DNA of 64,000 nucleotides from a virus. The translations under genes and the position numbers were made by a program. Positions 1 through 64,000 of this stretch are shown here, piece after piece (position 1 is the stretch's first letter; the number at the start of each line of letters is the position of its first letter). The stretch lies in IMG/VR virus record IMGVR_UViG_3300017751_000001. One strand, written 5' to 3'. The notes below the pieces were generated by a model, which made no database searches, was not told the DNA's origin, and saw nothing but the letters and a program-made list of their open reading frames with translations.

Positions 1-106
1 TCAAGTTTCCTTGAAGGAAAATACCTTCAATAAACATAGATTTCTTGCCGTCTTTTTCTTCGACAAGAACCTTTGCTGATTCGATTTCTTCGGTAATAAG
101 TTTCAT
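1..106 (-). CDS. gp21: Prohead core scaffold/protease, N-terminal fragment (runs off the window start)
   Basis: Manual translation from ATG at 106 gives MKLITEEIESAKVLVEEKDGKKSMFIEGIFLQGNL, the typical T4-like gp21 N-terminus. The ATG overlaps the TGA of the upstream ORF. Not in the ORF track. Confidence 0.9.
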   Translation of the reverse strand, partial: MKLITEEIESAKVLVEEKDGKKSMFIEGIFLQGNL

Positions 107-354
107 TCTTCCTCTGGTTCCTCGGCAGGTGTTTCAAGTTCTGCAGATACCTCTACTTCACCATCAGAAGTTTCTGGTTCTGCATTATCTAATTGATCAA
201 CCCAAGGATTGGGCCCTCCAAACGCATCAGCTGTTACAGCTGGACGAATGGTTTCGATGTTTTCTGCAGACTTTGCAAATAAAACATCTTTGATCCTAGA
301 ATGAATTTCTGTAGGAGAGTCATTCTTCACAATCAAATCAATAAGGTCATCCAT
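103..354 (-). CDS. Small acidic prohead core protein (gp67/gp68-like position)
   Basis: 83 aa with a Glu-rich C-terminus. Lies between portal and gp21 as T4 gp67/gp68 do, and has its own TATAAATA motif upstream. Confidence 0.6.
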   Translation of the reverse strand: MDDLIDLIVKNDSPTEIHSRIKDVLFAKSAENIETIRPAVTADAFGGPNPWVDQLDNAEPETSDGEVEVSAELETPAEEPEEE

Positions 355-382
355 AACAGGTAAATTAAATACAAACTAGAAG

Positions 383-390
383 TATTTATA
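383..390 (-). promoter_or_regulatory. T4-type late promoter TATAAATA
   Basis: Exact T4 late consensus on the minus strand, 29 nt upstream of the ORF starting at 354. Confidence 0.8.
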
Positions 391-2059
391 TTTCCCCTCC
401 CTTGGGCATCTCTATGGATGATCCGTCAGCTTCTACTGCAGAATCATCAATACCTGGTTCTGTTATTGGAGACCCAAGATCTTCGCCTGCACCGATACCC
501 ATTTCAAGTTGTTGAACTTCCATAGGATCAATCAACTTACCATCCTTAATTTCTTGTGCCATCTGTTTATCAATATCGATCATCTCCTCATCTTTTTGTT
601 TGAGAACATTTCTCCTTACATATTCGAGAGAGAAATACTTTCCAAGATATGGGTCAACCGCAGCAGCAGTTCCAAGTCTTTCATTAAGTAGTTCAGTCTC
701 TTTTAATTCTGCAAAGTGGTTATCATAAACAAAGTCATATTGGATATGATCGGAAAGAATTTCCCAATCTTCAGGCGTAACAATGTTCTTAAGAATGAGT
801 TGTGTCTTCAGCATGTCGCTGAAAACACCAGAAAATCTTTTTCTTAAACGTCCAACAAACTTGGTAAATTTAATTTCATCTCTCAAGATTTCCGAAGAAC
901 GTCCAAGATTGAAACCTTCTCCAGAACCAGCAATACGAGATTCTGGGACACCCAGTGATCTGTATAATTTTTTCTGGAAGTATTCAATATCAGAAAGTTC
1001 TCCCAAGTTTTGACCACCTGGCAACGTAGTTATTTCAGTTCCTCTTCCACCTTCACGACGAGGCAACCAAAAATCTTCAAGCATACTCATATGCTTACGA
1101 TCATCTCGCACTTCACCAGTCGATGCATCATAGACTAGTTTGTTGCGATAACGACTCATCACATCTTTCAAGTATTGTTCTGCTTTAATCTTCGGCAGAT
1201 TACCAACATCAATATAGAAAATTCTTCTTTCAGGAGCACGGGACAATCTATAAATTACAAGACTATCTTCAATCATGCGAAGTTGATTGAGTGCTTTAAT
1301 AGTTTTGTGTAGATATGAAAGGATAGTTTGCTTATTCCTATCCACTAAACCAGAGTGACAGAATGTTACTGCGTCAAGTGCAATTTTTACTGGTCTATTT
1401 GCATTACTAAATGGTTGTCCGATAGCTCCTATATTATTTTTTGCTGATTGAGTATTTGGATCATAAAGATAATACTCTTCAATCTCTGGACTTGTTGGAC
1501 TAGAATTATCTTGAATCTTTGTTACTGTTTGTTGTAAGTTATCTTTTTTCTTTAACTTCCTAATATACTTAATTCTTAGAGGATCAATGTAACGTACTTC
1601 TTGAATGCCTTCTTCTGGTGCTTTGAGGTCAATTACTTTATGATAGAAAATTCTTCCATCAACATACCAGTTACGCAAAATTTCATGACACTTCTTGTCG
1701 AAGTCCATGACTTCTTTGACTTTTTTAAACTCAGATCTTATAAGATCTTTGAGTTTATCCGAACCAGGAAGATTTGACAGATCAATTTGAACGGGTGAAT
1801 CGTTCTGATCCGAGACAATAGCCTCATTTATAATATCTTCAATGGCACTATCCACCTCAGGATGCAATGCCATTTCTCGATATCTTTTTATCAAATCATA
1901 TTCAGACTTATATACACCTTCAATATCTACATATTGACCATAAAAACCACTGCTAACATAAAAGTCCGACGAATCCTCATCGGACTTTGGAACAGGGGAG
2001 ACGATACTCTTCGAGGTGTCGTCTTCTTTTTCAATTTTAAAACCAAACAACCTAGCCAT
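386..2059 (-). CDS. gp20: Portal vertex protein
   Basis: 557 aa with T4 gp20 motifs YRLSRAPERRIFYIDVGNLPK and MLEDFWLPRREGGRGTEITTLPGG. Confidence 0.98.
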   Translation of the reverse strand: MARLFGFKIEKEDDTSKSIVSPVPKSDEDSSDFYVSSGFYGQYVDIEGVYKSEYDLIKRYREMALHPEVDSAIEDIINEAIVSDQNDSPVQIDLSNLPGSDKLKDLIRSEFKKVKEVMDFDKKCHEILRNWYVDGRIFYHKVIDLKAPEEGIQEVRYIDPLRIKYIRKLKKKDNLQQTVTKIQDNSSPTSPEIEEYYLYDPNTQSAKNNIGAIGQPFSNANRPVKIALDAVTFCHSGLVDRNKQTILSYLHKTIKALNQLRMIEDSLVIYRLSRAPERRIFYIDVGNLPKIKAEQYLKDVMSRYRNKLVYDASTGEVRDDRKHMSMLEDFWLPRREGGRGTEITTLPGGQNLGELSDIEYFQKKLYRSLGVPESRIAGSGEGFNLGRSSEILRDEIKFTKFVGRLRKRFSGVFSDMLKTQLILKNIVTPEDWEILSDHIQYDFVYDNHFAELKETELLNERLGTAAAVDPYLGKYFSLEYVRRNVLKQKDEEMIDIDKQMAQEIKDGKLIDPMEVQQLEMGIGAGEDLGSPITEPGIDDSAVEADGSSIEMPKGGEI

Positions 2060-2087
2060 TTAGATTCACTTGAGGCATCATCAAATG

Positions 2088-2095
2088 TATTTATT
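2088..2095 (-). promoter_or_regulatory. Late promoter AATAAATA
   Basis: NATAAATA motif in the gap upstream of gp20. Confidence 0.7.
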
Positions 2096-2104
2096 CAATG
2101 AGAA

Positions 2105-2800
2105 TTAAGCAGTCTGAGAATCACTTGATTGAACTGGCTCCTCTTCTGTACCAAAGAGGTTAACGTTCTCTGCAGTATATGCATCCCACCACTGAACTTG
2201 CATATCTACAGTAAACTCTTCAATAGTATCGGAGTTGTCGTAAGATAGTTCGATGGAACTGACGTTTGTTGGGAACAAACCGTGGAAGACATATTTTTTC
2301 AGAACGGGATACTTATCACCAGCACCCAATGTTGCATCTTTAATAGTGGTTGGGAAACTACCAGTAGAACCTCTGGTATTTCTTCCTAGTTGATACACAA
2401 CTGCATCTTTTTGATATTGAGTTGGATTAATAACACCAGTAGCATTGTCATGCTTATTGATGCCATTCATCCACTGCTCGAATGCATTTCGTAGATCGAA
2501 TGAAATGTCATTGATGACTGTAATAGTCCAGACATCAAAGGTTCGGTCACCTGCAACTTTAAGATTTCTTCCTCTGAAAGGAACGTCGATGACGTTAATA
2601 TTCGAGGCTGGTAATTGAGCAGCCTTGATTAGAAATCTAGAATTGGCAACAGATTCCGTGGCGACTTGGACATAGCTTGGGAAAGCAAGTTCAACCTCAA
2701 ACAAATTGGGGCGGGCGGCCCCTCCAGATAGTCGAGCCTTGAAATCCTCAATAGTCCTATTCCCTACCAATGGTGGGTTAAATGACTTTGAACTGGGCAT
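2105..2800 (-). CDS. gp19: Tail tube protein
   Basis: GGAARPNLFEV, PFRGRNLKVAGDRTFDVWTITVIND and IEEFTVDMQVQWW are T4 gp19 motifs; follows the sheath gene. Confidence 0.97.
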   Translation of the reverse strand: MPSSKSFNPPLVGNRTIEDFKARLSGGAARPNLFEVELAFPSYVQVATESVANSRFLIKAAQLPASNINVIDVPFRGRNLKVAGDRTFDVWTITVINDISFDLRNAFEQWMNGINKHDNATGVINPTQYQKDAVVYQLGRNTRGSTGSFPTTIKDATLGAGDKYPVLKKYVFHGLFPTNVSSIELSYDNSDTIEEFTVDMQVQWWDAYTAENVNLFGTEEEPVQSSDSQTA

Positions 2801-2823
2801 GGCTAATTAACTCCTTATACTGT

Positions 2824-2831
2824 TATTTAGT
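2824..2831 (-). promoter_or_regulatory. Late promoter variant ACTAAATA
   Basis: CTAAATA variant in the gap upstream of gp19. The same variant recurs upstream of other late genes here. Confidence 0.65.
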
Positions 2832-2839
2832 GAGACGGA

Positions 2840-5269
2840 TCAAACATTACCAACTACTTCATCAAAACTGACTCCCGAGCGTGTCGCGACGAATGTCAGA
2901 CCAATGAAGTTGATTGATCTATTTGGTTTTACGAAGATATCAGCTTTGAACTGATTGGAATCAACAACATCTGGTGTGTTGTTAGAGTCATCACAAATGA
3001 CAACGAAATCAATGATGCCCCTCTTCGCCTTAACATCGCGAAGATATGGTTCAACAATATTCAAGAAGTTAGTTCTTGTGAGAATGTCATTGAACTCAAA
3101 GAGTTGTGCTCTTGCAGCTCTCTCTATTGTCTGTTCAATAGTGAGGAACAGACGACGAACGTTAATTCTGTCGAATGCAGATGCTTCTTTAAGAGCAGTC
3201 TTATCACCATAGAGAACCATTCCTGCACCAGGGGAGAATATCACTGGGTTAATTCTCTTGGGATACAGAAGATCTCTCTGTGCCTGTGATGGGTTGTATG
3301 CCAGTTTAACAGCATTATTAATTGAACCTCTTTGTGAACCTGCAGGAGAGAACCATGGGAAAGAATTGATTGAAGTTCTTGCCATGAGACCAGCAGTATC
3401 ACCATTCAAAGGAACATATCTGAAAGAATTATTGAATCTATCAAATGTATACTTGTAACCAGAATCAAATACAGCATAAGAACTGGAAGACAGACTATCA
3501 TAGAAGTTGATAACATTATTTGTCTGTTGATCCGAGTCACTAATTCCAACAACATCAGGTTTGTATGGAGATATACATGCAATACAATCTTTACGAGTAT
3601 TTGCAATTTGAATCAATTTGTTCGCCTTAGCTTGTGCCTCAAAAACAGTATCACCTGATGAAGGCCCCTGGATAATATAATTAATGGAATACTCTGCAGG
3701 GTTTTCTAGGATAGTATACGAAGAAATAACATCCGAGAGGTTACACTTGTAAACTCCAACACCACCATAATCATTACCCCCTCCAAGGGAGAATGTCTGA
3801 GCACCAGCACCGTTAAATGTTGTTCCTTGTGAAAGTTGTCCCCATGTTCCACTTGCATCTAGAGTATAACCACTCAACATACTGAACTTAAGTGATGTGC
3901 CAGTTTGGGCAGCACCAACAAAGAGATTTTGGGAATATTGTGCAATATAGTTTTTGTAGAAGATATCTGCACTTGGAGAAATCTTTGCATCAGAAGCCTT
4001 AGAAAGACCGATCCATTTCTCTACGATGTTTCCTGCACTTCCAGTTACTTTACCAGTATCGTCAACAACAACGATATGCATTTCATCAAATCTAGAACTT
4101 CTCTCTCCAGCATATGCAGATGTTGAAGGTCTCTCGGCAAGAGACTTCCAGAAAATTGTCTGGTTTTCTAGTCCAAGAGTCTGTGTGTTATACCAGTCTT
4201 GTGCAGTATTTCCTTGTCTTAGTGAAAGTCCACTACCAATACCTGACTTAACAATGAAGTCTGTATTAGCGAAAGAAACTGAAGCTGCAACGTCCATGAT
4301 GACTGCAGTGGTTGAATCACCTTCTGTAGTGAATCCAATAACTGTTCCTTCGTAGTTTCCATTGACCGACTTTACTTTATCACCAAAAGCAATCTTGGTG
4401 TTATCCAAGTCAGCTCCAAATCCAATCATTGTGGATCCAATACCAACAGTTGCTTGGAATCTAGTCCTTTCAATACTAACTTGATCACCTACGTTATCGA
4501 ATATTCTATAAAGGTTTCTATTGTTGAAGTTAGTTGTATTGATACCACTAACGAATGCTTCTTGTCCTGCGTCATATCCAAGGAATGCCCTTGTAGAACT
4601 ACCTTCCTGGTAATCAGTTTCTGACCATGTGTCTGTTACGACGTTATGCTGAGATAGAACTTTAACGTCAATCGAATTAGTATTAACTGCAGCGATGACA
4701 CCCTTAAGGTATCCAGTTTCGATTCCGACAGTACCATTACTCAATGCTACTGCTGTAGTGAAACCAGCGGTGATTGCATATCCTACCTGGAGACCGTCTG
4801 TACCTATTGCCAGTCTTTGGTCAGCAGCAGCATCGATCGTGCAAACTTTTAGATCATTTGCCCAAGAACCTGGGTTTCTCGATGCATATGTCCAGTTGAT
4901 ATCTTCTAAGTGATTATTTGTATAATCCTCAGAGGAATTAATCTGCAAGTTTGACAGGGATCCCCCTGCTAGTGCAACGTTGGCGTTAGATAGGTCTGGG
5001 TGAGCAGATCTAATGACTCTTAGAATACCACCGTAAGAAAGATACGATGAAGCACTCATCCAGTACTCATACTGGGAATCAGTAGATAGTGGCTTACCAA
5101 ACGTTTGTGTAAGATCGTTTTCAGTTTCAATCAGTAGTGGTACATCTACGGGTCCTCTTTCAAAAGGACCAGCAATGGCACCCACCTGATCATTAATATT
5201 ATCAATACGTCCAATAGTTAAGTCAACTTCTCTTACCTTAACGCCTGGGGAGACTAAATTTAATGACAT
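2840..5269 (-). CDS. gp18: Tail sheath protein
   Basis: 809 aa. N-terminus MSLNLVSPGVKVREVDLT; C-terminal FDRINVRRLFL and FKADIFVKPNRSINFIGLTFVATRSGV are T4 gp18 motifs. Confidence 0.98.
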   Translation of the reverse strand: MSLNLVSPGVKVREVDLTIGRIDNINDQVGAIAGPFERGPVDVPLLIETENDLTQTFGKPLSTDSQYEYWMSASSYLSYGGILRVIRSAHPDLSNANVALAGGSLSNLQINSSEDYTNNHLEDINWTYASRNPGSWANDLKVCTIDAAADQRLAIGTDGLQVGYAITAGFTTAVALSNGTVGIETGYLKGVIAAVNTNSIDVKVLSQHNVVTDTWSETDYQEGSSTRAFLGYDAGQEAFVSGINTTNFNNRNLYRIFDNVGDQVSIERTRFQATVGIGSTMIGFGADLDNTKIAFGDKVKSVNGNYEGTVIGFTTEGDSTTAVIMDVAASVSFANTDFIVKSGIGSGLSLRQGNTAQDWYNTQTLGLENQTIFWKSLAERPSTSAYAGERSSRFDEMHIVVVDDTGKVTGSAGNIVEKWIGLSKASDAKISPSADIFYKNYIAQYSQNLFVGAAQTGTSLKFSMLSGYTLDASGTWGQLSQGTTFNGAGAQTFSLGGGNDYGGVGVYKCNLSDVISSYTILENPAEYSINYIIQGPSSGDTVFEAQAKANKLIQIANTRKDCIACISPYKPDVVGISDSDQQTNNVINFYDSLSSSSYAVFDSGYKYTFDRFNNSFRYVPLNGDTAGLMARTSINSFPWFSPAGSQRGSINNAVKLAYNPSQAQRDLLYPKRINPVIFSPGAGMVLYGDKTALKEASAFDRINVRRLFLTIEQTIERAARAQLFEFNDILTRTNFLNIVEPYLRDVKAKRGIIDFVVICDDSNNTPDVVDSNQFKADIFVKPNRSINFIGLTFVATRSGVSFDEVVGNV

Positions 5270-5309
5270 TGTTAGTTCCTCTTTAAGAAGTCCATTTTTT
5301 ATCTGTTAT

Positions 5310-5317
5310 TATTTAGA
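5310..5317 (-). promoter_or_regulatory. Late promoter variant TCTAAATA
   Basis: Intergenic, upstream of gp18; a GAGGA ribosome-binding site precedes the ATG. Confidence 0.65.
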
Positions 5318-5357
5318 ATTTACTCGTTTTCAAGTGGGGAAACAATGCATGAACTCC

Positions 5358-5582
5358 CTACCAGTCTGGGTATGTAGATGTGTCTTTTAGTTTTGTAATC
5401 CTAGATCTCATTACTCGTTGTTTAGTACAATCCTTACACTCATAAGAGTAAGCAGAAGCAGTGGTTCTATTTCTTCTCGTCCTATAAAAGTCTGTTAATA
5501 AATTTTTTATCTCTCCACAAGACCTACATTTCCTTTCATTTAGAAGAAGATGTCCTAACACAAACTCATCATCTAGGTTCAT
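5358..5582 (-). CDS. Small Zn-ribbon protein (CxxC...CxxC)
   Basis: 74 aa with KCRSCGEIK and YECKDC; abuts the gp17 stop. Confidence 0.75.
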   Translation of the reverse strand: MNLDDEFVLGHLLLNERKCRSCGEIKNLLTDFYRTRRNRTTASAYSYECKDCTKQRVMRSRITKLKDTSTYPDW

Positions 5583-7238
5583 CTACCGATAGTCCCACAT
5601 ATGTGACATATCACCATACTCATCCGTATGCCATCTATCGCCACTAGAATCTACAAATGATGTCTCTTCATGGATTCCGTCACTTAGAAATCCAAATGGA
5701 GCCATATCCTGTTCAATTTGATCTCTTTGATCATCGTAAATTCTTTTTCTGATATCATCGTCGGACATTTCTTTGAAATAATCTTGTTGGACTAACCAAG
5801 CAAAAATAACCAAACACATAGCAAGGTCATCGTTACATCCCTCTTCAGCTTCAAAAGAATTATTTTTTTGAATAAATGTCGTAAGTTCTGCAATAATATT
5901 ATAATCGGTTATCAATAACTTATCAGACTCGATCATTGTCTTTAAGTTTAGTGATCCGATTTTCTTGACTGTCTTAGACATTTTGACACCCAACTGAGTT
6001 TTTTTGCCAGAAAATCCTTGACCAACTAATTGCCCAGCTCGACCTCGCATAGAACACATGAGTAAATTTTGATATTCTAAATCGTATTGAAGAGTTGCTG
6101 CAATTTGATCTCCAATATCATTTACTTCACATAAAATGTATGCATCATTATATGCTTTTGCAAATTCCCAAATAACATTTGGGAACAACATTGGTCTAAT
6201 GGAATTATTTCTATACTTTGCAACAACCTTATATGGAAACTCTGTTGTATCAAATACAATAAAAGCAGAATAATCTTTTTCTACACCTCTAGCAACGTCA
6301 ACCGTCATAATATAATTATGATTCTCCATTGAATGGCAATATATCTCTCCGCCATTTTTTGCAGTATTTATTGGTTCATCATATACCATCGACTTCAATT
6401 TTGAAGGCGCTATCAGAGTGTCTACAGATCCTAAGAACTCACATTCAAACTCAACTCGGAACTGAGACTCCGAGGTATTTTTTATAGTCTGTTCTTTCCA
6501 AGCATCATCACGACCAGGAACTTCTGACCAATGAACTTCCGTATTCGTGTATTCATTTCTACCAAGTTCGGAGTCATGCCATAATCTATAAAAATGGTTC
6601 ATACCCTTTGGGGTAGAGACGATAATTACTTTTGTAGATTTACCAGATGAAATGGTGGGATATACTGAACTGAAAAACTCCTCTGCGATGTGATTTGGAA
6701 TGAACGCAAACTCATCAAGGAAAATGATGTTGAACGACATGCCTCGAACAGCACTTGCAGATGTCGATGCAGCAAGAATTTTTGATTTGTTTTCCAACTC
6801 CATGGAACCTTTATTCCATGCAACAATACCCTGTTGCATCCAATGAGGTAATGCCTCATAAGCAGTTTGGAGTCTTCCTAAGAGTTCTCTGGCAGTTGCA
6901 GCTTTGTTTGCAAGTATACCAATAGTAACGCTATCGTTGAAGAGTGCATAATGTAGGAGATATGAAACGACGGTTGTTGATTTTCCCGACTGTCGGGGCA
7001 TCTTACAAATGTTGAATCTGTTTTCATGGAAATTTTTTACAAGTTTTTCCTGAAAATCATACATTTTGAACGGAACCAGTCCTTCATCGAGACTGATAAT
7101 CTTCACATAATTAACTGCAAAATATAAAGGATCTTCCTTACACTTTAAGTATTCTTTAACTTGATCTTGAGTCCACTCAATAGCAACATTGGACTTCTTG
7201 AGATTTGGGTTGCCAAGATATACACCATTATCAGACAT
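5583..7238 (-). CDS. gp17: Terminase large subunit
   Basis: Walker A PRQSGKST, Walker B IIFLDEFAF, nuclease DVARG and GCNDDLAMCL motifs. Confidence 0.98.
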   Translation of the reverse strand: MSDNGVYLGNPNLKKSNVAIEWTQDQVKEYLKCKEDPLYFAVNYVKIISLDEGLVPFKMYDFQEKLVKNFHENRFNICKMPRQSGKSTTVVSYLLHYALFNDSVTIGILANKAATARELLGRLQTAYEALPHWMQQGIVAWNKGSMELENKSKILAASTSASAVRGMSFNIIFLDEFAFIPNHIAEEFFSSVYPTISSGKSTKVIIVSTPKGMNHFYRLWHDSELGRNEYTNTEVHWSEVPGRDDAWKEQTIKNTSESQFRVEFECEFLGSVDTLIAPSKLKSMVYDEPINTAKNGGEIYCHSMENHNYIMTVDVARGVEKDYSAFIVFDTTEFPYKVVAKYRNNSIRPMLFPNVIWEFAKAYNDAYILCEVNDIGDQIAATLQYDLEYQNLLMCSMRGRAGQLVGQGFSGKKTQLGVKMSKTVKKIGSLNLKTMIESDKLLITDYNIIAELTTFIQKNNSFEAEEGCNDDLAMCLVIFAWLVQQDYFKEMSDDDIRKRIYDDQRDQIEQDMAPFGFLSDGIHEETSFVDSSGDRWHTDEYGDMSHMWDYR

Positions 7239-7245
7239 AACTTAT

Positions 7246-7494
7246 TCAGGGGTTTACCATAAAAAGGGGTTCTCTAGGGTCTTTCACCGCAGGGTAAAAA
7301 TAAATTACCTTTGCTCCAGGATATACCTTATCCACTTCAGACTGAACATCTTTCTTTACAGGTCTTCCTCTTTGAGGGAAGAACATTTGGAGAGATCTAG
7401 TTGACCCTCTAAAGACTAGATTAATAGTATAGTAATTTCCGTACATAGCAATTCGGTCTGCACCTTCACCTAGAAATATTTGGAAAGATTTCAT
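7246..7494 (-). CDS. Hypothetical protein, possible internal head protein
   Basis: 82-aa ORF filling the gp16-gp17 gap, with a TCTAAATA motif upstream and N-terminus MKSFQIFLGE. Confidence 0.7.
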   Translation of the reverse strand: MKSFQIFLGEGADRIAMYGNYYTINLVFRGSTRSLQMFFPQRGRPVKKDVQSEVDKVYPGAKVIYFYPAVKDPREPLFMVNP

Positions 7495-7515
7495 GTTTCA
7501 GAGACATCTATATGA

Positions 7516-7944
7516 TTATTTAGATTGATTATCTTTGGATGCTTGCTTTAGCATCTTTTGTAGATCTGCTGTACTTCCAACAAACAATGCGTTATTCGTG
7601 ACATTGGTAGGACTCTTTTTCGATTCCTCGTTAACATCCTTTAGTTTCTTTTGAAGATCCATCAATTTATCTGTGGTATCCGCAACATTCTTTATTAACT
7701 GCCCAGCAACCTCATAAGCTCTAGGTGAATCCGATTCTTGTGATAACTCAAGAATACCATCAATTGCTTCCTGTCCTTTCTCAATCAAGGAATACAAATG
7801 ACCTCTAGTATATTCATAGTCTCGGTCAATATCCGGCTTCTCTTCCCGTACAGGTTTCTTTTTGACGACAGGTTTTTCTTCGGGTAATACTTCCGAAGGA
7901 GTAATATCTAACGACTCGTCAATACTATCAAAGTTTTTACTCAT
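7516..7944 (-). CDS. gp16: Terminase small subunit
   Basis: DYEYTRGHLYSLIEKGQEAIDGI, PRAYEVAGQLIK and NNALFVGSTADLQK are typical of T4-like gp16; lies upstream of gp17. Confidence 0.93.
   Translation of the reverse strand: MSKNFDSIDESLDITPSEVLPEEKPVVKKKPVREEKPDIDRDYEYTRGHLYSLIEKGQEAIDGILELSQESDSPRAYEVAGQLIKNVADTTDKLMDLQKKLKDVNEESKKSPTNVTNNALFVGSTADLQKMLKQASKDNQSK
7517..7524 (-). promoter_or_regulatory. Late promoter variant TCTAAATA
   Basis: Overlaps the gp16 stop codon, 23 nt upstream of the ORF starting at 7494. Confidence 0.55.
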
Positions 7945-9020
7945 AAGTCAGAATCTCTACTCTGACTGATACTATAGACTTGTCCATCCAAATATTCAGT
8001 TCTCGTTTCACCAAATCCAAAGTCATCCTCATCTAGATTTGCTTCTACATATACATCATCTTGAATAGTAATTGCATTGATCTGGACATCAATATCATGA
8101 GGGACAGCAACCGTTCCGTATTCTCCTCTCTCTACATGCAACCGTTGTCCACTCTTAGACCTGATTCGCATAACTTCTTCATCAATTTGAATGTAGCTAT
8201 TGGAAACAAATGGAGTTGCATCTGAGACAGTAAATGCCGTTACTCGATCATCAAATACTTCTCCAGTTCTAGCAGTATCATCATTATCATAATCTTTAAT
8301 AGCAATAGGAACAGCAGTATACCTAAGTTGTCTATTTGGAGTTTTGCGATTATCAGTTCCTTGCATATAATCAACTTGAACTTTCTTGATGAGTCCGTCA
8401 GTAGTTGCACTAATAGGACCGTAAAGATAGGCTTTACAAGTAAAATTTAAAGTATAAATTAAAGCTCTTCTTGTTAAAAAGTCTCCTTCATAATTATCAT
8501 CCATCTGAATTGCTTCTAATGTAATTGGAATATCTCTAGTCTCTCCAATAGTATCAGTGAGATTGACTGTTAGATTAAACGATGGTTGAAAATAAGGTAA
8601 AATTTGTTCTAATATTTCTAGAGCATCTTCATTGAGTTTTGTTAGTATACTCAATTGCATATTGATATTATATGGGACAGGCATATATCCCTTAATCAAT
8701 TTATTTGTATCTTTATTAACAGCCTTAAAAGTTTGCATAGTAGAAATTTTCCTACTAGCATCATATTGAACTCCAATCATCTCAAATGACATTCTCGGTA
8801 ATGTCAACGCACCAGCTGGTTTACCTGGAGATCTTAAATCTCTACTTTGCTCTAGTCGTGCTAGAAACTTTTGAGTTGGTCCGTAAGAAATTGGAACATT
8901 AATAACACTAAACGTCTTGTCATTTTTATCTTGATGCTTTATTTCGATCCCATTAAAAAGGGTTCCGAAGGAAATAATTACTTTCCTAATAATTTCGTGA
9001 TAGAAATGAGAAGTTAACAT
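7941..9020 (-). CDS. gp15: Tail sheath stabilizer / tail terminator, with C-terminal extension
   Basis: FYHEIIRKVIISFGTLFN, VPISYGPTQKFLARL and LPRMSFE motifs; follows gp14. Confidence 0.95.
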   Translation of the reverse strand: MLTSHFYHEIIRKVIISFGTLFNGIEIKHQDKNDKTFSVINVPISYGPTQKFLARLEQSRDLRSPGKPAGALTLPRMSFEMIGVQYDASRKISTMQTFKAVNKDTNKLIKGYMPVPYNINMQLSILTKLNEDALEILEQILPYFQPSFNLTVNLTDTIGETRDIPITLEAIQMDDNYEGDFLTRRALIYTLNFTCKAYLYGPISATTDGLIKKVQVDYMQGTDNRKTPNRQLRYTAVPIAIKDYDNDDTARTGEVFDDRVTAFTVSDATPFVSNSYIQIDEEVMRIRSKSGQRLHVERGEYGTVAVPHDIDVQINAITIQDDVYVEANLDEDDFGFGETRTEYLDGQVYSISQSRDSDL

Positions 9021-9037
9021 GATACAGTATTTTTAAT

Positions 9038-9045
9038 TATTTAGA
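9038..9045 (-). promoter_or_regulatory. Late promoter variant TCTAAATA
   Basis: Overlaps the gp14 stop, upstream of gp15. Confidence 0.6.
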
Positions 9046-11332
9046 CTTCCCCAAAAGGATTTCTTTCTGTAAAATCAATAATGTTGTCTGCTTCAAATTC
9101 AATCTCATCATTGGAAGCAAACTCATTGCCTTCAAAATTAGAATTGGCAGTAGCAACAGTATAACTTGCTGCCGCACCAACAATAGTTTCTCCATACTGG
9201 AAATCTCCAGTTGCATTGCCAAGTTTTAATATTCTATTACCAGAATCCCAAGAAGCAACAAGTGCGCTTGTTCCACTGGAAACTCCTCTCACAGATTCTC
9301 CAATTAGGAAATCACCAAAGAATGGATTTATAACTTCTTGGATATCTACCAATGGGGAAATCGCAGTGTAACCCGCACCTGCATTTGAGAATCTAATTTG
9401 AACGATACTAGATCCAGTGCTTACAACTGATTCTGCCTGTGCATTTTTAATTAGATCTGAGGTATTACTGGACTGAGGAACAAACACGGAAGTGATCCCT
9501 ACAGTTGGGGTAAAGTTGTATCCAAATCCAGCGGTATCGATTCCTACTGATCCAAGGACACCAGTAGATACTATAGCAGTAGCAATAGCTACTGATGTTG
9601 GTTTGCCTCCCCTAAAGGTAATATTTGGAGGAGTAGTGTATCCAGTTCCTGGGTTAATTAATAGAACTCTATCAATAGCCTTATTGGAAACGCCAGTCCT
9701 GCTCGTCATAATAGCAACTGCAGTTGCCTGTTGTCCAAGATCTGGTTTCTCAATAGTCATTAATGGATTAGAAACATATCCACTACCACCGTAAACAATT
9801 TGCAGTCCAGACACCTCTCTGTCCGCATTTATAGAGGCATATACTTCTGGATATTCATTATTGAGGTTCTCAACAAACTGAGATGTCTTGGATGTTGGTG
9901 TATCTATTTCTTGTTCTGATGTTGTTGTTGGAACAAGAGCTTCACTGGCAGTTCTAAACGAAGTATCCCCAGTAAGATTGAGAGTCACATGATCTAGATA
10001 TCCAATATATCCATCTTTGATTGTATCTAGTTTGCCTAGACCAGAAGCATCCGCACCATAATGTAGTTGGTTGTTCGCAAAGAACATGATTGGGTCTGCA
10101 TTACTATACTCAGATCCAGGATTACCATTCACACAGAGTTTAGCATTAGAACCATGTTGTTCAATTCTAATGAAGTTCCATGCATTCAATGTAAGTGGAT
10201 TTGGATTTTCAATGGCAGTAGATCCAGAAGCAAAAACTACAGTTCCAGAATCTCTATGGTATACTTTGATTCTGTCAGACCACAAAATAACTCCACCATA
10301 ACTTGGATTTGGAGTAAATGTAGTTGGATAAAACCACATACTAAAAGACAATCTCCCATCTTCAGTATCTCTAGAGTCAATATTTGTTGGGAACTCAAAT
10401 CTTGACTGTTCCGTATCCTGAGTATTGTCGTGATATAAGGAGTTATTTCCAAACTTTGTTTCTGTTGCTACCGTTCTGTTTGGCGGTGTAAAAGTTACTT
10501 GTGGAATCTGAATATAATTTGTTCCACCAAAATGCAAATTGACTGTTTTTACACGACCATTGACCGCAGTTGCAATACCAGTGGCTTGATTTCCTCTGGT
10601 TGGTTTTGAAACATATACTGATGGTGTTGATTTATAATTACCATCATTAAATAATTGAATATACTGTACCGACTTTGTTCCAAAAATTGTAGACGCAAGA
10701 GATACCGATGCAGTTGCATTACCATAAGTATCCTTAGCCAACTGAAGGGATATAAATTGACCACCCATACCAATTGGTTCCATGACTTCATCGCCATTGA
10801 CACCAGCAAGAGTATCTGGAAGATCAATGATCTCATCTTCATATTCAAAGATCTCGCATCTCAATTCATACATGTAAAGATCATTGAGTTGATAGAAAGG
10901 AACTTTCGTCTCTACAAACTTAATTTCAAACAATGCGTTGTCTAGAGGGAGATAGATTAAATCTCCTTCTTGAGGTCTAGTTGCAACTTTAATTTCATCT
11001 TCTGGCCACAACTTCAATAGAGGAGATATAAAATCATCATATCTTTCTTTAGATATTACTAATTGTATCTCGTCTTGTGATCTAACTCCAAATTTTGATA
11101 GAATTTCTGATGGACTTCCAAATCCATCAAAGTTAACCAAGTAAGCTTCGAGTCTAAAACTATCATCAAACCTAGATGCAGTTATTTCTTTAATAACTGT
11201 TTGCTCATTAACAATCCTCCTAGGCATGTACAAGACATCCTGACCGAACATTTTTAGATGTTCGTTAACCAAGTCCTGAACCAATCTCTGTTCGCTTGGT
11301 GAACCGTGGAGAAAAAATGGATTTAAGGGCAT
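9041..11332 (-). CDS. gp14: Neck protein, enlarged by an internal LamG/ConA-like domain
   Basis: N-terminal gp14 domain (EQRLVQDLVNEHLKMFG, EGDLIYLPL, FYQL..LYMYELRCEIFEY) and C-terminal IIDFTERNPFGE, enclosing ~500 extra aa. Confidence 0.93.
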   Translation of the reverse strand: MPLNPFFLHGSPSEQRLVQDLVNEHLKMFGQDVLYMPRRIVNEQTVIKEITASRFDDSFRLEAYLVNFDGFGSPSEILSKFGVRSQDEIQLVISKERYDDFISPLLKLWPEDEIKVATRPQEGDLIYLPLDNALFEIKFVETKVPFYQLNDLYMYELRCEIFEYEDEIIDLPDTLAGVNGDEVMEPIGMGGQFISLQLAKDTYGNATASVSLASTIFGTKSVQYIQLFNDGNYKSTPSVYVSKPTRGNQATGIATAVNGRVKTVNLHFGGTNYIQIPQVTFTPPNRTVATETKFGNNSLYHDNTQDTEQSRFEFPTNIDSRDTEDGRLSFSMWFYPTTFTPNPSYGGVILWSDRIKVYHRDSGTVVFASGSTAIENPNPLTLNAWNFIRIEQHGSNAKLCVNGNPGSEYSNADPIMFFANNQLHYGADASGLGKLDTIKDGYIGYLDHVTLNLTGDTSFRTASEALVPTTTSEQEIDTPTSKTSQFVENLNNEYPEVYASINADREVSGLQIVYGGSGYVSNPLMTIEKPDLGQQATAVAIMTSRTGVSNKAIDRVLLINPGTGYTTPPNITFRGGKPTSVAIATAIVSTGVLGSVGIDTAGFGYNFTPTVGITSVFVPQSSNTSDLIKNAQAESVVSTGSSIVQIRFSNAGAGYTAISPLVDIQEVINPFFGDFLIGESVRGVSSGTSALVASWDSGNRILKLGNATGDFQYGETIVGAAASYTVATANSNFEGNEFASNDEIEFEADNIIDFTERNPFGEV

Positions 11333-12150
11333 TATCCTATCATATCTAGGGGTGGCATGGCATATTCAGTTATCAACTTTTGTTCATGATCTTCTAATTC
11401 TCGTTGAGCGTCATCAAATAGTTGTCTACCGTTCATCTCAAGTCCACCAGGAAGCTTAACTCCTTGGAACTTAATTAGGTTTTGTCCCCATTGTCTTTTA
11501 ATTAGAGATGTTGTATACCTCTTAATCCATAGATCATTATATACAGCAGTTTCACTTTCTGGATCTACAACTCTATAACAATCTAATATTAGAAAATGAT
11601 CTTCTGTGAGTTCTTTTAGATTTATATCCATGTATAATCTACTGTTCTTTTTGTTAAATCTTATTTGGACTTCTGGATTAAGAAGAAAATCTATAGTCTC
11701 CAAGTATGATTTTGTTTGACTATAGTTCAATAAATCTATTGCGCCGTAGTAGTATAAATCATTAAGGAAGAGTTGATATTTTATATTGAACATCCCCGCC
11801 GATAAGGTGGATGAGTCCATTTTAAATATCTTATTGACTCCAATAATAGTGTCTGGTAATGGAAGGTAGTTAGCTTGTTCTGTATAATCTGCAGAAGAAA
11901 TCCCGCCAAAAGTATCAGTAACAGTTGTTGTTTGAGCAATTCCAACCATAGCAGTTCTTTCTGCCTCGGTCAACTTATGTTTTAAAAATACTCTATCTAT
12001 TCCCTCACCATGTCTTTCATGATATAATTGGAGTGCATCGTCTATCAAGTCTTCGATTTGATCATCATCGACATTGACTTCCAATACTGGCTTTCCGAGT
12101 TTCCTGAGGCAATACTGCTTCAATGCTTCTCTACTGGAGGGCTTAGCCAT
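11332..12150 (-). CDS. gp13: Neck protein
   Basis: LKQYCLRKLGKPVLEVNVDDDQIEDLIDDA and KRQWGQNLIKFQGVKLPGG motifs. Confidence 0.97.
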   Translation of the reverse strand: MAKPSSREALKQYCLRKLGKPVLEVNVDDDQIEDLIDDALQLYHERHGEGIDRVFLKHKLTEAERTAMVGIAQTTTVTDTFGGISSADYTEQANYLPLPDTIIGVNKIFKMDSSTLSAGMFNIKYQLFLNDLYYYGAIDLLNYSQTKSYLETIDFLLNPEVQIRFNKKNSRLYMDINLKELTEDHFLILDCYRVVDPESETAVYNDLWIKRYTTSLIKRQWGQNLIKFQGVKLPGGLEMNGRQLFDDAQRELEDHEQKLITEYAMPPLDMIG

Positions 12151-12176
12151 TCCTAATAATCATAGGGTTCTCAACA

Positions 12177-12184
12177 TATTTATA
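12177..12184 (-). promoter_or_regulatory. T4-type late promoter TATAAATA
   Basis: Exact consensus 27 nt upstream of the gp13 ATG. Confidence 0.8.
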
Positions 12185-12188
12185 TCTC

Positions 12189-12896
12189 ATGGAAAAGTAC
12201 TTAATAAATGAAATCGAAACGTTTGCAGTCAATGATGAATTGGATGCAAGAGTAGAGTTAATGGGATGGGAAGAAAAACCAATCGTATACATCGATAATT
12301 TTTATAAAAATCCCGATCAAGTTAGAGATTTGGCTCTAAGAATCCCTCCAACTTTAAATAGAAGAATTTGTGGAGGAGTGCCAGGTGGTAGAGTTAGTGC
12401 AAATTTTGATCTTGATCATTTAGTTCCAATCTGGACTGACATAGCCAAATCAGTTTATGGATTGACAAAAGAGGAAGAAGAACGATTTATCTGTGGATGC
12501 AAACAACTTACATTCTCGGTAAATGTAACTGCATCAGATCAAGCACTTATTCCACACGTAGATTCTCCTATAGATAGTAAAAATTTAGTTAGGGGTTGGG
12601 CAGGTGTAATTTATTTAAACACGCCAGAAGAATGTCATGGTGGCACTGGATTTTATACTTATAAGGGAATGAGTTGTGTTGATGTATACCAATCTGGAAT
12701 CTGGAAAGAGGACACCGTAAGAGATAGTGTTGGTCCTTGGGAACTTGTTCACTTAGCAGAAATGAAATACAATAGATTGATTGTATATCCAGATAATTTT
12801 CTTCATGGTGTATATCAACATCCAGGTCACTTTGATCAACAGGTGTATAGACTCGCTCAATCAATATTTCTACCTATTCCAACGATAGTATACTGA
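12189..12896 (+). CDS. 2OG-Fe(II) oxygenase-like protein (DUF6445-like)
   Basis: IDNFYKNPDQVR, PHVD (HxD), WAGVIYLN, GGTGFY and NRLIVY..FLHG. Paralogue of 21950..22594. Confidence 0.75.
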   Translation: MEKYLINEIETFAVNDELDARVELMGWEEKPIVYIDNFYKNPDQVRDLALRIPPTLNRRICGGVPGGRVSANFDLDHLVPIWTDIAKSVYGLTKEEEERFICGCKQLTFSVNVTASDQALIPHVDSPIDSKNLVRGWAGVIYLNTPEECHGGTGFYTYKGMSCVDVYQSGIWKEDTVRDSVGPWELVHLAEMKYNRLIVYPDNFLHGVYQHPGHFDQQVYRLAQSIFLPIPTIVY

Positions 12897-13699
12897 TGAT
12901 TTTAATTACTGGATATAAAGGGTTTATTGGATCTCACTTTCAAAACTATTTTGAAACTGAAGGAGAACATGATGTTATTGGAATTGATGTCGATAACGCA
13001 TGGAAATTTCTGTCCAAATTTAATGGATGGGAAAATGTAGACTTAATAATTCATAATGGAGCAATCTCATCTACAACAGAAAAAAACTGGGTAAAGATTG
13101 CACATTACAATCAATCTTTTACTGCTCACCTATTTTCACATGCAATTGAACATAAAATTCCTATAAAGTATGCATCCTCGGCATCTGTGTATGGTAATCA
13201 AACAAGAGAATGTAGGAAGATCAATCCACTGAATCAATATGCAATTTCAAAACTAATCATAGATTATTACGTATTGGACAATATAGATCGGTTTGAAAGT
13301 ATCCAAGGATTTAGATATTTTAATGTATACGGAACTGGAGAAGATCATAAGGGAGACCAAGCAAGTCCAGTCTCAAAGTTTACCAAACAGATCAAAGAGA
13401 CTGGGAAACTTAAATTGTTTGAAGGATCGGATAATTTTTATAGGGACTTTGTATGTGTAGATGATATAGTCAATATTGTCATGAATAATGACGCTCCCAG
13501 TGGAATCTATGATATTGGAACTGGCAAACCAATGTCATTCCAGAGAGTTGCAGAGTTAGTTGCTAAAAAAGAAGGGGGAGAAATCGAAATGATTCCTTTC
13601 CCAGATCACCTAAAAGGTAAGTATCAAGATTATACCTGTGCAGATATGAAATGGTTAAACTATAGACTCAAGACGTTAGAGGAATATCTTGCACCATAA
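12896..13699 (+). CDS. hldD: ADP-L-glycero-D-manno-heptose 6-epimerase
   Basis: Extended SDR: TGYKGFIGS, HNGAISSTTE, ASSASVYG, YxxxK (YAISK) and RYFNVYG..EDHKGDQAS, matching HldD/RfaD. Confidence 0.9.
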   Translation: MILITGYKGFIGSHFQNYFETEGEHDVIGIDVDNAWKFLSKFNGWENVDLIIHNGAISSTTEKNWVKIAHYNQSFTAHLFSHAIEHKIPIKYASSASVYGNQTRECRKINPLNQYAISKLIIDYYVLDNIDRFESIQGFRYFNVYGTGEDHKGDQASPVSKFTKQIKETGKLKLFEGSDNFYRDFVCVDDIVNIVMNNDAPSGIYDIGTGKPMSFQRVAELVAKKEGGEIEMIPFPDHLKGKYQDYTCADMKWLNYRLKTLEEYLAP

Positions 13700-14276
13700 A
13701 GTTAATAAAATTTGTAGCGATATATTTTTCTTCGGAAATGGGAGCATTTCCTTTATGTTTGAACAAATAATTGCATGGAAATAATAGTACTTTCCCCTTC
13801 TCTGGTCTTACTGCTATATTCCAATCTGGAAATTCTGTTTCTCCACCTTCCTCAACATCATTGAGATACATAATGCAAGCAAATATTCTACTTACTGTAC
13901 CAAATGCATGTTGGTCCACATGAGTCTTAAATATTCCTTCGTTCTTGGGATATACCCTAACGCAATAATCATTTAGAGTCATGCTATCTTCTGGAACTGG
14001 ATATCTAGAACCTGCTTCCCTAAAAGCAGACATAGTGATCTCTGTCATCTTGTCTGAGATAGGTGCTTCTGGAGGGACTAGAGTCTGAATAGCATTTTTA
14101 AAATCTTTTTTAACACTAGGTCCAATGTTTTTTCCGTTTTTTGTGCTATAAACGCACCCATCACTTTGAAGATGTTTGTTCGATTTAAACCATTCCAATA
14201 TTTCATCACAGGTTTTGTCTGGGATGTGATTTTTCAAAACCACAATTAGATCTGTTATTTTTTCAGCTCTCATCAA
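13668..14276 (-). CDS. 2OG-Fe(II) oxygenase (prolyl-hydroxylase-like)
   Basis: HVD triad start, IMYLNDVEEGGETEF, PEKGKVLLFP and distal His (FKHKG). Confidence 0.88.
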   Translation of the reverse strand: MMRAEKITDLIVVLKNHIPDKTCDEILEWFKSNKHLQSDGCVYSTKNGKNIGPSVKKDFKNAIQTLVPPEAPISDKMTEITMSAFREAGSRYPVPEDSMTLNDYCVRVYPKNEGIFKTHVDQHAFGTVSRIFACIMYLNDVEEGGETEFPDWNIAVRPEKGKVLLFPCNYLFKHKGNAPISEEKYIATNFINFMVQDIPLTS

Positions 14277-14653
14277 TCTCCAGATTCAATTCTATTACTA
14301 TCTTCATCAAAATGTTCTGTACTAAATTCAAATAATTCAGTATCGGAAAGACCATACATTCTATGTTTCATTCCAATAGGAACATGAAACTTATCTCCAG
14401 TTTCTAGTACAGATACATTAGCGACTTCAATATTGTCATCCCACCCATAGTAGATTTTAATTTTTCCACTTTGAACATAGAAAACTTCGTCTTTCTTTTT
14501 ATGAAAGTGCCAAGAACATTGTTTTCCTTTTGCAATGAAAAGGAGTTTGCCACAATATTGTTCTGAGTTAACTATCCATTTTTCATATCCCCATCCTTTG
14601 GACACGAACTTAATTGGTTCTGCTGCTCTAGGTATCGAAGAATTCATCGGCAC
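14273..14653 (-). CDS. Cupin-fold protein, putative sugar(-phosphate) isomerase
   Basis: KGWGYEKW, cupin motif 1 SWHFHKKKDEVFYVQSG and motif 2 GDKFHVPIGMKHRM. Confidence 0.8.
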   Translation of the reverse strand: MPMNSSIPRAAEPIKFVSKGWGYEKWIVNSEQYCGKLLFIAKGKQCSWHFHKKKDEVFYVQSGKIKIYYGWDDNIEVANVSVLETGDKFHVPIGMKHRMYGLSDTELFEFSTEHFDEDSNRIESGD

Positions 14654-14954
14654 TTACTCCCTTGTCGTCAATGTAATAGTCAGCTGAAGGTTTTCCTAAG
14701 AAAAGATCGTGAAACATACATCCCCATTCTAACAGTTGTTTGTGAGTGAAGTCGTAATACTTTTCCTTAGCTTGTTCTCGATCATTATTAAATGTACCCA
14801 TACCTCTAGCGGTATGGTAGATTATCTGATGTCCTTTAATATATAGATCATTTATTTTAGAGATCCTTTCTGGGATAGGTACAGCTTCAGTATATCTGCC
14901 TTCTCCTTTTCCAGGAATACAGATAGTGCCGTCTATATCTACATTATATCTCAT
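14628..14954 (-). CDS. Minimal HAD-superfamily phosphatase
   Basis: Motif I VDIDGT, motif II YHTARG, motif III/IV GKPSADYYIDDK; 108 aa, capless. Confidence 0.82.
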   Translation of the reverse strand: MRYNVDIDGTICIPGKGEGRYTEAVPIPERISKINDLYIKGHQIIYHTARGMGTFNNDREQAKEKYYDFTHKQLLEWGCMFHDLFLGKPSADYYIDDKGVSADEFFDT

Positions 14955-16078
14955 TCGGGTCCTAAGTATAAGTTTTTAAGTGGATATTTTTTCATGGAAC
15001 CAGTTTTGGAATAATATTGAGCTTTAGATACTCCAATACTAATTCCAGCATCACTACTAATAGGTTCCACATATAGTTTAACATCTTTTGGCAACTTATC
15101 CAAATACCAATAATTTGCAGAACAGTTTAATGCACATCCACCAGTTAAAATAATATTTTTACGTTTCGATATTGCAAGAGCGTCCAATAAAATTTTTAAC
15201 ATATGAGTCTGAAAATCTTCCTGAAGTCTCCAAGCAAGGTTAGCTAATTTTTCAAAGTGATTCTCAGTATTTTCAGCTTCTCTATGATGAGGTAAGTAAT
15301 CATATGGAATAAAATTACATCCATACTTAGACCTATAAAAAAGATTTGAATCTACATTAAATCCATCAGAAAGGAAAGATCTAATATTGGGATCTTCTTT
15401 ACCGTATGAAGCAAGACCCATTACTATTCCAGCCCCAAGTCCACCAAAACCCATATATGAGGATACTGCGGAGTACACCATACCAATTCCACATGTCCAC
15501 TCACCTTTATGTTCAGATTCATCACAACTATCATAAGAGGGTGTAGACATCCCTCCTAAAGAATTCATATTACATGGATAAGATGCATCGAATATGGAAA
15601 CAACCTCATGCCTATCTTCTGCAGGAGTAAGGAAGTTTCCCATACCATCAACCACAACTACAACTGCATCATCAAATCCAGAATTATAGAATCCACAATA
15701 AGCATGAAATAAGTGATGATCAAAAAACTTTTCAAATTTTTCTTTGACTATTTCATACTTAAAAGAGTTTTGTTCATGTGGTAGAAGTTTTAATGATTTA
15801 GAAACATACATTATTAACATATCACTACTACGATCTAATGTACTTACTCCCAGCTTGTCTTTAGATATTAATGCAGATGTTGCTACTTCATATTTTTCAA
15901 TCTCATCCATGGTAAGTCCACCAAGAACCATGTTACATGCATGAAATGGATCGTTATCATATTTTAATCTAGACAATCTTTCTTCTTCCAGGAAAAGTTC
16001 AATGTCCCCATCTTCAGAAAGAACTGATACTGAGGAGTTATGGGATAAGTGAAATCCTACTTGTTTTTTCAATTTCAT
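14951..16078 (-). CDS. NodU/CmcH-type carbamoyltransferase, N-terminal (Kae1-like) domain only
   Basis: EEERLSRLK, HHLFHAY, VVDGMG, MGLASYG, LTGGCALN and EPISSDAG. Ends at LYLGPE with no C-terminal domain. Confidence 0.85.
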   Translation of the reverse strand: MKLKKQVGFHLSHNSSVSVLSEDGDIELFLEEERLSRLKYDNDPFHACNMVLGGLTMDEIEKYEVATSALISKDKLGVSTLDRSSDMLIMYVSKSLKLLPHEQNSFKYEIVKEKFEKFFDHHLFHAYCGFYNSGFDDAVVVVVDGMGNFLTPAEDRHEVVSIFDASYPCNMNSLGGMSTPSYDSCDESEHKGEWTCGIGMVYSAVSSYMGFGGLGAGIVMGLASYGKEDPNIRSFLSDGFNVDSNLFYRSKYGCNFIPYDYLPHHREAENTENHFEKLANLAWRLQEDFQTHMLKILLDALAISKRKNIILTGGCALNCSANYWYLDKLPKDVKLYVEPISSDAGISIGVSKAQYYSKTGSMKKYPLKNLYLGPE

Positions 16079-17193
16079 TTTGGACCTAAATACAAATTTT
16101 TGAGAGGATGTTTTTTGTATGATTCAGTTTCAGTGTAATACAAATATTTTGCAAGTCCCAAAGAAACTCCAGCATCATTACTAATAGGTTCTACATATAG
16201 TTTGACATCTTTTGGTAACTTGTCTAAGTACCAATAATTTGCAACACAATTTAGAGCGCATCCACCAGTAAGAACAAGATTTCGCATATTTGTTCTTTCA
16301 AGTGCATCGGTGAGAAGAAATAACATATGAGTCTGAAAATCTTCTTGAAGTCTCCAAGCAAGATTTGCAAGTTTTTGGAAATGTTTTTCTATGTTTACTG
16401 CTTCTACATGAGGAGGGAGATAATCATATGGAATAAAGTTTGCACCAAATCTGGTTCTGTAAAATAAATTCGAGTCTACAGTATATCCATCATCTAAAAT
16501 GAAAGATTTAATATTGGGATCTTCTTTACCGTATGGAGCAAGACCCATTACTTTTCCAGCCCCAAGTCCACCAAAACCAAGATAAGACGATACCGCAGAA
16601 TATGCCATACCGATTCCGCAGTTCCATCCACCTTTATGTTCTGCAGAATCACAAGCCATGTAAGTTGGTGTAGACATTCCAACAATTGGAACCATTATAT
16701 TTGGATAACCACCAATGAAAGTAGTAGCAACTTCTACATATCTATCATTATTCCTTAGTGTATTTCCCATAGCATCAACTACTACAATCGCTGCATCATC
16801 AAATCCAGAATTATAGAATCCAGAATAAGCATGTAAAAGATGATGCTCGTTATATATTACATTTTGTGCGTGCTTATGACTATGAGCACACCACTTATCA
16901 AAATCTTTATAAGTTAGTATCTTAGAGAGTGTTCTATTGACTGTCTCTGAAGCAATTTGTAGAGCGTTTCCTCCTTTAGGATCCTCATCTAAAAGTCCAG
17001 TCATTCCAAGATTGTATGTATTGGAATAATCTTCAGAATCTATTCCCCTAAAATGTTTGTCCAATACATGAAATGGGTCTCCATCATGTTTGATTCTGGA
17101 ATATCTCTCTTCTTCAATGAATATCTCTGTTTCTCCTTGATCGACAATACAGAGTGAGGAATCATGGGAAAGATTAAGTCCAACTTGTTTCAT
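16075..17193 (-). CDS. NodU/CmcH-type carbamoyltransferase, N-terminal (Kae1-like) domain only; tandem paralogue
   Basis: EEERYSRIK, HHLLHAY, GKVMGLAPYG, LTGGCALNCVAN and EPISNDAG. Ends at LYLGPK. Long stretches of near DNA identity with 14951..16078. Confidence 0.87.
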   Translation of the reverse strand: MKQVGLNLSHDSSLCIVDQGETEIFIEEERYSRIKHDGDPFHVLDKHFRGIDSEDYSNTYNLGMTGLLDEDPKGGNALQIASETVNRTLSKILTYKDFDKWCAHSHKHAQNVIYNEHHLLHAYSGFYNSGFDDAAIVVVDAMGNTLRNNDRYVEVATTFIGGYPNIMVPIVGMSTPTYMACDSAEHKGGWNCGIGMAYSAVSSYLGFGGLGAGKVMGLAPYGKEDPNIKSFILDDGYTVDSNLFYRTRFGANFIPYDYLPPHVEAVNIEKHFQKLANLAWRLQEDFQTHMLFLLTDALERTNMRNLVLTGGCALNCVANYWYLDKLPKDVKLYVEPISNDAGVSLGLAKYLYYTETESYKKHPLKNLYLGPK

Positions 17194-17735
17194 ACTGGTC
17201 CTCCTGGAGGCTGATCATAATAAATGTTACCTGATATAGTTATGCCTTCATTCCCAGGGGGAACAAAATGTTCAATGAATGACGGGAAAATTATAATATT
17301 TTCAGAAGAAACTTTTGGCATATACTCTATAGGAAAAGCATGACCTAGATATCCCCATTGATTCATTTGATTATGTCTACTTGGGGAAAGAAAAACAGTC
17401 TTAGATTCCTCAACATCCACATAAATTACAAAACTCCATTGAGATCCAGAATGAATATGTGGATCTTGCCAGTCTGTTTTCTCATACTTGTTACGCCAAA
17501 CTGAACCAATATAAAATGGTTTCTCTGTATATTGACCTATACACTCCCAAAGAATCCTGCCAAGATAATTATATGACTCTTGAGTAAGTTCATCTGCCTC
17601 CATTGTAGTTGGAGTACGAGAAATAAAAGTTGGTTTGTATTCTGGTTCTTCTTTAAACTCTAATTTACTAATATCAATTTTTTCGATAAAGAAAGGCATC
17701 CAGAATACTGGATTGGGTTGTTTAAAGTTGTCCAT
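17190..17735 (-). CDS. Putative 2OG-Fe(II) oxygenase (TIGR02466-like)
   Basis: QDPHIHSGSQWSFVIYV, IIIFPSFIEHFV and ITISGNI. Confidence 0.8.
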   Translation of the reverse strand: MDNFKQPNPVFWMPFFIEKIDISKLEFKEEPEYKPTFISRTPTTMEADELTQESYNYLGRILWECIGQYTEKPFYIGSVWRNKYEKTDWQDPHIHSGSQWSFVIYVDVEESKTVFLSPSRHNQMNQWGYLGHAFPIEYMPKVSSENIIIFPSFIEHFVPPGNEGITISGNIYYDQPPGGPV

Positions 17736-18498
17736 TATAAATTCTCATAATGTCATCTTTGGTTAGTTTATATGTTCCTGAGTTTTCTACGGAAATAGAA
17801 GCTGCCATATTTGCAAAATTAATAGAATTCTGCATATCTTTTGTGCGAATAAATTCAACCACTAAGGCAGAGAGGAAGGTATCACCAGCTCCACATACAT
17901 CAAATACATTGACCTTTCTTGGTGTGAAATTAATACCCCTCCACCTACATCCATTTGATCCTAAAGTTACGATTAAATTAGTATCATGAGGCATAAATTC
18001 ACGATCAAGTAAATCATATTCTTTTTTGTTTATCTTGAAGAAAACATTAGGTTGTTGAAATAATTTAGTTTTCTTTGTGTCAATAAAAATTGGTCCTTTA
18101 AAATATGTGCAGATAATACGTAATGCTTGATCTGTAAGAAAACCTTTATCATAGTCTGATATTACTAGTGCATCATATTTACTATGCATAAATGCCATTC
18201 TTACCTGAGGAGCACTTAATGGAGTTACCTCGGGAGTTGTATCAACTCTGAGTAATTGATAATTACTTTTTCTATCTACAAATCGAGTTTTCTTGATTGT
18301 TTCTTTTTGCGTAATTAGATTTGTTCGGACACCAAAAGATCTCAAATTATCATTGACATTTGATGCCATTCCAGGTGTTACTTCTGTGGATGTCTTGTCC
18401 AGAACAGGAATAGGTCCTTCTGGGTTTAACCTAGAACAATCTCCATAGATGTATTCATCATCACATGAATCTCCAATAACTAATATATTACATTCCAT
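17722..18498 (-). CDS. hldA: D-glycero-D-manno-heptose-7-phosphate kinase (stand-alone HldE kinase domain, PfkB family)
   Basis: VIGD..DEYIYGDCSRLNPEGPIPV, ISDYDKG and DVCGAGDTF match the HldE/RfaE domain I. Confidence 0.88.
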   Translation of the reverse strand: MECNILVIGDSCDDEYIYGDCSRLNPEGPIPVLDKTSTEVTPGMASNVNDNLRSFGVRTNLITQKETIKKTRFVDRKSNYQLLRVDTTPEVTPLSAPQVRMAFMHSKYDALVISDYDKGFLTDQALRIICTYFKGPIFIDTKKTKLFQQPNVFFKINKKEYDLLDREFMPHDTNLIVTLGSNGCRWRGINFTPRKVNVFDVCGAGDTFLSALVVEFIRTKDMQNSINFANMAASISVENSGTYKLTKDDIMRIYNGQL

Positions 18499-18905
18499 CA
18501 GTCCAAGTTGTTAATTAGAATTTTTTTGATAATTGAGCTCGAAGAATAATCTCCAACTCTTGGTAAGAATCTAACTTCTTTGACAATATCTTTTCCAACA
18601 ACATCACCATTTTCCCAGTCATTTCCTAAGAGGAGAATATCTGGTTTATAAACTCTGATAAGATCTTCCAATCCCTTTCGATCATTGAAATAGTGGACAA
18701 CATCAATATACTTGATTGATTCGAGCATTGATATTCTATAACAAAGATCATTTATGGGTTTGGTTTGACCTTTATCTTTTTTAATCTTCACATCACTATC
18801 TGTAGCGACAATGACACGATCACCCAGAGATCTCGCTACTCTGAATAGTTCTATGTGTCCAGGATGTAAAATATCAAACGTGCCATTTACAAATACAGTC
18901 TTCAT
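18498..18905 (-). CDS. hldC: Heptose-1-phosphate nucleotidyltransferase (stand-alone HldE domain II)
   Basis: NGTFDILHPGH (HxGH), GDRVIVATDSD, KGQTKPIN and YSSSSII; translationally coupled to the kinase. Confidence 0.85.
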   Translation of the reverse strand: MKTVFVNGTFDILHPGHIELFRVARSLGDRVIVATDSDVKIKKDKGQTKPINDLCYRISMLESIKYIDVVHYFNDRKGLEDLIRVYKPDILLLGNDWENGDVVGKDIVKEVRFLPRVGDYSSSSIIKKILINNLD

Positions 18906-20701
18906 TAATTTTTAGCCTCAATCATCAACCCATGTTCGGGTAAGTAGAGATATTCGATATCAGATTCAGAAAGGGTTCTGCAAGCATCATCAATTGTTTC
19001 AACGAGAGGCTCGCCCCCCAAATTAAAAGAAGTGTTGAAGACAATAGGACAACCAGTAGCTTCATAAAATTCTTTAATCAAATCATAATAATTTTTATTT
19101 TGTTCTTCGGTGACTGTTTGAATCCTACAAGTACCATCAACATGAATGATTGCAGGAATTTTCTCTTCAATCCCATCCTGACATTTAACAGCATACATCA
19201 TGAATGGGGTTTCGTCCATACCACGAAGATCAAACCACTCATGAACATGTTCTTTAAGGATTGATCCAGCAAAAGGTCGGAAGTATTCACGATTTTTTAC
19301 TTTATTAACAAAATCCTTTCCATCTGGATCACGAGGATCATAAAGAATAGACCTGTTACCTAGTGCTCTAGGACCAGCCTCGGATCTACCTTGGAAGATA
19401 GCAACAATATTTTTATTGGTAATTAAATCAATTACATCTTTGTTTGTGGCTTCAAAAACTCTTGTAGATCCATACTTATCTGCAGTATCTACAATTTGAT
19501 CAGTCGAATACATATATTCAAATCCAGTATAAAGATCTTTTAGGGGTTCGCGGACTTGTGCATCTTTAGTTACTCTATGGTATTGGAGAAGTGCAGCTCC
19601 AATTGCAGTACCAGCATCATTACTTACAGGTTCTACAAATAGATTAATACCTTCATCTTTTAGTTGTTCAAGATACCAATAGTTAGCAACACAATTTAGT
19701 GCATATCCACCAGTCAATACTACATTAGTTTGACCAGTCATATTTACAACTTTACGAATTAGGTCCAGAACCATTTGTTGAGACTCTACTTGAATAGCGT
19801 ATGCCATGTCTCTACGGTTCTGTAAGAGGGTCATATCACCTTCAAAGTCATAGTCAGTCTTAAGGTATTTAAACCGCCCCTGATTGACTAGGGCACCGTT
19901 AGGATACGTTGGTGTAATGAGGTCTCTATTGGATGTTTTCCACTCAGAGGCCCCGTTATAATCCGTATACACATCTGGAATATCGTCATTGGGGGTTCCA
20001 TATGGGAATAGACCCATAGTTTTACCAGCTTCAATAGGAGACCACCCACAATACTGTGTTACAGCTTCATATGCCTTAGTGATACCAGCAGTATCATCAA
20101 GAATCATTTCATGAGTTCCTTCCTCACCTTCCCTTTCACTACTAAACTCTTCAAATCGAATAGAGTTCCATGGACCTCTTCCGCCTTGATGTTTGTAGAT
20201 TGTCTTGAATTCTGATGGATACTCACAATTGAACATGGATTCTAGTTCCCATGTCATTTCATTTTCCCCATTAATATTCATGGGAATGAAAGTACCTGCA
20301 CCATCAACAACAACAGCTGCAGCACGACTAAATCCAGACCTATAGAAGGCACATGCTGCGTGAAGTTTATGGTGAGTTGAACTCAAATCAATAACTTGAG
20401 GGTGTTGATTTGGATTTTCTTTCCTATCAATTAGTCCTAACTTTCTTGCCAATGCAACATAGATTGGATCTCCACTAAAATCACAATGCCCAGCCTCACT
20501 TAGTGGTTGAGTATGTGCGATAACGAGATAATCAAGAGTATCCGTGAAGTCCAAAATTCTAGTCATACAAGCATATGGACCTCCATCATACTTGTTCCTA
20601 GAAAGTCGTTCTTCTTCTATTGATAAGACAATTTCACCATCTTTTAGTAGACAGAGCCCTGAGTTGTGACCTCGGGCAATAGCCGCAATCCATTGTGACA
20701 T
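18905..20701 (-). CDS. Full-length NodU/CmcH/TobZ-family O-carbamoyltransferase
   Basis: N-domain EEERLSRNK, HHKLHA, GKTMGL, GGYALNCVAN. C-domain EAGPRALGNRSIL, VKNREYFRPFA, HVDGTCRIQTV, NTSFNLGGEP. Confidence 0.95.
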   Translation of the reverse strand: MSQWIAAIARGHNSGLCLLKDGEIVLSIEEERLSRNKYDGGPYACMTRILDFTDTLDYLVIAHTQPLSEAGHCDFSGDPIYVALARKLGLIDRKENPNQHPQVIDLSSTHHKLHAACAFYRSGFSRAAAVVVDGAGTFIPMNINGENEMTWELESMFNCEYPSEFKTIYKHQGGRGPWNSIRFEEFSSEREGEEGTHEMILDDTAGITKAYEAVTQYCGWSPIEAGKTMGLFPYGTPNDDIPDVYTDYNGASEWKTSNRDLITPTYPNGALVNQGRFKYLKTDYDFEGDMTLLQNRRDMAYAIQVESQQMVLDLIRKVVNMTGQTNVVLTGGYALNCVANYWYLEQLKDEGINLFVEPVSNDAGTAIGAALLQYHRVTKDAQVREPLKDLYTGFEYMYSTDQIVDTADKYGSTRVFEATNKDVIDLITNKNIVAIFQGRSEAGPRALGNRSILYDPRDPDGKDFVNKVKNREYFRPFAGSILKEHVHEWFDLRGMDETPFMMYAVKCQDGIEEKIPAIIHVDGTCRIQTVTEEQNKNYYDLIKEFYEATGCPIVFNTSFNLGGEPLVETIDDACRTLSESDIEYLYLPEHGLMIEAKN

Positions 20702-20710
20702 TTAAATACC

Positions 20711-21886
20711 TCAATTAATATCAGTTTTTAGTAGATTCTTTACTTCGTTTTTGAAACCTACTTTTGGTTTTTTAGGTTTTTCTACAATATTTGCAGGTGG
20801 TTGATTCCACTGAGGTTGTGGCATCAATGCAGCACTTCCTGGCAACACTGCAGTATTTCCTGGTGCAATTGCAGGAGTTGTTGAAGTTCCAGGCGGGCAT
20901 GTAGGACATTCTGTGCTTTGTGGAGGAGTATAAGTTCCTTTAAATGAAACGGGTTTACCTAAATGTTTTCTAGCAGAACGCAAAATAGATTTGACTTGTT
21001 CCGCAGACATTTCCATGGATTGATCATTATACCGATCAACAGTTTCATCCATAGTTAATCTAATTGGAGAATATTTCCTTCTGTCTAAACCAATATCAAT
21101 TAGATCAAAGTTACTATCTTCTGGATAAGAAATATTAACTGGATAAGTAGATCCAATAACTACAGTTGCTTTTTTGTCAAGAGACTTGCAAATATGTTGA
21201 CCGATACTATCTACACCTATAAAGTGATCAGCAACATCTATAATAGCAGCCCATACTCTAATGTCCTCAATTTGAGGTCTTGCAATTTTATATTTTGACT
21301 TCTCTTCATTTTCTTCTACTGGAAACTGGAGTTCAGACATTACAATGATACCATAATCTTTTTTAAGATCATTGATAATATCTACAGTGTTTACGAGAGA
21401 CATACTTCTTGACGAAGCATCTGCGATAAACTCTCCAACTTGCTGAACACCTCTACCGAAAGGCTGGATTACTACGACTTTATCTTTACCACTTACTGAT
21501 TTCACTTCTTGAATCATATTGTAACCAGCAATAACCTCCATCTTAGTGAGATTGAGAGTTGGTTTGGGAAGTTCTCTGGGTTCATCTAGACCATTGATTT
21601 CCATATCAAAAGCCTGTGTCAAACTACATTTTTGATTGTAGTAATGCCACATTCTATATGGTTCTGGTGAAACACAATCTCTATGTTTCAAATGTTCCTG
21701 AAACAAATTCTTGTGCCACATATCATAAACTTTACCATCTAAAGTTGGATGACCTTTAAAAAAGTCAGTTCCTCCTTCAGCAACGATGATAAAATCATCA
21801 TGTGTTTCTGCATATTTTTCAAATGCAGGAATGGAGCAAAGCACTCTACCGGCTCCTCCATTGACAAAAAATGCTTTGGATCTCAT
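20711..21886 (-). CDS. GT-B fold glycosyltransferase, family 9 (heptosyltransferase)-like
   Basis: N-terminal GGAGRVLCSIPA, VVVIQPFG, and GT9-like signature WAAIIDVADHFIGVDSIGQHICKSLDKKATVVIGST. ATG at 21886 preferred over the TTG at 21901. Confidence 0.72.
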   Translation of the reverse strand: MRSKAFFVNGGAGRVLCSIPAFEKYAETHDDFIIVAEGGTDFFKGHPTLDGKVYDMWHKNLFQEHLKHRDCVSPEPYRMWHYYNQKCSLTQAFDMEINGLDEPRELPKPTLNLTKMEVIAGYNMIQEVKSVSGKDKVVVIQPFGRGVQQVGEFIADASSRSMSLVNTVDIINDLKKDYGIIVMSELQFPVEENEEKSKYKIARPQIEDIRVWAAIIDVADHFIGVDSIGQHICKSLDKKATVVIGSTYPVNISYPEDSNFDLIDIGLDRRKYSPIRLTMDETVDRYNDQSMEMSAEQVKSILRSARKHLGKPVSFKGTYTPPQSTECPTCPPGTSTTPAIAPGNTAVLPGSAALMPQPQWNQPPANIVEKPKKPKVGFKNEVKNLLKTDIN

Positions 21887-21932
21887 ATAAAAAAACTCCA
21901 AACAGTATAATAAAGAATGATCTATTCTGATG

Positions 21933-21940
21933 TATTTAGT
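21933..21940 (-). promoter_or_regulatory. Late promoter variant ACTAAATA heading the glycosylation operon
   Basis: Intergenic, 47 nt upstream of the GT9-like ATG; identical to the motifs upstream of gp8 and gp19. Confidence 0.65.
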
Positions 21941-21949
21941 CTACCAAAA

Positions 21950-22594
21950 TTACATGAATAATACTTGTACAAGTCTTGGAAACTCAGTAAACATACCCCT
22001 TTTAAGAACTGCTCCATGCATGTGATCACATTCATATAACACCATCCTATTGTATTTCATTTTAGATTCATATTCTAATCTTGGTACGGCTGATGGATCG
22101 TCTGGCATCCAAGCATAAAAATTAGTTCCTCCATCACATTCCTGATCTTTATTGAGGTAGATTACTGCAGCCCACTTATAATTAGTGGAATCTTTATGGA
22201 ATGTATATGTATGTTTTTTCTCATTGAATCTAGTTTCAATATCATTTCCATTAGTTACATTTGCCATAAATTTAGTATCTCTCCAAAAAGTATCATCGTA
22301 CTCTGGATTCCAAAAATCAAATTGACATGCTTTTTCAAAAACTGATTTTAAATTCTCATCAAATCCTTCTATATTTTCAATAACTCTTGATCCTATAAGA
22401 TTTCCCGTATATTTCTTATCGGTCTTGCGAGTACCATTAAGAGCAATTTTTCGTACTTCATCGGGATTTTTATAGAAATCATCTATAGTAATTACATATC
22501 TCCATACATGCCCTAGGTCATTTTTAGCATGATCATATATTTTTTTTACTGTCGTCTTACGAGATTCATTTAGTTCAAACATATTTCTTCCCAT
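21950..22594 (-). CDS. 2OG-Fe(II) oxygenase-like protein (DUF6445-like)
   Basis: IDDFYKNPDEVR, FHKD, WAAVIYLN, GGTNFY and NRMVLY..HMHG. Paralogue of 12189..12896. Alternative ATG at 22582. Confidence 0.75.
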   Translation of the reverse strand: MGRNMFELNESRKTTVKKIYDHAKNDLGHVWRYVITIDDFYKNPDEVRKIALNGTRKTDKKYTGNLIGSRVIENIEGFDENLKSVFEKACQFDFWNPEYDDTFWRDTKFMANVTNGNDIETRFNEKKHTYTFHKDSTNYKWAAVIYLNKDQECDGGTNFYAWMPDDPSAVPRLEYESKMKYNRMVLYECDHMHGAVLKRGMFTEFPRLVQVLFM

Positions 22595-22595
22595 T

Positions 22596-22617
22596 AAAAA
22601 AGGGAGCCTTAGCTCCC
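22596..22617 (-). terminator. Rho-independent terminator
   Basis: Minus strand GGGAGC-TAAG-GCTCCC followed by TTTTTT, downstream of the chaperone gene. Confidence 0.85.
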
Positions 22618-22644
22618 ATATAATATTATATATCTACCTCAGAC

Positions 22645-23412
22645 TCAACCAATAACACCACTACTTGGGGGCGCCCAATCGGCAGATGCATCTGCAGGTT
22701 CTTCTGGGTCAGATGGAGGATTAGTAAAGTATGGTACGTCAGGGAACATATAGTATGCCATATTTGGAGAAACACCAGCTGCAGCTAATTCAGCGGGAAG
22801 ATCTCTCAACTTCTGACGATATGCTTTCCATATAGTCTTCATGTCCTCGGGCATGTCCTCTGCAATTTGACCATCACTACCACTGAGAATTCCATTTCTA
22901 TGATCTCTGATCTCATCCCAAGTTAGATCATCGGCTCTACCAATAAGTTTCTCATTAACACTGAATGCATGTACTGTTGGAGCTCCATCAACGATTCTTA
23001 CCGATGCACCATCATAAAGATCTTCGATAAACAAATGTTGATTATACTTTAATTGTCTGTACCCCTGAGCAGTCATATCGGGACAATCTGGATGAGCAAC
23101 GTCATCCTCCATGTCTCGGCTTTCTTCTTTTTCATCGATGACTGGTCCTCTCAGTTGGCAGATGAGTGGATACTCGGTGCAATCCACTTCAAACATTTGA
23201 GTTACATCGGCTGGAATTGGTCTTCCATCAGCCATGTCATCTTCGGTCAGGGGCCCATGTACTTCGGTGCCATCAGCACCAATTTGTAGCCAAATTTTAT
23301 CGGGACCATCATAAGTAACGGCTCTTGTTTTGCCTTCTGAATATGAGTGATCTCTTAGGAAATCGTTTGGAACGGGCATGTTCCAATCGTGGGAAATAAT
23401 TTCTGTTGCCAT
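22645..23412 (-). CDS. Tail fibre assembly chaperone-like protein
   Basis: C-terminal WDEIRDHRNGILSGSD...WKAYRQKLRDLP matches the phage tail assembly chaperone motif (R..R...L..SD...W..YRQ.LRDLP). Follows the Cys-rich triplet. Confidence 0.75.
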   Translation of the reverse strand: MATEIISHDWNMPVPNDFLRDHSYSEGKTRAVTYDGPDKIWLQIGADGTEVHGPLTEDDMADGRPIPADVTQMFEVDCTEYPLICQLRGPVIDEKEESRDMEDDVAHPDCPDMTAQGYRQLKYNQHLFIEDLYDGASVRIVDGAPTVHAFSVNEKLIGRADDLTWDEIRDHRNGILSGSDGQIAEDMPEDMKTIWKAYRQKLRDLPAELAAAGVSPNMAYYMFPDVPYFTNPPSDPEEPADASADWAPPSSGVIG

Positions 23413-23446
23413 GGTTAGATTTTTTCAGGTTAACATCCTTCCCAGT

Positions 23447-23454
23447 TATTTATA
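23447..23454 (-). promoter_or_regulatory. T4-type late promoter TATAAATA
   Basis: Exact consensus 35 nt upstream of the chaperone ATG. Confidence 0.8.
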
Positions 23455-23463
23455 ACAAAACAT

Positions 23464-23488
23464 AAAAAAAAGACCCCTTTCGAGGTCT
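23464..23488 (-). terminator. Rho-independent terminator
   Basis: Minus strand AGACCTC-GAAA-GGGGTCT (GNRA loop, one G-U pair) followed by a T tract. Confidence 0.85.
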
Positions 23489-23528
23489 AAATGGACAATC
23501 GGGACATCCTGCCCCACAACATCCAGAA

Positions 23529-24326
23529 TTACATATAACTAATTTTAACAAGACCACTTCCACCTGTTCCACCTTGTCCACAACATCTTTCACAGTAAGA
23601 TGTGACTGCACCCTGACCACCGTGTGCGTATGGAGCTCTCCAGCATCCACAACGAACCCAACAATGTCTAACAGTAGAATTAACTGCCATAGTACCCAAG
23701 AATGGAGCTCCTGTGGGTCTACTTTCATTGAAGTAACAATGACAGTTCCAACCAGCAGAACCATATCCCTTTCTAGTACCACCACCATGGTTACCCATTC
23801 CGAAGTCTCCTCCATGAGCACCAGGTTGAAAACAACACTTAGCCATAGAACTATAGCAAGTTGTAGACCAAGAGTTGGTAGCACAACCTCTAGTGCCACC
23901 CATTGCACAGAAGTTACTTAAATTATATCCATTTACATATGAAACACATCCATCACATCCAACACACTCTCTAGAACAACAACGATAAACACCACCAGCA
24001 CATACAGAATATGCACAACCAGCTTTTGTTCCAATGGTTTTTGCGTTATAGTATCCACCCTGGGCTCCATGCCAGTTATAACATCTATTACAAGAACATG
24101 TTCCGTGTCCGTTTCCTCCAGCACCCCAGAGTTCCCAATAAATTCGTTGTACTCCAGTAGGAACAGTCCAAGCGCAGCAACATCCAGAAGTCATTGCCGT
24201 AGGATCACCATATATCCACTTAACATTCCAATTGGAGAATGCTCCACTCGCTAGTTGAGTGTTAGTAATAGACCCATCAACAATTTGTGAGTTACTAATC
24301 TGTTTATAAGAAGCGTAATTAGCCAT
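23529..24326 (-). CDS. Cys/Gly-rich tail-associated protein, paralogue 3
   Basis: 265 aa, 26 Cys by my count. Shares MANY.SYK, GCCC.W.VP.GV, WGAGGNGHG.CSC.RC and CCGQGGTGG.G.V.I.Y with the two upstream ORFs. Confidence 0.85.
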   Translation of the reverse strand: MANYASYKQISNSQIVDGSITNTQLASGAFSNWNVKWIYGDPTAMTSGCCCAWTVPTGVQRIYWELWGAGGNGHGTCSCNRCYNWHGAQGGYYNAKTIGTKAGCAYSVCAGGVYRCCSRECVGCDGCVSYVNGYNLSNFCAMGGTRGCATNSWSTTCYSSMAKCCFQPGAHGGDFGMGNHGGGTRKGYGSAGWNCHCYFNESRPTGAPFLGTMAVNSTVRHCWVRCGCWRAPYAHGGQGAVTSYCERCCGQGGTGGSGLVKISYM

Positions 24327-24346
24327 TTGGAGTCCTATTTAATAGT

Positions 24347-24354
24347 TATTTATC
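24347..24354 (-). promoter_or_regulatory. Late promoter GATAAATA
   Basis: NATAAATA motif 21 nt upstream of paralogue 3. Confidence 0.65.
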
Positions 24355-25153
24355 AGAAGTAAGTGATTTTGACGAGTCCGCCACCACCAGTACCGCCTTG
24401 TCCGCAGCAACTTGAACCACAATAAGTAGTCATTGCACCTTGACCACCATGACCATAAGGAACAATCCAGCAACCACAACGAACCCAACATTCACGAAGT
24501 GATTGGTGAACATCAGTTCCAATGAGTGGAGCAGAAGTTGGAGTAGTCATATGAACATAACAGTGACACCAACGACTACGGTTGGTAGAATATCCACCCA
24601 TAGTCCAAGTGTCTCGTAGAGTACCCATACCAAACTGACCACCATTACTTGTAGGAGCCACACAGCAGTGCCATTCTGCATTACAGGCGGTCTCCCATGA
24701 GGTATTGGCGTGACCACAAGATCCACCGTATGCACAGAAGTTACTTAGATTATACCCATTTACATATGATGAGCATCCGTTACATCCCGCACATTCCCTA
24801 GAGAGGCATGGATATACACCAGCTGCACATACAGAATATGTACATCCAGCGGTGGTATCTAACATCACACTGTTATACAGTCCACCGCCAGCACCTCTGT
24901 AGTGATGACATCTACTACATGAACATGCACCATGTCCATTACCACCAGCACCCCAAGCCTGGATCCAGAGTTTTTTAACTCCAGTAGGAACAACCCAAGC
25001 GCAGCAACATCCAGGTGAACATCGGCACATGGTTCCGTAAAACCACTTTACTCCGAATGTTGAGGTTGGGGAAGTGGAGAATTTTGTAGATCCTAAGATT
25101 CCATTATCTAGTTGATCTCCGTTAATTTTTTTGTAACTTGCGTAATTGGCCAT
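24353..25153 (-). CDS. Cys/Gly-rich tail-associated protein, paralogue 2
   Basis: 266 aa, 27 Cys; same motif framework. Confidence 0.85.
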   Translation of the reverse strand: MANYASYKKINGDQLDNGILGSTKFSTSPTSTFGVKWFYGTMCRCSPGCCCAWVVPTGVKKLWIQAWGAGGNGHGACSCSRCHHYRGAGGGLYNSVMLDTTAGCTYSVCAAGVYPCLSRECAGCNGCSSYVNGYNLSNFCAYGGSCGHANTSWETACNAEWHCCVAPTSNGGQFGMGTLRDTWTMGGYSTNRSRWCHCYVHMTTPTSAPLIGTDVHQSLRECWVRCGCWIVPYGHGGQGAMTTYCGSSCCGQGGTGGGGLVKITYF

Positions 25154-25166
25154 TGATTCCCCTTGA

Positions 25167-25949
25167 TTACATGTATGTGATACGTACTATTCCAGATCCA
25201 CCAGTACCGCCTTGTCCGCAGCATCTTTCACAATATGAGGTCATTGCACCTTGACCACCAGCACCATATGGAGTCGTCCAGCAACCACAGCGCATCCAAC
25301 AGTAGGCACTATGGGTTTTATTACCAATTCCAATGAATGGAGCAGCACCAGTACAAGTCTGAGTATTACTTTGTCCACAATGACAGTTCCAGTGACCACT
25401 GAATCCTGGCCAATGGGGTGCGACTGCAAAGTCTCCACCATAACTTCCTGCTTGCATACAGGTGTGATAAGTAGAATGACAGAGGTTAGACCAATCTGTA
25501 TTAGCCTCTCCTCTACCGCCACCCACCGCACAGAAGTTAGTTAGGTTGTATCCATTTACATATGATGCACATCCGTGACATCCAACACATTCTCTAGAAC
25601 AGCATCTATAGACGCCAGCAGCACATACTGTATATTGACAACTTCCTGCGGTAGAAATCGTCTTGGTGTTGAAACTGCCACCGCCAGCACCTCTGTAGTG
25701 ATGACATCTGTTGCAAGAACATGCACCATGTCCATTACCACCAGCACCCCAGAGTTCCCAAGTAACTTTGCCAACTCCAGTCGGTACTGTCCAATTACAG
25801 CAACAACCAGAAGTGAGTACTCCTGGATCACCATAAATTGTCTTTACATTCCAGCTCGGTCCAACACCAGTAGAAAGCTTTTCAATGGTGATGGACCCAT
25901 CTGGAACCTGGGCCGCAGAGACTTTTTTATATGATCTATAGTTGGCCAT
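25167..25949 (-). CDS. Cys/Gly-rich tail-associated protein, paralogue 1
   Basis: 260 aa, 25 Cys; same motif framework. Confidence 0.85.
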   Translation of the reverse strand: MANYRSYKKVSAAQVPDGSITIEKLSTGVGPSWNVKTIYGDPGVLTSGCCCNWTVPTGVGKVTWELWGAGGNGHGACSCNRCHHYRGAGGGSFNTKTISTAGSCQYTVCAAGVYRCCSRECVGCHGCASYVNGYNLTNFCAVGGGRGEANTDWSNLCHSTYHTCMQAGSYGGDFAVAPHWPGFSGHWNCHCGQSNTQTCTGAAPFIGIGNKTHSAYCWMRCGCWTTPYGAGGQGAMTSYCERCCGQGGTGGSGIVRITYM

Positions 25950-25969
25950 TTACGATCCTAGATTAGTTT

Positions 25970-25977
25970 TATTTAGA
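25970..25977 (-). promoter_or_regulatory. Late promoter variant TCTAAATA
   Basis: Intergenic, 21 nt upstream of paralogue 1. Confidence 0.65.
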
Positions 25978-26018
25978 TAAAAATTTATAAAGAAAATCAT
26001 AACAAAGATAGTCACGTA

Positions 26019-29000
26019 TCAGACGGAGAACAATCTCCAACCGTAGGTATCACCCGAGAAAGCGAGTTCAAATGAAGCCCCTTCAAGATTGACCGTCATA
26101 TCGGAAGTATCACCTTGGATTGGTTTTCCGTTACGTCCAATCACCAAGGCGTTGGAATCAAAGGTCTTAGCAACATCATAGAATCTAATGGTATCTCCCA
26201 GTGCGGGGGTTCCAGGTAGAGTCAGAGTTAAAGTACCACCAGTGGTGTTAACAAAGTACTCCTGACCCGCCGCGACCGCGCCTGAACTCGATACCGTTGA
26301 GTAGGTCTTAAGTCCAGGTTGTGTCCAAATAGATCCATTATAGAACTCAATAGAACCGAGGTCAGTGTTGAATCTTAGAGCACCAGTGTTGAACTCTTCA
26401 TCAACACCACCAGGTCTCTCAGCAGTAGTACCAACTGGTGGTGTCATTGCCTTAGATCCCATTGAACCATGACGGAGGAATCCAGCAACTGCAGCCTCAG
26501 TAGGACATGCGTTGTTAGACATGCCAGACATAGTTTCGTCGGAGGAGAATTCGTTAATCGCCTCACCAACTTGACCACCGATTGCACCCAGTCTCAGTTC
26601 AGTCAAACCAGACAGGTTGAACGCAGAAGCGTCCAAGGTTGCACGACCAGTCAACTGATCAACGGAGAAGAATTGACCGACTCTGAAGTTACCACCTTGG
26701 TCAGTGGAAACAAAGAATACCTTACCAGGACCGAAGATATTAGTCTCATTACCCTGAATAATCTGAGTTTGATCAACATCGGGATAATTGGTTTCTACCT
26801 TGTTACCAGTACCAACACTCAAGAAGTCATGACCTGTTAGGCGACATTGTGAGAATAGAGTTCTAACTGAAACTGTAGAACCTGCACCAGTCACCTCTCT
26901 GGTATCCCATGTTCCAGTAGTCTTCTCTGGAGAGATTGTCAGAGTAGCACGATTTTGATATGTTACCGTTTGAATACCACTAGTTGTGTAATACGTGTAT
27001 GTAGACGCAGTAGCAACATTCGTGACGGTGTTAATGATATAGAATAGATTGTCATCACCGTAAGAGGATGTAGAGAATCCAAGTGCGTCACCAACTAAAA
27101 GCGCAGAAGAAATATTATCAACTTCTAGAATTGTGCCTCTCTGTCCACCAATAGATGAAGTGACACCAGAAACTGTGATAGAACCAACACCAGACTGACT
27201 GTCGCCGCCATCACCGAACCAGACAATCTCACCATCTACGAATCCAGTGGTTCCAAGACCAACCGAACCATAACCAGGATGATACTTGAAGTAAATTCTG
27301 TCTGCAGCGGTTTGATCGTTAATGAACCATCCACGAGCACCAGAGGTTGCACCAAACATGGTAGCACCAATAGACAGAGTACCAGACTTACTTACACCAT
27401 TTACTTCCATCAGAGAACCAAATACTCTTGTTTCTCTTGGGGTCTCTTCTGTAGAGAATCCAGATGCAATAACACCATAATCACCATAAGAGTTGTTACC
27501 ACCAACAGAACGAATTCTAGATCCGCCACCAGAGTAGTATCCCCACTTACAGTAGTAGGTGAAGCAAGAAACAATCTCGGAGATTGCACTCTTATCTAGG
27601 ATATATCCAGCACCATCGGAAGATACCTGGGTGAAGGAGTCAAATACCATTGATTTTGCACCTTCGGAATGGACACCACCATCAGCGAATACGCCGACTG
27701 CACCACCACCGAAGCGACCAAAGTCACTTGCGTTATCAGAGAATACAGTACAGTCCTTAACATAAGGAGACTTATTATTGATTGGTGAATCTGGGTTGAA
27801 GGCACAAACAGTACCAGCAGCAGTTGTTCCAAGACCAGTTCTAATGTTACTATTATCTAGTACGAAAGGTGCGGTAGGATCATAATGGAATCCTTCCATT
27901 CCCTTCATGGACATTGCCTGAAGTGTAGTAGCATCAGACAACTGGAACATCTGAGATCTGTTGTTAGGAGTAACAGTGTCGTCAGAGAAACCAGAAGCAG
28001 GTAGAATCTGAGTACCTCTTAGTGAGTTACCGATAATCGAGGTGAAAGGAGGAACCTTGATTGGCAGTTGCTCATAGAACTGAGAAGCAGACAGTTTCAA
28101 GATAGCAGGAGTTAGGTCAGTTAGATGACCGCCTCTTACATATGTGTGATTGATTGTGGAGATACCAACGTTAGCTCTAATTCTATTGGCATCGATAACC
28201 TGAAGAACCTCAAAGTAAGACTTGGAGACCTTATCGGGATAAACCGTTGTTGTAACACCAACAAACGCAGTACCACCAGAAACATAGAGATAATCAGTAT
28301 TGGAAACACCGACGTTAACTACAATAGAGTTGTTATCGGGAACTGCCTGAACTGGGAACTGGAAAGTAGATGCCTGAGTATGAACTGCAGGGAACTTACC
28401 AGTAATTGTCTGAGAAGAACTTGCAGTACCAACATTAACCGTGATGGTAGTAGTTGTTGCAGCAGTAATCGACAGAGCAGTATTGTATGCGGGATCGGGA
28501 GAACCATCACCAGCAGTTGCTCTTGGATATGCGTGGTCGGTTAGGTAACCGTCCATGGAACACTTGAAGACCAGACCTTCGGTAAGAAGTTTGACCGATG
28601 TACCAACATCAAGTTGATGAACACCGACATCCATTACGATATCGCCAGTTACCTGGTTATATGTTGCACCACCAACTTGGAAGTTGACGATAGGAGAAGG
28701 TCCAACGTTAACTGTGAAAGTGTTTGCAGTAATTGCGTTGATTGAGAGGTTGACGCCGTATGCGGGGTCAGTTGTTCTTGGATATGTCTTATTAGAACTA
28801 CCACCGTCCATCTGACAAGTGAATGTCATTGAGTTGGCATCGAAGCTGATGGTGTCACTAATCGATAGACCGTGAGAACCAACAGTGATCTCCAATTCAC
28901 CACTAGTTGCGGTATAAACAGCGTTTGTTGGAGTTAACTGGGATCCAGAAAGAGTTCCTGTTACAACGTTAACTGCACCCGAAGTAGCAGCCACAAAGTT

Positions 29001-30452
29001 ATGAATGTAGTCACCACCAGTGATGAGGGCATCCTCTTCTGCACTGGAGAACTGGTGATCAAAGTTTGCATTACCAGTGAATGAAATACCAAGATTTCTC
29101 AATCTAACAGTAGCACCAATTCCAATTTCTGGAGCAGCACCAAGACCAATAGCAGTAATAGTTGCAAGACCAACAGCCTTGTTATAGGTCATGCCCAAGA
29201 TGTTGAAGACATTACCACCAGACAGACATTCAAATTCAATCTCAGCCAACTGAACAAACGTACCAACGTTTGCTAGACCGTGACCAGGAGATGTGATAGT
29301 TGCAACACCAGTTGAGGCAGTATACTGGAAGTCAGTGATATTGTTATCAGGACGTGCAGCAGCACAAGCCGCCTTAATTGTCTTAAATGCGAGGTTAGGT
29401 GCAAGACCGTTGTTGGCATCTAGTCCATCTTCGGAGTCAACATAATAGATTCTTGTCTGGTTACCAACAATTTCGTATCCAGGAACTCCATCACTTTGAA
29501 CTGCAAGTGCATAACCAGTAGAACCAATACCGATTCTAGCAGGACCACCGTTATAAGTAAGAATATCACCCTTAGCATTAAGAGCAGCAGATGAGTCACC
29601 AGCAGCTAATGTTTCCCAGTATGTTCCTACACCAGCAATTGGATTAATATTTACGAAAGAAGCACCAACTGAGACATATGAGTTAGATCCATATCTAACG
29701 ACATGACCTGGATGATATGCGAATGTTGTGGAGAAATTACCAACAAAGCTAATGCCTTTGACCAGAAGATCCCAGACAATGTTACCATTATACTGAGCAT
29801 CTCCAACAGTTCCTAGTCCAGCTTGAGTAGGAGAAACATTGGTAGTAATACCAAGTTTGTGGCGATATGTATTACCACCAAACAGAATCATGTCACCTCT
29901 ATAATAGGTGCCTTCCGTATATGTTACTGCAGAACCAGCAAGACCATCGGAAAGGATATTCCACTTGCTACCTGTTCCTAAACCGATGTATTCTGGTGGG
30001 TTAAATCCAGCAGAAGAAGTAGTAATTGCAACATAGGAAGACCCGTTGTAATTAACAACGTCCCCTTGTTGATACTCTTCGGTGTTTTGCCACTCACCTT
30101 CTGCATTAAAACCTGCTACATACTGAACAACCTTCGTCTCATCGATAAATGTACCGACAGAAGTATGTGCAACTGTAACACGATATACTACGTTACCGAA
30201 GGTGACGAGATCGTTTATTCGGTAATACGTATCTGCTGACCAACTACCCCTGTTCTCTAGACCCTCAATATGAAGATTCCAATTACCGAGATCGGTGTAG
30301 AAGTTAGCAGTGCTTCCAGTGGAAGTGTGGTTTGCGACCGCTACATAAGTATTGCCACCAAACTTGGCGATATCGTCAATCAGGTAAGATTTGGAAGGTG
30401 TCCAATTACCCGTCCAGTTGAATTTTACTCTTCCAAGTCTAAACTCAGCCAT
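26019..30452 (-). CDS. Large tail fibre/spike-like protein
   Basis: 1477 aa. N-terminal W....Y...D.V..GG..Y repeats (CBM5/12-like); YVDSEDGLDANNG..AFKTIKAA plus VPPFTSIIGNSLR (start of a pectin-lyase-like beta-helix); C-terminal VNTTGGTLTLTLP..GDTIRFYD domain; GGAG RBS. Confidence 0.75.
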   Translation of the reverse strand: MAEFRLGRVKFNWTGNWTPSKSYLIDDIAKFGGNTYVAVANHTSTGSTANFYTDLGNWNLHIEGLENRGSWSADTYYRINDLVTFGNVVYRVTVAHTSVGTFIDETKVVQYVAGFNAEGEWQNTEEYQQGDVVNYNGSSYVAITTSSAGFNPPEYIGLGTGSKWNILSDGLAGSAVTYTEGTYYRGDMILFGGNTYRHKLGITTNVSPTQAGLGTVGDAQYNGNIVWDLLVKGISFVGNFSTTFAYHPGHVVRYGSNSYVSVGASFVNINPIAGVGTYWETLAAGDSSAALNAKGDILTYNGGPARIGIGSTGYALAVQSDGVPGYEIVGNQTRIYYVDSEDGLDANNGLAPNLAFKTIKAACAAARPDNNITDFQYTASTGVATITSPGHGLANVGTFVQLAEIEFECLSGGNVFNILGMTYNKAVGLATITAIGLGAAPEIGIGATVRLRNLGISFTGNANFDHQFSSAEEDALITGGDYIHNFVAATSGAVNVVTGTLSGSQLTPTNAVYTATSGELEITVGSHGLSISDTISFDANSMTFTCQMDGGSSNKTYPRTTDPAYGVNLSINAITANTFTVNVGPSPIVNFQVGGATYNQVTGDIVMDVGVHQLDVGTSVKLLTEGLVFKCSMDGYLTDHAYPRATAGDGSPDPAYNTALSITAATTTTITVNVGTASSSQTITGKFPAVHTQASTFQFPVQAVPDNNSIVVNVGVSNTDYLYVSGGTAFVGVTTTVYPDKVSKSYFEVLQVIDANRIRANVGISTINHTYVRGGHLTDLTPAILKLSASQFYEQLPIKVPPFTSIIGNSLRGTQILPASGFSDDTVTPNNRSQMFQLSDATTLQAMSMKGMEGFHYDPTAPFVLDNSNIRTGLGTTAAGTVCAFNPDSPINNKSPYVKDCTVFSDNASDFGRFGGGAVGVFADGGVHSEGAKSMVFDSFTQVSSDGAGYILDKSAISEIVSCFTYYCKWGYYSGGGSRIRSVGGNNSYGDYGVIASGFSTEETPRETRVFGSLMEVNGVSKSGTLSIGATMFGATSGARGWFINDQTAADRIYFKYHPGYGSVGLGTTGFVDGEIVWFGDGGDSQSGVGSITVSGVTSSIGGQRGTILEVDNISSALLVGDALGFSTSSYGDDNLFYIINTVTNVATASTYTYYTTSGIQTVTYQNRATLTISPEKTTGTWDTREVTGAGSTVSVRTLFSQCRLTGHDFLSVGTGNKVETNYPDVDQTQIIQGNETNIFGPGKVFFVSTDQGGNFRVGQFFSVDQLTGRATLDASAFNLSGLTELRLGAIGGQVGEAINEFSSDETMSGMSNNACPTEAAVAGFLRHGSMGSKAMTPPVGTTAERPGGVDEEFNTGALRFNTDLGSIEFYNGSIWTQPGLKTYSTVSSSGAVAAGQEYFVNTTGGTLTLTLPGTPALGDTIRFYDVAKTFDSNALVIGRNGKPIQGDTSDMTVNLEGASFELAFSGDTYGWRLFSV

Positions 30453-30470
30453 TGTTTCTCCTTTTAATTA

Positions 30471-30875
30471 TTATTTTGGTCCGATAGAGTTGTAATCATA
30501 ATCTGGTCCATTGAACCTGATGACGAAAAAACCATCATCATCTATGTAATAGTAGAGGTTCCTTCTATCAAAGCGGATCTGTTGATATTTATCATTCGGA
30601 TCATCTAAAGATTTTTTATCCGTAGCGATGTCATTACGAATGACTGACGTTTTACCAACACCAACATCATAAGTACCATAATCAACACCGTCACCAAATT
30701 CTGGAATTGCAGTTCCATCAGTCCGATAAAACTCACCCAATTCCGTAGATGCAGCACTAACTTTAGAGAAGTACAGCATATTCTCCGCATCTCGTCTTAA
30801 TGCGTATACAAAAAATCCAGATGATTCTGATGGTAAAAATTCACCAGAAATTGAATTACTTAGGGTTAGTGCCAT
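30471..30875 (-). CDS. Hypothetical (probable virion) protein
   Basis: 134-aa ORF tightly packed in the structural operon. Confidence 0.7.
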   Translation of the reverse strand: MALTLSNSISGEFLPSESSGFFVYALRRDAENMLYFSKVSAASTELGEFYRTDGTAIPEFGDGVDYGTYDVGVGKTSVIRNDIATDKKSLDDPNDKYQQIRFDRRNLYYYIDDDGFFVIRFNGPDYDYNSIGPK

Positions 30876-30877
30876 GT

Positions 30878-31336
30878 TTAACTGCCTCTATTGTTGAACA
30901 CTTTCCAAAGACTTCCATTCCAAATGAATGTTACAGACGCCCCAGATACATCCATAATAAAAGGTGAACTTTCTCTTACGAGGTGACCGTTCTCAAAAGA
31001 CTTATCCGAAATAATGTTTACTGGATTGATACTCATGAAATTACCAAAATCCTCAATCCAAACCCAGTCACCAACTGCACGAGGAGTTGGTAGGGTAACG
31101 CTCAATCCTGTAGGACTATATGTGGAGTCAACCGTATATTTCTGGTTAGTACCAGTGGTAGTATCTCCAGCAACATAAATCCATCTTGATCTTGAAAGTT
31201 CAAAACCACCAGGAGTTACACCGTCATGGACAACAGCAACATTTTTATCCGTATCAACAGTAATTTCAGCAAGGGCCCCAGTGAAGTTAAAGTGTTCAGC
31301 TGTGGTTCCCTTTCTAAATTGAACCTGTTTTGTCAT
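30878..31336 (-). CDS. Small tail protein with Mtd N-terminal-like domain
   Basis: QVQFRKGTTAEH..FTGALAEITVDTDK..VVHDGVTPGG resembles the major tropism determinant N-terminus. The C-terminal LSVTLP..GDWVWIED resembles the C-terminus of the 1477-aa protein. Confidence 0.75.
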   Translation of the reverse strand: MTKQVQFRKGTTAEHFNFTGALAEITVDTDKNVAVVHDGVTPGGFELSRSRWIYVAGDTTTGTNQKYTVDSTYSPTGLSVTLPTPRAVGDWVWIEDFGNFMSINPVNIISDKSFENGHLVRESSPFIMDVSGASVTFIWNGSLWKVFNNRGS

Positions 31337-31369
31337 GATTCAGAACTCATGAAAGGTATGCTTCTGATT

Positions 31370-31377
31370 TATTTATA
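31370..31377 (-). promoter_or_regulatory. T4-type late promoter TATAAATA
   Basis: Exact consensus 34 nt upstream of the ORF starting at 31336. Confidence 0.8.
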
Positions 31378-31380
31378 AAG

Positions 31381-34300
31381 TTAAATGATAGTAACGTATA
31401 CACGAGCTGGTTCAAACGCAATTGTTTCCGTAAATGAGGCTCCGAAGAAGTTGGCAACACCGATACCGACGTATGTTGTTCTCGCAAATGCTTCGTCTTT
31501 TGTACCAAATCCGAAGAGAGAACCAGAACCAACAACTTCTGGGAAAGTCCTCTTGACGGAAACTCCTCCAGTAAAGTATACAACTCCCGTGCCTGTGTAA
31601 TGTGGAGTGTAATCGACTTCTGGATGAACAAGAGGTGTATTGGAGAATGTAAATGTTCCTGATGTACCAGGATCTTTGTCGTCTCCATAATATCCAAATA
31701 CCTGTATTGGTTTTGTAATACCAACACCAGAAATTGTAGTAATTCCAGATGTGCCTGGATCCCTGTCGTCTCCGTAGTATCCATAAACTTGATTGAGTGC
31801 CGTTTCGGCACTTCCGTCGATGGAGAAGAGGATCGTATCTTCGCCTGCACCACTGACAAATTTCTCTGTTGCAGAACCAGATATTGGAAGAGTTCCTTTT
31901 CCGACGATCTTGAGATCGACCTTGACGATAGATTCGCCAACGAAAGTGAGATCTCCAAATCCAACCTCTGCGGGAGTATAGTCAATCTGTGGGTGAGTGA
32001 GTTCACCAACAATTGTGATAGTTCCAGATGTACCAGGATCTCTATCATCTCCGTAGTAACCGTAGACCTGAATTTCTTTGGTTTTCGCAATTCCTTCGAT
32101 ATCGAAGAGAGCCGTAGTGGTATCCGAAGGAATAACAATCGATTCCGCACCACTGGAGAAGAGACTGAACGTGCCTCCAGTTGCGATAGTAAGAGTAATT
32201 CCAGTAACAACTTTTTCTGTGTTGAAGATGGAAATCGTTCCACCAGTCTCGTTGTCCAGGGAGACTCTTTCTCGTATATCTCCAGAAACTGTAAAGAGGA
32301 CTGTACTTTCTGGAGTCTGGAAAGAACTTGGAGCATCTGTTGTTCCAGATGCAGTAAGTAATCCAGATCCAATATAATCGAAGGTTCTTCTTTCGTATAG
32401 AGCAGAGAACTTGAAGAGTTCTCCCGTTCCAATTTCTCTGAATGTTGCAGCGAGATCGGAATATGCTCCAGAGAAGTATGCAGTTCCAACACCAACATAA
32501 TCTTTGAGGGATCTGATTTCGATTCCTTGCTGAGCAGGAGTAATCGAAATGACTCCAGTCGTTCCAGCTCCAGGATCTCTGTCGTCCCCATAATATCCAA
32601 ATACCTGAATTGGACGAGTCGGGGAGACACCCTTGAAGGTGACTTGACCAGGACCACCAAAGATTGTTCCAGGAGAATAACTTTCGGAAAGACCAGTCTC
32701 TCTTCCAGAACTGATTCCCTGAGCCGCGGTATGAATACCGAGAATATAGATAGTACCATCGGTAAAGATTGGTGCATTGGTACGACCAATAGCCTTACCA
32801 CTAAGAGTAAGAACACCTTGTCCTTTATAATCGGGAAGATATCTGGTAGTGACGATACCAGGACCAGTACCATCTTCATTGAGACCACCACCACTCGCAA
32901 GTGTAAATGCGGTCTCAATACCAATATTTCTCTCAATACCATAATGTGGAGTGAAGTCGATGTCTGGATGATATAGTTCTCCAAACAGACGTTGAGTTGC
33001 CTTTGTTGTTTGACAAGCAAAGGAAAGTCCAGGTCGAACATCTGCTCCACTGAATACATGTAGATAAGTTCCTTCTGGAGGATCCATGGAGGATCTTTCC
33101 AATGCAGAACCAGAGAAGGAAAGAATGCCAGTTCCAATCTCGACAAACCTGACACTCTCGACTCCAATACCAGAGAGATATACAGTTCCAATTCCAACTT
33201 CGGCAAAGGTGACCGATTCGTCTTCGGCTGCACCAGAAACTGCGAAGAGAATTGTATCTTCTGGAGTCTGAGCAATAAACTTCTCTGGGGAAGTAGTACC
33301 AATAAAGTCGAATAGGACGGTATTGCCATCCGAGGTAATAAATCTTTCTTCCGCAGTACCAGAAGGAATAATAGTACCAGAACCATTCCATTGAGGAATA
33401 AATCTGGTGATCGTAAGAGTTGGAGGTTGCTCAATATCAACCTGACCAAACGGTACTCTTGTTAGAGAATCGGTAGTAGCATTGATGAATCCAAAGTCAT
33501 CGTAACCTTGGTTGATATCCTGATCAATAAATCCAGTGTAATTTGGATATAGGTATTGATCATATGCTGGACCACCTGGAATTGGATTTCCTTCGGTGAG
33601 AGTACCAAGATCTTCAGATACGACAGTAGTTCCAAAGTTGACAGGGAACGATTCTGTTTTGTCGAAACTTGGAAGAATACTTGTTCCACCAGTGCTCTGG
33701 TCATAAGTTAGACCGTCACTACTGAACAGTACATCTTGGTCATAAGTGTTCGTCTCATCATCATAGGTTTCAACATCAGATGCAGCACCAGAGAAGTTGA
33801 GACCCATCCCATATGCAGCTGCATTGAGAATTGATCCATAATCTTCATCTTGAGGACCATAGTAGATTGAGGATTCATTGTAACTCTTAACGAAGTCCTC
33901 ATTAACAAGTCCACCACCAATTGTGGTGAGAACAAGATCCATATCAGGATCAATGATCCTGAGGTATGTCTGGAACTCTTCTCTACCTGTACGGAGTGTA
34001 GCACTACCAACACCAGTAACAGTAGGACTGAATACAATATCTGCAGTTCCGCCAACATATACATCACCTGCTGGAGAGGGTGCAACTGATCTTGCTTCTG
34101 CGGAACCAGATAGGAAAGTGAAGTTTCCATCAGTTCCTTGAGGTTCAATGAATGGAGTGACCGACTCACTCGCAGAACCACTAAGAGTAAGTTCACCTTC
34201 GAGACCGAATACTGTACTTTGTGGAGCCTGACTGAACCAGTTGTAACCAAAGATATTGATACCAGCCTTGTAGGTGGCAATACCAGTAATACCAGAAGAT

Positions 34301-36477
34301 TCGTATCCGAACGTTCTTTCCAGACTGGAATCTTCGGAAATTCTGAAGGTTGCAATTCCAGTAAATCCAAGTGTCTGTTTGGTGAGCGAAGACTCTCCAA
34401 CAGAGAATGTATCTGTACTTGGATAATGTTGACCACCAATCTGAACGTAATTGAATGGAGAAAGAATATCTCCAAATACGATAGAAGTAGTTGCAACTTC
34501 TCGGATATAACCCCAATCTTCAAACTCGGTAGCCGAGTTAACAATAAGACCCCAATCTTCGTCTGGGAGAACAATATCTCCTCTTGCAGATCTAAAGTGT
34601 GGAGTGAATCTTGCACTCAGTGGATTGCCAGCATCTCCACCGATATCGAATAGACTTACATTGCCATCTGCAAATGTTCTTTCGAGATTCGATGCTGCAC
34701 CAGATACAACCAGAGTTGCCGTAGATGTAGGTGGAGTATCAGAAAGAAGTACAGATCCAAATCCAATTGGTCTGATGGTGACCTTACGTTCCCCAGCCTG
34801 CCAAATAATCTTATCGTTAGCAGAACCAACTTGATTGAAGAGTACTGTATTATCAACAGTTGCAGGAACAAATCTTTCGACACAAGATCCACTGAAGGAA
34901 ATTTCTCCTTCGAGACCGAATATTGTACTTTGTGGAGCCTGACTGAAGAAGTTCTCTCCAATAACATTGAATCCACCAGAACCTGCATATCCAAATATCT
35001 GATCGACATCTTTTTCTGGATCGAGTTCTCCAAGTGCAAATAGAGATCCAGTACCAAAATATGCGAATGGGATAGATTCTGATGCACTGATACCAGTTGC
35101 CTGGTAATCGTGCATGAACAATCCACCACCGAGTTTTCTCTCAATGACTCCGTTATTTTCAACATCAATTGGGAATGTTTGACGAAGATCATATGTGATG
35201 CTAGTAACACCATAATGATCCCAGTTGGCATTATTACTTGAATTATCTTGTCTGAGTCTATAGAAGTAATTACCTCTGTTTTGTGCAGTGAGAGGAATTG
35301 ATACTTCTTTTAAGGAATTAAATGTAGTATCGTTATATGCACAAACAGTAGAAATTCTTATCCAACTACTTCCAGTCCATCTATCGAGATATAGACTTTC
35401 TTGAGTCTCGTCTGGATCTTCACCACCATTCGTATCACTACCCCTAATGACAGATAATTTAATGTAATCGGAGTTTGTGGTGTCAAATCTCCAATAGAAT
35501 TCTCTTGATCCATTACCAGTGCCAAATTTAACATGTCTACCGATGTCAAATCCACCAGTAGGACCAATACCACTACCACTACCTTGGATCTGTGTTCTCT
35601 GATAGTTGACTTGGTAATCAACCAAATCATCTGGCAGAATGTCAACAGGAAGATCTTTCTGTTGAGTATTTACAGTGATATCACCTAAATTCTCATATTC
35701 AAGTTGATCATCATCACTAAAGGATCTATCCTTGTTCGTAGTGATGATTCTATCGAAGGTTAGATCTTCCGCATCGGAGAACTTACCACCTGATGTATTG
35801 AATACGAATCCGTAGTTTTCGGCATCAAATTTGGTGTCTGGATCCAGACTATAGTCATAAATGACACGAGTAGGCGCAACGCCTTTGACTTTCGCGACAT
35901 TTTTAATGACAGCGATAAAGTCGTCTGGAAATAATGTACCGTTATATCCACTGAGGGTAAGAGTACCTGTAGCGTCCCAAGGATATCGGTTAAATTTGGC
36001 TGTCTCCCCTTTATCTGAAAGTTGAGCGAGTATACCAGATCCGACTGTGACAAATGTATTCGATTCTTTTGCTTGTCCGTATATGGACGGAGATGGTCCT
36101 GCGGCACCCAAGTCTGGGATGACAAGTCTTTCCAGACCTCCACCGATCTCAAAGAGGGTCCCAGACCCTCTCCAGGGGGTTACATACGATACTTCTGCAA
36201 TATCTTCTATGCGGAATAATCCAGAACCAGGAATAGCTGGAGAAATTAGTGGTAATGCGTTTCCACCAACATCAAACTTACCAAATGGTAAGACATCCGC
36301 TAGGTCTGTAATTAATCCAAAATACCAAGGATTGAAATTATCTGCACCGCGATCATCGTCAGCAGTGTCTGAAATGTTGCCATAGTCAGCCGTACTCGTT
36401 ACGGAAGTGGTTACCAAACCCTTATCTTCCGAAACGAATATATCTACCTTATTGGTATCGTAGACATAAACGGCCAT
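31381..36477 (-). CDS. Large acidic repeat-rich virion structural protein
   Basis: 1698-aa ORF, G/T/S/D-rich, with internal repeats (GYYGDDRDPG x4) and a jelly-roll-like insert. Confidence 0.8.
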   Translation of the reverse strand: MAVYVYDTNKVDIFVSEDKGLVTTSVTSTADYGNISDTADDDRGADNFNPWYFGLITDLADVLPFGKFDVGGNALPLISPAIPGSGLFRIEDIAEVSYVTPWRGSGTLFEIGGGLERLVIPDLGAAGPSPSIYGQAKESNTFVTVGSGILAQLSDKGETAKFNRYPWDATGTLTLSGYNGTLFPDDFIAVIKNVAKVKGVAPTRVIYDYSLDPDTKFDAENYGFVFNTSGGKFSDAEDLTFDRIITTNKDRSFSDDDQLEYENLGDITVNTQQKDLPVDILPDDLVDYQVNYQRTQIQGSGSGIGPTGGFDIGRHVKFGTGNGSREFYWRFDTTNSDYIKLSVIRGSDTNGGEDPDETQESLYLDRWTGSSWIRISTVCAYNDTTFNSLKEVSIPLTAQNRGNYFYRLRQDNSSNNANWDHYGVTSITYDLRQTFPIDVENNGVIERKLGGGLFMHDYQATGISASESIPFAYFGTGSLFALGELDPEKDVDQIFGYAGSGGFNVIGENFFSQAPQSTIFGLEGEISFSGSCVERFVPATVDNTVLFNQVGSANDKIIWQAGERKVTIRPIGFGSVLLSDTPPTSTATLVVSGAASNLERTFADGNVSLFDIGGDAGNPLSARFTPHFRSARGDIVLPDEDWGLIVNSATEFEDWGYIREVATTSIVFGDILSPFNYVQIGGQHYPSTDTFSVGESSLTKQTLGFTGIATFRISEDSSLERTFGYESSGITGIATYKAGINIFGYNWFSQAPQSTVFGLEGELTLSGSASESVTPFIEPQGTDGNFTFLSGSAEARSVAPSPAGDVYVGGTADIVFSPTVTGVGSATLRTGREEFQTYLRIIDPDMDLVLTTIGGGLVNEDFVKSYNESSIYYGPQDEDYGSILNAAAYGMGLNFSGAASDVETYDDETNTYDQDVLFSSDGLTYDQSTGGTSILPSFDKTESFPVNFGTTVVSEDLGTLTEGNPIPGGPAYDQYLYPNYTGFIDQDINQGYDDFGFINATTDSLTRVPFGQVDIEQPPTLTITRFIPQWNGSGTIIPSGTAEERFITSDGNTVLFDFIGTTSPEKFIAQTPEDTILFAVSGAAEDESVTFAEVGIGTVYLSGIGVESVRFVEIGTGILSFSGSALERSSMDPPEGTYLHVFSGADVRPGLSFACQTTKATQRLFGELYHPDIDFTPHYGIERNIGIETAFTLASGGGLNEDGTGPGIVTTRYLPDYKGQGVLTLSGKAIGRTNAPIFTDGTIYILGIHTAAQGISSGRETGLSESYSPGTIFGGPGQVTFKGVSPTRPIQVFGYYGDDRDPGAGTTGVISITPAQQGIEIRSLKDYVGVGTAYFSGAYSDLAATFREIGTGELFKFSALYERRTFDYIGSGLLTASGTTDAPSSFQTPESTVLFTVSGDIRERVSLDNETGGTISIFNTEKVVTGITLTIATGGTFSLFSSGAESIVIPSDTTTALFDIEGIAKTKEIQVYGYYGDDRDPGTSGTITIVGELTHPQIDYTPAEVGFGDLTFVGESIVKVDLKIVGKGTLPISGSATEKFVSGAGEDTILFSIDGSAETALNQVYGYYGDDRDPGTSGITTISGVGITKPIQVFGYYGDDKDPGTSGTFTFSNTPLVHPEVDYTPHYTGTGVVYFTGGVSVKRTFPEVVGSGSLFGFGTKDEAFARTTYVGIGVANFFGASFTETIAFEPARVYVTII
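31657..32607 (-). repeat. Four dispersed coding repeats QV[FY]GYYGDD[RK]DPG
   Basis: Copies at about 32571-32607, 32023-32070, 31744-31791 and 31657-31704. Confidence 0.9.
34196..34947. repeat. 41-bp direct repeat, 40/41 identical (34196-34236 and 34907-34947)
   Basis: ccttcgagaccgaata[c/t]tgtactttgtggagcctgactgaa; encodes FSQAPQST[VI]FGLEG. Confidence 0.9.
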
Positions 36478-36500
36478 AGTTTAATTCTTATCATTTGATG

Positions 36501-36535
36501 AAAAAGGGGACTGCCTTGATAATAAAGCAATCCCC
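36501..36535 (-). terminator. Rho-independent terminator
   Basis: Minus strand GGGGATTGCTTT-ATTATC-AAGGCAGTCCCC (12-bp stem, two G-U pairs) followed by TTTTT. Confidence 0.8.
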
Positions 36536-36566
36536 ACCATGACAAATATTCTATTTTATATATGAA

Positions 36567-37574
36567 TCAGTCAAGTGCGACGTTCAGGGTGATTTTAATT
36601 TGGTCACCGTTGTTCTGAATGTTGTATGGACCATTCGTGAATCTCTCAGCGTACATGATGCTGGAGTACAGGGTCGCAGTATTCAGTCCAAGAACACCGT
36701 TGGATGTTGCGGTTAGAGACGGTGTGGTTACGAACTCGTCAGCGTTTTGTACGTCAAAGACGGTATAAACATTAGATTCAAGAGTTGTATTACCTGCACC
36801 AGCAGCAACGTAAAGGATATCTCCTCGTTGAAGACCGTGGTTGACAATAGCAATCTTACCGAAACTAAAGGTAACTGATGGATCAGTTGCAACCTGAATG
36901 TTATCAATCAGTGGTTTGTCTAGATAGACAACTTGCAATGCTCGATCGAGACCAATAATTCGCGTTCCAGTCTGAACACCCGCGTTACCAGCGACATACT
37001 GTCCAAGAGTTAGATCGTTGATGGAGACCTGTGGGTCAACAACGAAGTATCTGTTACCAACAACTCCAATACATGGATCAGTGTTGTTACCCTTGGTGAC
37101 GGTTGTTCCGATACCCACACTAGCTGCGTGGTTAACACCCTGTACGGATACAGGCATGTTGTTTGCTCTGGTTACATAATAACCGTAGATATTACCAGCA
37201 GGTCCAGTAAAGGTGAAAGTCTGTTCGGGATAGGTTGCGGTTGTACCACTACCAACGTTCTTAATAACCCAGCGAGATCCATTTAGAAGCACACCGTACT
37301 GTGCGGTGTAGTCTTGGTCGATTCTATTATCGACGCAGACGGGGTAACCAGTATTTGCAGTAGTTCCGTAACCATTAACGTTTCCGTCAATATATGGTTC
37401 AAAATATGCAGTCTGGGAAGGAACATCACCCTCAGCAGGGGTGGTGTTACTCGTAAATAGTTTAAGAACGAGATTTCTTGGTGAGGTATCCTCCAAGTCT
37501 GCAACAAAGTTATTCTGAGCAATCAGATAACGGAGAGACTCAATTTCACCAATATTGGGAACTAGTAATGCCAT
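36567..37574 (-). CDS. Virion structural protein
   Basis: MALLVPNIGE..LRYL, LKLFTSNTTP and YAERFTNGPYNIQNNGDQIKITLN, a major-structural-type ORF with a GAGGAG RBS before the ATG at 37574. Confidence 0.75.
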   Translation of the reverse strand: MALLVPNIGEIESLRYLIAQNNFVADLEDTSPRNLVLKLFTSNTTPAEGDVPSQTAYFEPYIDGNVNGYGTTANTGYPVCVDNRIDQDYTAQYGVLLNGSRWVIKNVGSGTTATYPEQTFTFTGPAGNIYGYYVTRANNMPVSVQGVNHAASVGIGTTVTKGNNTDPCIGVVGNRYFVVDPQVSINDLTLGQYVAGNAGVQTGTRIIGLDRALQVVYLDKPLIDNIQVATDPSVTFSFGKIAIVNHGLQRGDILYVAAGAGNTTLESNVYTVFDVQNADEFVTTPSLTATSNGVLGLNTATLYSSIMYAERFTNGPYNIQNNGDQIKITLNVALD

Positions 37575-37617
37575 CGAAAACAACTCCTCGTAAGGGTTAG
37601 ACTTTAAGAACTATACT

Positions 37618-37625
37618 TATTTATA
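37618..37625 (-). promoter_or_regulatory. T4-type late promoter TATAAATA
   Basis: Exact consensus upstream of the ATG at 37574. Confidence 0.8.
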
Positions 37626-38298
37626 ATTTTAATTTTAAAGAGATCAGCAACCTTCGCATGTTTGTTGAGCTGACTACTGAAAAATCTAATATATCACCAG
37701 CAACGATCGTCTTATCCCAATTATTTAGTACATCATCAACATACTTATTTTGGGTTTGTAGTTGAACTCGTTGATTATCAGTAATTGTTGTAAATGTAGG
37801 AAAATCTTGGAAGTTAGATTTCGATACCTCTAAAACAATATCTCCTGTTTGATCACTCAACACTTTGATCGATTCTATTGTTCCAGAAACATCGACAGTA
37901 ACTTTGCCTTTGCTTCCTGGGGAGATAGCCTGAGATCCACTATCAATAACAAAATTAACTGATCTTGTCAGATCCGCAGTAGTTGCAAGAGCAATGATGA
38001 ATACGTCATCACCAACAACTGGTGCAACTGAGAAAATAAGTTGATCACCAGCAATGGTGAAATCTTCTCCTGGTTCCATGACCAGATTGTTTTTACAAAC
38101 AATCAGTTGTTGGTCATTTAATGGATTATATGTATCGCCACCACTATTTAACGAAAAAGTAACACCAATACCATTGAATTGACCATTAATGTCATCAATG
38201 ATGAGGTTGGTGTTCTGAGTTGACTTCGATGGAATTTCGTAGTCAACTCCGACTGAATATGATCCAGGACTATTTAAATTTACTAAGTAATCAGTCAT
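37621..38298 (-). CDS. Hypothetical virion protein
   Basis: 225 aa. Contains DDINGQFNGIGVTF.L and NNLVMEPGEDFTIAGDQLIFSVAP, a module that recurs in the giant baseplate proteins of this window. Confidence 0.75.
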   Translation of the reverse strand: MTDYLVNLNSPGSYSVGVDYEIPSKSTQNTNLIIDDINGQFNGIGVTFSLNSGGDTYNPLNDQQLIVCKNNLVMEPGEDFTIAGDQLIFSVAPVVGDDVFIIALATTADLTRSVNFVIDSGSQAISPGSKGKVTVDVSGTIESIKVLSDQTGDIVLEVSKSNFQDFPTFTTITDNQRVQLQTQNKYVDDVLNNWDKTIVAGDILDFSVVSSTNMRRLLISLKLKL

Positions 38299-38627
38299 GA
38301 TACTCCAGGTAACACTAAAACATTTCCTGCTATAGGTCTAGTCTTATAATTGTTTGGAGAAACAAGTACCAGATCATATACATATCTTCCTCCCTCCAAA
38401 GTTCCAGTAGAAGTTACCGCAAGGGCTACTTTTACGACACCATTGATTCTATTTGGGAAAGAGATAACAAAATTCGTGTATTTTGTCGCATCTGGGTGTT
38501 TTCTAATCTTCGCTAGAGCAGAGTACCCAGTCAAATTTAATGGCGAATTATTCGCATTCTTAATAGTAAAGGTTGCTTCAAAATCAACGTTTTGTTCAAT
38601 GACTAAATTGACATTTCTAGCTGCCAT
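38295..38627 (-). CDS. Small Ig-like baseplate/tail protein (BppU N-terminal-like)
   Basis: NLVIEQNVDF, PLNLTGYS..AKIRK, G.V.VAL and GRYVYDLVL pattern. Confidence 0.65.
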   Translation of the reverse strand: MAARNVNLVIEQNVDFEATFTIKNANNSPLNLTGYSALAKIRKHPDATKYTNFVISFPNRINGVVKVALAVTSTGTLEGGRYVYDLVLVSPNNYKTRPIAGNVLVLPGVS

Positions 38628-38649
38628 TACACAAAAAGGAAGATTTTAG

Positions 38650-38859
38650 TTATTTATCCAATTTTTCCAGAAGGAGTTTCATCATGACCTTAAGTTCACT
38701 AACATCATTTTTTAATTCATCTATTTCTAATGATTTTTGAGCCGCAATTCTTTTTTGTTTGATATACGACTCATATGCACCATCATTGCAATTTATCACT
38801 GCTCCAGTCTCGTTATCTCGATATAGAGAGTGGCTACTTTCAACTTTTATTTTATCCAT
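38650..38859 (-). CDS. Small hypothetical protein with C-terminal coiled coil
   Basis: 69 aa (LYRDNETGAVIN...EIDELKNDVSELK); start overlaps the stop of the upstream gene. Confidence 0.75.
   Translation of the reverse strand: MDKIKVESSHSLYRDNETGAVINCNDGAYESYIKQKRIAAQKSLEIDELKNDVSELKVMMKLLLEKLDK
38651..38658 (-). promoter_or_regulatory. Late promoter GATAAATA
   Basis: NATAAATA motif 24 nt upstream of the ORF starting at 38627. Confidence 0.6.
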
Positions 38860-41800
38860 TAAATTGTAGCAATAACTCTGAAGTCTCTCAATCTTGGAAC
38901 GTAAGCATAGTTACTTCCAGACATACAAACTTTAATTTGGAATGCATTGAACTGTGCAATATTTGAGACATTAAATTCATATGGATTAATATCATCATAT
39001 CCATCAGATGCGGGAACGAACTTGTCGGGTAACCCATCATTTTTGGCAGGATCGATAATTCCACCAGAAAGATCTAGATTTTTATATCCAGGGAATAACT
39101 GGAATAGTTGATCTCCCGAAGGTGCATCAACACGGAATGCCCTGTAAAGAACTCTAATTTCATTTGTATGATGTCTATATGCATCAAACATAACTTTCAA
39201 TCCATCTGCAGCCTTATCAAGATTAATAACCTGAGTTAAGTAAATGGCAGCATTTGGATCATTATCAATAGAATTCACTCGTTTATCAGTTGCATAGTTG
39301 TCAACTTTATTGTTGAGTCTATTCATAATGAAGACAGCACTTACTCTGTCCAAATCAATTTGCGGAGAAACAAATTCATCTTCAGTGTTAAGAGTAACTT
39401 CTATTGCAAATGATTTTCTTCCAGGATAATTCTCCAATCTAGTCAATTCATTTACTTTAGATGCAATAATTCTTGGTGAAGTAAATTCGTTATCACCTTC
39501 CAAGGAGATGGGTTGAAATCCCTGATCAATGAATGCTCCCAGGTTTCCATCTGGACTATCTCCACTAAATGTCCTACAAGATGCAGAAACACTGGTTCCA
39601 TCTGGTTGTAAGATAGTGAAGTTTGGTCTCAATATATTGAAGGGAATATTTTGGGTAGCTCTTGGAACATTACCCGAACCAGTATTAGCGCCTTCCGCAA
39701 TATAAGATCCAGCAGACTTGGTTTCATTCCAATATAATTCTGGTAATCCAGTAGCATTTCCAGGACTTCTATCAACACCTCTACTAGAAATACCAACCTT
39801 CAACCAATAAGAATCAACATCAATTGGATACTTAGTGATGTTTACTTCACCAAGATTATGCGAGGTATTAATTCTTCTCAATGAAATACCATTAAGTTCA
39901 TACTTGAAAAGTAGATCATCTACAGAATAATTTCCAGAAGTAGTATCATCAACAGCTCTAGTGATACCAGTAACTGCACTGGAGGTCGTGGTGACTCCAG
40001 TATACTTGATAATTTCATCACCTAATTTCAAATATCCAGGATTATTTGAATCGACAGGAACATTTTCAAAACTAGTATAAACTCCAACATTGGTTACTGA
40101 AAGATTATCAGTCGAAGAAGAATTATATTTGGCAGTGAGTTTTTCTGGTTTTACATCAGTTTCCATATTTGAAAGTGTAACCATATCCAATGGGCTATAC
40201 ATTCCATGGTTACTATGTTTGACCATAAATGTCAGTCCATCACTGATACTGTCAACATATTGAATAGAAGTTGCGGAAATAATTGATGTCGATCCAGCAC
40301 CTGTTGTAAAAACAACCGCAGAGGATGCATCAACACTTGGAACACCTTGAACTCTGTCAACAATTAGTGTATTAAAGGCACTAATAATACCCACTTCATT
40401 TTTAATAGAAAGTCGTAAATCGGAACCAAATCCACCAGTATTGATTGGATCTGCAGTCAATACATCACCAACAGAATATCCAGTGCCTCCAGCAGAAACA
40501 GTAGCAGAACTTACTAGATTAGATCCAACGACAATTGTTGCTTTTGCACCAGATCCATTTCCAGTCAAACTAACTAGAGGAACATCAGTATATGTTGGGG
40601 ATCCATTTGCAAATCCACTTCCTGCACTCGTTAGGGCGAGAACACTTCCAATACCAACAGCACCAAGAACCTTGATAAGTTTTGCAGAGAAGTTTGCATT
40701 ATTTTCTTGTCCAATGGTTGTACCCGCAACAAGACCAGCAACTTCATTAGAAGTCAAACTCTTACCAAGACCAATAACGGTATTATTGGATAACATATTA
40801 AGAGGATTATTACTCAGTGTAACAATTTGTTTGTTGCCAATGTCTAGATCAGGATTATAGAATTTAACAGTTCCACTTGTGGAACTAAATTGAGCCTGAT
40901 AAAGATTGAACTTCAGATCCTCAAACTGACTTGGATCCCATGTAGCACCATTCTGGGATTTGAATAGTGAACCAAGAAGTGGTTGTTGGGAAACAATAAT
41001 CTTCTCAGAGTCCGCGCTGTTTATAGTAGAAATATCCTCTTCGCCCATTCTAGAGATGAATACTGTGTATTCATTGGAAGCCGAAAGAAGAACCAAAGCA
41101 TATGCATTTCCTCCTTGGCAATATACAGGAGAATCGAAGGTAAATGTTGTTGCTTTACTACCATCGTTTGAAGTAACAACTTCAGATGGATCAAGAACCT
41201 TTTCACCAAAAGGCAAAATTGATTGCGTAGGTAAACCTAGTTCCAGATCTCTGACTTGCAATGTTACGGGCAATTCGGAAGCATCCTTTGTTCTGAAGTA
41301 AATTTCACAACTAGTGAGGAAAACTCCGTTTTCATCTGGAACTTCAAACGACTGTGCAAGTGGGTCAACCCATCTTGTTTGTTTTTTCTTTCTATTTTTA
41401 AATTTAACTGTTGCTTTTAATCTAGTTCTGCTTCTGCTTACATCTTTAGATTCTGATGTGGGAACCCTTTCAACACTAGCATTACGAATTCGTAGAGTTG
41501 TTTCTTGAGTGTTATTGATTGTTCCCGTAGACATAAATGTCGTTTCCGCAGAACTATCAGTAAATCCCGAAATAGTCTGGTTACTTGAACTAGAAGTCAG
41601 TGTAAAAGTCTTACTACCAGTATTGAATACTTGTGAAGATGGTACAGTTGGATCGGGGATAAACAAAGATCCGATTACAACACCGGCTCTATCAGTGACA
41701 ATTCTAATATCTTTAACTTTTGCAATAGCACCACTAGACTGACCAACTAAGGTCATACTCTTAGCAAGACATCCAAAGAATCCAGATGCAGATTGAAGTT

Positions 41801-44800
41801 CAAGAGACGCAGTGTCTACATTAAGTAACCCTGTAGTTGAGGAATATGATCCAGAGATACTATTATCAACATTATATGGATTGCTGGTATACGTCTGAGT
41901 CGGAACATTATACGGACCATACTTATGATTTTGTTGAGCCAATCTAAACTTAATACTCTTGTTTGTAGAGTTAGTTCCATTTCCAACAACAATTTCACCA
42001 ACACCGAAGGTTCCACTTACCATTTCAATTTCAATAAGTTTTGGAACAATGAAGGCATTCATATCGATATTATCGAAGAATGCATAAAGTCTCGTATTTG
42101 GTTTTAGTCTCTTACAAACAAACTCAATATTCCTAGATCGCATCACAGCAGCAACATCGCTGGAAACGACCCTATTTCCTAAACTCTTCGAGTCAAATGA
42201 CTCTTCCACTTTATATTGTATACCGTCTCTAGATTTAGTTCCAGTTTTAACAGTGGTTACTTCCCGAATCTTGGTAACCTTCTGCTTCCACCTTTTAGTA
42301 GTAGTAACGGGAATACCTCTACCACGTACAAACTTTCCTCTTTTTTTCTTCTTCTTCATAGAGCCTTTGACTCTCTTACTCTTCTTCAGGATAACAGGAC
42401 CTTTGGTCCTAGTTTTACCAGTCCAAGTCGTTTCCCACGCACCCCACTGAATAGGAGATAATCCAGTATTACTATCTGTCCCACCAACCATTCCTTGCAT
42501 GGCATCGTAGCTACCTTCCATATCTACGGTCATACTAGGAATTTTTCTAGTATCAATCCAAGTATCTGTTGCTGGATTCAATTCTAAAACTCCAATCCAA
42601 TTTACAACATGGAATGGGTTTACATTTTCACTTCTAGTAGCAAACTTATTCTTAAGCCACTCTTTCTCAGTATATTTGAGAGTTACAATATCACCTTTCT
42701 TGACAACATTTGCATCTCCAAGATCACTTACGAATCTATAGTCCGCATCTGGAGTTGCCGAACCTGCAGCACTAGCACCAATAACAGCTTCAGATCCCAA
42801 CAAAAGGTCTATTGATGTCGTATAGTGTTCGGGTCTTGCCTCTCCTTCTGCAGTGTCAATACTGCACCTATATTGACTATCAGAAACGGCTCCTCCACCC
42901 ACTTTGGATCTAAAGTTATCAACAAAAAATCCAGATTTAAACTTATCAAGATTTGTAGTTGGATCTTTAATAGTCAAACTAGAAGTTTCCGTCTCTAGGA
43001 GAGAAAGACTTGTATAGTATTCTACATTAGTAAGTCTAGTATCAATATTAGCAATATCTCTCATTTGATATCGCTTGTGGGTAGCAACTTGAACCTCAAT
43101 ATCATCAACACTATAGAGATATGGAGGCATCTCAAGGGTAGCAATCTCTAGAGCATTATCTACACTATTTGGTACTTGTGGATCATATGAAGGAACTCCT
43201 TCTGCTCTGTTAAAAACTCCATCTTTTGTTAAGAAAATTTTATCAATTCTGCCCAAATAATAATCATAACTTAAGTTAATGTTTTTATTACTGGAAAATA
43301 CGTGAGTAGTCGATGATGTGAGTGGATTGAATTCTCTAGACTTATATTCAAAAGGAGATAAAGTAGAAGCTACAGAAACAGCTCTAGGTCTCAGATCAAT
43401 AATATCAGAGACTGGAATGTCACCAATATATGGAAGAGTATTACCATAAAGAGTAGCATCGTAAGAATCGACTGAAACAAGATCACCAGGATCAGAATTT
43501 TCAATAACAAAACTATCGTAGACGACCGTCAATCTCTTAGTTGGAGCATTTGCAGAATTTTTTCTTATAAGAGAAGAGAAATCTATATAATCTTCATTTT
43601 GACCAGGATCAAATTCAAAGTTATTCTTAATATCTCTGTCTCCAGAAAGAAAAGATTGTACGTTAGCACTAATATTAGAATCTTGAAAAATTACAGTTTC
43701 CCCACTTTGGAATACACTTTCGTTTTCGTAGATAAATGATGCTTCATTCGTTCCATTAGTTTCTACAAAAATTGCAGATGCCCCAGAGGTTTCTCCAACT
43801 ATGGATTCACCTTTAAGTGCATTGGTGATAGATGCATTCAAATCCGTTAGGATAATTTTTGGAAGTTGTGGACTACTATTTGAAGAAGATTCAAAAACAG
43901 CAGCAACTCTTGCTACATCACAAATTCCTAGAGAAATTCTTTTATCTTGGACTCTAGTTCCATAAACCTCAGAGAATGTTAACCCATCATTTCCACTGGA
44001 ATTTCCGATTCCAGAAGTATTTGTAGATGAATTGGAAATTTGAATAGTATTAGCTCTGCTGAATACTTTGTTTTTAGCTTTAGGATTTTTCTTCTTCCAC
44101 GTTACGGTAAGAGTAGCGGCGCCATCTTCACTCATCTGAGAAAGAGTGACGGTCCTACCAGAAACTGTCAATTTTTGATCGGAAAGAGACTCAGTTGTTC
44201 CAGTAGAATCGAAGGATACGTTATAATCTTCGGCATCATAAGGTTCCAAAGTTAGACTTGAATCAGATTCTAATGTTGCACTATATGCACCAGAAGAAAC
44301 TGCAATATAGTATGTTTTCTTGAAAATAATCTCAGCGTCGTTGAGATTTACAGAAGAAACGTTTGGTTCGGTAAGTTCTGCATATAAAGTATTACTTCCA
44401 CTATTAAGAATTTCCAAAGTGACTTTATTCACGTCACTTGCAGTAATCTCACTAGTTGGAAGAGCACCTACGTTTACATTGGTTACGGTAGTAGTTGCTT
44501 CAACAATTATGCTTCTTGCATTAGTACCAATCTGTTTTACGACAGCATATGACGGTGTTGCAGTAGCTGCTTTACTATATGCGATCACATCACCAGTAGA
44601 AATACCACTTACTGCGCCAAAATTGGCATTAGGAGAAGTAATTGTAGATACACCCGCACTTTCAATACTAACTGTATATTCACTTCCAGGTTCTGCAAAC
44701 CTAATTTTATTAGTCAGCTTAGTATCAGCAGTAAATGCTACTCCATCAGAAGATGCGATTTGATAGACATCTTGAATACCATAATCATCAAACTCAGTAA

Positions 44801-46394
44801 TACTTCTATTAATTCGTTCTCCATTCACAAGAATTTCTTCATTATTTTGGAACTCTCCATTAACCTGATACAAAACCAGTTGATTACTCTTTGATGAAGC
44901 CGAAAATACAAATCCAGATGCACTACTATTCTGTCCCTCAATAAATGCAGGAACATTAATAGATGACTCGGCGTTTAATTGCAAATATGTAAAAGTTTGA
45001 ATATCATACAACGATGCTCTAAAAGTAGTACCTTCATTTGCATATGCAGCATCTCTCAATCTAAAATCATAGAGTCTTGCAACACCAACATGAAGTCCAC
45101 TAACAGATCCTGGGGTTGCAGTTCTAGATCCATAGAGATTTAAAAGTCCTTCTGTTCCAAGACCAACTGCAGGAGATCCATAAACGTTATTGACTTCAAT
45201 AGTTCTGCCTACACTAAAAGGCAAAGCTTCATTGACAACATTTTCTGTTGTTCTTGGTTTAGGAATATCTAGTGTACTAGTATTCAGAGTCTCCACTTCA
45301 TATCCACGAACATATGCCTTTCCAGGTCCAATTGAAAGAGATACTACATCCTTACTGGGAATATTTCCTTGTTGAGTAGTTTGATTGGAATAATATGCTC
45401 CATCATTACCAATCCTATCATTAAGTGTTTCCTTAACATTAATACCAAATGGAGTAATGTAGTAATCTCCAGACTCATCATATGTTCTTCTCGCTAACTC
45501 ATCAGTAATTAAATCATATGTAGTGGTATTACTAAACTTCCGAATATCCCCTTCTTCAATCCTAAGCAATTCAATGAAATTTTCATCATTGAAATCGTTT
45601 AGAGACTTCTTAATAAGCTTTGTTGAAATTTTTAGTCGATCTGCACCAGGAGCTGCAAAGTTTGAAAATCCCCTAGCATTGTCATACAAATCGTTATATT
45701 CATCCGAAGCAGTTACAAGTTCTTCGGAAATGTCTAGACCAACTCTATAACTTGGTGCATCAGCATATTGATCTAGAATTACTGTAGAATCTGGTACATC
45801 TACAAAGAATCCACGAATGAAATATACACCATTGGCAAGTTTTGCAGCAGATCCTACGGCAGTAGAATTAGAAATAATTGCTGTAGCAAAACTAGTTCCC
45901 GTTCTAATACTAGAAAGGGTGTAGTCAATATCTTCTTGAGCGATTAAATTTTCACCATCGGTGAAAGTTGTACCAGAGAAATCGTTTTCACTAGCACCTT
46001 CATATTTAATGTATAACGTATAATTGCTTTTTTCGGACTCAGAATTCGTAATATAATCTTCAATCTTTGCTTTAACACCACTAGTTTCTCCCTTGATTCT
46101 CTTTCCTTTTAGGGAATTCAAATACAAAGAAACTGGAAGTCCTAAATGAGACTCATCAATCTGGACAGAGGTATACTCATCGTCATATGCAATTTGTCCA
46201 GGGATAACTACAGATCCCTCTTTAAACATATGCTTACCAAACTTCTCAATTTGGTTCTGCAGAATTGACTGTAGAGTAGTTAATTCCCTAGACTGAATTG
46301 GGAGTCCAGGCTTAAACAGAACCCTCTGATAATTATTAGACGCACTGAAATCATCAAAATATGGAGATGAATTTAAGTTGGTATTCTGTGGCAT
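38859..46394 (-). CDS. vrlC: VrlC/DUF4815-family giant virion structural protein
   Basis: 2511 aa. N-terminus NLNSSPYFDDF...YQRVLFKPG.PIQSRELTTLQSILQNQIEKFG, plus DKFKSGFFVDNF and VDPLAQSF motifs; follows gp8. Confidence 0.85.
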   Translation of the reverse strand: MPQNTNLNSSPYFDDFSASNNYQRVLFKPGLPIQSRELTTLQSILQNQIEKFGKHMFKEGSVVIPGQIAYDDEYTSVQIDESHLGLPVSLYLNSLKGKRIKGETSGVKAKIEDYITNSESEKSNYTLYIKYEGASENDFSGTTFTDGENLIAQEDIDYTLSSIRTGTSFATAIISNSTAVGSAAKLANGVYFIRGFFVDVPDSTVILDQYADAPSYRVGLDISEELVTASDEYNDLYDNARGFSNFAAPGADRLKISTKLIKKSLNDFNDENFIELLRIEEGDIRKFSNTTTYDLITDELARRTYDESGDYYITPFGINVKETLNDRIGNDGAYYSNQTTQQGNIPSKDVVSLSIGPGKAYVRGYEVETLNTSTLDIPKPRTTENVVNEALPFSVGRTIEVNNVYGSPAVGLGTEGLLNLYGSRTATPGSVSGLHVGVARLYDFRLRDAAYANEGTTFRASLYDIQTFTYLQLNAESSINVPAFIEGQNSSASGFVFSASSKSNQLVLYQVNGEFQNNEEILVNGERINRSITEFDDYGIQDVYQIASSDGVAFTADTKLTNKIRFAEPGSEYTVSIESAGVSTITSPNANFGAVSGISTGDVIAYSKAATATPSYAVVKQIGTNARSIIVEATTTVTNVNVGALPTSEITASDVNKVTLEILNSGSNTLYAELTEPNVSSVNLNDAEIIFKKTYYIAVSSGAYSATLESDSSLTLEPYDAEDYNVSFDSTGTTESLSDQKLTVSGRTVTLSQMSEDGAATLTVTWKKKNPKAKNKVFSRANTIQISNSSTNTSGIGNSSGNDGLTFSEVYGTRVQDKRISLGICDVARVAAVFESSSNSSPQLPKIILTDLNASITNALKGESIVGETSGASAIFVETNGTNEASFIYENESVFQSGETVIFQDSNISANVQSFLSGDRDIKNNFEFDPGQNEDYIDFSSLIRKNSANAPTKRLTVVYDSFVIENSDPGDLVSVDSYDATLYGNTLPYIGDIPVSDIIDLRPRAVSVASTLSPFEYKSREFNPLTSSTTHVFSSNKNINLSYDYYLGRIDKIFLTKDGVFNRAEGVPSYDPQVPNSVDNALEIATLEMPPYLYSVDDIEVQVATHKRYQMRDIANIDTRLTNVEYYTSLSLLETETSSLTIKDPTTNLDKFKSGFFVDNFRSKVGGGAVSDSQYRCSIDTAEGEARPEHYTTSIDLLLGSEAVIGASAAGSATPDADYRFVSDLGDANVVKKGDIVTLKYTEKEWLKNKFATRSENVNPFHVVNWIGVLELNPATDTWIDTRKIPSMTVDMEGSYDAMQGMVGGTDSNTGLSPIQWGAWETTWTGKTRTKGPVILKKSKRVKGSMKKKKKRGKFVRGRGIPVTTTKRWKQKVTKIREVTTVKTGTKSRDGIQYKVEESFDSKSLGNRVVSSDVAAVMRSRNIEFVCKRLKPNTRLYAFFDNIDMNAFIVPKLIEIEMVSGTFGVGEIVVGNGTNSTNKSIKFRLAQQNHKYGPYNVPTQTYTSNPYNVDNSISGSYSSTTGLLNVDTASLELQSASGFFGCLAKSMTLVGQSSGAIAKVKDIRIVTDRAGVVIGSLFIPDPTVPSSQVFNTGSKTFTLTSSSSNQTISGFTDSSAETTFMSTGTINNTQETTLRIRNASVERVPTSESKDVSRSRTRLKATVKFKNRKKKQTRWVDPLAQSFEVPDENGVFLTSCEIYFRTKDASELPVTLQVRDLELGLPTQSILPFGEKVLDPSEVVTSNDGSKATTFTFDSPVYCQGGNAYALVLLSASNEYTVFISRMGEEDISTINSADSEKIIVSQQPLLGSLFKSQNGATWDPSQFEDLKFNLYQAQFSSTSGTVKFYNPDLDIGNKQIVTLSNNPLNMLSNNTVIGLGKSLTSNEVAGLVAGTTIGQENNANFSAKLIKVLGAVGIGSVLALTSAGSGFANGSPTYTDVPLVSLTGNGSGAKATIVVGSNLVSSATVSAGGTGYSVGDVLTADPINTGGFGSDLRLSIKNEVGIISAFNTLIVDRVQGVPSVDASSAVVFTTGAGSTSIISATSIQYVDSISDGLTFMVKHSNHGMYSPLDMVTLSNMETDVKPEKLTAKYNSSSTDNLSVTNVGVYTSFENVPVDSNNPGYLKLGDEIIKYTGVTTTSSAVTGITRAVDDTTSGNYSVDDLLFKYELNGISLRRINTSHNLGEVNITKYPIDVDSYWLKVGISSRGVDRSPGNATGLPELYWNETKSAGSYIAEGANTGSGNVPRATQNIPFNILRPNFTILQPDGTSVSASCRTFSGDSPDGNLGAFIDQGFQPISLEGDNEFTSPRIIASKVNELTRLENYPGRKSFAIEVTLNTEDEFVSPQIDLDRVSAVFIMNRLNNKVDNYATDKRVNSIDNDPNAAIYLTQVINLDKAADGLKVMFDAYRHHTNEIRVLYRAFRVDAPSGDQLFQLFPGYKNLDLSGGIIDPAKNDGLPDKFVPASDGYDDINPYEFNVSNIAQFNAFQIKVCMSGSNYAYVPRLRDFRVIATI

Positions 46395-46400
46395 TTTTCT

Positions 46401-47996
46401 TTAGAACTCCAGAACAATCTTGATGTCTTCTTTCTGACTTGCAGATCTAGGAATAGGGGCTCTATTATCAATATAGATAATTTCGCCAGACTTAGTGTTG
46501 TATTCGGCAGACGCAATACCAGCAACAAAGTTAAGACCAAGTTGGTATGTCTTATTATTTATTGAGGTACTTACACCGTTAAAATCAGTATTTACTGATA
46601 GTAATGGTCCAGTGACAGTTTCCCCAGTAATTGTCAACCCAAATCCCGCATCAGGACTTGCCGAAAATGGAATAATCTTATATCCAGTTTCACTAGAAGC
46701 AAGACCCATTGGTTGGTAATATTTAAGAACTCCACTAATTTTATCCCAAGATGCGACATATCCAATAGCAGTGGAACCAACACCAACTGTCTGGGTAATT
46801 TCGGAGTCTACAGCATATGTTGTCGCTGTGGTGATACCACCCATCTTAATCCCTTTCAGTCCACTAACTTGAGAGGTCTCCAAAAGTTCAGTGTTACTGC
46901 CAAAGATTGTTGGATTTTTGATAACTCCAACTCTAGCAAAATCATTACCCTCAATAATATCTGGGTTAGTTTCAATAGTCTCGAATCTAGAATATAGAAG
47001 AGCTCTATATGCACCCAATTCTCTGTAGACATCATATCCATGTCCACCTTTTGGTGGAATAATTACACTAAAGTTACCAATAGAAGTAGTACCAATACCA
47101 GTATTAGTAAGGTTTTCTAGTGGTCCGCCTTCCTGACTTCCAGGAGCTCCTGGGAAGAATTGAATAGATCCATGAGTATATCCAGATCCGCCATCAGTAA
47201 CGAATACCTCAGATACTTTACCAAAGGAATCAATGGTTACGGTTGCCTTACCACCAATACCATCACCCAAAATATCAACATTGGAGAATGATGTAGAAAT
47301 TGGTTGGTAATTAGACCCTCTAGTGTCAATAACTACGACTTCAATTTTTCCATCAATAGAGTTATTTCTGGTTGCTACAGATTCACCTCGCATCCCCCAG
47401 TCCTCGGGAACTGGAATATATTCAATACTATCAAACTTTACAATTTCAGATGGTTTTATAGTATACAAATATTTCCAAACATAACCGTCACCAGAAGTAC
47501 CTGCGGCTCTTGATTCCAAATCAATAAAAGTTGGTTGATCATACGATGGTCTACCACTTGGGTTTTCTGGATCAGATCCATTTTGAAGACAAATGTAGAC
47601 CTTTAGATCTTCATTAACAACATAGTAATTTGATTCATACAAATTACCCTGTTTTGTAATTGGGGTTGTATTGTAAATTGTATAGTCATGTCGATACATT
47701 TCATAAGTTGTACCAGCAATCCATTCGACTTTACGGACTAATCTACGGACATCTTTGTCCGTAATTTTCTTCATTGCAATAATAGATTCCTTGATTTGAT
47801 GTTCTTCAAAGAACCCATCCAATGGAGCGGGAGTATTGGTAGACCAGTCACTTGTTCCACCAGCCTCTTCCTCAAAAGCATTGGGTAACCCAATGAATGC
47901 ATAATATTTGTTTACGGTAGACCCAACGCCAACGAAACTCTTTACAAAGGTTTCGGCGTTTAGAATTCTAAACTGTTCCGATATAATGGCAGGCAT
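46401..47996 (-). CDS. gp8: Baseplate wedge subunit
   Basis: VRKVEWIAGTTYEMYRHDY, DGYVWKYLY and EYNTKSGEIIYIDNR..EDIKIVLEF are T4-like gp8 motifs. Confidence 0.92.
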   Translation of the reverse strand: MPAIISEQFRILNAETFVKSFVGVGSTVNKYYAFIGLPNAFEEEAGGTSDWSTNTPAPLDGFFEEHQIKESIIAMKKITDKDVRRLVRKVEWIAGTTYEMYRHDYTIYNTTPITKQGNLYESNYYVVNEDLKVYICLQNGSDPENPSGRPSYDQPTFIDLESRAAGTSGDGYVWKYLYTIKPSEIVKFDSIEYIPVPEDWGMRGESVATRNNSIDGKIEVVVIDTRGSNYQPISTSFSNVDILGDGIGGKATVTIDSFGKVSEVFVTDGGSGYTHGSIQFFPGAPGSQEGGPLENLTNTGIGTTSIGNFSVIIPPKGGHGYDVYRELGAYRALLYSRFETIETNPDIIEGNDFARVGVIKNPTIFGSNTELLETSQVSGLKGIKMGGITTATTYAVDSEITQTVGVGSTAIGYVASWDKISGVLKYYQPMGLASSETGYKIIPFSASPDAGFGLTITGETVTGPLLSVNTDFNGVSTSINNKTYQLGLNFVAGIASAEYNTKSGEIIYIDNRAPIPRSASQKEDIKIVLEF

Positions 47997-48027
47997 TTTG
48001 ATGAAAACTAGACGTTTTTTCTTTTAG

Positions 48028-48035
48028 TATTTAGT
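48028..48035 (-). promoter_or_regulatory. Late promoter variant ACTAAATA
   Basis: Intergenic, 32 nt upstream of gp8. Confidence 0.7.
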
Positions 48036-48037
48036 GG

Positions 48038-51000
48038 TTAAGATAAAGGTTGAATTCTAGTAACCACAGCAGCAGTTGATAATCCAGTCGATCCATTGTC
48101 TGAATTAACAAAGAATTGTTTGGGACTTCCACCAGCTCTATTTTGATAGTTGTTAATTTTACCCCAAGTATATTTACCATAAAATGGTTTATAGTCAAAT
48201 TCATTGTCTAAGAAATATGGTCCATTTGGATCGAGACCGACCTCAATGTCAATAGACGAAAATGGTTTGGGCACGAAAGCGCATGTTACTGTAACTAGTC
48301 CAGACACAACATCAACAGGCGTTACTTTTTCAACAAAGAATCTTCCCTGTAGATGTTCTCCTGCGGGAATTTCTGATGTCTTGTTAAGTGGGAAGTTTAA
48401 ATATCCGCCAATAGAAGTGGTGATGCCAGTTAATGCATGACCAACTACCAATGGACTATCATAGATGATAAAGTAATCACCCGCAGATAGTTCCGAATAA
48501 TTTACGCCCAATGTATTCAATGAAGAATATCCATATCCAAGGTTAGTATTATCATAAAAATCAGATTTAAGTACAAAATCTATAGTAGGTGGAGTACTAA
48601 ATCCAATTCCAGGTCGATTAGTATTTACACCAACAATAACACCAAAGTCACCAACGGCATCTATAGAGAGAAGTTTTTCACTTACTGTACGATCTGTTTC
48701 AATAATCACTGGTGGGCTTGATCCCACTGCATATCCAAATCCACCATTTTCGACAGTGACACTAGTAACAATACCATTGGTAACGGAAGATCTTGCAGTA
48801 GCTCTATTAATAATTGGATCTGCATAGAAAGCAGTTGATCCAGATCCAACCGCAATAGTTCTTCCATTGATACCATAATCAGTTTTAATTAAGTCAGAAA
48901 GTACTTGAGAGTGATCGATATCTCGTAGAGTCCAATTGGACAAATCGAATGAGTAATGTAAATTTCCAGAGGTATCAATTCCGACATAGAATCCATCTTG
49001 ATACCTAATTCTATCAAAGTCAAATGTAGCTGGATTTGTAGCATTTGGATCACTGTAAATCATCCAGAAGTTTTTGTCAGATGAAATGCCGATAAGTCCG
49101 CCGTCACCAACAAAGACAAATTTATCCCCATCAAATACAATATCCGTAATATTCTTTGGAGTATTACTGGATAATGGAGTCCAAACTAAACCTTCATTTG
49201 AGGAAAGGAGCATTCCACCATTTCCCGCAACAATAAATTCACCCATTCCATATGCGATTGAATTTAGATCTTCTAGAGTTCTAGAATAACGACTATACAT
49301 CGTTGTAGTTCCAATACCAACTCCAGTGAAAATAGATCCACCAGTTCCCACAGTAACCCAAGCATCTCTGGTTGGTTCAAAGATAATTTTATTGAAAGTT
49401 CCCTCATATTCTGATGCAAAATCCAACGTGGACTGAATTGCAGGAATTTGTCGTTGTTCAATCAATTGAACTTCTTGCCAATCAGTGAAAGTATTACCAA
49501 CAGAGACTCCCTTAACAACCTTGGAGTATTCCCCAGAGGCTCTTACATAGTTTATTGGAGATGAAGTTGATTTGCCAAGTGCGACGGTATTCATCGTAAT
49601 CGTTCCACCAAATCCAACGGTTCCCCTTTCCCAGAAAGTTCCACTCTTTGTATTGATGTATTTACTACTTGTCCCAACAGCAATTACTTGATCACCATAA
49701 GCCAATTCTTTCCAATCATACAATCCTGGTCCAAATCCAGTGATAATATCATCAAAACTCCAATCAGAAATTGGATCCTTTCTCGTAATCAAAGAAGAAG
49801 AAATAGTTACACCTGGTGACGTGAGAGCATATCCAACTCCACTATCTGAAATAGAAATACTAGAAACACTAGAAGAAGTAGCAACTTGAGATGTACTAAT
49901 TGCTGTCCTAATCTCTCGGTCATCCATTATCAAGATATTTCTTTCTGACTGAGTTACCAAATCAATATCCGAGAAGATTGGGAATGCATTTTCCACATAT
50001 ATTTCTCTATCACTTTCACCAACATTTCTGATAATTCTAGTGGTTGGTGTAGTTCTAGACTTCAAACTTGGTCTAGCCTTAGAAATTAAGGTTCCTGAGA
50101 GAATCTTATCTCTTCTTTGTTTCTTCCATGTCAATGGTCTTTCTGCAGTTGGAGCAGTATCAATACCAACGCTCTTATATGCAAATGTTTCAAGAATATC
50201 AGAAGCAACGATTCTCTTAGCTTGTCTTGGGAATTGATCTAGATCGAATAGATTTAGTTTATTCTCTTTAATAGTTACAGTATCACCTGCTTTAACAGTC
50301 AGAGGTGGATTAATTGTCTCCACATCTCTCTTAGATCCTCGGAAGTAGAATACAGAACACTTGGATCCAGATTTGGGAGATTCACTAAAAATAATTCTAC
50401 TTCCTTTGAAAATATAAGATTCTCCAGGAACTTGTAGAATATCATTAATGTAAATGAATATATTATTACTAATATCCATATCACTTCCAGGAAGTGTCTT
50501 CAAACTTAGAATTTCTGTTTCTCCACCAGTAGTTACAGATAAGGTAAATTTACTTCTAAGTCCATTAAAGAACTGACTAATATCATCGAAAAGAATAAAT
50601 TGTCCAGGATAGAATCCAGAGAACTTATCATTGCTCAACTCAATAACTTTAAGAGTAAATTCTGTATGCACTCCAACCCTTGGGTCTGTGGAAATTCCAC
50701 TAACGGTTAAGATGTCGTCTACTTTAAATGCAACTCCTTCTTCAGTAATTTGATATTCTTGTATTTCTCCATCAGCATTAATTCTGAAGTCAACTACAGC
50801 ATTAGTTCCAATACCAGTAGATCCTTCAGCATATATCAAATCCCTATTAAAATACGGATCTGGTGCAGTAATTTCAATACGAACTGGTTTGTGAACTCTT
50901 CCTGGAGTTGCGTAGTAATTTCTCTCGGTTATAATCCCACTATTAGAACGGAAAGTTGCTCCTGTTAATCTTTCACCAACATATAGTCCATCATACCCCT

Positions 51001-54000
51001 CGTCCAACGAATCTGCAAATCTCTGTGCTCTAGAGACTGTACCACCTCTATTATAGTTGTGTGGTGTTGTAGAAGGACCAACTTGAACACTAAATGTAGT
51101 TGCTCCACCAACTTTTTGAACAAGAGCGCCAGAGAAAGAGAAATCCATTCCACTGGTAGAGTTATTTTGTTCTCTAGGAGCAACAATGGATCCTTGAATA
51201 GTTCCACCACCAACATAGTATGATGGTGTTGTGGAGGGACCAACATTGATTCTAACGTTTGTAGTGTTCAATACAGATGCAATACCTGCAGAGATCCAAT
51301 ATGGATCGCCTTTTTGAGGATATCTATGTTCTGTAGAGTTACCGTCTTTGGTACATGTGAAGATCAAAGACTCTGGTTGGATTCGTACAGGTTTGCCAGC
51401 GAATAACGTATGTCCTGTACCAACTGTCAACTCAATAATCCCAGTATCTGGAACATAGTTAGCACCACTAACATCCCAGAAATAACTTGTAGTTGGACCA
51501 ACATTTACCGTAAACGTATCATCGGTTTTAGCGTCAACAACAACTCTAGTATCAGAATAGGGGTCGGTTGATCTTGGATAAGTATGAACTGTGGAGTGGT
51601 CATCCATTCCACAAGTAAAACTCATAGTATTATCAGTAAATTTGAAGGATCTACCAACTCTAAGTCCATGATTAGGACAGGTTACTGTTAGAATTCCAAT
51701 GGAAGCCGTATATTCTGCATTAGTGGCTGATCTAAAAGTATGTGTTGATACCCCAACATTAATATCAAAGGTATTCGTAGAATATCCGACAATAGTGGCA
51801 GATGCCCCTGATATAGGGTCAGTTGACCTTGGATAACTATGTTGAGTTTGATTATTATCGAGATCGCAAGTAAATACGAGCGATCCATCCTGAATCAATA
51901 CATTACCAGTTGCGGTTGTTAGTCCATGAGCGGTATTACCCGTTCCCACCAACATAATACCAGTCTTGGGATTGTATGTTGCGTTAGTAATTTGAATATA
52001 TGAGTTGGTAGATGTCCCAACATTAACCTCATACGTATTTGTCGTTACATTACTGATTGTAAGTGCAATTCCAGATGCTGGGTCTGTGGGTCTTGGGTAA
52101 GGGTGTTCCGTTGCATTCCCGTCCAAACTACAAGTAAATACCAAAGAGTTATCAGTAAATCTGGCAAAATCACCATTAACATATCCATGACTTGGTGCAG
52201 TGACTGTCAGAATACCAGAAGTTGCATTGTATTGTGCTCCTGTAGCTGGAAAATACTGCAATGGGGAAGCCCCAACAGGAATAGTAAATGTATCATCAGT
52301 ATGGGTTGTAATTGCAACACTATTAGTAGTAGAAGCATATCCACCACCAGCTGGGTCAGTAAGTCTTGGATAAGTGTGTTGAGTCTGATTATCATCTAAT
52401 TCACAAGTAAATGTAAACGAATTATCAGTCAACTTAATAGTTTCGCCCTTAACATGTCCATGATTTGGAACAGTAATTATTATTTCACCAATATCTGGAT
52501 CATATACCGCATTAGTTGGTTGTTGGTAAACAATAGGAGTAGCTCCAACATTGACCGTAATCGTAGTTGCATTGACAACACTAGCAACTGGAATATCTGA
52601 TCTATTATGAACAGGATCTCTACGTCTAGGATATAAATGTTCAGTTGCATTGCCATCCATATCGCATGTGAATGTCAACGATCCTGTTGCAATACCAACC
52701 GTATCATTTGTAGTTAGGAAATGTGGTTGGTTAAATTGAAGTGTCAATACTCCCGTAGATGGAATATACCCCACTGTAGTTGGAGTTAGGAATGGTCCAG
52801 CCCAAGTGTATTTTGCAATAGCACCACCATTATTACTATCAGGAACAAACGTATATGTGTAATCACCACCAGTGATAACAGCAGTAGCTCCTGCACTAAC
52901 AAATGTATGTGGATATCCACCACCTCTCCAGAGTGCAGTAGATCCAGAACTTACAAAAGTATGATCATAGTCACCACCAACAACAATAGCTTCAGATGTT
53001 GCACTGACAAAGTTATAATCATATTCTCCACCAAGAATAATGGAACTAGAAGCGGACCCAACAAAACTGTGTGCATAGTCACCACCAGAAACTACAGATC
53101 CTGTTTTTGCAGATGCAAACGTGTGTGGATATGACTCATTTCTTGGAGACTTACCTACATCTAAAGTAATTGTTGTGTTTGTTGTCGAAGCAATAGAAAT
53201 AGACTTTTGATATGATTCATCTCTATGTCTTGGATAATAGTGAATGGAAGCACCATTATCAATGTCACAAGTAAATCCAAGTCCACTGAGAACAACACTT
53301 CCCGCTTTACCACCTTCCGAATACCCATGAGGGGCAGCGGTAGTAATCGTCATAATGCCACTAATATTATCGTACTCTGCTGTAGTAATACCAATTGATG
53401 GAGAGTAATCACAAGTAAATGCAATTCCACTAACAATTACAAAATCATTTTTTGTAAAATTATGATTTCTTCTTGTAGTAATAGTTGCTACTCCACTAAC
53501 ATTATCATATTCAACATCAGAAAGTCTTAAGTCTACGGAACTAGTTGTAGTTTGGCCAACTCCACTGACAACAACAAAATCATCCGTTTTTAACCCATGA
53601 CCCTTATATCGAGTAATGGTTCCAGTAAGAAGTTGTCCTGTATAGACTCCCACATTTCTTGTGAGATCATACATTTCTTCTGTGGCATCAATATTAATGT
53701 CAACATTATTTGGGACTGTAAATCCAAAATACTTCTTTAATCCTCTAGGGAAAGTAACAGGTCCATTAATGGTATCAAATACCAATCCTTCAAGTTTTAC
53801 TGCATCGTCATCAGTAAGACCATGATTCTCACTAAATCTGACGGTCAAAATTCCAACAACAGGATCATACTCAGCAATACCAACATTTGTTGTAACTCCA
53901 ATCTGTTCACCATGAGCAGTAAATGTTGTGATTCCTGATTCCTGCGTATTATCGCTGTATACGACCTTTGCGGCAGGAAAGTACCCAGTACCACCAGAGG

Positions 54001-55516
54001 TAAGGTTAATCGCTGTTACAATACCCGTCTGGTCTCTCTGAACGGCTCCACCAGTCACATAGTTATGTGGGAAAGTAGTAATTCCCAAGAATACCTCAAA
54101 AGTATCATCTGTTGGGGTATCAATAACATCAAAACCGATTATATTTCGTGCTTCCAGAATATTTGTGTCAACACCAGCCTGGACTGTACCAGCACTTACA
54201 TACTGAAGGCCTTCAGTTGCAATACCAATGTTGATCTTAACTTCTTCAGTATTCCCAATAGAAACAATCGGATATGAATCTTCTCTTAGAGTGAAAGTAC
54301 TAATACCATCAGTTACCTGAATTCCCCTAAGAGTTAAATGTCTAGACTGGTTGGCTCCAGTACCAATATAATGTCCACCATAAACACTAAGTGTAGCAAT
54401 ACCAGTAATGTAATCATATCCAAACTCATTAATATTTCTTATCGGAGATAGTGGAGTAAATGTAAATCCAGCGCCTGTAATTACAACTCGGTCCCCATCA
54501 TATAGATCATGTGGAGCCGCAGTGGTAAAGGTTCCAATACCACTAAACATATCAAATACCGCCGTTGTAATTCCAACAGGAGTATCTACTTTGGTTCCAA
54601 GAACTGCAGTAGCAGATGCACCAATACCATTTGTAGCCCTAATACGAACATTGGGAGGATTTCTATATCCTTGTCCACCACCACGAAGTTGAACATAATC
54701 AACAGATCCAGAAGAATTTACACCAGCAACTGCTGCAGCTTCTACTGGAATATAATATCCACAACCAGTATCAATTCCAACCTTATCAAGTCTTCCCGCT
54801 CTAGGTACACCACTTAAAAAATTTAATTGATTGTCAGAAGCATTATTAAATGTAAAATCTAAGTTTGGAGTCTGAACAACATTATTGATAAGAATAAACG
54901 GATTATTATTAATCTCGACTCCAGTATTAACACTATTGAACAAAGAAGATACTATGCCCAGATTTTCTGTTACTCTAAAATTAGTTCCAGCAACTCCAGT
55001 AAATTCCAGTGAAATATCATCAAGAACTAAGTTTTTATCTTGAGGTTCAAATGCATCAAATTTTCTTGAGAATAATCTCCCATTAAAAGTGGATCCCGTT
55101 TCTAATCCTACTGGACCCCTTTTACCATAAGGAGCATCGATAAAAAAGATATCATCTTCAACAATATTATAGTCACCAACAAATACTGAAGATATACCAC
55201 TTCCATGAATAGTAGAAATAGATCCAAAAGATCCTCTATCAACAACAACTTGGGATGAAGTAGTTGTTGAGAATACTGGGTAGTATCCAGCACCAGTGTT
55301 AAAAATGACTACTTCACTAATCGTACCAACCCCAGTAATGACTGGATAGAAAATACCTTCTACTATAGGAGTTTCGGTTCCTTCAATAATAATTTTGGGA
55401 GGATCTGCTTTAGTATAAGCATTTCCACCAGCAATTACTTCAATCCTCTCTACACCGTAAGAGGAGTTGAATACTGGTCTTAGAATAGCTCCCGATCCAG
55501 GTGTGGTTCTTGGCAT
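48038..55516 (-). CDS. Giant baseplate/fibre structural protein (resembles the distal part of cyanophage-type gp7)
   Basis: 2492 aa with DDIS..F.G modules, GxGY..PP repeats, tandem FTC..D...H.YPR repeats and a beta-propeller-like region; lies directly upstream of gp8. Confidence 0.8.
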   Translation of the reverse strand: MPRTTPGSGAILRPVFNSSYGVERIEVIAGGNAYTKADPPKIIIEGTETPIVEGIFYPVITGVGTISEVVIFNTGAGYYPVFSTTTSSQVVVDRGSFGSISTIHGSGISSVFVGDYNIVEDDIFFIDAPYGKRGPVGLETGSTFNGRLFSRKFDAFEPQDKNLVLDDISLEFTGVAGTNFRVTENLGIVSSLFNSVNTGVEINNNPFILINNVVQTPNLDFTFNNASDNQLNFLSGVPRAGRLDKVGIDTGCGYYIPVEAAAVAGVNSSGSVDYVQLRGGGQGYRNPPNVRIRATNGIGASATAVLGTKVDTPVGITTAVFDMFSGIGTFTTAAPHDLYDGDRVVITGAGFTFTPLSPIRNINEFGYDYITGIATLSVYGGHYIGTGANQSRHLTLRGIQVTDGISTFTLREDSYPIVSIGNTEEVKINIGIATEGLQYVSAGTVQAGVDTNILEARNIIGFDVIDTPTDDTFEVFLGITTFPHNYVTGGAVQRDQTGIVTAINLTSGGTGYFPAAKVVYSDNTQESGITTFTAHGEQIGVTTNVGIAEYDPVVGILTVRFSENHGLTDDDAVKLEGLVFDTINGPVTFPRGLKKYFGFTVPNNVDINIDATEEMYDLTRNVGVYTGQLLTGTITRYKGHGLKTDDFVVVSGVGQTTTSSVDLRLSDVEYDNVSGVATITTRRNHNFTKNDFVIVSGIAFTCDYSPSIGITTAEYDNISGIMTITTAAPHGYSEGGKAGSVVLSGLGFTCDIDNGASIHYYPRHRDESYQKSISIASTTNTTITLDVGKSPRNESYPHTFASAKTGSVVSGGDYAHSFVGSASSSIILGGEYDYNFVSATSEAIVVGGDYDHTFVSSGSTALWRGGGYPHTFVSAGATAVITGGDYTYTFVPDSNNGGAIAKYTWAGPFLTPTTVGYIPSTGVLTLQFNQPHFLTTNDTVGIATGSLTFTCDMDGNATEHLYPRRRDPVHNRSDIPVASVVNATTITVNVGATPIVYQQPTNAVYDPDIGEIIITVPNHGHVKGETIKLTDNSFTFTCELDDNQTQHTYPRLTDPAGGGYASTTNSVAITTHTDDTFTIPVGASPLQYFPATGAQYNATSGILTVTAPSHGYVNGDFARFTDNSLVFTCSLDGNATEHPYPRPTDPASGIALTISNVTTNTYEVNVGTSTNSYIQITNATYNPKTGIMLVGTGNTAHGLTTATGNVLIQDGSLVFTCDLDNNQTQHSYPRSTDPISGASATIVGYSTNTFDINVGVSTHTFRSATNAEYTASIGILTVTCPNHGLRVGRSFKFTDNTMSFTCGMDDHSTVHTYPRSTDPYSDTRVVVDAKTDDTFTVNVGPTTSYFWDVSGANYVPDTGIIELTVGTGHTLFAGKPVRIQPESLIFTCTKDGNSTEHRYPQKGDPYWISAGIASVLNTTNVRINVGPSTTPSYYVGGGTIQGSIVAPREQNNSTSGMDFSFSGALVQKVGGATTFSVQVGPSTTPHNYNRGGTVSRAQRFADSLDEGYDGLYVGERLTGATFRSNSGIITERNYYATPGRVHKPVRIEITAPDPYFNRDLIYAEGSTGIGTNAVVDFRINADGEIQEYQITEEGVAFKVDDILTVSGISTDPRVGVHTEFTLKVIELSNDKFSGFYPGQFILFDDISQFFNGLRSKFTLSVTTGGETEILSLKTLPGSDMDISNNIFIYINDILQVPGESYIFKGSRIIFSESPKSGSKCSVFYFRGSKRDVETINPPLTVKAGDTVTIKENKLNLFDLDQFPRQAKRIVASDILETFAYKSVGIDTAPTAERPLTWKKQRRDKILSGTLISKARPSLKSRTTPTTRIIRNVGESDREIYVENAFPIFSDIDLVTQSERNILIMDDREIRTAISTSQVATSSSVSSISISDSGVGYALTSPGVTISSSLITRKDPISDWSFDDIITGFGPGLYDWKELAYGDQVIAVGTSSKYINTKSGTFWERGTVGFGGTITMNTVALGKSTSSPINYVRASGEYSKVVKGVSVGNTFTDWQEVQLIEQRQIPAIQSTLDFASEYEGTFNKIIFEPTRDAWVTVGTGGSIFTGVGIGTTTMYSRYSRTLEDLNSIAYGMGEFIVAGNGGMLLSSNEGLVWTPLSSNTPKNITDIVFDGDKFVFVGDGGLIGISSDKNFWMIYSDPNATNPATFDFDRIRYQDGFYVGIDTSGNLHYSFDLSNWTLRDIDHSQVLSDLIKTDYGINGRTIAVGSGSTAFYADPIINRATARSSVTNGIVTSVTVENGGFGYAVGSSPPVIIETDRTVSEKLLSIDAVGDFGVIVGVNTNRPGIGFSTPPTIDFVLKSDFYDNTNLGYGYSSLNTLGVNYSELSAGDYFIIYDSPLVVGHALTGITTSIGGYLNFPLNKTSEIPAGEHLQGRFFVEKVTPVDVVSGLVTVTCAFVPKPFSSIDIEVGLDPNGPYFLDNEFDYKPFYGKYTWGKINNYQNRAGGSPKQFFVNSDNGSTGLSTAAVVTRIQPLS
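51250..53300 (-). repeat. Seven ~85-90-aa coding repeats with core FTCxxDxxxxxHxYP[RQ]
   Basis: Cores near 53265, 52665, 52402, 52130, 51866, 51612 and 51354; spacing mostly 255-275 bp. Confidence 0.88.
52845..53086 (-). repeat. Five tandem 54-bp (18-aa) repeats GG[DEG]YxxxFV
   Basis: GGDYAHSFV, GGEYDYNFV, GGDYDHTFV, GGGYPHTFV and GGDYTYTFV at exactly 54-bp spacing. Confidence 0.9.
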
Positions 55517-55524
55517 TTATCTTA

Positions 55525-56553
55525 TCAGCTAATATTAATGGAACTACTACAATAAACTCTTGTTAAACCAGAAGAATCTCTAATTATACTGAATGTCAAA
55601 ATATCTTCACCTGGGGAAGCAGGTGGGGGGTTTCCTCCAACCCACCTAATACCACCAGCGATAGGTCCACCATTAATATTAACTGAATCACCATAGGTGT
55701 ATCCAACACCAGAATTGATAACAAGAGTTGCTGTAGTCGCCTTACTATTTAATGCAGTAACATTAGTGAAGTCCCAGGTCGAAACCGAAGTAGTAATTCC
55801 ACCAAGAACCACAGTCCCTTGAGAAAGATCAACAGTTAAAGTTCCTGCCGAAGAAACTACAATATTATCACCAAAATCATTTACTACTGTTTCAGTAATA
55901 TCACTATTAAAGTTAGTTGTTCCATCAAGAGTAACAACTCCCTCTGCAGTTACATTTCCACGAATATCAAGTCTCTGGTTGGCAGATGGAACATTTGTAC
56001 CAATACCTATATTGGAATCTTTTGTAATAACAAAAGTCTTTTCGGGAGTAATATCTTGGTCAGAAGCCCTAAAGGAAGGTCCATTTGATTTTGCAATCGC
56101 CCACAGTGCTGGTCTAGCATCTGAGAAAGATACAACTTCAAGTTGAGACGTTGGTATAGATGTTCCAATGCCGACCATACCGTCAGATCGTATTCGGAAC
56201 ATTGTAGCTGCAAAACCAACCTCAATTGGACCGTCAGTAATCGCTCCTGGTTGTTGAATGGTAATCTTACCAATGTCAGCATATGAAGATGTCAGGATAC
56301 CCGATGTATTGATATCAATATCATCAGTTACATATCTTGCAGTCTGAGCATATGTAGATGTGGATGCGATACCCGCATTGGTAGAATACCCCGCAGTGGT
56401 AGCGTAAGAGACGAAACTAATAAGATTGGTTCCGTCTCCAAAGATATTATAAAGATCATCAAAATTACTGTTAATCTTTAGAGTTCCTGCCAGCAGGGTA
56501 TCTCCAGTGCCATCATTAGGGGCAGTACCAGTATTAATGCCTTGCTTTGCCAT
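55525..56553 (-). CDS. Short fibre/connector with T4 gp9/gp10-like N-terminal motif
   Basis: MAKQGINTGTAPNDGTGDTL..GTLKINSNFDDLY is the gp9/gp10 N-terminal trimer motif, followed by VGIGTSIP / IGIGTNVP fibre repeats. Confidence 0.75.
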   Translation of the reverse strand: MAKQGINTGTAPNDGTGDTLLAGTLKINSNFDDLYNIFGDGTNLISFVSYATTAGYSTNAGIASTSTYAQTARYVTDDIDINTSGILTSSYADIGKITIQQPGAITDGPIEVGFAATMFRIRSDGMVGIGTSIPTSQLEVVSFSDARPALWAIAKSNGPSFRASDQDITPEKTFVITKDSNIGIGTNVPSANQRLDIRGNVTAEGVVTLDGTTNFNSDITETVVNDFGDNIVVSSAGTLTVDLSQGTVVLGGITTSVSTWDFTNVTALNSKATTATLVINSGVGYTYGDSVNINGGPIAGGIRWVGGNPPPASPGEDILTFSIIRDSSGLTRVYCSSSINIS

Positions 56554-56573
56554 TACTCAAATAGTTTTTCAGT

Positions 56574-56581
56574 TATTTATA
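56574..56581 (-). promoter_or_regulatory. T4-type late promoter TATAAATA
   Basis: Exact consensus 21 nt upstream of the ATG at 56553. Confidence 0.8.
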
Positions 56582-56582
56582 G

Positions 56583-59500
56583 TCAATACGGAGGTCTATC
56601 ATCGTAGGTTACAACAGTCTCATTAAACCTAGTGATAGTGGAGTTCACTCTATTGACATCATAGAAGAAATTATTATCTACAGTATTTTCAATTTCTGCT
56701 CTTCTACCTTGAACAAATGTTCCATCACCAATTTGTTTAACCTTCATAAATTCATCACCATACTTAATCACATCATTTGGTGCCAAAGACGTAATTCCAG
56801 TAGTAACGACAATACTTTGATCAAATATTCCAATTGGAGATCCAATGCCAACCTCAAGTTTTTTATTTCTAAGAGGACTTTGGATGATATTATCAATCAA
56901 GATTAATGCGTTTGTAGATGGGTCAGAAACGCTAAACTTATGAGTTCCAGTTCCATATCCAACAAAATCCAATGGCAATGAAGTGGATAGTCCACTAATC
57001 TTAAATGTAACATCATCAATTTTCTGAACAAAAACTCTCTCGGGAATAGATGTTCCACCCAGCTCTACTGGTGTGCAGAGAAGATCATCATTAGAACCAC
57101 TACCACCAATATAAGTTCCAGCAATAGAAATTGTTTCCGTACTTACATATCCACTACCACCACTAACAACAATAATACTTTCAACATCAAGATTTGAATC
57201 TCTAGTAACGTCAAAACGTGCGCCAGTACCGCTTAAATCACTTGTTGATGGTACGTTAAGGTAAGTAGTAGTAACACCTGTTTGAGTACCAGTAATGCGT
57301 GATACGGGGAATGTTAGGTCGTTTGCAGGAGTAGTTCCACCCAAATGAGTACCAGCAATACTCACATTATCACCAACATAGTATCCACTACCACCCTGAG
57401 TCAAGGTAATATTCGTAGAAAGTGGTTGACCCGTACTTTGTTCATATGTAAATTTAACTTGGAATCTAGCCCCCGTTCCCCTAGTAGAAATGCCAGGAAG
57501 ACCACCATCAGGACTTCCGAATCCATATACAACAAACACAACAATTGGACTTACTACAGTACCAACACCAGTAACAGTATGTTCTGGAATTTCTATGTTA
57601 TATCCATTTTCAAACATTGCACCACTACCAGCCAATGCTGTTTCTACATTCATTACAATGTCTCTGAGACCAGCAACGTGAGATGTAGTAGCAATTCCAA
57701 TTGGAGATCCACCTTCTAGACTATAATTTAATTCCTGACCTGTTTGGAAGTTATGATTAGGAATAGTAATGATGTTATCCACAAGATCAACAACTGAACT
57801 ATCGGATGCATTGAAAGTTGCTTTAAATAATGGTTGACCATTAGCTTTCAGTTTAAATCCAATATTACCAACTAAAGTTCCTGTTCTATCGTGATCTCCA
57901 TTGAAACCAGAAGAGATATCATCTATCAATAGAACTTTATTAGTCTTATTCAGAATGTAACTCTTAATAGGTCTACCTTCTGGGAAGAAAATTCTTTGAA
58001 TACTTCCATCTGGAGCCATATCATCTTCAGTGACTAGAGCAAAGTTCTGTCTTTCTTGTAGATAAAGGTCACTATCAATATTAACTAAGAGATTTACCGA
58101 ATTAGTAGCCGACTTAACCTTCATATTAGTGGTTGGTTGGCTAATAATCTCAAGATCACAAAATTCTCTAAATCCAGAAGGGTGAACAATAGATCTTACA
58201 GATTCCCTCCATGTATCATATGGAACTCTTCCTTTAATGGAATATGAAAACTTTTGATAGTAGAAGTTATCAGAAATTCTTTGACTAAACTCGTTAAGAA
58301 TTCCAGTGGTATTATCATTTTTTGCGACTTTATCTCTACTAACTCCCAATGTACTTCTAACATTAAATCTATTAACAGCTTCAACTCTACCTATGATAGT
58401 GGACTGTTCTCCATAGATCTCATCTCCAACAGATAATACTCCAGAAGTATCAGAGAGTCTAAGTTGACTCAATCTAGGATCCCAACCACCTGGAGATACA
58501 AATCCTTCAAATTTCTTAGAAGTGATTTTTTCTTCAGATAAGAATTTGGCATCATTAATAAGACTCATTCTAAACTTTGCCATATCGTTAGAATTAACGA
58601 CATAACCTAGTCCAAAATCATCATCGTAAGATCCCAAGGTTCCTGTATTAATTCCAGCAACACTATACGAAAGTGTAAAATTAGAAGTATTGACTCCAGT
58701 AACGGTGAAGAACTTAAAGTCAAAGTTTTCCGAGTTGAAATTAATCTCTCCCTCGAACAAAGAATCGGCTTTTAATCTACATCCTTCAATAAAAATAGAA
58801 TCCCCAACTTTAAACGGAAACTCAATATCAGTAGTTCCATATCCCGTTCTGACTGGTTGATTGAACTGAGCATCAAGAAGTAATTCAATAGTTACGGTAT
58901 TTCCAACATGAGTAATTTGATCAATGTCATATCCATTGGAGTTTTGTGTTGGGATAATACTCAAAGGTTCATCAAATTCAAAAGCATTTTGAAGAATGAA
59001 TACTTTGTCTACAGCTCCACCATTAAGTCTAGATTGTAGATCAATTGTATCATTACCACGTATAATCAAGTTGGGTGGTTGAGAATAATTTCTACCTCCA
59101 TCCAAAATCTCAATTTCATTAATTCTCTGAACCCCCGCAACGTCAATTACAGCTGGTACACTTAGGAATGGAATCAAAGTAGGATCTGTTGGATAATCAA
59201 ATCCATCCTTAACTCTTTCTAGAGTATCAATTTTACCAATATTACTGGAAAGAATTTTGACCGTTGCATTCTTACCAGAAGAACTCACAAATCCGTTAGT
59301 AGATGGAATAATTCTGTATCCTCTACCAGAAAAGTTTGTTTTTGTAGAATAAACTGGACCGACAGCAGAGGTAGATGATGTTTCATAGAAAATTGTACTA
59401 ACACCAAGTCTAGAAACATAAGTCTGTGTTTCTGATGGTATGCGATCAAGATTGTATGTAAATTCTTTATCACCCCTAACAGTAATTCTGTTCTCACCAT

Positions 59501-62500
59501 TAACTACTATTTCATTAAGAGTGATGCTATTATTACCAATAACATCCTTGTCCGAAATAACACTTAGTTTTCTTTGGTCGGAAGGAACCACTGGAACTAA
59601 ATTGTAAAAACTCTTAGTTGGATAATCTCTTTTACTGTCAACAATAATTGTAGCATCCGTGGTTCCAGATACACCATTTCTAGTAATAGCAAATCCACTC
59701 TCGTCAGTTCCTTGAACTTCCAAACTATTTCTATAATTGGCATCAGCATAAAATTCCAATCTCATGTCTTTTAAAGACACATCGGAAACATCAAAAATAA
59801 ATTGATTACCTTCCGTGAAAGATAACGCTGGATTTACCTTAGCAATTTCATATGTACCAATATCAACAGAAGAAAATACAATTGAATTTGAATCTGCAAT
59901 ATCCGACTTATACTGAACAAGTTTGATAAATTGTGGATCTTCACGGAGAATAAAATATGTATTGTTATTTTCTAATCCACCAATAAGATTACCTTCAGAC
60001 GCATAAAATACTACTTTATCTCCACTCTGAAATGTTTCATCTTCAATATCGATATCAGTATAATCTGCAGAAATACTAGTACTAGAGAAGCTTACCCTAT
60101 CCGATGTAATCTTACCAATAAGAGGGTCAAATCTAAGTTTAATATTTTCCGACTGAGTTGGTGATGTATTGAATTTTACAATATCACCATTTTCCAATCC
60201 ATGAGCAGTATCAGTGACAACATTAGTAAAATATCTTTGAACTCTTGCATTAATTCTGGGGAACTGAGTAGTAAGTGAATGAGCATATCCAATATTGTCT
60301 GCTATATCGAAGAAGTATAATGCATCTCCAATTGTAGTAAACCCAATAGTAGATATCCCAAGATAGTTTTGCCCAAAATTAACTGCATATACAATAGAGT
60401 CATCCCCTAATTTAACAGTTCCGATGCCCGAAGTAGATCCAATAGCTGTATTTGAAACAACTAGGGAAGTTCCAGCAGTACCAACATTGTATCGTAATGG
60501 TTGTCCAGTAGCAAGACGATGATCTGGGATAAAGATTCTTCTTTCAGGTACAAATCTAGTATCATAACTTTGTGTTAAAGCTGTTCCGATACCAGTATTA
60601 ATGACATCGTAGATTCTGCCCGTAGAACCCACACCCACGGTGTTTTCGGGTGAGAAGTATATACTTCTGTTTGGTTGTACTGCATAAGTGAAGAATTGGT
60701 TATCAACTGTGGCAGCACTAAATCCAAACTCAACTGGTTTCAAGAAAACAGAGTTGTCCGAAACATGGTGTGTGATTGCAATGCCAACATAATTTTGACG
60801 ATTGACTCTAAATCTCCTAAACTTATTATCAATTTCAGTAATAACCATAACTTCGGTTCCAACACCGATATGGTCACCAGGTTTAAACCCAACAGTATCT
60901 GTAACAGAAATAAAGGTTGTTATTCCTGTTACTCCAATATTAGGAATATATTCAGTAAGTCCTACACGACGTTTTGGTACAGTAATTTTTTGTTTGCCAA
61001 AAAATGGTGCAAACTTAGCAGTTGTTATTCCAGAAATATGGACTGATTCATTATCCAAGAAATCATGTGGAACTGTGGTTATTCCAATTACACTTCTGCC
61101 ACTTATTCTAAGTTCAGTCCCGCTGTAAGTTGAAACTCCTACACTAATTTCACTAATATCCTTACCAAGAATAGTGTCAACAACAATACTGGCTCCAGAT
61201 CCATCCGTTCCTTCGTTGTTAAGCGACAAGAGATCATTGACTTTATAATCAGAACCTCTACTAAAGATGCTAACAGATCCAATACCAGAAGTTTTTACTT
61301 TAGTTACAAAGAATTTCTGTTGATATGAATCATCTACCTTATCAATCAGATCATATTTGGAGTTTCCAAAAGACAAATAATATGGTCCAATATTTCTAGA
61401 TAATTTTTCTTTAGAAATATCAAGATCTTGATTGAAGAATGTATTGAAATTATCTTGAACTGGAAGGTCTTTAAATTGGTCTCCAACAAGATATGGGAAT
61501 TTGGGTTCAGCAACTCCACTAGAATCAACGTCAATGCTGAAAAAGTATGCATACGTTCCATCTGGAAACTGTGGCGTTACACAATATCTTCCGCCATGTT
61601 TGTCTAGACTTCCAGAATTATTAAACAAATAATCATTTGTAAAATAACCTAATGAATATGCTGGAGGTCGTATACCATTAAGATTTTGATTATTAAGAAT
61701 ATAACCACTATTCTGTCTAACTATTGAACCGCCAATTTGGTTCTCATAACCATATGGACCATAAATTGGATTACCATCATATGCCCATCCCAAAATAGGA
61801 GAATGAATAGCATTTTGTGATAATTCAAGATTGCCTACATCAATATTATCTCCAAGTTGATATCTCAACTTTCTGGGAGGATACATTGACACGGCTTGGA
61901 GTCCAAGATCTGGATTAGTAGTTGGTTTTAATATACACCCATCTTCTGGATTAATATTTTCAGCAGATCTCGTTACTTGGTTAATTTTCCATTCATGGAC
62001 ATCGGCAATAAACTTAGCTTCAGTACCTCTATTTCTAAGTTCTAAGGATACATCATTTTCATATCCAGTTCCGCCGTCAAGAATTTGTACAGCGACAATA
62101 CCACCATCTTCAACGATTGGATTGATCTGAGCAAAATCACCAGATGAACCATGAATAAAGATATCAGAGTCTTTTCTAAAACCCCTACCCTTTGCAAGAA
62201 TTTGCACATCAACAATACGACCGCCAATAATAATTGGTTTCAGTAATGCATTAAAGACAACCGTAGAAACTCCAACATTAGGTCTCCTATGTAAATCAAT
62301 AATATTTGTACATCCATATCCAATACCACCTTCTTGTAGGTACACATTATCGATACTACCAAGAACTACTGGATCTAGTTGTGGTTGAATAACAGTAGTT
62401 GAACCAATAGCAGAAATGGATTCTACTTTTACAACAATTGGAGGATAGGAGAGTGTATGTTCGCCTGATCCAAAGTTAGTTAGAAATACTTCTTTATTTT

Positions 62501-64000
62501 TTTCAAAGTTAGTAATATCTCTCGCAGTACCAATTCCAACATCGTATAGTTTAAATTTATTAGAATCAATAGTTTTTACAAAGTATTCTGTAGTGCTACT
62601 CAACCCACCAATAGCATTTTCTGTATGGGAATATCTTACAACATCACGGGTAATGAAGTTGTGACCTCTTGCGTAAATGTAATTGTCGGAGGTATCAATA
62701 CCAGCTCTTGTTCCTGCAGCAGTTGTCCGAGAAGGGACAACTACTTTTCTATTTGAATACCCACTTCCAGGTTCTTTAACATATATTTTGGTAATCGTAT
62801 TTTTAGATTTCGTAGAAACAAAACTATGGAAACCAAAACTTGGAGCTCCAATATTTACTGTATTGGTATTATTAACTGCATCCTGGAAAGATGTATGTAA
62901 AGCTATTGTTTTACTATCAACAATCCTAATAAAGTAAGTAGCACCACTAATCAAATTGCCAATCGGAGTGTTGTTTTTGGAGTCATAAAAGACTTCTTCT
63001 CCAAGTTCAAAATTATGCGATGTTGGGAAATCGATAGTCTCTGAGTTAGAATTTACAGATGTTCCATCAGCCTTAAAATTAACAATGATTTTTCCCTTTA
63101 CGAAATTAGATTCCAGAACAGCACCATTGCCGTTTCCACCTTCAACAGTAATCTTTGGTTTTTTCTGATATCCAATTCCAGGAGAAACAAGTCTAACTTC
63201 ACGGAATGATCCCGTAACAGTTGGAAAAGCTTTACACCCAGTTCCATTTTGATCCTGAACTACTATATCTGGACCATTGATCACATCATAATTTTTACCA
63301 GTATTTGTAACTTTAATGTTAACAATATCACCGTAATAAATCTGTTCATCAAATACTGTTGGTGGATATATTTCAACACCATTAGCTAGAAGACCAACAG
63401 GTCTGTTTTTAACATCTCTAGCATTCGGATCATCAAAATATTGTTCCTTCCGTACATATGGAAACTTCTTTAAAATTTTCTGGTGTTGTATATCCTTATT
63501 CTCAAAACCAGACTTAACAATATACTGTCCTGTAGAGTTTGTTTTAAATGGAATATATTTTTGCGAAAATACATCAGATCCACTAAAAGACAAGTAGAAC
63601 TCTGTTTCATTTACAGCAGTAACAAAATAAATTCCTGTTTGTATTCCACTGTTGTCAATATTGTCCCAGAAGATCTTATCTCCCGTTGTATACTCATGTT
63701 TAATGGACGTGTTGGCATCATCAGCATCTACAGACTTCATCAAATAGGTAAATCCACCACCATTGATTGGGGTTCCACCCGAATCAGTAGTTTCGTTAAT
63801 ATCAGTTTTAACAAATTTCTTATTATCAGTTGCAAATAGAGGATAGTTTGGAATACCAGCAGTAGTTACAAAATAGTCATCTCCATTTTCTGAAAGATAA
63901 CTATTCTGAATTCCAACAGGAAACTTATTAATTCCTGGAAATCTACCTAGGTTGTGCTCAGCTTTTACAATTGTTTTTTTAAGAACTTTTGGTTCTATTG
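56583..64000 (-). CDS. gp7: Baseplate wedge initiator, cyanophage-type giant gp7 (5' end outside the window)
   Basis: The frame is open from the window end: I translated 63744-64000 without stops (...YFVTTAGIPNYP...), so the TTG at 63743 is not the start. Contains HSPILGWAYDGNPIYGPYG, YYQKFSYSIK and SIVHPSGF. Lies upstream of gp8. Confidence 0.8.
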   Translation of the reverse strand, partial: IEPKVLKKTIVKAEHNLGRFPGINKFPVGIQNSYLSENGDDYFVTTAGIPNYPLFATDNKKFVKTDINETTDSGGTPINGGGFTYLMKSVDADDANTSIKHEYTTGDKIFWDNIDNSGIQTGIYFVTAVNETEFYLSFSGSDVFSQKYIPFKTNSTGQYIVKSGFENKDIQHQKILKKFPYVRKEQYFDDPNARDVKNRPVGLLANGVEIYPPTVFDEQIYYGDIVNIKVTNTGKNYDVINGPDIVVQDQNGTGCKAFPTVTGSFREVRLVSPGIGYQKKPKITVEGGNGNGAVLESNFVKGKIIVNFKADGTSVNSNSETIDFPTSHNFELGEEVFYDSKNNTPIGNLISGATYFIRIVDSKTIALHTSFQDAVNNTNTVNIGAPSFGFHSFVSTKSKNTITKIYVKEPGSGYSNRKVVVPSRTTAAGTRAGIDTSDNYIYARGHNFITRDVVRYSHTENAIGGLSSTTEYFVKTIDSNKFKLYDVGIGTARDITNFEKNKEVFLTNFGSGEHTLSYPPIVVKVESISAIGSTTVIQPQLDPVVLGSIDNVYLQEGGIGYGCTNIIDLHRRPNVGVSTVVFNALLKPIIIGGRIVDVQILAKGRGFRKDSDIFIHGSSGDFAQINPIVEDGGIVAVQILDGGTGYENDVSLELRNRGTEAKFIADVHEWKINQVTRSAENINPEDGCILKPTTNPDLGLQAVSMYPPRKLRYQLGDNIDVGNLELSQNAIHSPILGWAYDGNPIYGPYGYENQIGGSIVRQNSGYILNNQNLNGIRPPAYSLGYFTNDYLFNNSGSLDKHGGRYCVTPQFPDGTYAYFFSIDVDSSGVAEPKFPYLVGDQFKDLPVQDNFNTFFNQDLDISKEKLSRNIGPYYLSFGNSKYDLIDKVDDSYQQKFFVTKVKTSGIGSVSIFSRGSDYKVNDLLSLNNEGTDGSGASIVVDTILGKDISEISVGVSTYSGTELRISGRSVIGITTVPHDFLDNESVHISGITTAKFAPFFGKQKITVPKRRVGLTEYIPNIGVTGITTFISVTDTVGFKPGDHIGVGTEVMVITEIDNKFRRFRVNRQNYVGIAITHHVSDNSVFLKPVEFGFSAATVDNQFFTYAVQPNRSIYFSPENTVGVGSTGRIYDVINTGIGTALTQSYDTRFVPERRIFIPDHRLATGQPLRYNVGTAGTSLVVSNTAIGSTSGIGTVKLGDDSIVYAVNFGQNYLGISTIGFTTIGDALYFFDIADNIGYAHSLTTQFPRINARVQRYFTNVVTDTAHGLENGDIVKFNTSPTQSENIKLRFDPLIGKITSDRVSFSSTSISADYTDIDIEDETFQSGDKVVFYASEGNLIGGLENNNTYFILREDPQFIKLVQYKSDIADSNSIVFSSVDIGTYEIAKVNPALSFTEGNQFIFDVSDVSLKDMRLEFYADANYRNSLEVQGTDESGFAITRNGVSGTTDATIIVDSKRDYPTKSFYNLVPVVPSDQRKLSVISDKDVIGNNSITLNEIVVNGENRITVRGDKEFTYNLDRIPSETQTYVSRLGVSTIFYETSSTSAVGPVYSTKTNFSGRGYRIIPSTNGFVSSSGKNATVKILSSNIGKIDTLERVKDGFDYPTDPTLIPFLSVPAVIDVAGVQRINEIEILDGGRNYSQPPNLIIRGNDTIDLQSRLNGGAVDKVFILQNAFEFDEPLSIIPTQNSNGYDIDQITHVGNTVTIELLLDAQFNQPVRTGYGTTDIEFPFKVGDSIFIEGCRLKADSLFEGEINFNSENFDFKFFTVTGVNTSNFTLSYSVAGINTGTLGSYDDDFGLGYVVNSNDMAKFRMSLINDAKFLSEEKITSKKFEGFVSPGGWDPRLSQLRLSDTSGVLSVGDEIYGEQSTIIGRVEAVNRFNVRSTLGVSRDKVAKNDNTTGILNEFSQRISDNFYYQKFSYSIKGRVPYDTWRESVRSIVHPSGFREFCDLEIISQPTTNMKVKSATNSVNLLVNIDSDLYLQERQNFALVTEDDMAPDGSIQRIFFPEGRPIKSYILNKTNKVLLIDDISSGFNGDHDRTGTLVGNIGFKLKANGQPLFKATFNASDSSVVDLVDNIITIPNHNFQTGQELNYSLEGGSPIGIATTSHVAGLRDIVMNVETALAGSGAMFENGYNIEIPEHTVTGVGTVVSPIVVFVVYGFGSPDGGLPGISTRGTGARFQVKFTYEQSTGQPLSTNITLTQGGSGYYVGDNVSIAGTHLGGTTPANDLTFPVSRITGTQTGVTTTYLNVPSTSDLSGTGARFDVTRDSNLDVESIIVVSGGSGYVSTETISIAGTYIGGSGSNDDLLCTPVELGGTSIPERVFVQKIDDVTFKISGLSTSLPLDFVGYGTGTHKFSVSDPSTNALILIDNIIQSPLRNKKLEVGIGSPIGIFDQSIVVTTGITSLAPNDVIKYGDEFMKVKQIGDGTFVQGRRAEIENTVDNNFFYDVNRVNSTITRFNETVVTYDDRPPY

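Follow-up and report, generated by a model that had tools for sequence, protein, structure and literature searches.

An island of ten tightly coupled genes between the fibre and neck genes of a marine virus encodes, in all likelihood, a nucleotide-heptose pathway, and we hold with moderate confidence that its purpose is the late decoration of a fibre-associated virion protein with carbamoylated heptose. The window analysed here, a 64,000-nucleotide stretch of IMG/VR record IMGVR_UViG_3300017751_000001, covers part of the genome of a T4-like cyanomyovirus whose close relatives include Sf-FS3 (85% DNA identity) and S-SSM7. The gene set itself is not new: it has been on record as cyanophage "LPS genes" since 2005–2010, and Sullivan et al. 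(2010; PMC3037559) described the cluster under that name, its function being unknown.

Organization of the island

The ten minus-strand genes run from 21886 to 13668 (Table 1), with junctions of -4, -26, -4, -4, -4, -14, -1, -1 and +9 nt, intact reading frames and translational coupling. They are flanked by a divergent DUF6445/HldD pair at one end and by a DUF6445/2OG gene at the other. The initial annotation had proposed such a coupled array, and ORF coordinates and junction lengths bear it out; the flanking hldD and two DUF6445-like genes are confirmed by TIGR02197 and PF20043 matches. Similarly, domain matches recovered the proposed HldC, HldA and HldD enzymes (TIGR02199, TIGR02198, TIGR02197), one full and two half carbamoyltransferases (Carbam_trans_N/C), and the HAD, cupin and two dioxygenases of the operon (TIGR01689, Cupin_2, PF13640, PF13759).

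The late-type box ACTAAATA precedes the operon. About 14 minus-strand virion genes have a box of the form [A/C/T]-TAAATA 18–47 nt before their start, in each case within a short intergenic spacer. The raw count of CTAAATA (9 observed, 14.9 expected) is not above chance, so that, with the boxes standing before virion genes, the promoter signal is positional and not numerical. The plus-strand pair at 12189–13699 carries no late box of its own. Since a box of this class precedes both virion genes and the island, the motif suggests that the operon is late-expressed, as the initial annotation proposed.

Table 1. Features of the island and its surroundings in the window.
Feature	Coordinates	Strand	Evidence or remark
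Neck genes gp13 and gp14	9041-12150
DUF6445 (2OG-oxygenase-like), 235 aa, first of divergent pair	12189..12896	+	PF20043 2.1e-13; phrog_1644 5.8e-41
HldD-like ADP-glycero-manno-heptose 6-epimerase (SDR), shortened, 267 aa	12896..13699	+	TIGR02197 2.5e-67; PF01370 1.1e-24
Prolyl-4-hydroxylase-like 2OG-Fe(II) oxygenase, 202 aa, last operon gene	13668..14276	-	PF13640 1.8e-11
Metal-binding cupin, 126 aa	14273..14653	-	Cupin_2 8e-9; Lyx_isomer 0.008
Capless mini-HAD phosphatase, 108 aa, proposed GmhB substitute	14628..14954	-	TIGR01689 EcbF/BcbF capsule phosphatase 8.7e-8
Half carbamoyltransferase 2, Kae1-like domain only, 375 aa	14951..16078	-	Carbam_trans_N 4.4e-16
Half carbamoyltransferase 1, Kae1-like domain only, 372 aa	16075..17193	-	Carbam_trans_N 1.8e-23
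2OG-Fe(II) oxygenase, PF13759/TIGR02466 type, 181 aa	17190..17735	-	PF13759 2.8e-8; phrog_81 1.4e-28
HldA-like heptose-7-phosphate 1-kinase (PfkB), 258 aa	17722..18498	-	TIGR02198 rfaE domain I 4.5e-39
HldC-like heptose-1-phosphate adenylyltransferase, 135 aa	18498..18905	-	TIGR02199 rfaE domain II 5.4e-33; PF01467 2.7e-18
Complete NodU/CmcH/TobZ-family O-carbamoyltransferase, 598 aa	18905..20701	-	Carbam_trans_C 1.8e-61; Carbam_trans_N 2.3e-27
GT9-fold heptosyltransferase-like glycosyltransferase (GT), 391 aa	20711..21886	-	Fold comparison
Late-type promoter box ACTAAATA	21933-21940	-	47 nt upstream of GT gene ATG at 21886
DUF6445/2OG-oxygenase-like, 214 aa, upstream of operon	21950..22594	-	PF20043 7.6e-7; PF13640 1.4e-5; phrog_1644 5.6e-29
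Terminator-like hairpin	22617-22602		Between the 21950-22594 gene and its upstream gene
Fibre chaperone-like gene, Cys/Gly-rich triplet, 1477-aa fibre	22645-30452
Three Cys/Gly-rich Gly_rich_2 paralogues, 260-266 aa, candidate acceptors	23529..25949	-	phrog_4205

Heptose supply

The heptose-pathway proteins are shortened, and for this reason none of their matches, that of the HldA-like kinase to TIGR02198 included, reaches its NCBIfam trusted cut-off; the HldD-like epimerase, for instance, scores 227 bits against a TIGR02197 cut-off of 274.6. Within the phage collection, HldA is present in every cyanophage that bears the GT9-like gene. By canonical gene content, the "self-contained pathway" of the initial annotation is not quite complete: GmhA and GmhB are absent, and their steps would fall to the cupin and the mini-HAD. 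In the PDB, the mini-HAD matches the capsule biosynthesis protein 9iqw (1e-8) and 1xpj. The cupin matches L-ribose isomerase 3ww1 (5.6e-4, with an HFHxxKxE motif in common), D-lyxose isomerase 2y0o and M6P isomerase 7zvm, and its nearest Atlas clusters bear Lyx_isomer and MannoseP_isomer. It accompanies HldA, HldC and HAD in both cyanophage heptose-cluster types, and an SIS GmhA was not found in three complete relatives. From this weak similarity, the cupin is probably a sedoheptulose-7-P/D-glycero-D-manno-heptose-7-P isomerase standing in for GmhA. In the distant phage L018, the GT occurs together with canonical GmhA, an HldC–HAD fusion and an epimerase.

The glycosyltransferase

The first operon gene had been called a GT9-like transferase; Pfam is silent on it, but the fold confirms the call. 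An AF2 model (mab5a7ee5bd76, pLDDT 88.8) gave VIA Z scores of 22.6 to 3tov (GT9), 20.1 to WaaF, 19.4 to TibC and 18.6 to WaaC, while other GT-B folds reached Z ~12, about 7–10 units lower, so that all strong structural matches are heptosyltransferases (Foldseek, 9e-11). The family profile matches WaaF and WaaC only in the PDB, across the D-S-x-G-x-H motif, and D226 and H231, both invariant, fall on the nucleotide-heptose motif of WaaC/WaaF in the alignment. Further, the Vibrio and Aeromonas phage homologues pass or approach PF01075. The characterized enzymes among the top matches (WaaC, WaaF and TibC) are ADP-heptose transferases, and the phage GT would likewise use a nucleotide-heptose donor. 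After the GT-B core (1–320) come a Pro-rich, CxxC-containing linker and a basic helix conserved at the C terminus (378–386), a clade-specific tail that might dock the enzyme on a membrane or elsewhere.

The GT9-like enzymes TibC and AAH are able to O-heptosylate proteins, using ADP-heptose to glycosylate an adhesin encoded by a neighbouring gene (TibA and AIDA-I, respectively). The phage GT shares their GT9-like GT-B core (264 residues at rmsd 3.4 for TibC), but it is without the ~95-residue N-terminal part and the four-Cys iron finger of TibC and has its own Pro-rich tail. The phage system differs also in that its acceptor is only a candidate and its sugar would be carbamoylated further.

Carbamoyltransferases and oxygenases

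The full carbamoyltransferase (CT) matches 7xb6 (2e-53), TobZ (1.4e-47), NovN and GdmN in the PDB, and lies directly after the GT9-like gene in S-SSM7, S-CAM1, P-SSM2, L015 and L016 without exception. Half CT 1 shares 34–35% identity with the N-terminal half of the full enzyme and keeps H110, H111, H114, D133 and D362. In half CT 2, the domain search found no C-terminal YrdC-like domain, and the His/Asp metal motif of the full enzyme is invariant. The 202-aa oxygenase is closest to the Bacillus anthracis P4H structures 3itq/5hv0 (~5e-14) and also matches human C-P4H alpha-2 and algal and chlorovirus P4Hs; the P4H family consists of protein hydroxylases. The 235-aa DUF6445 protein has no PDB relative by sequence.

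Conservation and candidate acceptors

A core cassette of seven genes (GT9, CT, HldC, HldA, HAD, cupin and HldD) lies between the fibre genes and gp13 in Lipsvirus, Salacisavirus and Anaposvirus, its order kept across the three genera at 45–75% protein identity. Distant GT homologues occupy comparable places elsewhere. In a Vibrio N4-like phage the gene is flanked by a tail fibre and a tail-tip protein; in Aeromonas HJ05 it follows a Gly_rich_2 protein and precedes the sheath gene; and another T4-like phage has it between gp15 and gp16. L016 has fibre, Gly_rich_2, GT, CT and gp13 in that order. Two of nine metagenomic GT contexts are non-structural, with a glycan cluster in L017 and DNA-metabolism neighbours in L019.

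The three Gly_rich_2 paralogues contain ~10% Cys and ~17% Gly, and PF21722 is weak on them in the window but clear in relatives. By tblastn, the family is restricted to phages with the GT/CT cassette (10/10 records), and Gly_rich_2 is found in 7/7 CT-bearing against 2/8 CT-lacking cyanomyovirus genomes; the co-occurrence of island and Cys-rich triplet, which the initial annotation put forward for checking across genomes, is thus observed, in counts that are small and ignore kinship. Virion proteomes have been published for S-SM1, S-PM2 and Syn9, which are cassette-free phages, and the Gly_rich_2 homologue of S-SM1 is annotated as "hypothetical" only.

Virus-encoded sugar-nucleotide and transferase genes decorate structural proteins in mycobacteriophages (capsid and tail), chlorovirus PBCV-1 and mimivirus (fibril glycans), with hexoses, amino or deoxy sugars and GT-A or other GTs. 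None of these systems is known to use heptose or carbamoylation, and none is from a T4-like phage.

The cassette is the same as the cyanophage LPS clusters (T4-GC 302–308) of S-SSM7 (SSSM7_119-134), P-SSM2 (PSSM2_307-314) and S-CAM1 (SXBG_00222-216), all beside fibre genes and ordered GT9-like, CT, HldC, HldA, HAD and cupin with hldD on the opposite strand, which have been read as LPS synthesis or stuffer DNA (PMC3037559). In the published annotation, the GT is "hypothetical", the cupin a "cysteine dioxygenase" and the HAD, wrongly, a "phosphoheptose isomerase". Compared with these clusters, the window has two half CTs and four oxygenases in addition, and is without the denV-like, halogenase and methyltransferase inserts of S-SSM7. 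The fibre-to-gp13 region is a known accessory-gene hot spot (PMC3037559), and hence the position and late transcription of the island could be passive.

Alternative targets

The classical "LPS gene" reading, unlikely but the most serious rival, is that late in infection the GT adds heptose to an outer-membrane glycolipid of the host, to its LPS core or to another surface glycan, and that carbamoylation follows; this would mask receptors and so prevent progeny from adsorbing to debris or exclude co-infecting phages. The literature names the genes accordingly (PMC3037559), the nearest characterized enzymes, WaaC and WaaF, work on LPS, and the basic C-terminal helix of the GT could be a peripheral membrane anchor. 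In addition, a second cyanophage heptose-cluster type (S-T4 and S-SM2), which includes several transferases of GT2 type together with a membrane protein, resembles a polysaccharide cluster and is located close to hli genes, away from fibres. Carbamoyl-heptose is known from LPS only, in the Pseudomonas inner core, where WaaC/WaaF act with WapO (PA5005), the HepII 7-O-carbamoyltransferase; this is the only known biology that joins L,D-heptose, GT9 and a NodU-family carbamoyltransferase (PMC8005017). However, the Pseudomonas acceptor is Kdo2-lipid A, and the LPS of Synechococcus WH8102 and CC9311 is without heptose and Kdo (PMC4515613), which removes this canonical GT9 acceptor. The island further differs from the Pseudomonas core in having no heptose kinases and in placing its genes in a virion module behind a late-type promoter, whereas superinfection exclusion is usually early. 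Domain searches found no flippase, ligase or membrane protein among the island genes, the Vibrio and Aeromonas homologues stand alone within tail modules, and the cassette co-occurs with fibre-associated Gly_rich_2 proteins.

It is improbable that the island has no dedicated macromolecular target, being either "stuffer" DNA for headful packaging, as put forward by Sullivan et al. (PMC3037559), or a source of a soluble carbamoylated heptose metabolite such as a signalling compound or one akin to nucleoside antibiotics. Natural-product pathways do make use of heptose, carbamoyl and oxygenase chemistry, and the TobZ, NovN and GdmN matches are small-molecule enzymes. Against this stand the conserved core order and coupled, intact frames described above, near-identical DNA in marine metagenomes from at least 10 studies, contigs from RNA libraries that span the GT and CT genes (DNA carry-over is possible), and a GT9-fold transferase, which implies an acceptor.

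Least probable of all is hypermodification of phage DNA, with heptose and/or carbamoyl on a hydroxymethylated pyrimidine: 5hmC heptosylation has been reconstituted from a phage HAD/kinase, nucleotidyltransferase and GT-B cluster (bioRxiv 10.1101/2023.12.21.572611), a NodU-family enzyme carbamoylates 5hmC (PMC8670742), the island holds several 2OG oxygenases and the GT homologue of L019 has nuclease and exonuclease neighbours, but such systems need 5hmC-generating enzymes, and neither a ThyA-family dCMP hydroxymethylase, a C5-cytosine methyltransferase nor a credible TET/JBP oxygenase (best match 15 bits, in one genome and off-island) was found in the complete relatives Sf-FS3, S-SSM7 and P-SSM2. 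Further, the island oxygenases are of P4H, DUF6445 and PF13759 type, the published heptose-DNA GT resembles T4 beta-GT, BshA and MshA and not GT9 (bioRxiv 10.1101/2023.12.21.572611), and DNA-type carbamoyltransferases co-occur with thymidylate-synthase homologues (PMC8670742), whereas the CT here is always with a GT9-like gene beside fibres.

Proposed pathway

The virion-protein acceptor preferred in the initial annotation has gained comparative support from the fibre-side cassette in three genera, the homologues in tail and neck modules, Gly_rich_2 co-occurrence, the P4H-like oxygenase, heptose- and Kdo-free host LPS and the lack of known 5hmC routes in the relatives, but the acceptor itself is still putative. 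The most likely candidates would be the Cys-rich Gly_rich_2 paralogues or the adjoining 1477-aa fibre.

For such late decoration of a fibre-associated protein, the cupin would convert sedoheptulose-7-P into D-glycero-D-manno-heptose-7-P in place of GmhA. By homology, the HldA-like kinase would phosphorylate C1, the mini-HAD would take off the 7-phosphate, the HldC-like adenylyltransferase would yield ADP-D,D-heptose, and the HldD-like epimerase may turn this into the L,D form. The GT9-fold enzyme would then transfer the heptose to the acceptor, and the TobZ-type CT, as expected of its family, would form carbamoyl-AMP and O-carbamoylate the sugar. The Kae1-only paralogues probably take carbamoyl-AMP in trans to modify further hydroxyls, much as TsaD uses TC-AMP from TsaC, and hydroxylation, of either the acceptor protein or the glycan, probably falls to the P4H-like and DUF6445 oxygenases. 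The lack of heptose in host LPS explains why the phage carries its own heptose supply, and the host-recognition apparatus would end up coated with carbamoyl-heptose.

Gene layout and transcription

The island is set among T4-type genes, which include gp15 and the terminase in addition to the flanking neck and fibre genes (see table). The window is a 64-kb part of a 74-kb IMG/VR virus contig, whose genome is estimated to be ~32% complete. An ORF check recovered all thirteen genes of the initial annotation in their places, and the tight coupling described for the ten minus-strand genes (21886-13668) is reflected in junctions of -4, -26, -4, -4, -4, -14, -1, -1 and +9 nt. Pfam and NCBIfam bear out the described content of a complete carbamoyltransferase and two Carbam_trans_N-only proteins, HldC-, HldA- and HldD-like proteins, a 108-aa HAD, a cupin and four 2OG/DUF6445 proteins. 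The island region and Synechococcus phage Sf-FS3 (host WH8102) share 85% DNA identity, and the island's proteins are 59-75% identical to their counterparts in S-SSM7 (genus Lipsvirus). Near-identical copies (81-99% of sampled 31-mers, 13668-21940) are present in at least 10 seawater or viral metagenome studies from 2019-2025, and the phage represents an abundant wild population.

Features of the island, its flanks and related loci in other phages
Feature	Genome or record	Position	Strand	Remarks
gp13 and gp14 neck genes	window	9041-12150		T4-type flank of the island
P4H-like oxygenase	window	13668-14276	-	last operon gene
Cupin	window	14273-14653	-	
Mini-HAD	window	14628-14954	-	108 aa
Two half carbamoyltransferases	window	14951-17193	-	372 and 375 aa
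Complete carbamoyltransferase (CT)	window	18905-20701	-	598 aa
GT9-fold protein (GT)	window	20711-21886	-	391 aa
C-terminal tail of GT	window	20711-20870	-	residues ~325-391
DUF6445 gene	window	21950-22594		
First clean terminator-like hairpin, then T-run	window	22602-22617	-	after the fibre-chaperone-like gene, before the DUF6445 gene
Fibre-assembly-chaperone-like gene	window	22645-23412		T4-type flank of the island
Second clean terminator-like hairpin, then T-run	window	23471-23488	-	after the Cys/Gly-rich triplet
Three Cys/Gly-rich paralogues (Gly_rich_2 plus tailoring order)	window	23529-25949	-	~10% Cys, 17% Gly, 20 invariant Cys
1477-aa fibre	window	26019-30452		T4-type flank of the island
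Gly_rich_2 plus tailoring order	Syn9	gp38-39		
Gly_rich_2 plus tailoring order	S-SM1	SSM1_049		
Gly_rich_2 plus tailoring order	S-CAM8	SXCG_00049		
Gly_rich_2 plus tailoring order	S-RIM44	gp167-169		
Second-clade CT	S-RIM44 NC_047734	193924-195509		beside thymidylate synthase
Second-clade CT	S-CAM8	31504-33114		directly adjoins Gly_rich_2 gene
Second-clade CT	S-SSM5	32552-34141		Gly_rich_2 adjacency suggested by coordinates
GT homologue	Vibrio N4-like podovirus			between tail fibre and tail-tip protein
GT homologue	Aeromonas myovirus			after Gly_rich_2 protein, before sheath gene
GT homologue, 312 aa	L012, metagenomic T4-like phage	6548-7486		between gp15 and gp16
GT homologue	L016, metagenomic phage			order fibre, Gly_rich_2, GT, CT, gp13
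GT9-like gene	L018, metagenomic phage	5352-6275		among fn3 and Collar tail genes
Heptose gene set	L018, metagenomic phage	12041-14275		

The late-type box ACTAAATA that had been noted ahead of the operon is present, 47 nt upstream of its first gene. Boxes of the same class, [A/C/T]TAAATA, lie 18-47 nt upstream of ~14 virion genes, without exception on the coding strand and inside short intergenic spacers, and none was found ahead of the plus-strand DUF6445/HldD pair. Because the total number of CTAAATA in the window is not above chance, the argument from these boxes is positional. The two hairpins with T-runs indicate that the fibre region is split into separate late transcription units. Contigs from RNA libraries span GT, CT and neighbouring virion genes; they are silent on timing and strand and may reflect DNA carry-over, and were therefore excluded as support for late expression. 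For P-SSM2 genes 307-313, the supplements of PMC7238727, which give orthologue groups, contain no expression class.

Heptose supply

A heptose-carbamoyl pathway is well supported. The best NCBIfam families of the three heptose enzymes are TIGR02198 (HldA-like, 4.5e-39), TIGR02199 (HldC-like, 5.4e-33) and TIGR02197 (HldD-like, 2.5e-67), with all three matches below the equivalog cut-offs because the proteins are shortened. In the phage collection, an HldA-like kinase occurs in every cyanophage with this GT (Sf-FS3, S-SSM7, S-SSM6a, S-CAM1, S-CAM3, P-SSM2, P-SSM5 and single-cell virus contigs). The kinase is also found without this GT in S-T4, Sf-CH5, Sf-CH8, S-SM2 and P-TIM68. In S-T4, the sole GT-less case inspected, the kinase forms part of another cluster, which lies close to hli genes and includes GT2-type transferases. 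Both types of cyanophage heptose cluster keep HldC, HldA, the mini-HAD and the cupin as a set. According to reviews (PMC4515613 and PMC4390846), the LPS of marine Synechococcus WH8102 and CC9311 is free of both heptose and Kdo, so the phage must bring its own pathway.

The entry to this pathway appears to be non-canonical. TIGR00441 (GmhA) has no match in the window's record, and PF13580 (SIS-fold GmhA) has none in the complete genomes of Sf-FS3, S-SSM7 and P-SSM2. No canonical GmhB was found in the island, which instead has the capless mini-HAD, with EcbF/BcbF capsule phosphatases, 9iqw and 1xpj among its relatives. The cupin shows weak similarity to its best named relatives, L-ribose isomerase (with a common HFHxxKxE motif), D-lyxose isomerase and mannose-6-P isomerase, which interconvert aldoses and ketoses of the lyxo or manno configuration, and its nearest Atlas clusters carry the Lyx_isomer and MannoseP_isomer families. 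The step from S7P to D-glycero-D-manno-heptose-7-P is the 7-carbon analogue of F6P to M6P, which makes the cupin a chemically sensible substitute for GmhA. From this similarity and chemistry we propose that the cupin stands in for GmhA as a putative S7P isomerase, which, if true, would be a new entry point into the ADP-heptose pathway. Alternatively, it may be an NDP-sugar epimerase of the WbuC or Cap5F type.

An independent tie of the GT family to heptose is provided by L018, a metagenomic phage in which a member of the same family is accompanied by a canonical GmhA of the SIS type, a fusion of HldC and HAD, and an epimerase, beside Collar-domain tail genes. No cupin is visible in L018, which fits the cupin and GmhA as alternatives; a radical-SAM/SPASM gene and a spermine-synthase-like gene are also present. 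ADP-heptose is the putative donor of GT, on indirect evidence from gene context: cyanophages that have GT always have HldA and HldC too, and in L018 its partners are GmhA and HldC.

The GT9-fold transferase

GT had been called GT9-like, a reading for which Pfam gave no match to the window protein and which was upheld by the fold of the predicted model. NCBIfam yielded only one 37-residue match (TIGR02201, 19 bits versus a cut-off of 170). A first AF2 model, built on a shallow alignment with all rows at least 64% identical, reached pLDDT 61 with an unfolded N domain, while its C domain was already GT9-leaning. An exhaustive profile search enlarged the family (phrog_8954) to 521 clusters at 50% identity, and a final AF2 model from an alignment of 68 diverse members (pLDDT 88.8, pTM 0.85) superseded the first. 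The VIA Z of this model is 22.6 with 3tov (GT9), 20.1 with WaaF, 19.4 with TibC, 18.6 with WaaC and ~18.5 with plant NDH subunits of the same GT9-like fold, but drops to ~12 with other, unrelated GT-B enzymes. Foldseek gave 9e-11, and the structural neighbours are almost all heptosyltransferases. On the strength of the predicted model, we are confident that GT belongs to the GT9 fold.

Against PDB sequences, the family profile matched WaaF and WaaC only (E 0.01-0.03), across the D-S-x-G-x-H motif. The nucleotide-heptose motif D-(S/T)-G-x-x-H (WaaC Asp261 region) is present in the C domain, where D226 and H231 are invariant in the 68 diverse members and align with NDSGLMH of WaaF and VDTGLSH of WaaC. 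A near-invariant Arg14 stands opposite the catalytic Asp13 of WaaC in a weak, low-scoring N-terminal HMM alignment. The homologue in the Vibrio phage passes PF01075 with 25.4 bits versus a cut-off of 22.

Members of the cyanophage clade carry a C-terminal tail with TECPTCPPG, a Pro/Ala-rich linker and a conserved basic helix, GFKxEIKNLLK, which most family members (~300-330 aa) lack. The tail may serve for docking or membrane targeting, or may itself be a substrate of the P4H-like oxygenase or of GT. TibC is an example of O-heptosylation of an adhesin by a GT9-like core, a point in favour of a protein acceptor. In TibC and AAH this core is joined by an N-terminal extension and a four-Cys iron finger in a dodecamer, whereas neither extension nor finger was seen in GT, whose core aligns with TibC residues 96-391 only. 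Outside the core, C330 is the sole nearly invariant Cys in the cyanophage members, and the linker contains a CxxC.

Carbamoyltransferases

CT has both Pfam domains, Kae1-like and YrdC-like, and its PDB matches extend over both (7xb6, 2e-53; TobZ, 1.4e-47; NovN; GdmN). Its gene follows GT directly in all cases examined, and in metagenomic T4-like phages GT is followed by CT with no heptose genes between CT and gp13. The half carbamoyltransferases are 34-35% identical to the Kae1-like half of CT and lack the YrdC-like, carbamoyl-AMP-forming half. H110, H111, H114, D133 and D362, which as a family feature probably correspond to the metal-site ligands of TobZ, are invariant in all three proteins. 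In t6A synthesis, TsaC makes and TsaD uses an adenylate intermediate. By analogy, the half carbamoyltransferases would use carbamoyl-AMP made in trans and carbamoylate further positions; if true, Kae1-only carbamoyltransferases would be a case of adenylate hand-over in trans outside t6A synthesis. The one carbamoyl-heptose known so far is HepII in the LPS core of Pseudomonas, a product of WapO (PMC8005017). CT is currently read as an AMG of pyrimidine or nucleotide synthesis (PMC9146016).

Cyanophages also have a second clade of carbamoyltransferases (~40% identical), found in the absence of GT9 and heptose genes (see table). Phage-made heptose cannot be its acceptor; candidates are a hydroxylated protein, a host sugar and DNA.

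The acceptor of the heptose

On several grounds, a virion protein is the favoured, putative acceptor of the heptose. A seven-gene core lies between the fibre genes and gp13 in Lipsvirus, Salacisavirus and Anaposvirus. Distant GT homologues (27% identity, E 2e-20, matching PF01075) are encoded by unrelated phages in a tail or neck module; two of these, a Vibrio and an Aeromonas phage, have no heptose-supply genes near GT. Bacteria of both genera produce ADP-heptose themselves, as an LPS precursor. Among nine metagenomic GT contexts read, two are non-structural (L017 and L019) and two too short to judge (L011 and L015). In the metagenomic phage L012, the GT-like gene is inside the most conserved T4 morphogenesis block (gp15, tail sheath stabiliser; gp16, small terminase), and no sugar genes were found near it.

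The Cys/Gly-rich paralogues belong to Pfam Gly_rich_2 (PF21722). Co-occurrence of the triplet with the island, which the initial annotation had put forward as a check, was found by tblastn, with the triplet family confined to cassette-bearing records (10/10). Gly_rich_2 is present in all seven CT-bearing cyanomyovirus genomes versus two of eight that lack CT (one-sided Fisher 0.0056, ignoring relatedness of genomes). A strict link between Gly_rich_2 and CT was rejected, as Syn9 and S-SM1 have Gly_rich_2 without CT, which leaves only an enrichment. The S-SM1 homologue is not annotated as structural.

The P4H-like oxygenase matches PF13640 (1.8e-11) and is closest to bacterial (B. anthracis, ~5e-14), human C-P4H, algal and chlorovirus PBCV-1 P4Hs. 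Prolyl 4-hydroxylases are protein hydroxylases. No collagen-like Gly-X-Y runs, the substrates of P4Hs, were found in any virion protein of the window. A predicted complex of the GT core (1-325) with the paralogue at 24353-25153 scored 0.00, which is uninformative either way. Against a virion protein, accessory genes are known to accumulate between the fibres and gp13 (PMC3037559), and the position and late transcription of the island could therefore be passive. No virion proteome is known for a cassette-bearing phage.

Remodelling of the host envelope remains a plausible, though less likely, reading. GT is nearest to LPS enzymes, the second cyanophage heptose cluster resembles a polysaccharide cluster, and the GT tail is a possible membrane anchor; its helix is not among the segments of highest hydrophobic moment, as regards an amphipathic anchor. 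Host LPS without heptose or Kdo means, however, that the canonical GT9 acceptor is missing, and the island has no export or ligase genes and a late-type operon promoter. That the island is 'stuffer' DNA or makes a soluble metabolite is improbable, given gene order conserved across genera and intact, coupled reading frames. DNA hypermodification is similarly improbable: 5-heptosyl-hmC (bioRxiv 10.1101/2023.12.21.572611) and a 5hmC carbamoyltransferase (PMC8670742) are precedents, but the published DNA heptosyltransferase is T4 beta-GT-like rather than GT9-like, and three complete relatives (the window's own genome being ~32% complete) have no PF00303 (ThyA-like), no PF00145 (C5-methyltransferase) and no credible PF12851 (TET/JBP) for 5hmC routes.

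Possible tailoring of the fibre tip

In cyanomyoviruses, a recurrent order was observed of tail fibre, one to three Gly_rich_2 proteins and a variable block of tailoring enzymes, comprising Trp halogenases, P4H-like 2OG and DUF6445 oxygenases, CT, and GT9 with heptose genes. The shared order suggests a general region for post-translational tailoring of the fibre tip. With a virion protein as acceptor, the Gly_rich_2 Cys-rich receptor-binding proteins would be hydroxylated by the P4H-like and DUF6445 oxygenases, heptosylated and multiply carbamoylated, and in Syn9 and S-RIM44 they would also be halogenated by Trp halogenases. A non-canonical ADP-heptose pathway, with the cupin isomerase for GmhA and the mini-HAD for GmhB, would supply the sugar. 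The broad proposal that phrog_8954 GTs are tail protein O-heptosyltransferases in several unrelated phage lineages, with this tailoring and cupin/mini-HAD supply included, is tentative, a serious possibility rather than an expectation.

Annotation and significance

The cassette is already within GenBank genomes, and was published as 'LPS genes' with no function assigned (PMC3037559); no paper was found in the literature that proposes or tests virion heptosylation. The present analysis contributes a confident assignment of GT to the GT9 fold, and shows that members of its family recur in tail modules of several phage lineages. It also finds neither GmhA nor 5hmC routes in complete relatives, and brings out the resemblance of the cupin to isomerases, the kinship of one oxygenase with P4Hs and the association with Gly_rich_2. 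Systematically doubtful annotations were seen in the GenBank records of S-SSM7, P-SSM2, S-CAM1, S-CAM8 and Syn9 (loci L002, L003, L005, L025 and L033). In relatives' records the mini-HAD is labelled 'phosphoheptose isomerase', the cupin 'cysteine dioxygenase', DUF6445 'minor coat protein' and the HldC-like gene 'bifunctional HldE'. Among the further PHROG matches of the P4H-like oxygenase are families called 'DNA endonuclease', 'DNA endonuclease V' and 'ferrochelatase'; like-named genes beside the 2OG oxygenases of relatives may therefore be mislabelled.

Cyanomyoviruses kill a large share of ocean Synechococcus and Prochlorococcus, and their tail fibres set host range. If carbamoyl-heptose is carried by a receptor-binding protein, this would be the first viral protein heptosylation system and the first glycosylated T4-like virion. 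It would also explain the 20-year-old puzzle of the cyanophage "LPS genes", and genes now counted as metabolic AMGs would be reassigned.

Follow-up and report, generated by a model that had tools for sequence, protein, structure and literature searches.

Class III O-carbamoyltransferases, a set comprising TobZ (PDB 3VEN), GdmN, NovN, VtdB, NodU/NolO, CmcH, SxtI, and WapO, share a two-domain architecture, and in every characterized member the two domains are joined in a single chain (PMC9633730). The four metal ligands (H,H,D,D) and the base histidine have been named for GdmN (H133, H137, D156, and D333; H27; PMC9633730), and there is a precedent for heptose carrying a carbamoyl group in the LPS core of Pseudomonas, where its 7-O-carbamoylation is ascribed to WapO (PA5005; PMC8005017). 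We found no description of split or N-domain-only (hereafter, N-only) class III carbamoyltransferases in the literature, including under Pfam names. Two other systems divide comparable functions between polypeptides. In t6A synthesis, the same two folds occur on separate proteins, TsaC/Sua5 (YrdC-like) and TsaD/Kae1/Qri7, the first of which makes the acyl-adenylate TC-AMP that the second consumes; TsaC releases diffusible TC-AMP to TsaD. There, threonylcarbamoyl-AMP serves as the donor and tRNA A37 as the acceptor. In Cupriavidus necator H16, a full-length HypF2 coexists with HypF1, a natural carbamoyltransferase that retains just one of the three canonical HypF domains and is believed to depend on an outside supply of carbamoyl adenylate (PMC9100943).

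In cyanomyoviruses, the cassette T4-GC 302-308 has been reported as a group of LPS genes with no assigned function (PMC3037559). In phages S-SSM7 and Sf-FS3, it lies between the fibre genes and gp13/gp14 and holds a full carbamoyltransferase together with a short gene annotated as a "Nol-like carbamoyltransferase" (SSSM7_123, 369 aa; SfFS3_107, 385 aa). We found no discussion of the half nature of this short gene in the literature on the cassette. Here, we discuss a 64,000-nt stretch (the window) of a T4-like cyanomyovirus, whose record (IMGVR_UViG_3300017751_000001) measures 74 kb and is estimated to be 32% complete. The window carries a sugar-modification operon between tail-fibre and neck genes, with ADP-heptose-type activation genes, a possible heptosyltransferase, 2OG oxygenases, a cupin, and carbamoyltransferases:

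20711..21901, minus strand: 396-aa protein heading the cassette, possible GT9-like heptosyltransferase (a lead only); phrog_8954, function unknown
18905..20701, minus strand: predicted full-length class III (TobZ/NodU-type) O-carbamoyltransferase, 598 aa; PF02543 (2.3e-27) and PF16861 (1.8e-61)
18498..18905, minus strand: cytidylyltransferase-like nucleotidyltransferase, resembling the C-half of HldE; PF01467 (2.7e-18)
17722..18498, minus strand: PfkB-family sugar kinase, resembling the N-half of HldE; PF00294 (1e-15)
17190..17735, minus strand: 2OG-Fe(II) oxygenase, its stop overlapping the start of half A (ATGA); PF13759 (2.8e-08)
16075..17193, minus strand: half A, 372 aa, Kae1-like transfer domain only; PF02543 only (1.8e-23)
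14951..16078, minus strand: half B, 375 aa, Kae1-like transfer domain only; PF02543 only (4.4e-16)
14628..14954, minus strand: 108-aa protein, its start coupled to the stop of half B; phrog_1238
14273-14653, minus strand: cupin at the operon end; PF07883
13668-14276, minus strand: 2OG-Fe(II) oxygenase at the operon end; PF13640
12189..13699, plus strand: divergent pair, a 2OG/DUF6445-like protein and an NAD-dependent nucleotide-sugar epimerase; phrog_1644 and phrog_540, named after the Sf-FS3 annotation

The gene order (an unknown protein of about 395 aa, full carbamoyltransferase, cytidylyltransferase-like protein, PfkB, second carbamoyltransferase, a protein of about 109 aa, cupin, 2OG oxygenase, and epimerase, flanked by fibre genes and gp13) identified the locus by synteny as the cyanomyovirus heptose or "LPS" cassette (T4-GC 302-308). 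S-SSM7 and Sf-FS3 have the same cassette in the same place with one half, whereas the window has two. The 396-aa protein is kept upstream of the full enzyme in relatives; it had no Pfam match, and its Atlas feature neighbours were named as the ADP-heptose:LPS heptosyltransferase family (score 0.98). The 108-aa protein also had no Pfam match; relatives are annotated as "phosphoheptose isomerase", yet its N-terminus reads MRYNVDID. A 5hmC carbamoyltransferase acting in DNA modification has been described (PMC8670742), and we considered and rejected such a role for this cassette, whose neighbours are sugar-activation genes rather than thymidylate-synthase-like or dCMP hydroxymethylase genes.

The 598-aa protein matches the described class III set in architecture, with a Kae1-like transfer domain followed by a YrdC-like carbamoyl-AMP-forming domain that bears the GPRALGNRS motif. 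Alignment to TobZ placed its general-base histidine at H12, its catalytic residues were invariant across 25 orthologs, and its dN/dS was 0.05–0.14. It was 96–97% identical to the full genes of the closest relatives (L015 and L018) and 93% identical to the Sf-FS3 counterpart. By its sequence, it is predicted to be a complete TobZ-type O-carbamoyltransferase. No second C-domain or C-domain remnant was detected in the 74-kb record, in its 32% complete state, which gave one PF16861 match and no PF01300 match.

The preliminary description of this DNA had read one complete and two half carbamoyltransferases here, and the three reading frames and their domains bear this out, at exactly the coordinates listed above. 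The PF02543 scores of the full enzyme and both halves exceeded the curated cut-off, and besides PF02543, Pfam gave one weak HypF_C_2 match. Because PF16861, present on the same chain in the 598-aa enzyme, is missing from both halves, their domain content marks them as N-only relatives rather than canonical class III members. They nevertheless share with TobZ-type enzymes the Kae1-like fold, the H,H,D,D metal site, the general-base histidine, and the GGxxxN adenosine motif. In half A, H117/H121, D140, and D340 align to H114, H118, D137, and D338 of TobZ (chain numbering is +6), and H10 is the counterpart of the TobZ general base H14; half B has the matching histidine, which was invariant in all rows aligned. 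Across 63 N-only proteins and approximately 104 full N-domains, H10, H117/H118/H121, D140, D340, GG310-311, and N315 were all invariant. The earlier observations of a retained metal motif, clean ends, and coupled downstream starts are thus upheld: both halves stop at ...LKNLYLGP[K/E], which is where the interdomain linker begins in the full enzyme, and ATGA overlaps occur at all three junctions flanking the halves (17190..17735/A, A/B, and B/108-aa gene).

An AF2 model of half A (pLDDT 86.7) had TobZ, GdmN, NovN, and VtdB as its top PDB matches (E ~1e-14). TsaD/Kae1 were second-tier structural neighbours (TM 0.47–0.52), and pantothenate kinases and TsaD-TsaB structures were also among the fold matches. 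The halves do not belong to the TsaD/Kae1/Qri7 (t6A synthase) family, as they are not PF00814 members, and their setting is one of sugar metabolism. The truncated HypF1 also differs from them: it is a class II (HypF) enzyme without PF02543 family membership, and its acceptor is a HypE cysteine in hydrogenase maturation. The TsaD-TsaB matches bear on a reading in which the halves are non-catalytic modulators of the full enzyme (a scaffold, specificity factor, or regulator), as TsaB is for TsaD. Kae1-family enzymes are often paired with inactive paralogs, and half B carries a K214I change in the GxGKxMG motif, where lysine is otherwise usual, although this position varies in some full enzymes too. 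TsaB has lost the catalytic residues. No N-only protein has lost the general base, any of the four metal ligands, or the adenosine motif, a degree of retention not expected of a purely structural partner, and we regard this reading as very unlikely.

We investigated selection on the half genes, as the preliminary description had recommended. The dN/dS was 0.10 for half A (against L014) and 0.15–0.22 for half B, with no relaxed selection, indicating that both halves are under purifying selection. Stand-alone transfer domains, which had been called unusual, proved to be common: N-only genes were widespread in cyanomyovirus heptose cassettes, including the annotated proteins of S-SSM7 and Sf-FS3, and made up approximately 100 of the best 120 protein clusters, which were diverged (40–58% identity). 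Truncated genes may also be functionless, decaying remnants; the lone truncated sxtI of Lyngbya wollei, for instance, is considered inactive and coincides with the absence of carbamoylation (PMC3037375). For the halves, however, this explanation is scarcely credible, since it is already contradicted by the selection and conservation data: the frames are intact, the catalytic residues are invariant across the diverged N-only clusters, and the ends fall cleanly at a domain boundary with coupled starts. Moreover, the 5.75-kb arrangement recurred, at 77–99% of sampled words, in runs from ten studies (2019–2025), several of which may represent the source sample. In four runs labelled or guessed to be RNA (two of which, X15 and X16, look like the same data), low-depth contigs matched the full gene, the GT9-like gene, PfkB, and pieces of half B (15081-15474 and ~15848-16128) and left half A nearly uncovered; such contigs show neither transcription nor its absence.

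The halves had been described as a recent tandem duplication, a view that the comparisons did not sustain. Halves A and B were 58% identical at the protein level, with a dS of approximately 1.06; at the DNA level, the 5' third was not alignable and the 3' two-thirds were 74% identical. In the tree, half A branched outside the group formed by half B and the Sf-FS3 half. Half B was orthologous to the single half of the nearest relatives (L018, 96%; L015, 91%; Sf-FS3, 70%), the closest of which carry B only, whereas half A had no counterparts beyond L014 and protein cluster P0004. From these relationships, we take half B to be the resident gene of the nearest relatives and half A to be an extra copy. 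A blastn match between the window and L018 runs approximately 130 nt into the 5' end of half A; we judged this to be an extension of the match through moderately similar sequence and not a recombination joint.

The origin of the halves could be placed more widely. N-only genes were nested within the full-length clade II, and a second N-only group (L063, L072, and L075) arose within clade I. Although the free tree had two losses within clade II, an AU test did not reject a single clade for the 59 clade-II N-only genes (p = 0.155), and we dropped the idea of two independent origins there. The phylogeny thus firmly supports two origins by C-domain loss, not four (clade II and the clade I trio), in addition to a single clade III case (L033). 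Distant cassettes hold a full-length gene in the slot of the half, such as the 597-aa enzyme with both domains after PfkB in the syntenic cassette of L069, and therefore the C-domain was lost; the halves would accordingly descend from a full-length paralog that gave up its adenylation domain.

We also surveyed other phages for the pattern of one full enzyme with one or more halves, again as had been recommended, and found it to be common. A full (or contig-cut) enzyme lay upstream of the half in 55 of the 55 loci with at least 3.5 kb of upstream DNA, and the loci without one all had less than 2.8 kb; these counts come from one family of related cassettes, so the loci share kinship and are not phylogenetically independent. 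Two halves were present in the window, L014, and a few other contigs, and three in L063. A scan of genome contigs returned six loci, all on MAG contigs, several resembling mis-binned phage DNA, and says little on cellular genomes.

Other cyanophages carry the two domains as separate genes. In S-RIM44, a 181-aa C-only gene (HOQ83_gp035), which encodes the only C-domain in that genome, is followed by a 337-aa N-only gene (gp034); C-only and N-only genes abut in L102 and L103, and the 12.6 kb examined of L104 contain a single C-only gene together with two N-only genes. Approximately 2,966 protein clusters of 99–317 aa matched the S-RIM44 C-only query, some share of which are fragments, and C-domains were 60–70% identical across clades. 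Given these C-only and N-only genes, the domains routinely occur as separate proteins. As in the window, S-RIM44 and L102–L104 combine free Kae1-like transfer proteins that have intact catalytic residues with an activating function on another polypeptide. The S-RIM44 type differs in having a free adjacent C-domain, in the order C then N, in a different paralog clade with a ThyX/PhoH neighbourhood, whereas the only visible C-domain of the window is still fused to its own N-domain. Judged from the sets of free C-only and N-only genes, working in trans appears to be a recurrent natural design.

How an intermediate would reach the halves can be pictured in more than one way. They might work only when docked in a hetero-complex with a C-domain protein, rebuilding a closed TobZ-like chamber so that carbamoyl-AMP, which is labile, is channelled rather than taken from solution. 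TobZ and GdmN pass the intermediate within a closed chamber (PMC9633730), the C-only and N-only genes of relatives abut or overlap and are thus probably co-translated, and the halves are translationally coupled in their operon. However, the C-domain of the full enzyme already pairs with its own N-domain, such that a second partner would need competition or oligomerization, and at least two genes separate the half from the full gene in most cassettes; an obligate complex therefore seems unlikely.

Alternatively, the halves may be active but use a different donor, such as another acyl-adenylate, threonylcarbamoyl-AMP made by the host TsaC, or ATP in a kinase-like ASKHA reaction on heptose, and would then need no carbamoyl-AMP supplier. 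The ASKHA/Kae1 fold binds varied adenine nucleotides, and the structural neighbours of the model include TsaD/Kae1 and pantothenate kinases. In addition, the halves evolve approximately five times faster than the full enzyme. A complex prediction of the full enzyme with half A, from alignments of 25 and 17 rows, respectively, scored 0.00 in both runs, and we do not use it as evidence either way. Conversely, the halves nest among bona fide two-domain carbamoyltransferases with the same catalytic and nucleotide motifs, a C-domain is always present in genomes carrying halves, and the C-only and N-only pairs of relatives indicate that the activities stay genetically linked after separation. We thus consider a different donor improbable.

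The reading that we favor, and hold to be probable on the sequence evidence, is that the halves are functional transferases, each with its own acceptor specificity, that receive carbamoyl-AMP in trans. The C-domain of the full enzyme would use carbamoyl phosphate and ATP to form carbamoyl-AMP, and its N-domain would move the carbamoyl group onto a hydroxyl. The halves cannot make carbamoyl-AMP themselves because the YrdC-like domain is wholly missing; most likely, they bind carbamoyl-AMP from a separate polypeptide and would each carbamoylate their own, different acceptor position on the same heptose-containing product. Identity between A and B was 23% over residues 40–116 and 44% over 146–190, compared with 70–82% in the core, so that divergence appears concentrated in segments expected to line the acceptor pocket. 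Half B and its Sf-FS3 ortholog were 70% identical, against 93% for the full enzyme. We infer carbamoyl-AMP as the donor, its handover by diffusion or docking, the identity of the acceptor, and the separate sites of A and B. Candidates for the donor polypeptide are the adjacent full enzyme and any further full carbamoyltransferase that the genome may encode; the neighbour is not necessarily the donor because complete relatives carry two (Sf-FS3) or three (S-SSM7) full enzymes. The earlier proposal that one activating module supplies three transfer modules in trans therefore survives in part: conservation, co-occurrence with a full enzyme, descent by domain loss, divergence of the acceptor segments, and the C-only and N-only sets argue for supply in trans, but "one" may be wrong genome-wide, as the record is 32% complete and relatives have more full enzymes.

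Selected and widespread N-only enzymes, their descent from full-length proteins, and neighbouring free C-only proteins in related phages argue that both half-reactions can be uncoupled in nature. If true, this would provide a natural mix-and-match set, with one activating module and several acceptor modules, useful for engineering the carbamoylation of sugars and natural products. More tentatively, and with considerable doubt, phage class III enzymes may form a modular two-component system, in which a conserved carbamoyl-AMP synthase module, fused or free, feeds one to three fast-evolving, acceptor-specific Kae1-like transferases via a released intermediate, in the manner of TsaC and TsaD. Which halves a phage has, and how many, would then determine how a heptose glycan on tail fibres or the host surface is carbamoylated, with consequences for adsorption or host range. 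For phage biologists, our reading, if true, would give a handle on the long-unassigned "LPS genes" that cyanophages carry within a block of structural genes.

The three carbamoyltransferase genes of the window are:
18905-20701, minus strand, full enzyme (598 aa; Carbam_trans_N, PF02543, and Carbam_trans_C, PF16861)
16075-17193, minus strand, half A (372 aa; PF02543 only)
14951-16078, minus strand, half B (375 aa; PF02543 only)
This domain content bears out the preliminary description of one two-domain enzyme and two genes with the transfer domain alone (N-only). Every gene in 13668-25949 is on the minus strand. Half A ends in ...PLKNLYLGPK and half B in ...PLKNLYLGPE, which align with ...PLKDLYTGFEY... 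at the start of the interdomain linker of the full enzyme, and ATGA overlaps occur at all three junctions (2OG-oxygenase/half A, half A/half B, and half B/108-aa gene), in agreement with the clean LYLGP[KE] ends and coupled starts described earlier. The 74-kb viral record containing the window yielded a single PF16861 match and none for YrdC/Sua5 (PF01300), indicating that no hidden or frameshifted C-domain lies near the halves.

Decay is one rival explanation for the halves, but they behave as functional genes by all available sequence tests. H10 of half A aligns with the general base H14 of TobZ, and H117/H121, D140, and D340 with the metal ligands H114, H118, D137, and D338 (PDB chain numbering is +6); the same base and metal roles have been described for the GdmN counterparts (PMC9633730). 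Another rival is that the halves are non-catalytic partners; across N-domains from 100 loci (63 N-only, about 104 full-length), the catalytic residues and the GGxxxN motif did not vary, and the earlier claim of a retained metal motif stands. The AlphaFold2 model of half A (pLDDT 86.7) best matched the Kae1-like domains of TobZ, GdmN, NovN, and VtdB, with TsaD/Kae1 as second-tier matches. The dN/dS ratios, proposed earlier as a check, gave no sign of relaxed selection in the halves (0.10-0.22): 0.10 for half A (with its L014 ortholog) and 0.15-0.22 for half B (vs L014 and L015), with 0.05-0.14 for the full gene in ortholog comparisons. DNA runs from ten studies (2019-2025) contained 77-99% of the words sampled from the exact 5.75-kb arrangement; several of them may represent the source sample. 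Residue 214 (half-A numbering) of the GxGKxMG motif is Ile in half B but Lys in nearly all relatives, among them its closest orthologs L018 and L015. Thr occupies this position in L014 and also in several full-length clade II enzymes; the position is therefore not strictly essential.

Stand-alone transfer domains had been considered unusual, which did not hold: a half A search of 5.8 billion proteins returned 3,627 matches, about 100 of the best 120 clusters being N-only (295-390 aa), and full-length forms appeared only at ≤41% identity. Among the 80 IMG/VR, six genome, and five assembly loci examined, 34 had one half and one full enzyme and 11 had one half and two full enzymes; the anticipated pattern of one full enzyme with several halves recurred in four loci with two halves, in L063 with three, and in L014, which has two and whose full gene is cut by the contig end. 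A full or contig-cut enzyme was upstream of the half in 55 of the 55 loci with ≥3.5 kb of upstream DNA. Six loci showed no full enzyme, with the contig end <2.8 kb upstream in each, and in a seventh, L094, the full gene is split into two frames. The complete genomes of Sf-FS3 (one half, two full enzymes) and S-SSM7 (one half, three full enzymes) had no free C-domain. The window, a T4-like cyanomyovirus fragment (CheckV completeness 32%), shows one full enzyme, and the remainder of the genome probably holds another.

Full carbamoyltransferases of a distant third clade (504-551 aa) were found about 4-6 kb downstream of the half in L009, L023, L026, L027, L031, L032, L034, L036, L057, and L083, and elsewhere in the genomes of Sf-FS3 and S-SSM7; they would offer the halves another source of carbamoyl-AMP. 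Two MAG contigs, L094 (NHFO01000067, 'Flavobacteriales bacterium TMED113') and L096 (PAZU01000047, 'Methanobacteriota archaeon SP67'), carry the cyanophage carbamoyltransferase cassette and are probably mis-binned phage DNA, given the placement of their proteins among viral sequences in the tree.

We built a maximum-likelihood tree of 167 N-domains, in which N-only proteins nest inside full-length clade II. Clade I, to which the first, full enzyme belongs, gave rise to a second N-only group (L063, L072, and L075), and the N-only gene of L033 was placed in clade III. More distant cassettes have a full-length gene after PfkB; in L069, with the same gene order, a 597-aa N+C enzyme occupies the slot of the half. 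The free tree needed four changes of state, and a single origin of the 59 clade-II halves was not rejected (AU test, p = 0.155), so we claim only that the C-domain was lost independently two or more times, on each occasion in a genome that retained a full enzyme.

The halves had been described as a recent tandem duplication, and their "recent" origin is contradicted by 58% protein identity, dS of about 1.06, and tree position; a DNA alignment was limited to the 3' two-thirds of the genes (74% identity). Half B grouped with the single half of its closest relatives, L018 (96%) and L015 (91%), the Sf-FS3 half joining next, whereas half A and its L014 ortholog (92%) branched outside this group. 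Close relatives with a full enzyme 96-97% identical to that of the window also have half B as their only half. Half A would therefore be an old paralog that most lineages have lost, or else a copy imported by recombination. Identity between the halves was 23% at residues 40-116, 44% at 146-190, and 70-82% elsewhere. A helix lining the acceptor pocket has been described in GdmN (PMC9633730), and residues 40-116 cover it in an approximate mapping by offset from the metal motif. Since the Sf-FS3 split, divergence of half B has been five times that of the full enzyme (dN 0.20 vs 0.037). We infer that halves A and B may act on different acceptors.

The three genes belong to a conserved cassette with tail-fibre genes on one side and gp13/gp14 (neck) on the other. 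Among cultured phages, Synechococcus phage Sf-FS3 is the closest relative, sharing 83.6% nucleotide identity across this region, and S-SSM7 is more distant. The cassette order is a ~395-aa protein, full carbamoyltransferase, cytidylyltransferase-like gene, PfkB kinase, 2OG oxygenase, half or halves, ~108-aa protein, cupin, further 2OG oxygenase, and epimerase. These are the cyanophage 'LPS genes' (T4-GC 302-308), whose function was left open by Sullivan et al. 2010 (PMC3037559). Other genes in or beside it are:
20711-21901, minus strand, 396-aa protein heading the cassette, without a Pfam match
14628-14954, minus strand, 108-aa protein, 'phosphoheptose isomerase' in relatives and PHROGs
23529-25949, minus strand, three tandem paralogs of 260-266 aa (phrog_4205) between a giant fibre-like gene and the cassette
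Every cassette inspected had a homolog of the 396-aa protein upstream of its full enzyme, and the Atlas language-model neighbours of this protein, a lead only, are viral clusters named ADP-heptose:LPS heptosyltransferase (GT9). The N-terminus MRYNVDID of the 108-aa protein looks like HAD-phosphatase motif I rather than an SIS isomerase, and its label may be wrong, the protein being GmhB-like rather than GmhA-like. The phrog_4205 triplet also occurs in the related loci L009-L013.

On balance, we favor a model in which the halves would use carbamoyl-AMP from a full carbamoyltransferase to carbamoylate hydroxyls on a heptose-containing product. The intermediate would be made by the full enzyme of the window or another in the genome, a different donor being a rival explanation, and would bind the conserved nucleotide and metal site of the halves, each modifying its own hydroxyl positions on the product of the cassette. 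Handover by diffusion or within a complex would both be allowed; obligatory docking is a further rival. The t6A pair TsaC and TsaD works in the same mode, the activated intermediate coming from a separate protein. Other precedents for trans-supply or heptose carbamoylation are truncated HypF1 of Cupriavidus necator, for which carbamoyl adenylate from elsewhere is thought necessary (PMC9100943), Lyngbya wollei, where a lone truncated sxtI accompanies the absence of carbamoylated toxins (PMC3037375), and WapO, which carbamoylates heptose in the Pseudomonas LPS core (PMC8005017). The control genomes of Thermotoga maritima and Lactococcus lactis had PF02543 above the cut-off and no PF16861 match, so N-only relatives may exist in cells without any C-domain, which, if true, would bear on the trans-supply model.

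Free-standing C-domains (C-only genes) in other phages support the view that the two domains can function on separate polypeptides:
L101:2468-4089 (cultured cyanophage S-RIM44, NC_047734 193921-195542), C-only/N-only pair
L102:6001-7814 and L103:6001-7610 (metagenomic contigs of 115-119 kb), C-only/N-only pairs
L104:647-6561, one C-only (186 aa) and two N-only genes (365 and 355 aa)
In S-RIM44, the 181-aa C-only gene, the sole C-domain of the genome, is directly followed by a 337-aa N-only gene; across L101-L103, C-only genes of 181-188 aa abut N-only genes of 337-415 aa, with ThyX and PhoH adjoining. These are split, circularly permuted carbamoyltransferases; their C-then-N order suggests that a full gene was duplicated in tandem and the outer halves were then lost. 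The L104 N-only genes are 51% identical to each other with intact catalytic residues, and no full enzyme was present within the 12.6 kb examined. Neighbouring genes encode GTP cyclohydrolase I, radical-SAM, PRA-PH, and family-B DNA polymerase; PRA-PH co-occurs with 5hmC carbamoyltransferase (PMC8670742), and the setting may be nucleic-acid instead of sugar modification. The S-RIM44 C-only query matched about 2,966 clusters (99-317 aa), some of which are fragments. Free C-domains were 60-70% identical to that of the full enzyme vs only about 30% for N-domains, the pattern that would be expected from a common donor module and variable acceptor modules.

The S-SSM7 and Sf-FS3 half genes are already annotated as 'Nol-like carbamoyltransferase' or 'carbamoyltransferase domain-containing protein', and our literature search found no description of split class III carbamoyltransferases among the papers it covered. 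The window, with one full enzyme and two halves (1+2), represents a split variant of this well-known enzyme family that is widespread but uncharacterised.

What the first reader, a model, noticed from the sequence alone, without database searches (positions are those of the whole stretch)
23450..23560. Hidden Cys-rich peptide (CNSGCCGAGCPDCPF) encoded in the +1 frame across the stop of paralogue 3
Seen: the gene ends TAT ATG TAA (stop 23531-23529). The +1 frame reads TGT AAT TCT GGA TGT TGT GGG GCA GGA TGT CCC GAT TGT CCA TTT (23533-23489), five Cys in 15 codons. It fills exactly the GC-rich gap between the stop and the terminator stem, and the frame stays open to a TAA at 23452-23450 inside the next promoter. 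CCGxGCxxCP[FY] is, from memory, the signature of small Cys-cluster proteins (DUF5522-like). Inference: either a +1 frameshift adds a metal-binding tail to a fraction of paralogue 3, or a ~30-35-aa peptide starts at a GTG/TTG (~23560-23548) behind AGGTGG. The stop lies beyond the terminator U-tract, so translation would need read-through. The same bases can also form a hairpin (GGGGCA-GGA-UGUCCC).
Basis: partly seen in the sequence, partly recalled or inferred. Interest (0 to 1): 0.7.

Follow-up and report, generated by a model that had tools for sequence, protein, structure and literature searches.

The report
Unannotated four-cysteine mini-gene in cyanophages
The cysteine-rich stretch after the third fibre-like gene is one copy of a tiny, unannotated protein-coding element that many marine cyanophages and a few Synechococcus hosts carry, often right behind very highly expressed genes (psbD, major capsid); what it does is unknown.

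Summary
Paralogue 3 ends TAT ATG TAA (stop 23531-23529). The +1 frame reads five Cys in 15 codons, passes through an intrinsic terminator and stops at TAA 23452-23450 inside a TATAAATA late-promoter-like box.

It is not chance. Variation sits almost only at third codon positions, and Arg appears as both AGA and CGA.

Four of 301 Cyanobiaceae genomes carry it as ATG-started ORFs of 28-44 codons. One phage lineage has it as a canonical gene: AGGA, 6 nt, ATG, 33 codons, with the stop overlapping the next start.

It abuts the stops of unrelated genes (psbD, g23 major capsid, small genes, this window's paralogue). About 80% of copies are followed by a terminator. No record I opened annotates it.

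The motif matches only the C-terminal half of DUF5522, below Pfam's threshold.

My best reading is a translated four-Cys mini-protein gene. In this window its start is unresolved (TTG or GTG, no ATG). A +1 frameshift tail is not supported but not excluded.

The parts
23529..24326 (-). Paralogue 3, a 265-aa Cys/Gly-rich fibre-associated protein of unknown function. Its stop TAA is at 23531-23529.
   Evidence: ORF list. PHROG 4205, E 8e-57. Homologues in Sf-FS3 and S-SSM7.
23483..23524 (-). Conserved coding core of the mini-ORF (GGA...CCT), encoding G-C-C-G-A-G-C-P-D-C-P-F-R-P in the +1 frame relative to paralogue 3.
   Evidence: The same core with synonymous variation in viral contigs. The same core in hosts.
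23450..23551 (-). Candidate full mini-ORF: TTG 23551-23549 through 33 codons to TAA 23452-23450. Alternative starts are GTG 23557-23555 and GTG 23563-23561. The start is inferred, not shown.
   Evidence: No ATG is in frame. The TTG and GTG codons are forced by the Gly/Val/Leu codons of paralogue 3, so their conservation says nothing.
23492..23525 (-). Local RNA hairpin inside the coding core (inner 7-bp stem, 3-nt loop, outer 5-bp stem).
   Evidence: Across 40 distinct cores the fold is only slightly better than column-shuffled synonymous controls (-10.3 vs -9.4 kcal/mol), so it is largely a by-product of GGN...CCN codons.
23464..23488 (-). Intrinsic terminator: 7-bp stem, GAAA loop and T-run. 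Its 5' arm AGA-CCT is also the Arg-Pro of the conserved peptide.
   Evidence: The same arrangement, with the hairpin starting at the Arg codon, occurs in 28 other contexts. The terminator is retained in Sf-FS3, which lacks the core.
23447..23454 (-). TATAAATA, a T4-type late-promoter-like box for the next gene. It contains the mini-ORF's stop codon.
   Evidence: Read from the sequence. Conserved in all relatives. Promoter function is inferred from the T4 late consensus, as used in PMC3037559.
22645..23412 (-). Downstream gene: a 255-aa protein with a tail-fibre assembly/chaperone-like C-terminal domain.
   Evidence: Pfam PF16778, E 1.2e-8. PHROG 9740 and PHROG 4912, 'tail fiber assembly'.

Best explanation
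The stretch is a copy of a small, so far unannotated protein-coding gene family of T4-like cyanophages, also present sporadically in marine Synechococcus-family genomes. It encodes a peptide of about 23-45 residues. The invariant core, G-C-C-G-[A/S]-G-C-P-D-C-P-F-R-P, carries four cysteines spaced CC-x3-C-x2-C. The core corresponds to the C-terminal Cys knuckle of DUF5522 proteins without their N-terminal half.

The most likely product is a free mini-protein whose four thiols hold a metal or act in redox chemistry. That function is inferred, not shown.

The gene usually rides as the last cistron of a highly expressed unit. It overlaps or abuts the stop of the preceding gene and often uses its own Arg-Pro(-Pro) codons as the 5' arm of the unit's terminator.

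In this window it follows paralogue 3. Translation would start at TTG 23551 or GTG 23557/23563, inside the end of paralogue 3, probably by coupling to ribosomes that terminate at TAA 23531-23529. This step is inferred. Complete translation also needs transcripts that read through the terminator.
For: (1) Selection on the Cys frame. A degenerate pattern found at least 118 viral contigs with 32 synonymous spellings. In flanks the pattern did not constrain, variation is codon-periodic: the positions after CC, TT and CC vary, and Arg is AGA in 67 and CGA in 21 of 88 sequences. A scan anchored on the 3' half alone found the 5' half always in frame, with only Ala-to-Ser replacements. The other two frames carry replacements or TGA stops.

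(2) Independent gene versions. Four of 301 Cyanobiaceae genomes have ATG-started ORFs of 28-44 codons with the same core in GC-rich codons. In a phage lineage seen in 8 contigs, the psbD stop is followed by an 80-nt spacer, AGGA, 6 nt, ATG and 33 codons, with the stop overlapping the next gene's ATG. Three other upstream-gene families show ATGA or TAAAATG junctions in the other frame.

(3) The start-less class, behind g23 and behind this window's paralogue, still keeps the peptide through synonymous, Ala-to-Ser and Asp-to-Thr changes. An in-frame TTG, GTG or ATG 8-25 codons upstream exists in every member.

(4) hhalign of the family profile against a true DUF5522 protein gives 92% probability over the C-terminal 22 residues.

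(5) In the window's clade there is no variable column from -30 to +40 around the core, against 15% variable columns in both flanking genes.
Against: The window copy has no ATG and only a weak GGAAG-like Shine-Dalgarno before the TTG. The TTG and GTG codons are dictated by paralogue 3's own codons.

The ORF's stop lies beyond the terminator's U-run, so terminated transcripts would be non-stop.

Within a clade even synonymous sites are frozen. Coding constraint alone does not explain that.

The element is dispensable. Sf-FS3, L007 and L008 carry a gap 21 nt shorter that looks like a decayed copy. The whole genomes of S-SSM7 and Sf-FS3 have none.

Gene callers produced only 11 proteins of this kind among 1.84 billion representatives. 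No expression, peptide or metal-binding data exist. The AlphaFold2 model is uninformative.
Confidence: 0.6

Rival explanations
1. Cis-acting trailer or leader peptide. Translation of the Cys- and Pro-rich mini-ORF into or up to the terminator stem modulates termination, and so read-through into the next gene. Ribosome pausing at the four Cys codons or the R-P-P(-P) run would act as the sensor. The peptide itself would have no function in trans.
For: About 80 of 102 distinct contexts have an intrinsic terminator 33-94 nt after the core starts. In 28 the ORF runs beyond the hairpin, in 27 it ends inside it, and in many of the rest it ends 16-18 nt before it. The terminator's 5' arm is often the peptide's own Arg-Pro-Pro codons. 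Polycysteine short ORFs act as Cys-responsive attenuators in mycobacteria (bioRxiv 10.1101/834739, found).
Against: Nine non-Cys residues are as invariant as the cysteines, which an amino-acid-sensing leader does not need. Host copies and the canonical phage gene version have no terminator behind them. The downstream genes are unrelated to sulfur metabolism: a fibre chaperone-like gene, purC, purL and talC. The motif is shared with free-standing DUF5522 proteins.
Confidence: 0.12
2. Recoding. A fraction of ribosomes finishing the upstream gene shift +1 at its stop codon and append the four-Cys tail to paralogue 3. Elsewhere the tail would be added to the major capsid protein, to D2 or to small proteins.
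For: Where the upstream stop lies within 13 nt of the core, it is in the frame that makes the Cys frame +1 in 9-10 of 10-11 gene families, at exactly -7 or -10. One contig has an in-frame fusion of an upstream protein with the mini-ORF (P0009). A hairpin follows the stop by 10-13 nt.
Against: No P-site codon allows re-pairing (ATG-TAA-T here, CTC-TAA-A after psbD). No stimulator lies at prfB-like spacing. Free-standing and other-frame copies show that the peptide is made without any shift.

The frame bias has a simpler cause. The conserved block carries TAG or TAA at -7 in only one alternative frame and no stop in the other. Only genes in that one frame can abut it without gaining a long tail.

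The second 'fusion' (P0006) comes from a 454 virome and sits at an A-run. No longer proteins with the motif were found.
Confidence: 0.08
3. The element is a nucleic-acid element, such as an RNA hairpin or terminator accessory, or a recombination junction at the ends of expression units. The Cys frame would then be a coincidence of G-rich and C-rich arms.
For: The core folds into a hairpin. Real cores fold slightly better than synonymous column-shuffles (z = -2.4). Positions 11 and 20 are Watson-Crick complementary in 50 of 73 variants. Within clades the nucleotides are frozen although neighbouring genes diverge. T at -7 and A at -1 are invariant in the phage copies even though they are third codon positions.
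Against: Period-3 variation over about 16 codons, the AGA/CGA exchange, conservative Ala-to-Ser changes, and host copies rewritten in GC-rich synonymous codons cannot be produced by a pairing constraint. The predicted stems differ in register between variants, and 23 of 73 break the 11-20 pair. Equally high mutual information between non-pairing columns points to lineage structure. No Rfam family matches.
Confidence: 0.08
4. The family is a real gene, but this window's copy is a silent passenger. It was recently acquired or is on its way to loss, and is not translated for lack of a start and because of the terminator.
For: There is no ATG. The stop lies beyond the U-run. The sister clade (Sf-FS3, L007, L008) has a shorter, degraded gap at the same place. 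Only three distinct sequences of the window clade exist, so the lack of variation is weak evidence.
Against: The core is intact and identical in three genomes whose flanks differ at 15% of columns (P about 2e-4 at the coding rate, 0.015 for third positions alone). The equally start-less copies behind g23 keep the peptide across much deeper divergence.
Confidence: 0.1

Closest known systems
DUF5522 (Pfam PF17653), small bacterial proteins of unknown function
   Same: The C-terminal motif is CC-G-x-x-C-x-x-C-P-[F/Y], preceded by basic residues. hhalign gives 92% probability over 22 columns against a true member. Every family member tested hits profile positions 30-47 of 48.
   Different: The N-terminal 30 positions of the domain are absent. 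Scores are 12-18 bits against a cut-off of 25. The peptides are half the size. The phage/Synechococcus core is far more rigid (Gly-Ala-Gly, Pro-Asp, Phe-Arg-Pro). A full DUF5522 was found in only 1 of 301 Cyanobiaceae genomes searched.
Polycysteine short ORFs acting as cysteine-responsive attenuators in mycobacteria (bioRxiv 10.1101/834739)
   Same: A very short Cys-rich ORF placed just ahead of a structure that decides expression of the next gene.
   Different: Here the non-Cys residues are invariant. The ORF trails a gene rather than leading an operon. The downstream genes are not cysteine genes. Some copies have no terminator.
Recoding at gene ends: T7 capsid 10A/10B (-1), prfB and antizyme (+1 at a stop codon).
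   Same: An alternative frame opens exactly at the stop of a highly expressed structural gene, with a hairpin a few bases downstream.
   Different: There is no slippery or re-pairing codon and no stimulator at the known spacing. Homologous copies are translated on their own.
FeoB-associated Cys-rich membrane protein (Pfam PF12669)
   Same: Weak matches to its Cys-rich tail (13-16 bits, cut-off 27).
   Different: There is no transmembrane helix. The match is sub-threshold and probably compositional.

Membership tests
DUF5522 (PF17653) | Pfam HMM score at or above the gathering threshold (25 bits) | tested here: not met
   The window peptide scores 12.4 bits, E 0.18. Host and phage relatives score 14.8-18.4 bits. 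A true member scores 52.5 bits.
DUF5522 (PF17653) | Full domain of about 48 residues, including the N-terminal part (profile positions 1-30) | tested here: not met
   All matches cover only profile positions 30-47. The hhalign alignment covers template residues 25-46 of 53.
DUF5522 (PF17653) | C-terminal CC-G-x-x-C-x-x-C-P-[F/Y] motif | tested here: met
Translated small ORF (mini-protein gene) | Purifying selection in one reading frame across relatives | tested here: met
Translated small ORF (mini-protein gene) | Start codon with a ribosome-binding site, or a coupling arrangement | tested here: inconclusive
   Met in relatives: AGGA-N6-ATG, ATGA overlaps and host ATG. In the window only TTG or GTG 10-14 codons upstream of the core, with a weak Shine-Dalgarno.
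Translated small ORF (mini-protein gene) | Evidence of translation (footprints, peptide) | not testable with these tools
   No Ribo-seq or proteome data are available here.
Programmed +1 ribosomal frameshift at a stop codon (prfB/antizyme type) | Shift-prone P-site codon and a stimulator at defined spacing | tested here: not met
   The site is ATG TAA T. The nearest GGTGG lies 25-30 nt upstream. Other contexts read CTC TAA A and TTC TAG A.
Programmed +1 ribosomal frameshift at a stop codon (prfB/antizyme type) | Frame relation to the upstream gene conserved at all homologous sites | tested here: not met
   Three upstream families are in the other frame. Host copies and one phage lineage are free-standing.
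Leader-peptide attenuator | ORF positioned so that the ribosome's position decides whether a terminator forms | tested here: inconclusive
   A terminator follows about 80% of copies and overlaps the ORF in 55 of 80. Alternative pairings were not demonstrated, and some copies have no terminator.
Intrinsic (Rho-independent) terminator | GC-rich hairpin followed by a U-run | tested here: met
   Hairpin at 23488-23471 plus a run of T. Conserved in relatives.

The most novel reading that the evidence does not exclude
The four-Cys module is a portable, recoding-dependent C-terminal tag. Ribosomes that reach the stop of very highly expressed phage genes (major capsid g23, psbD/D2, fibre-associated proteins) occasionally shift +1 and add a metal- or disulfide-forming knuckle to a subset of molecules. 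The free-standing versions would be the ancestral gene.
Probability: 0.07. Interest if true: 0.9.

Novelty: new variant of a known kind. Interest (0 to 1): 0.62.

Why it matters
The psbA-psbD region and the g23 gene of marine cyanomyophages are among the most studied phage loci. They are used as ecological markers and as the classic example of auxiliary metabolic genes.

A strongly conserved coding element sits directly behind them. It is missing from every annotated record I opened. If it is translated, cyanophages and some hosts share a four-cysteine mini-protein expressed together with photosystem and capsid genes. That would be a candidate small redox or metal factor, and a concrete case of how many functional ORFs under 50 codons phage annotation misses.

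Its habit of abutting stop codons and doubling as a terminator arm also makes it a good model for extreme gene packing, for translational coupling and, less likely, for recoding.

Tried and rejected
1. tblastn of a 27-residue family member against GenBank phages found nothing, probably because of the low-complexity filter. blastn with 52-63-nt queries worked instead.

2. The AlphaFold2 model of the family alignment has mean pLDDT 51.5 and no secondary structure. It is uninformative, so no fold search was run.

3. A sequence search of the PDB with the family profile gave no hit at E up to 10. Rfam gave no hit. NCBIfam gave no hit.

4. I tested whether the long open +1 frame over the 3' part of paralogue 3 and of g23 (83-134 codons) shows an overlapping long gene. 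Against synonymous-codon shuffles, P is 0.10-0.43 per gene, which is not significant. The 152-codon ORF at 23450..23908 is therefore not supported as a gene.

5. I tested the hairpin as the primary constraint. The excess stability is weak and the stem registers are inconsistent.

6. Contig ends are enriched just 5' of the element: 39 of 126 lie within 400 nt, against 8 on the 3' side. I considered a repeat or mobile-element signal. The simpler cause is that the near-identical psbD gene lies just upstream and breaks assemblies.

7. The Streptomyces hit of the DNA pattern is a chance match in a high-GC multi-frame region.

8. The fused protein P0006 comes from a 454-sequenced virome, and the shift is at an A-run. 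I treat it as a likely sequencing error.

9. The first related-loci run failed and was repeated.

10. Host gene neighbourhoods were too noisy in high-GC DNA to give a functional link.

Full report
**1. The observation**

The window is part of a 74-kb IMG/VR fragment of a T4-like cyanophage. Its nearest cultured relatives are Synechococcus phages Sf-FS3 and S-SSM7.

On the minus strand, a 1477-aa fibre-like gene is followed by three Cys/Gly-rich paralogues of 260-266 aa (PHROG 4205, unknown function). After them come a fibre-assembly/chaperone-like gene and a 2OG-Fe(II) oxygenase-like gene.

Paralogue 3 ends TAT ATG TAA, with the stop at 23531-23529. It continues through a terminator hairpin (23488-23471, T-run to 23464). 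It stops at TAA 23452-23450 inside TATAAATA.

**2. Close relatives**

Three metagenomic relatives (L004-L006) have the identical 40-nt gap. Sf-FS3, L007 and L008 have a gap 21 nt shorter that aligns weakly to the 3' half and keeps the same terminator. S-SSM7 and three more distant contigs have unrelated gaps.

In the window's clade no column varies from -30 to +40 around the core. By comparison, 15% of columns vary in both flanking genes. The whole genomes of Sf-FS3 and S-SSM7 contain no copy. The element is therefore accessory.

**3. The element is widespread and varies like a coding sequence**

The hits use 32 different synonymous spellings.

That search could only return synonymous variants, so I used two unbiased views.

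- In the flanks the pattern did not constrain, variation has period 3. The base after CC, after TT and after the next CC is free. Phe is TTC or TTT. Arg is AGA in 67 and CGA in 21 of 88 distinct sequences. The two other frames take replacements, or a TGA in 33 of 88.
- A scan anchored on the 3' half alone returned the 5' half always in frame. Its only change was Ala to Ser, in 8 contigs. Two further hits were unrelated chance matches.

Other natural variants seen later change Asp to Thr, Pro to Ala, Ser or Tyr, and Ala to Gly. None touches the four Cys or the frame. A relaxed six-frame motif scan of all fetched loci found one copy per locus.

**4. Where it sits**

Twelve unrelated upstream gene families precede it.

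| Upstream gene | Members | Position of its stop relative to the core |
|---|---|---|
| Small-gene family of the psbD region (about 80-88 aa) | 39 | -7 |
| Small-gene family of the psbD region (about 47-114 aa) | 29 | -7 |
| psbD | 20 | -7 |
| 475-aa protein, which is the g23 major capsid protein | 9 | -10 |
| This window's paralogue | 8 | -10 |
| Smaller families | 1-4 each | -7, -11, -13, -17, -20, -25, -40 |

The g23 identification comes: in S-RIM12, ACG-2014a and ACG-2014g the element follows g23 directly.

blastn found the element in about 100 GenBank Synechococcus myophage records. It lies in gaps that carry no annotation.

About 80 of 102 distinct contexts have an intrinsic terminator within 33-94 nt. 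In 28, including the window, the hairpin begins at the peptide's Arg codon and the ORF's stop lies beyond the U-run.

**5. Versions that are plainly genes**

- A Synechococcus MAG carries an ATG-started 28-codon ORF with the same core in GC-rich codons, near an hli gene.
- A profile search of 301 genomes of that family found four such ORFs of 28-44 codons, each with ATG six or seven codons before the Cys pair.
- In one phage lineage, seen in 8 contigs from several samples, the ORF stands 80 nt after psbD. It has AGGA, 6 nt, ATG and 33 codons, and its stop overlaps the start of the next gene. talC and a glutaredoxin gene follow.
- Three other contexts have ATGA or TAAAATG junctions in the other frame relative to the upstream gene.

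Among 1.84 billion representative proteins, only 11 called proteins match the profile. The family is essentially unannotated.

**6. Relation to known families**

Every member tested hits only the last 18 positions of DUF5522, at 12-18 bits against a cut-off of 25. hhalign against a genuine DUF5522 protein gives 92% probability over the C-terminal 22 residues.

This is the Cys knuckle of DUF5522 without the rest of the domain. It resembles that family but is not a member by Pfam's criterion. A full DUF5522 is rare in the host family, found in 1 of 301 genomes. There was no PDB, NCBIfam or Rfam match. The AlphaFold2 model is uninformative.

**7. How the window's copy could be expressed**

There is no ATG in frame. 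TTG 23551 and GTGs at 23557 and 23563 lie 10-14 codons before the core. All are forced by the Gly/Val/Leu codons of paralogue 3.

Every start-less copy, behind g23 and behind this paralogue, has some TTG, GTG or ATG 8-25 codons upstream in an open frame, but at no fixed position. These copies still keep the peptide across deep divergence, so they appear to be translated.

I consider initiation inside the end of the upstream gene, coupled to its termination, the most likely route. This is inferred, not shown.

**8. The frameshift reading**

The +1 frameshift has three points in its favour.

- The frame relation is biased: the stop is at -7 or -10 in 9-10 of 10-11 tightly abutting families.
- A hairpin lies 10-13 nt after the stop.
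- One contig carries an in-frame natural fusion (P0009).

Against it, no shift-prone codon or stimulator is present. The free-standing and other-frame copies show that the peptide does not need a shift.

The frame bias has a simpler cause. The conserved block contains TAG or TAA at -7 in one alternative frame and no stop in the other. Only genes arriving in that one frame can abut it without acquiring a long tail.

**9. The RNA reading**

The core does form a hairpin. Synonymous column-shuffles fold almost as well (-9.4 against -10.3 kcal/mol). Stem registers differ between variants, and a quarter of variants break the best covarying pair. The hairpin is mainly a consequence of Gly (GGN) and Pro (CCN) codons facing each other.

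Two things remain unexplained. Synonymous sites are frozen within clades. T at -7 and A at -1 are invariant in the phage copies.

**10. Verdict**

It is a conserved, unannotated four-Cys mini-gene family of cyanomyophages and some marine Synechococcus, and this window holds one copy with no ATG start that overlaps the terminator.

The frameshift idea is not supported, and the DUF5522 link holds only for the motif. Function (metal or redox mini-protein, or a translation-coupled terminator element) and the start site in this window need experiments.

Noticed in passing
L002:3600-3929 (S-SSM7, GU071098.1 100415-100744): At the same place, after the third paralogue, S-SSM7 has an unrelated 80-nt gap. 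Its +1 frame also holds four cysteines (CxxC, 9 residues, CxxxC). It is annotated as overlapping gene SSSM7_117. Pfam gives only a weak Stc1 hit (E 0.02).
   Followed up: partly
L164 (complete 231-kb IMG/VR genome G302, 57385-57444): A second, diverged copy of the core (Ala to Gly, Asp to Thr) has no start of its own. It overlaps, in another frame, the signal-peptide-like N-terminus of a longer ORF that starts with an ATGA overlap. This may be overprinting.
   Followed up: partly
L167:290-370 and L168:285-365 (S-RIM12 KX349315.1; ACG-2014a KJ019033.1): The element lies directly behind the major capsid gene g23, whose stop TGA is at -10. It is followed by a terminator and is unannotated. ACG-2014g has two copies, one behind g23 and one in the psbD cluster.
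   Followed up: yes
L169:13-267: One metagenomic contig encodes an in-frame fusion of the small psbD-cluster protein with the mini-ORF. An internal ATG is kept and Pro is replaced by Tyr in the core. purC lies downstream.
   Followed up: partly
element positions -7 and -1 (window 23528 and 23522): T at -7 and A at -1 are invariant in 88 distinct phage sequences although both are third codon positions. They are not kept in the host copies. T-A-[G/A] at -7 serves as the stop codon of many upstream genes.
   Followed up: partly
L147:2311-2622 and L012:4686-4940: A protein of about 85-103 aa with a conserved G-E-G-F-S-W ... P-W-F-S-A-E-G-L segment lies next to the mini-ORF. It is downstream in a Synechococcus MAG and upstream in one phage lineage. 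An hli gene lies nearby in the MAG.
   Followed up: no
window 23529-25949: There are three tandem paralogues with about 10% Cys in a fixed framework, between a 1477-aa fibre-like gene and a fibre-assembly chaperone-like gene. Only the last one is followed by the mini-ORF and a terminator. The gaps between the paralogues are 13 and 26 nt.
   Followed up: no
window 21950-22594: A 214-aa ORF whose Sf-FS3 homologue is annotated as a prolyl 4-hydroxylase-type 2OG-Fe(II) oxygenase. It sits two genes downstream of the Cys/Pro-rich mini-ORF and next to Pro-rich tails of neighbouring proteins.
   Followed up: no
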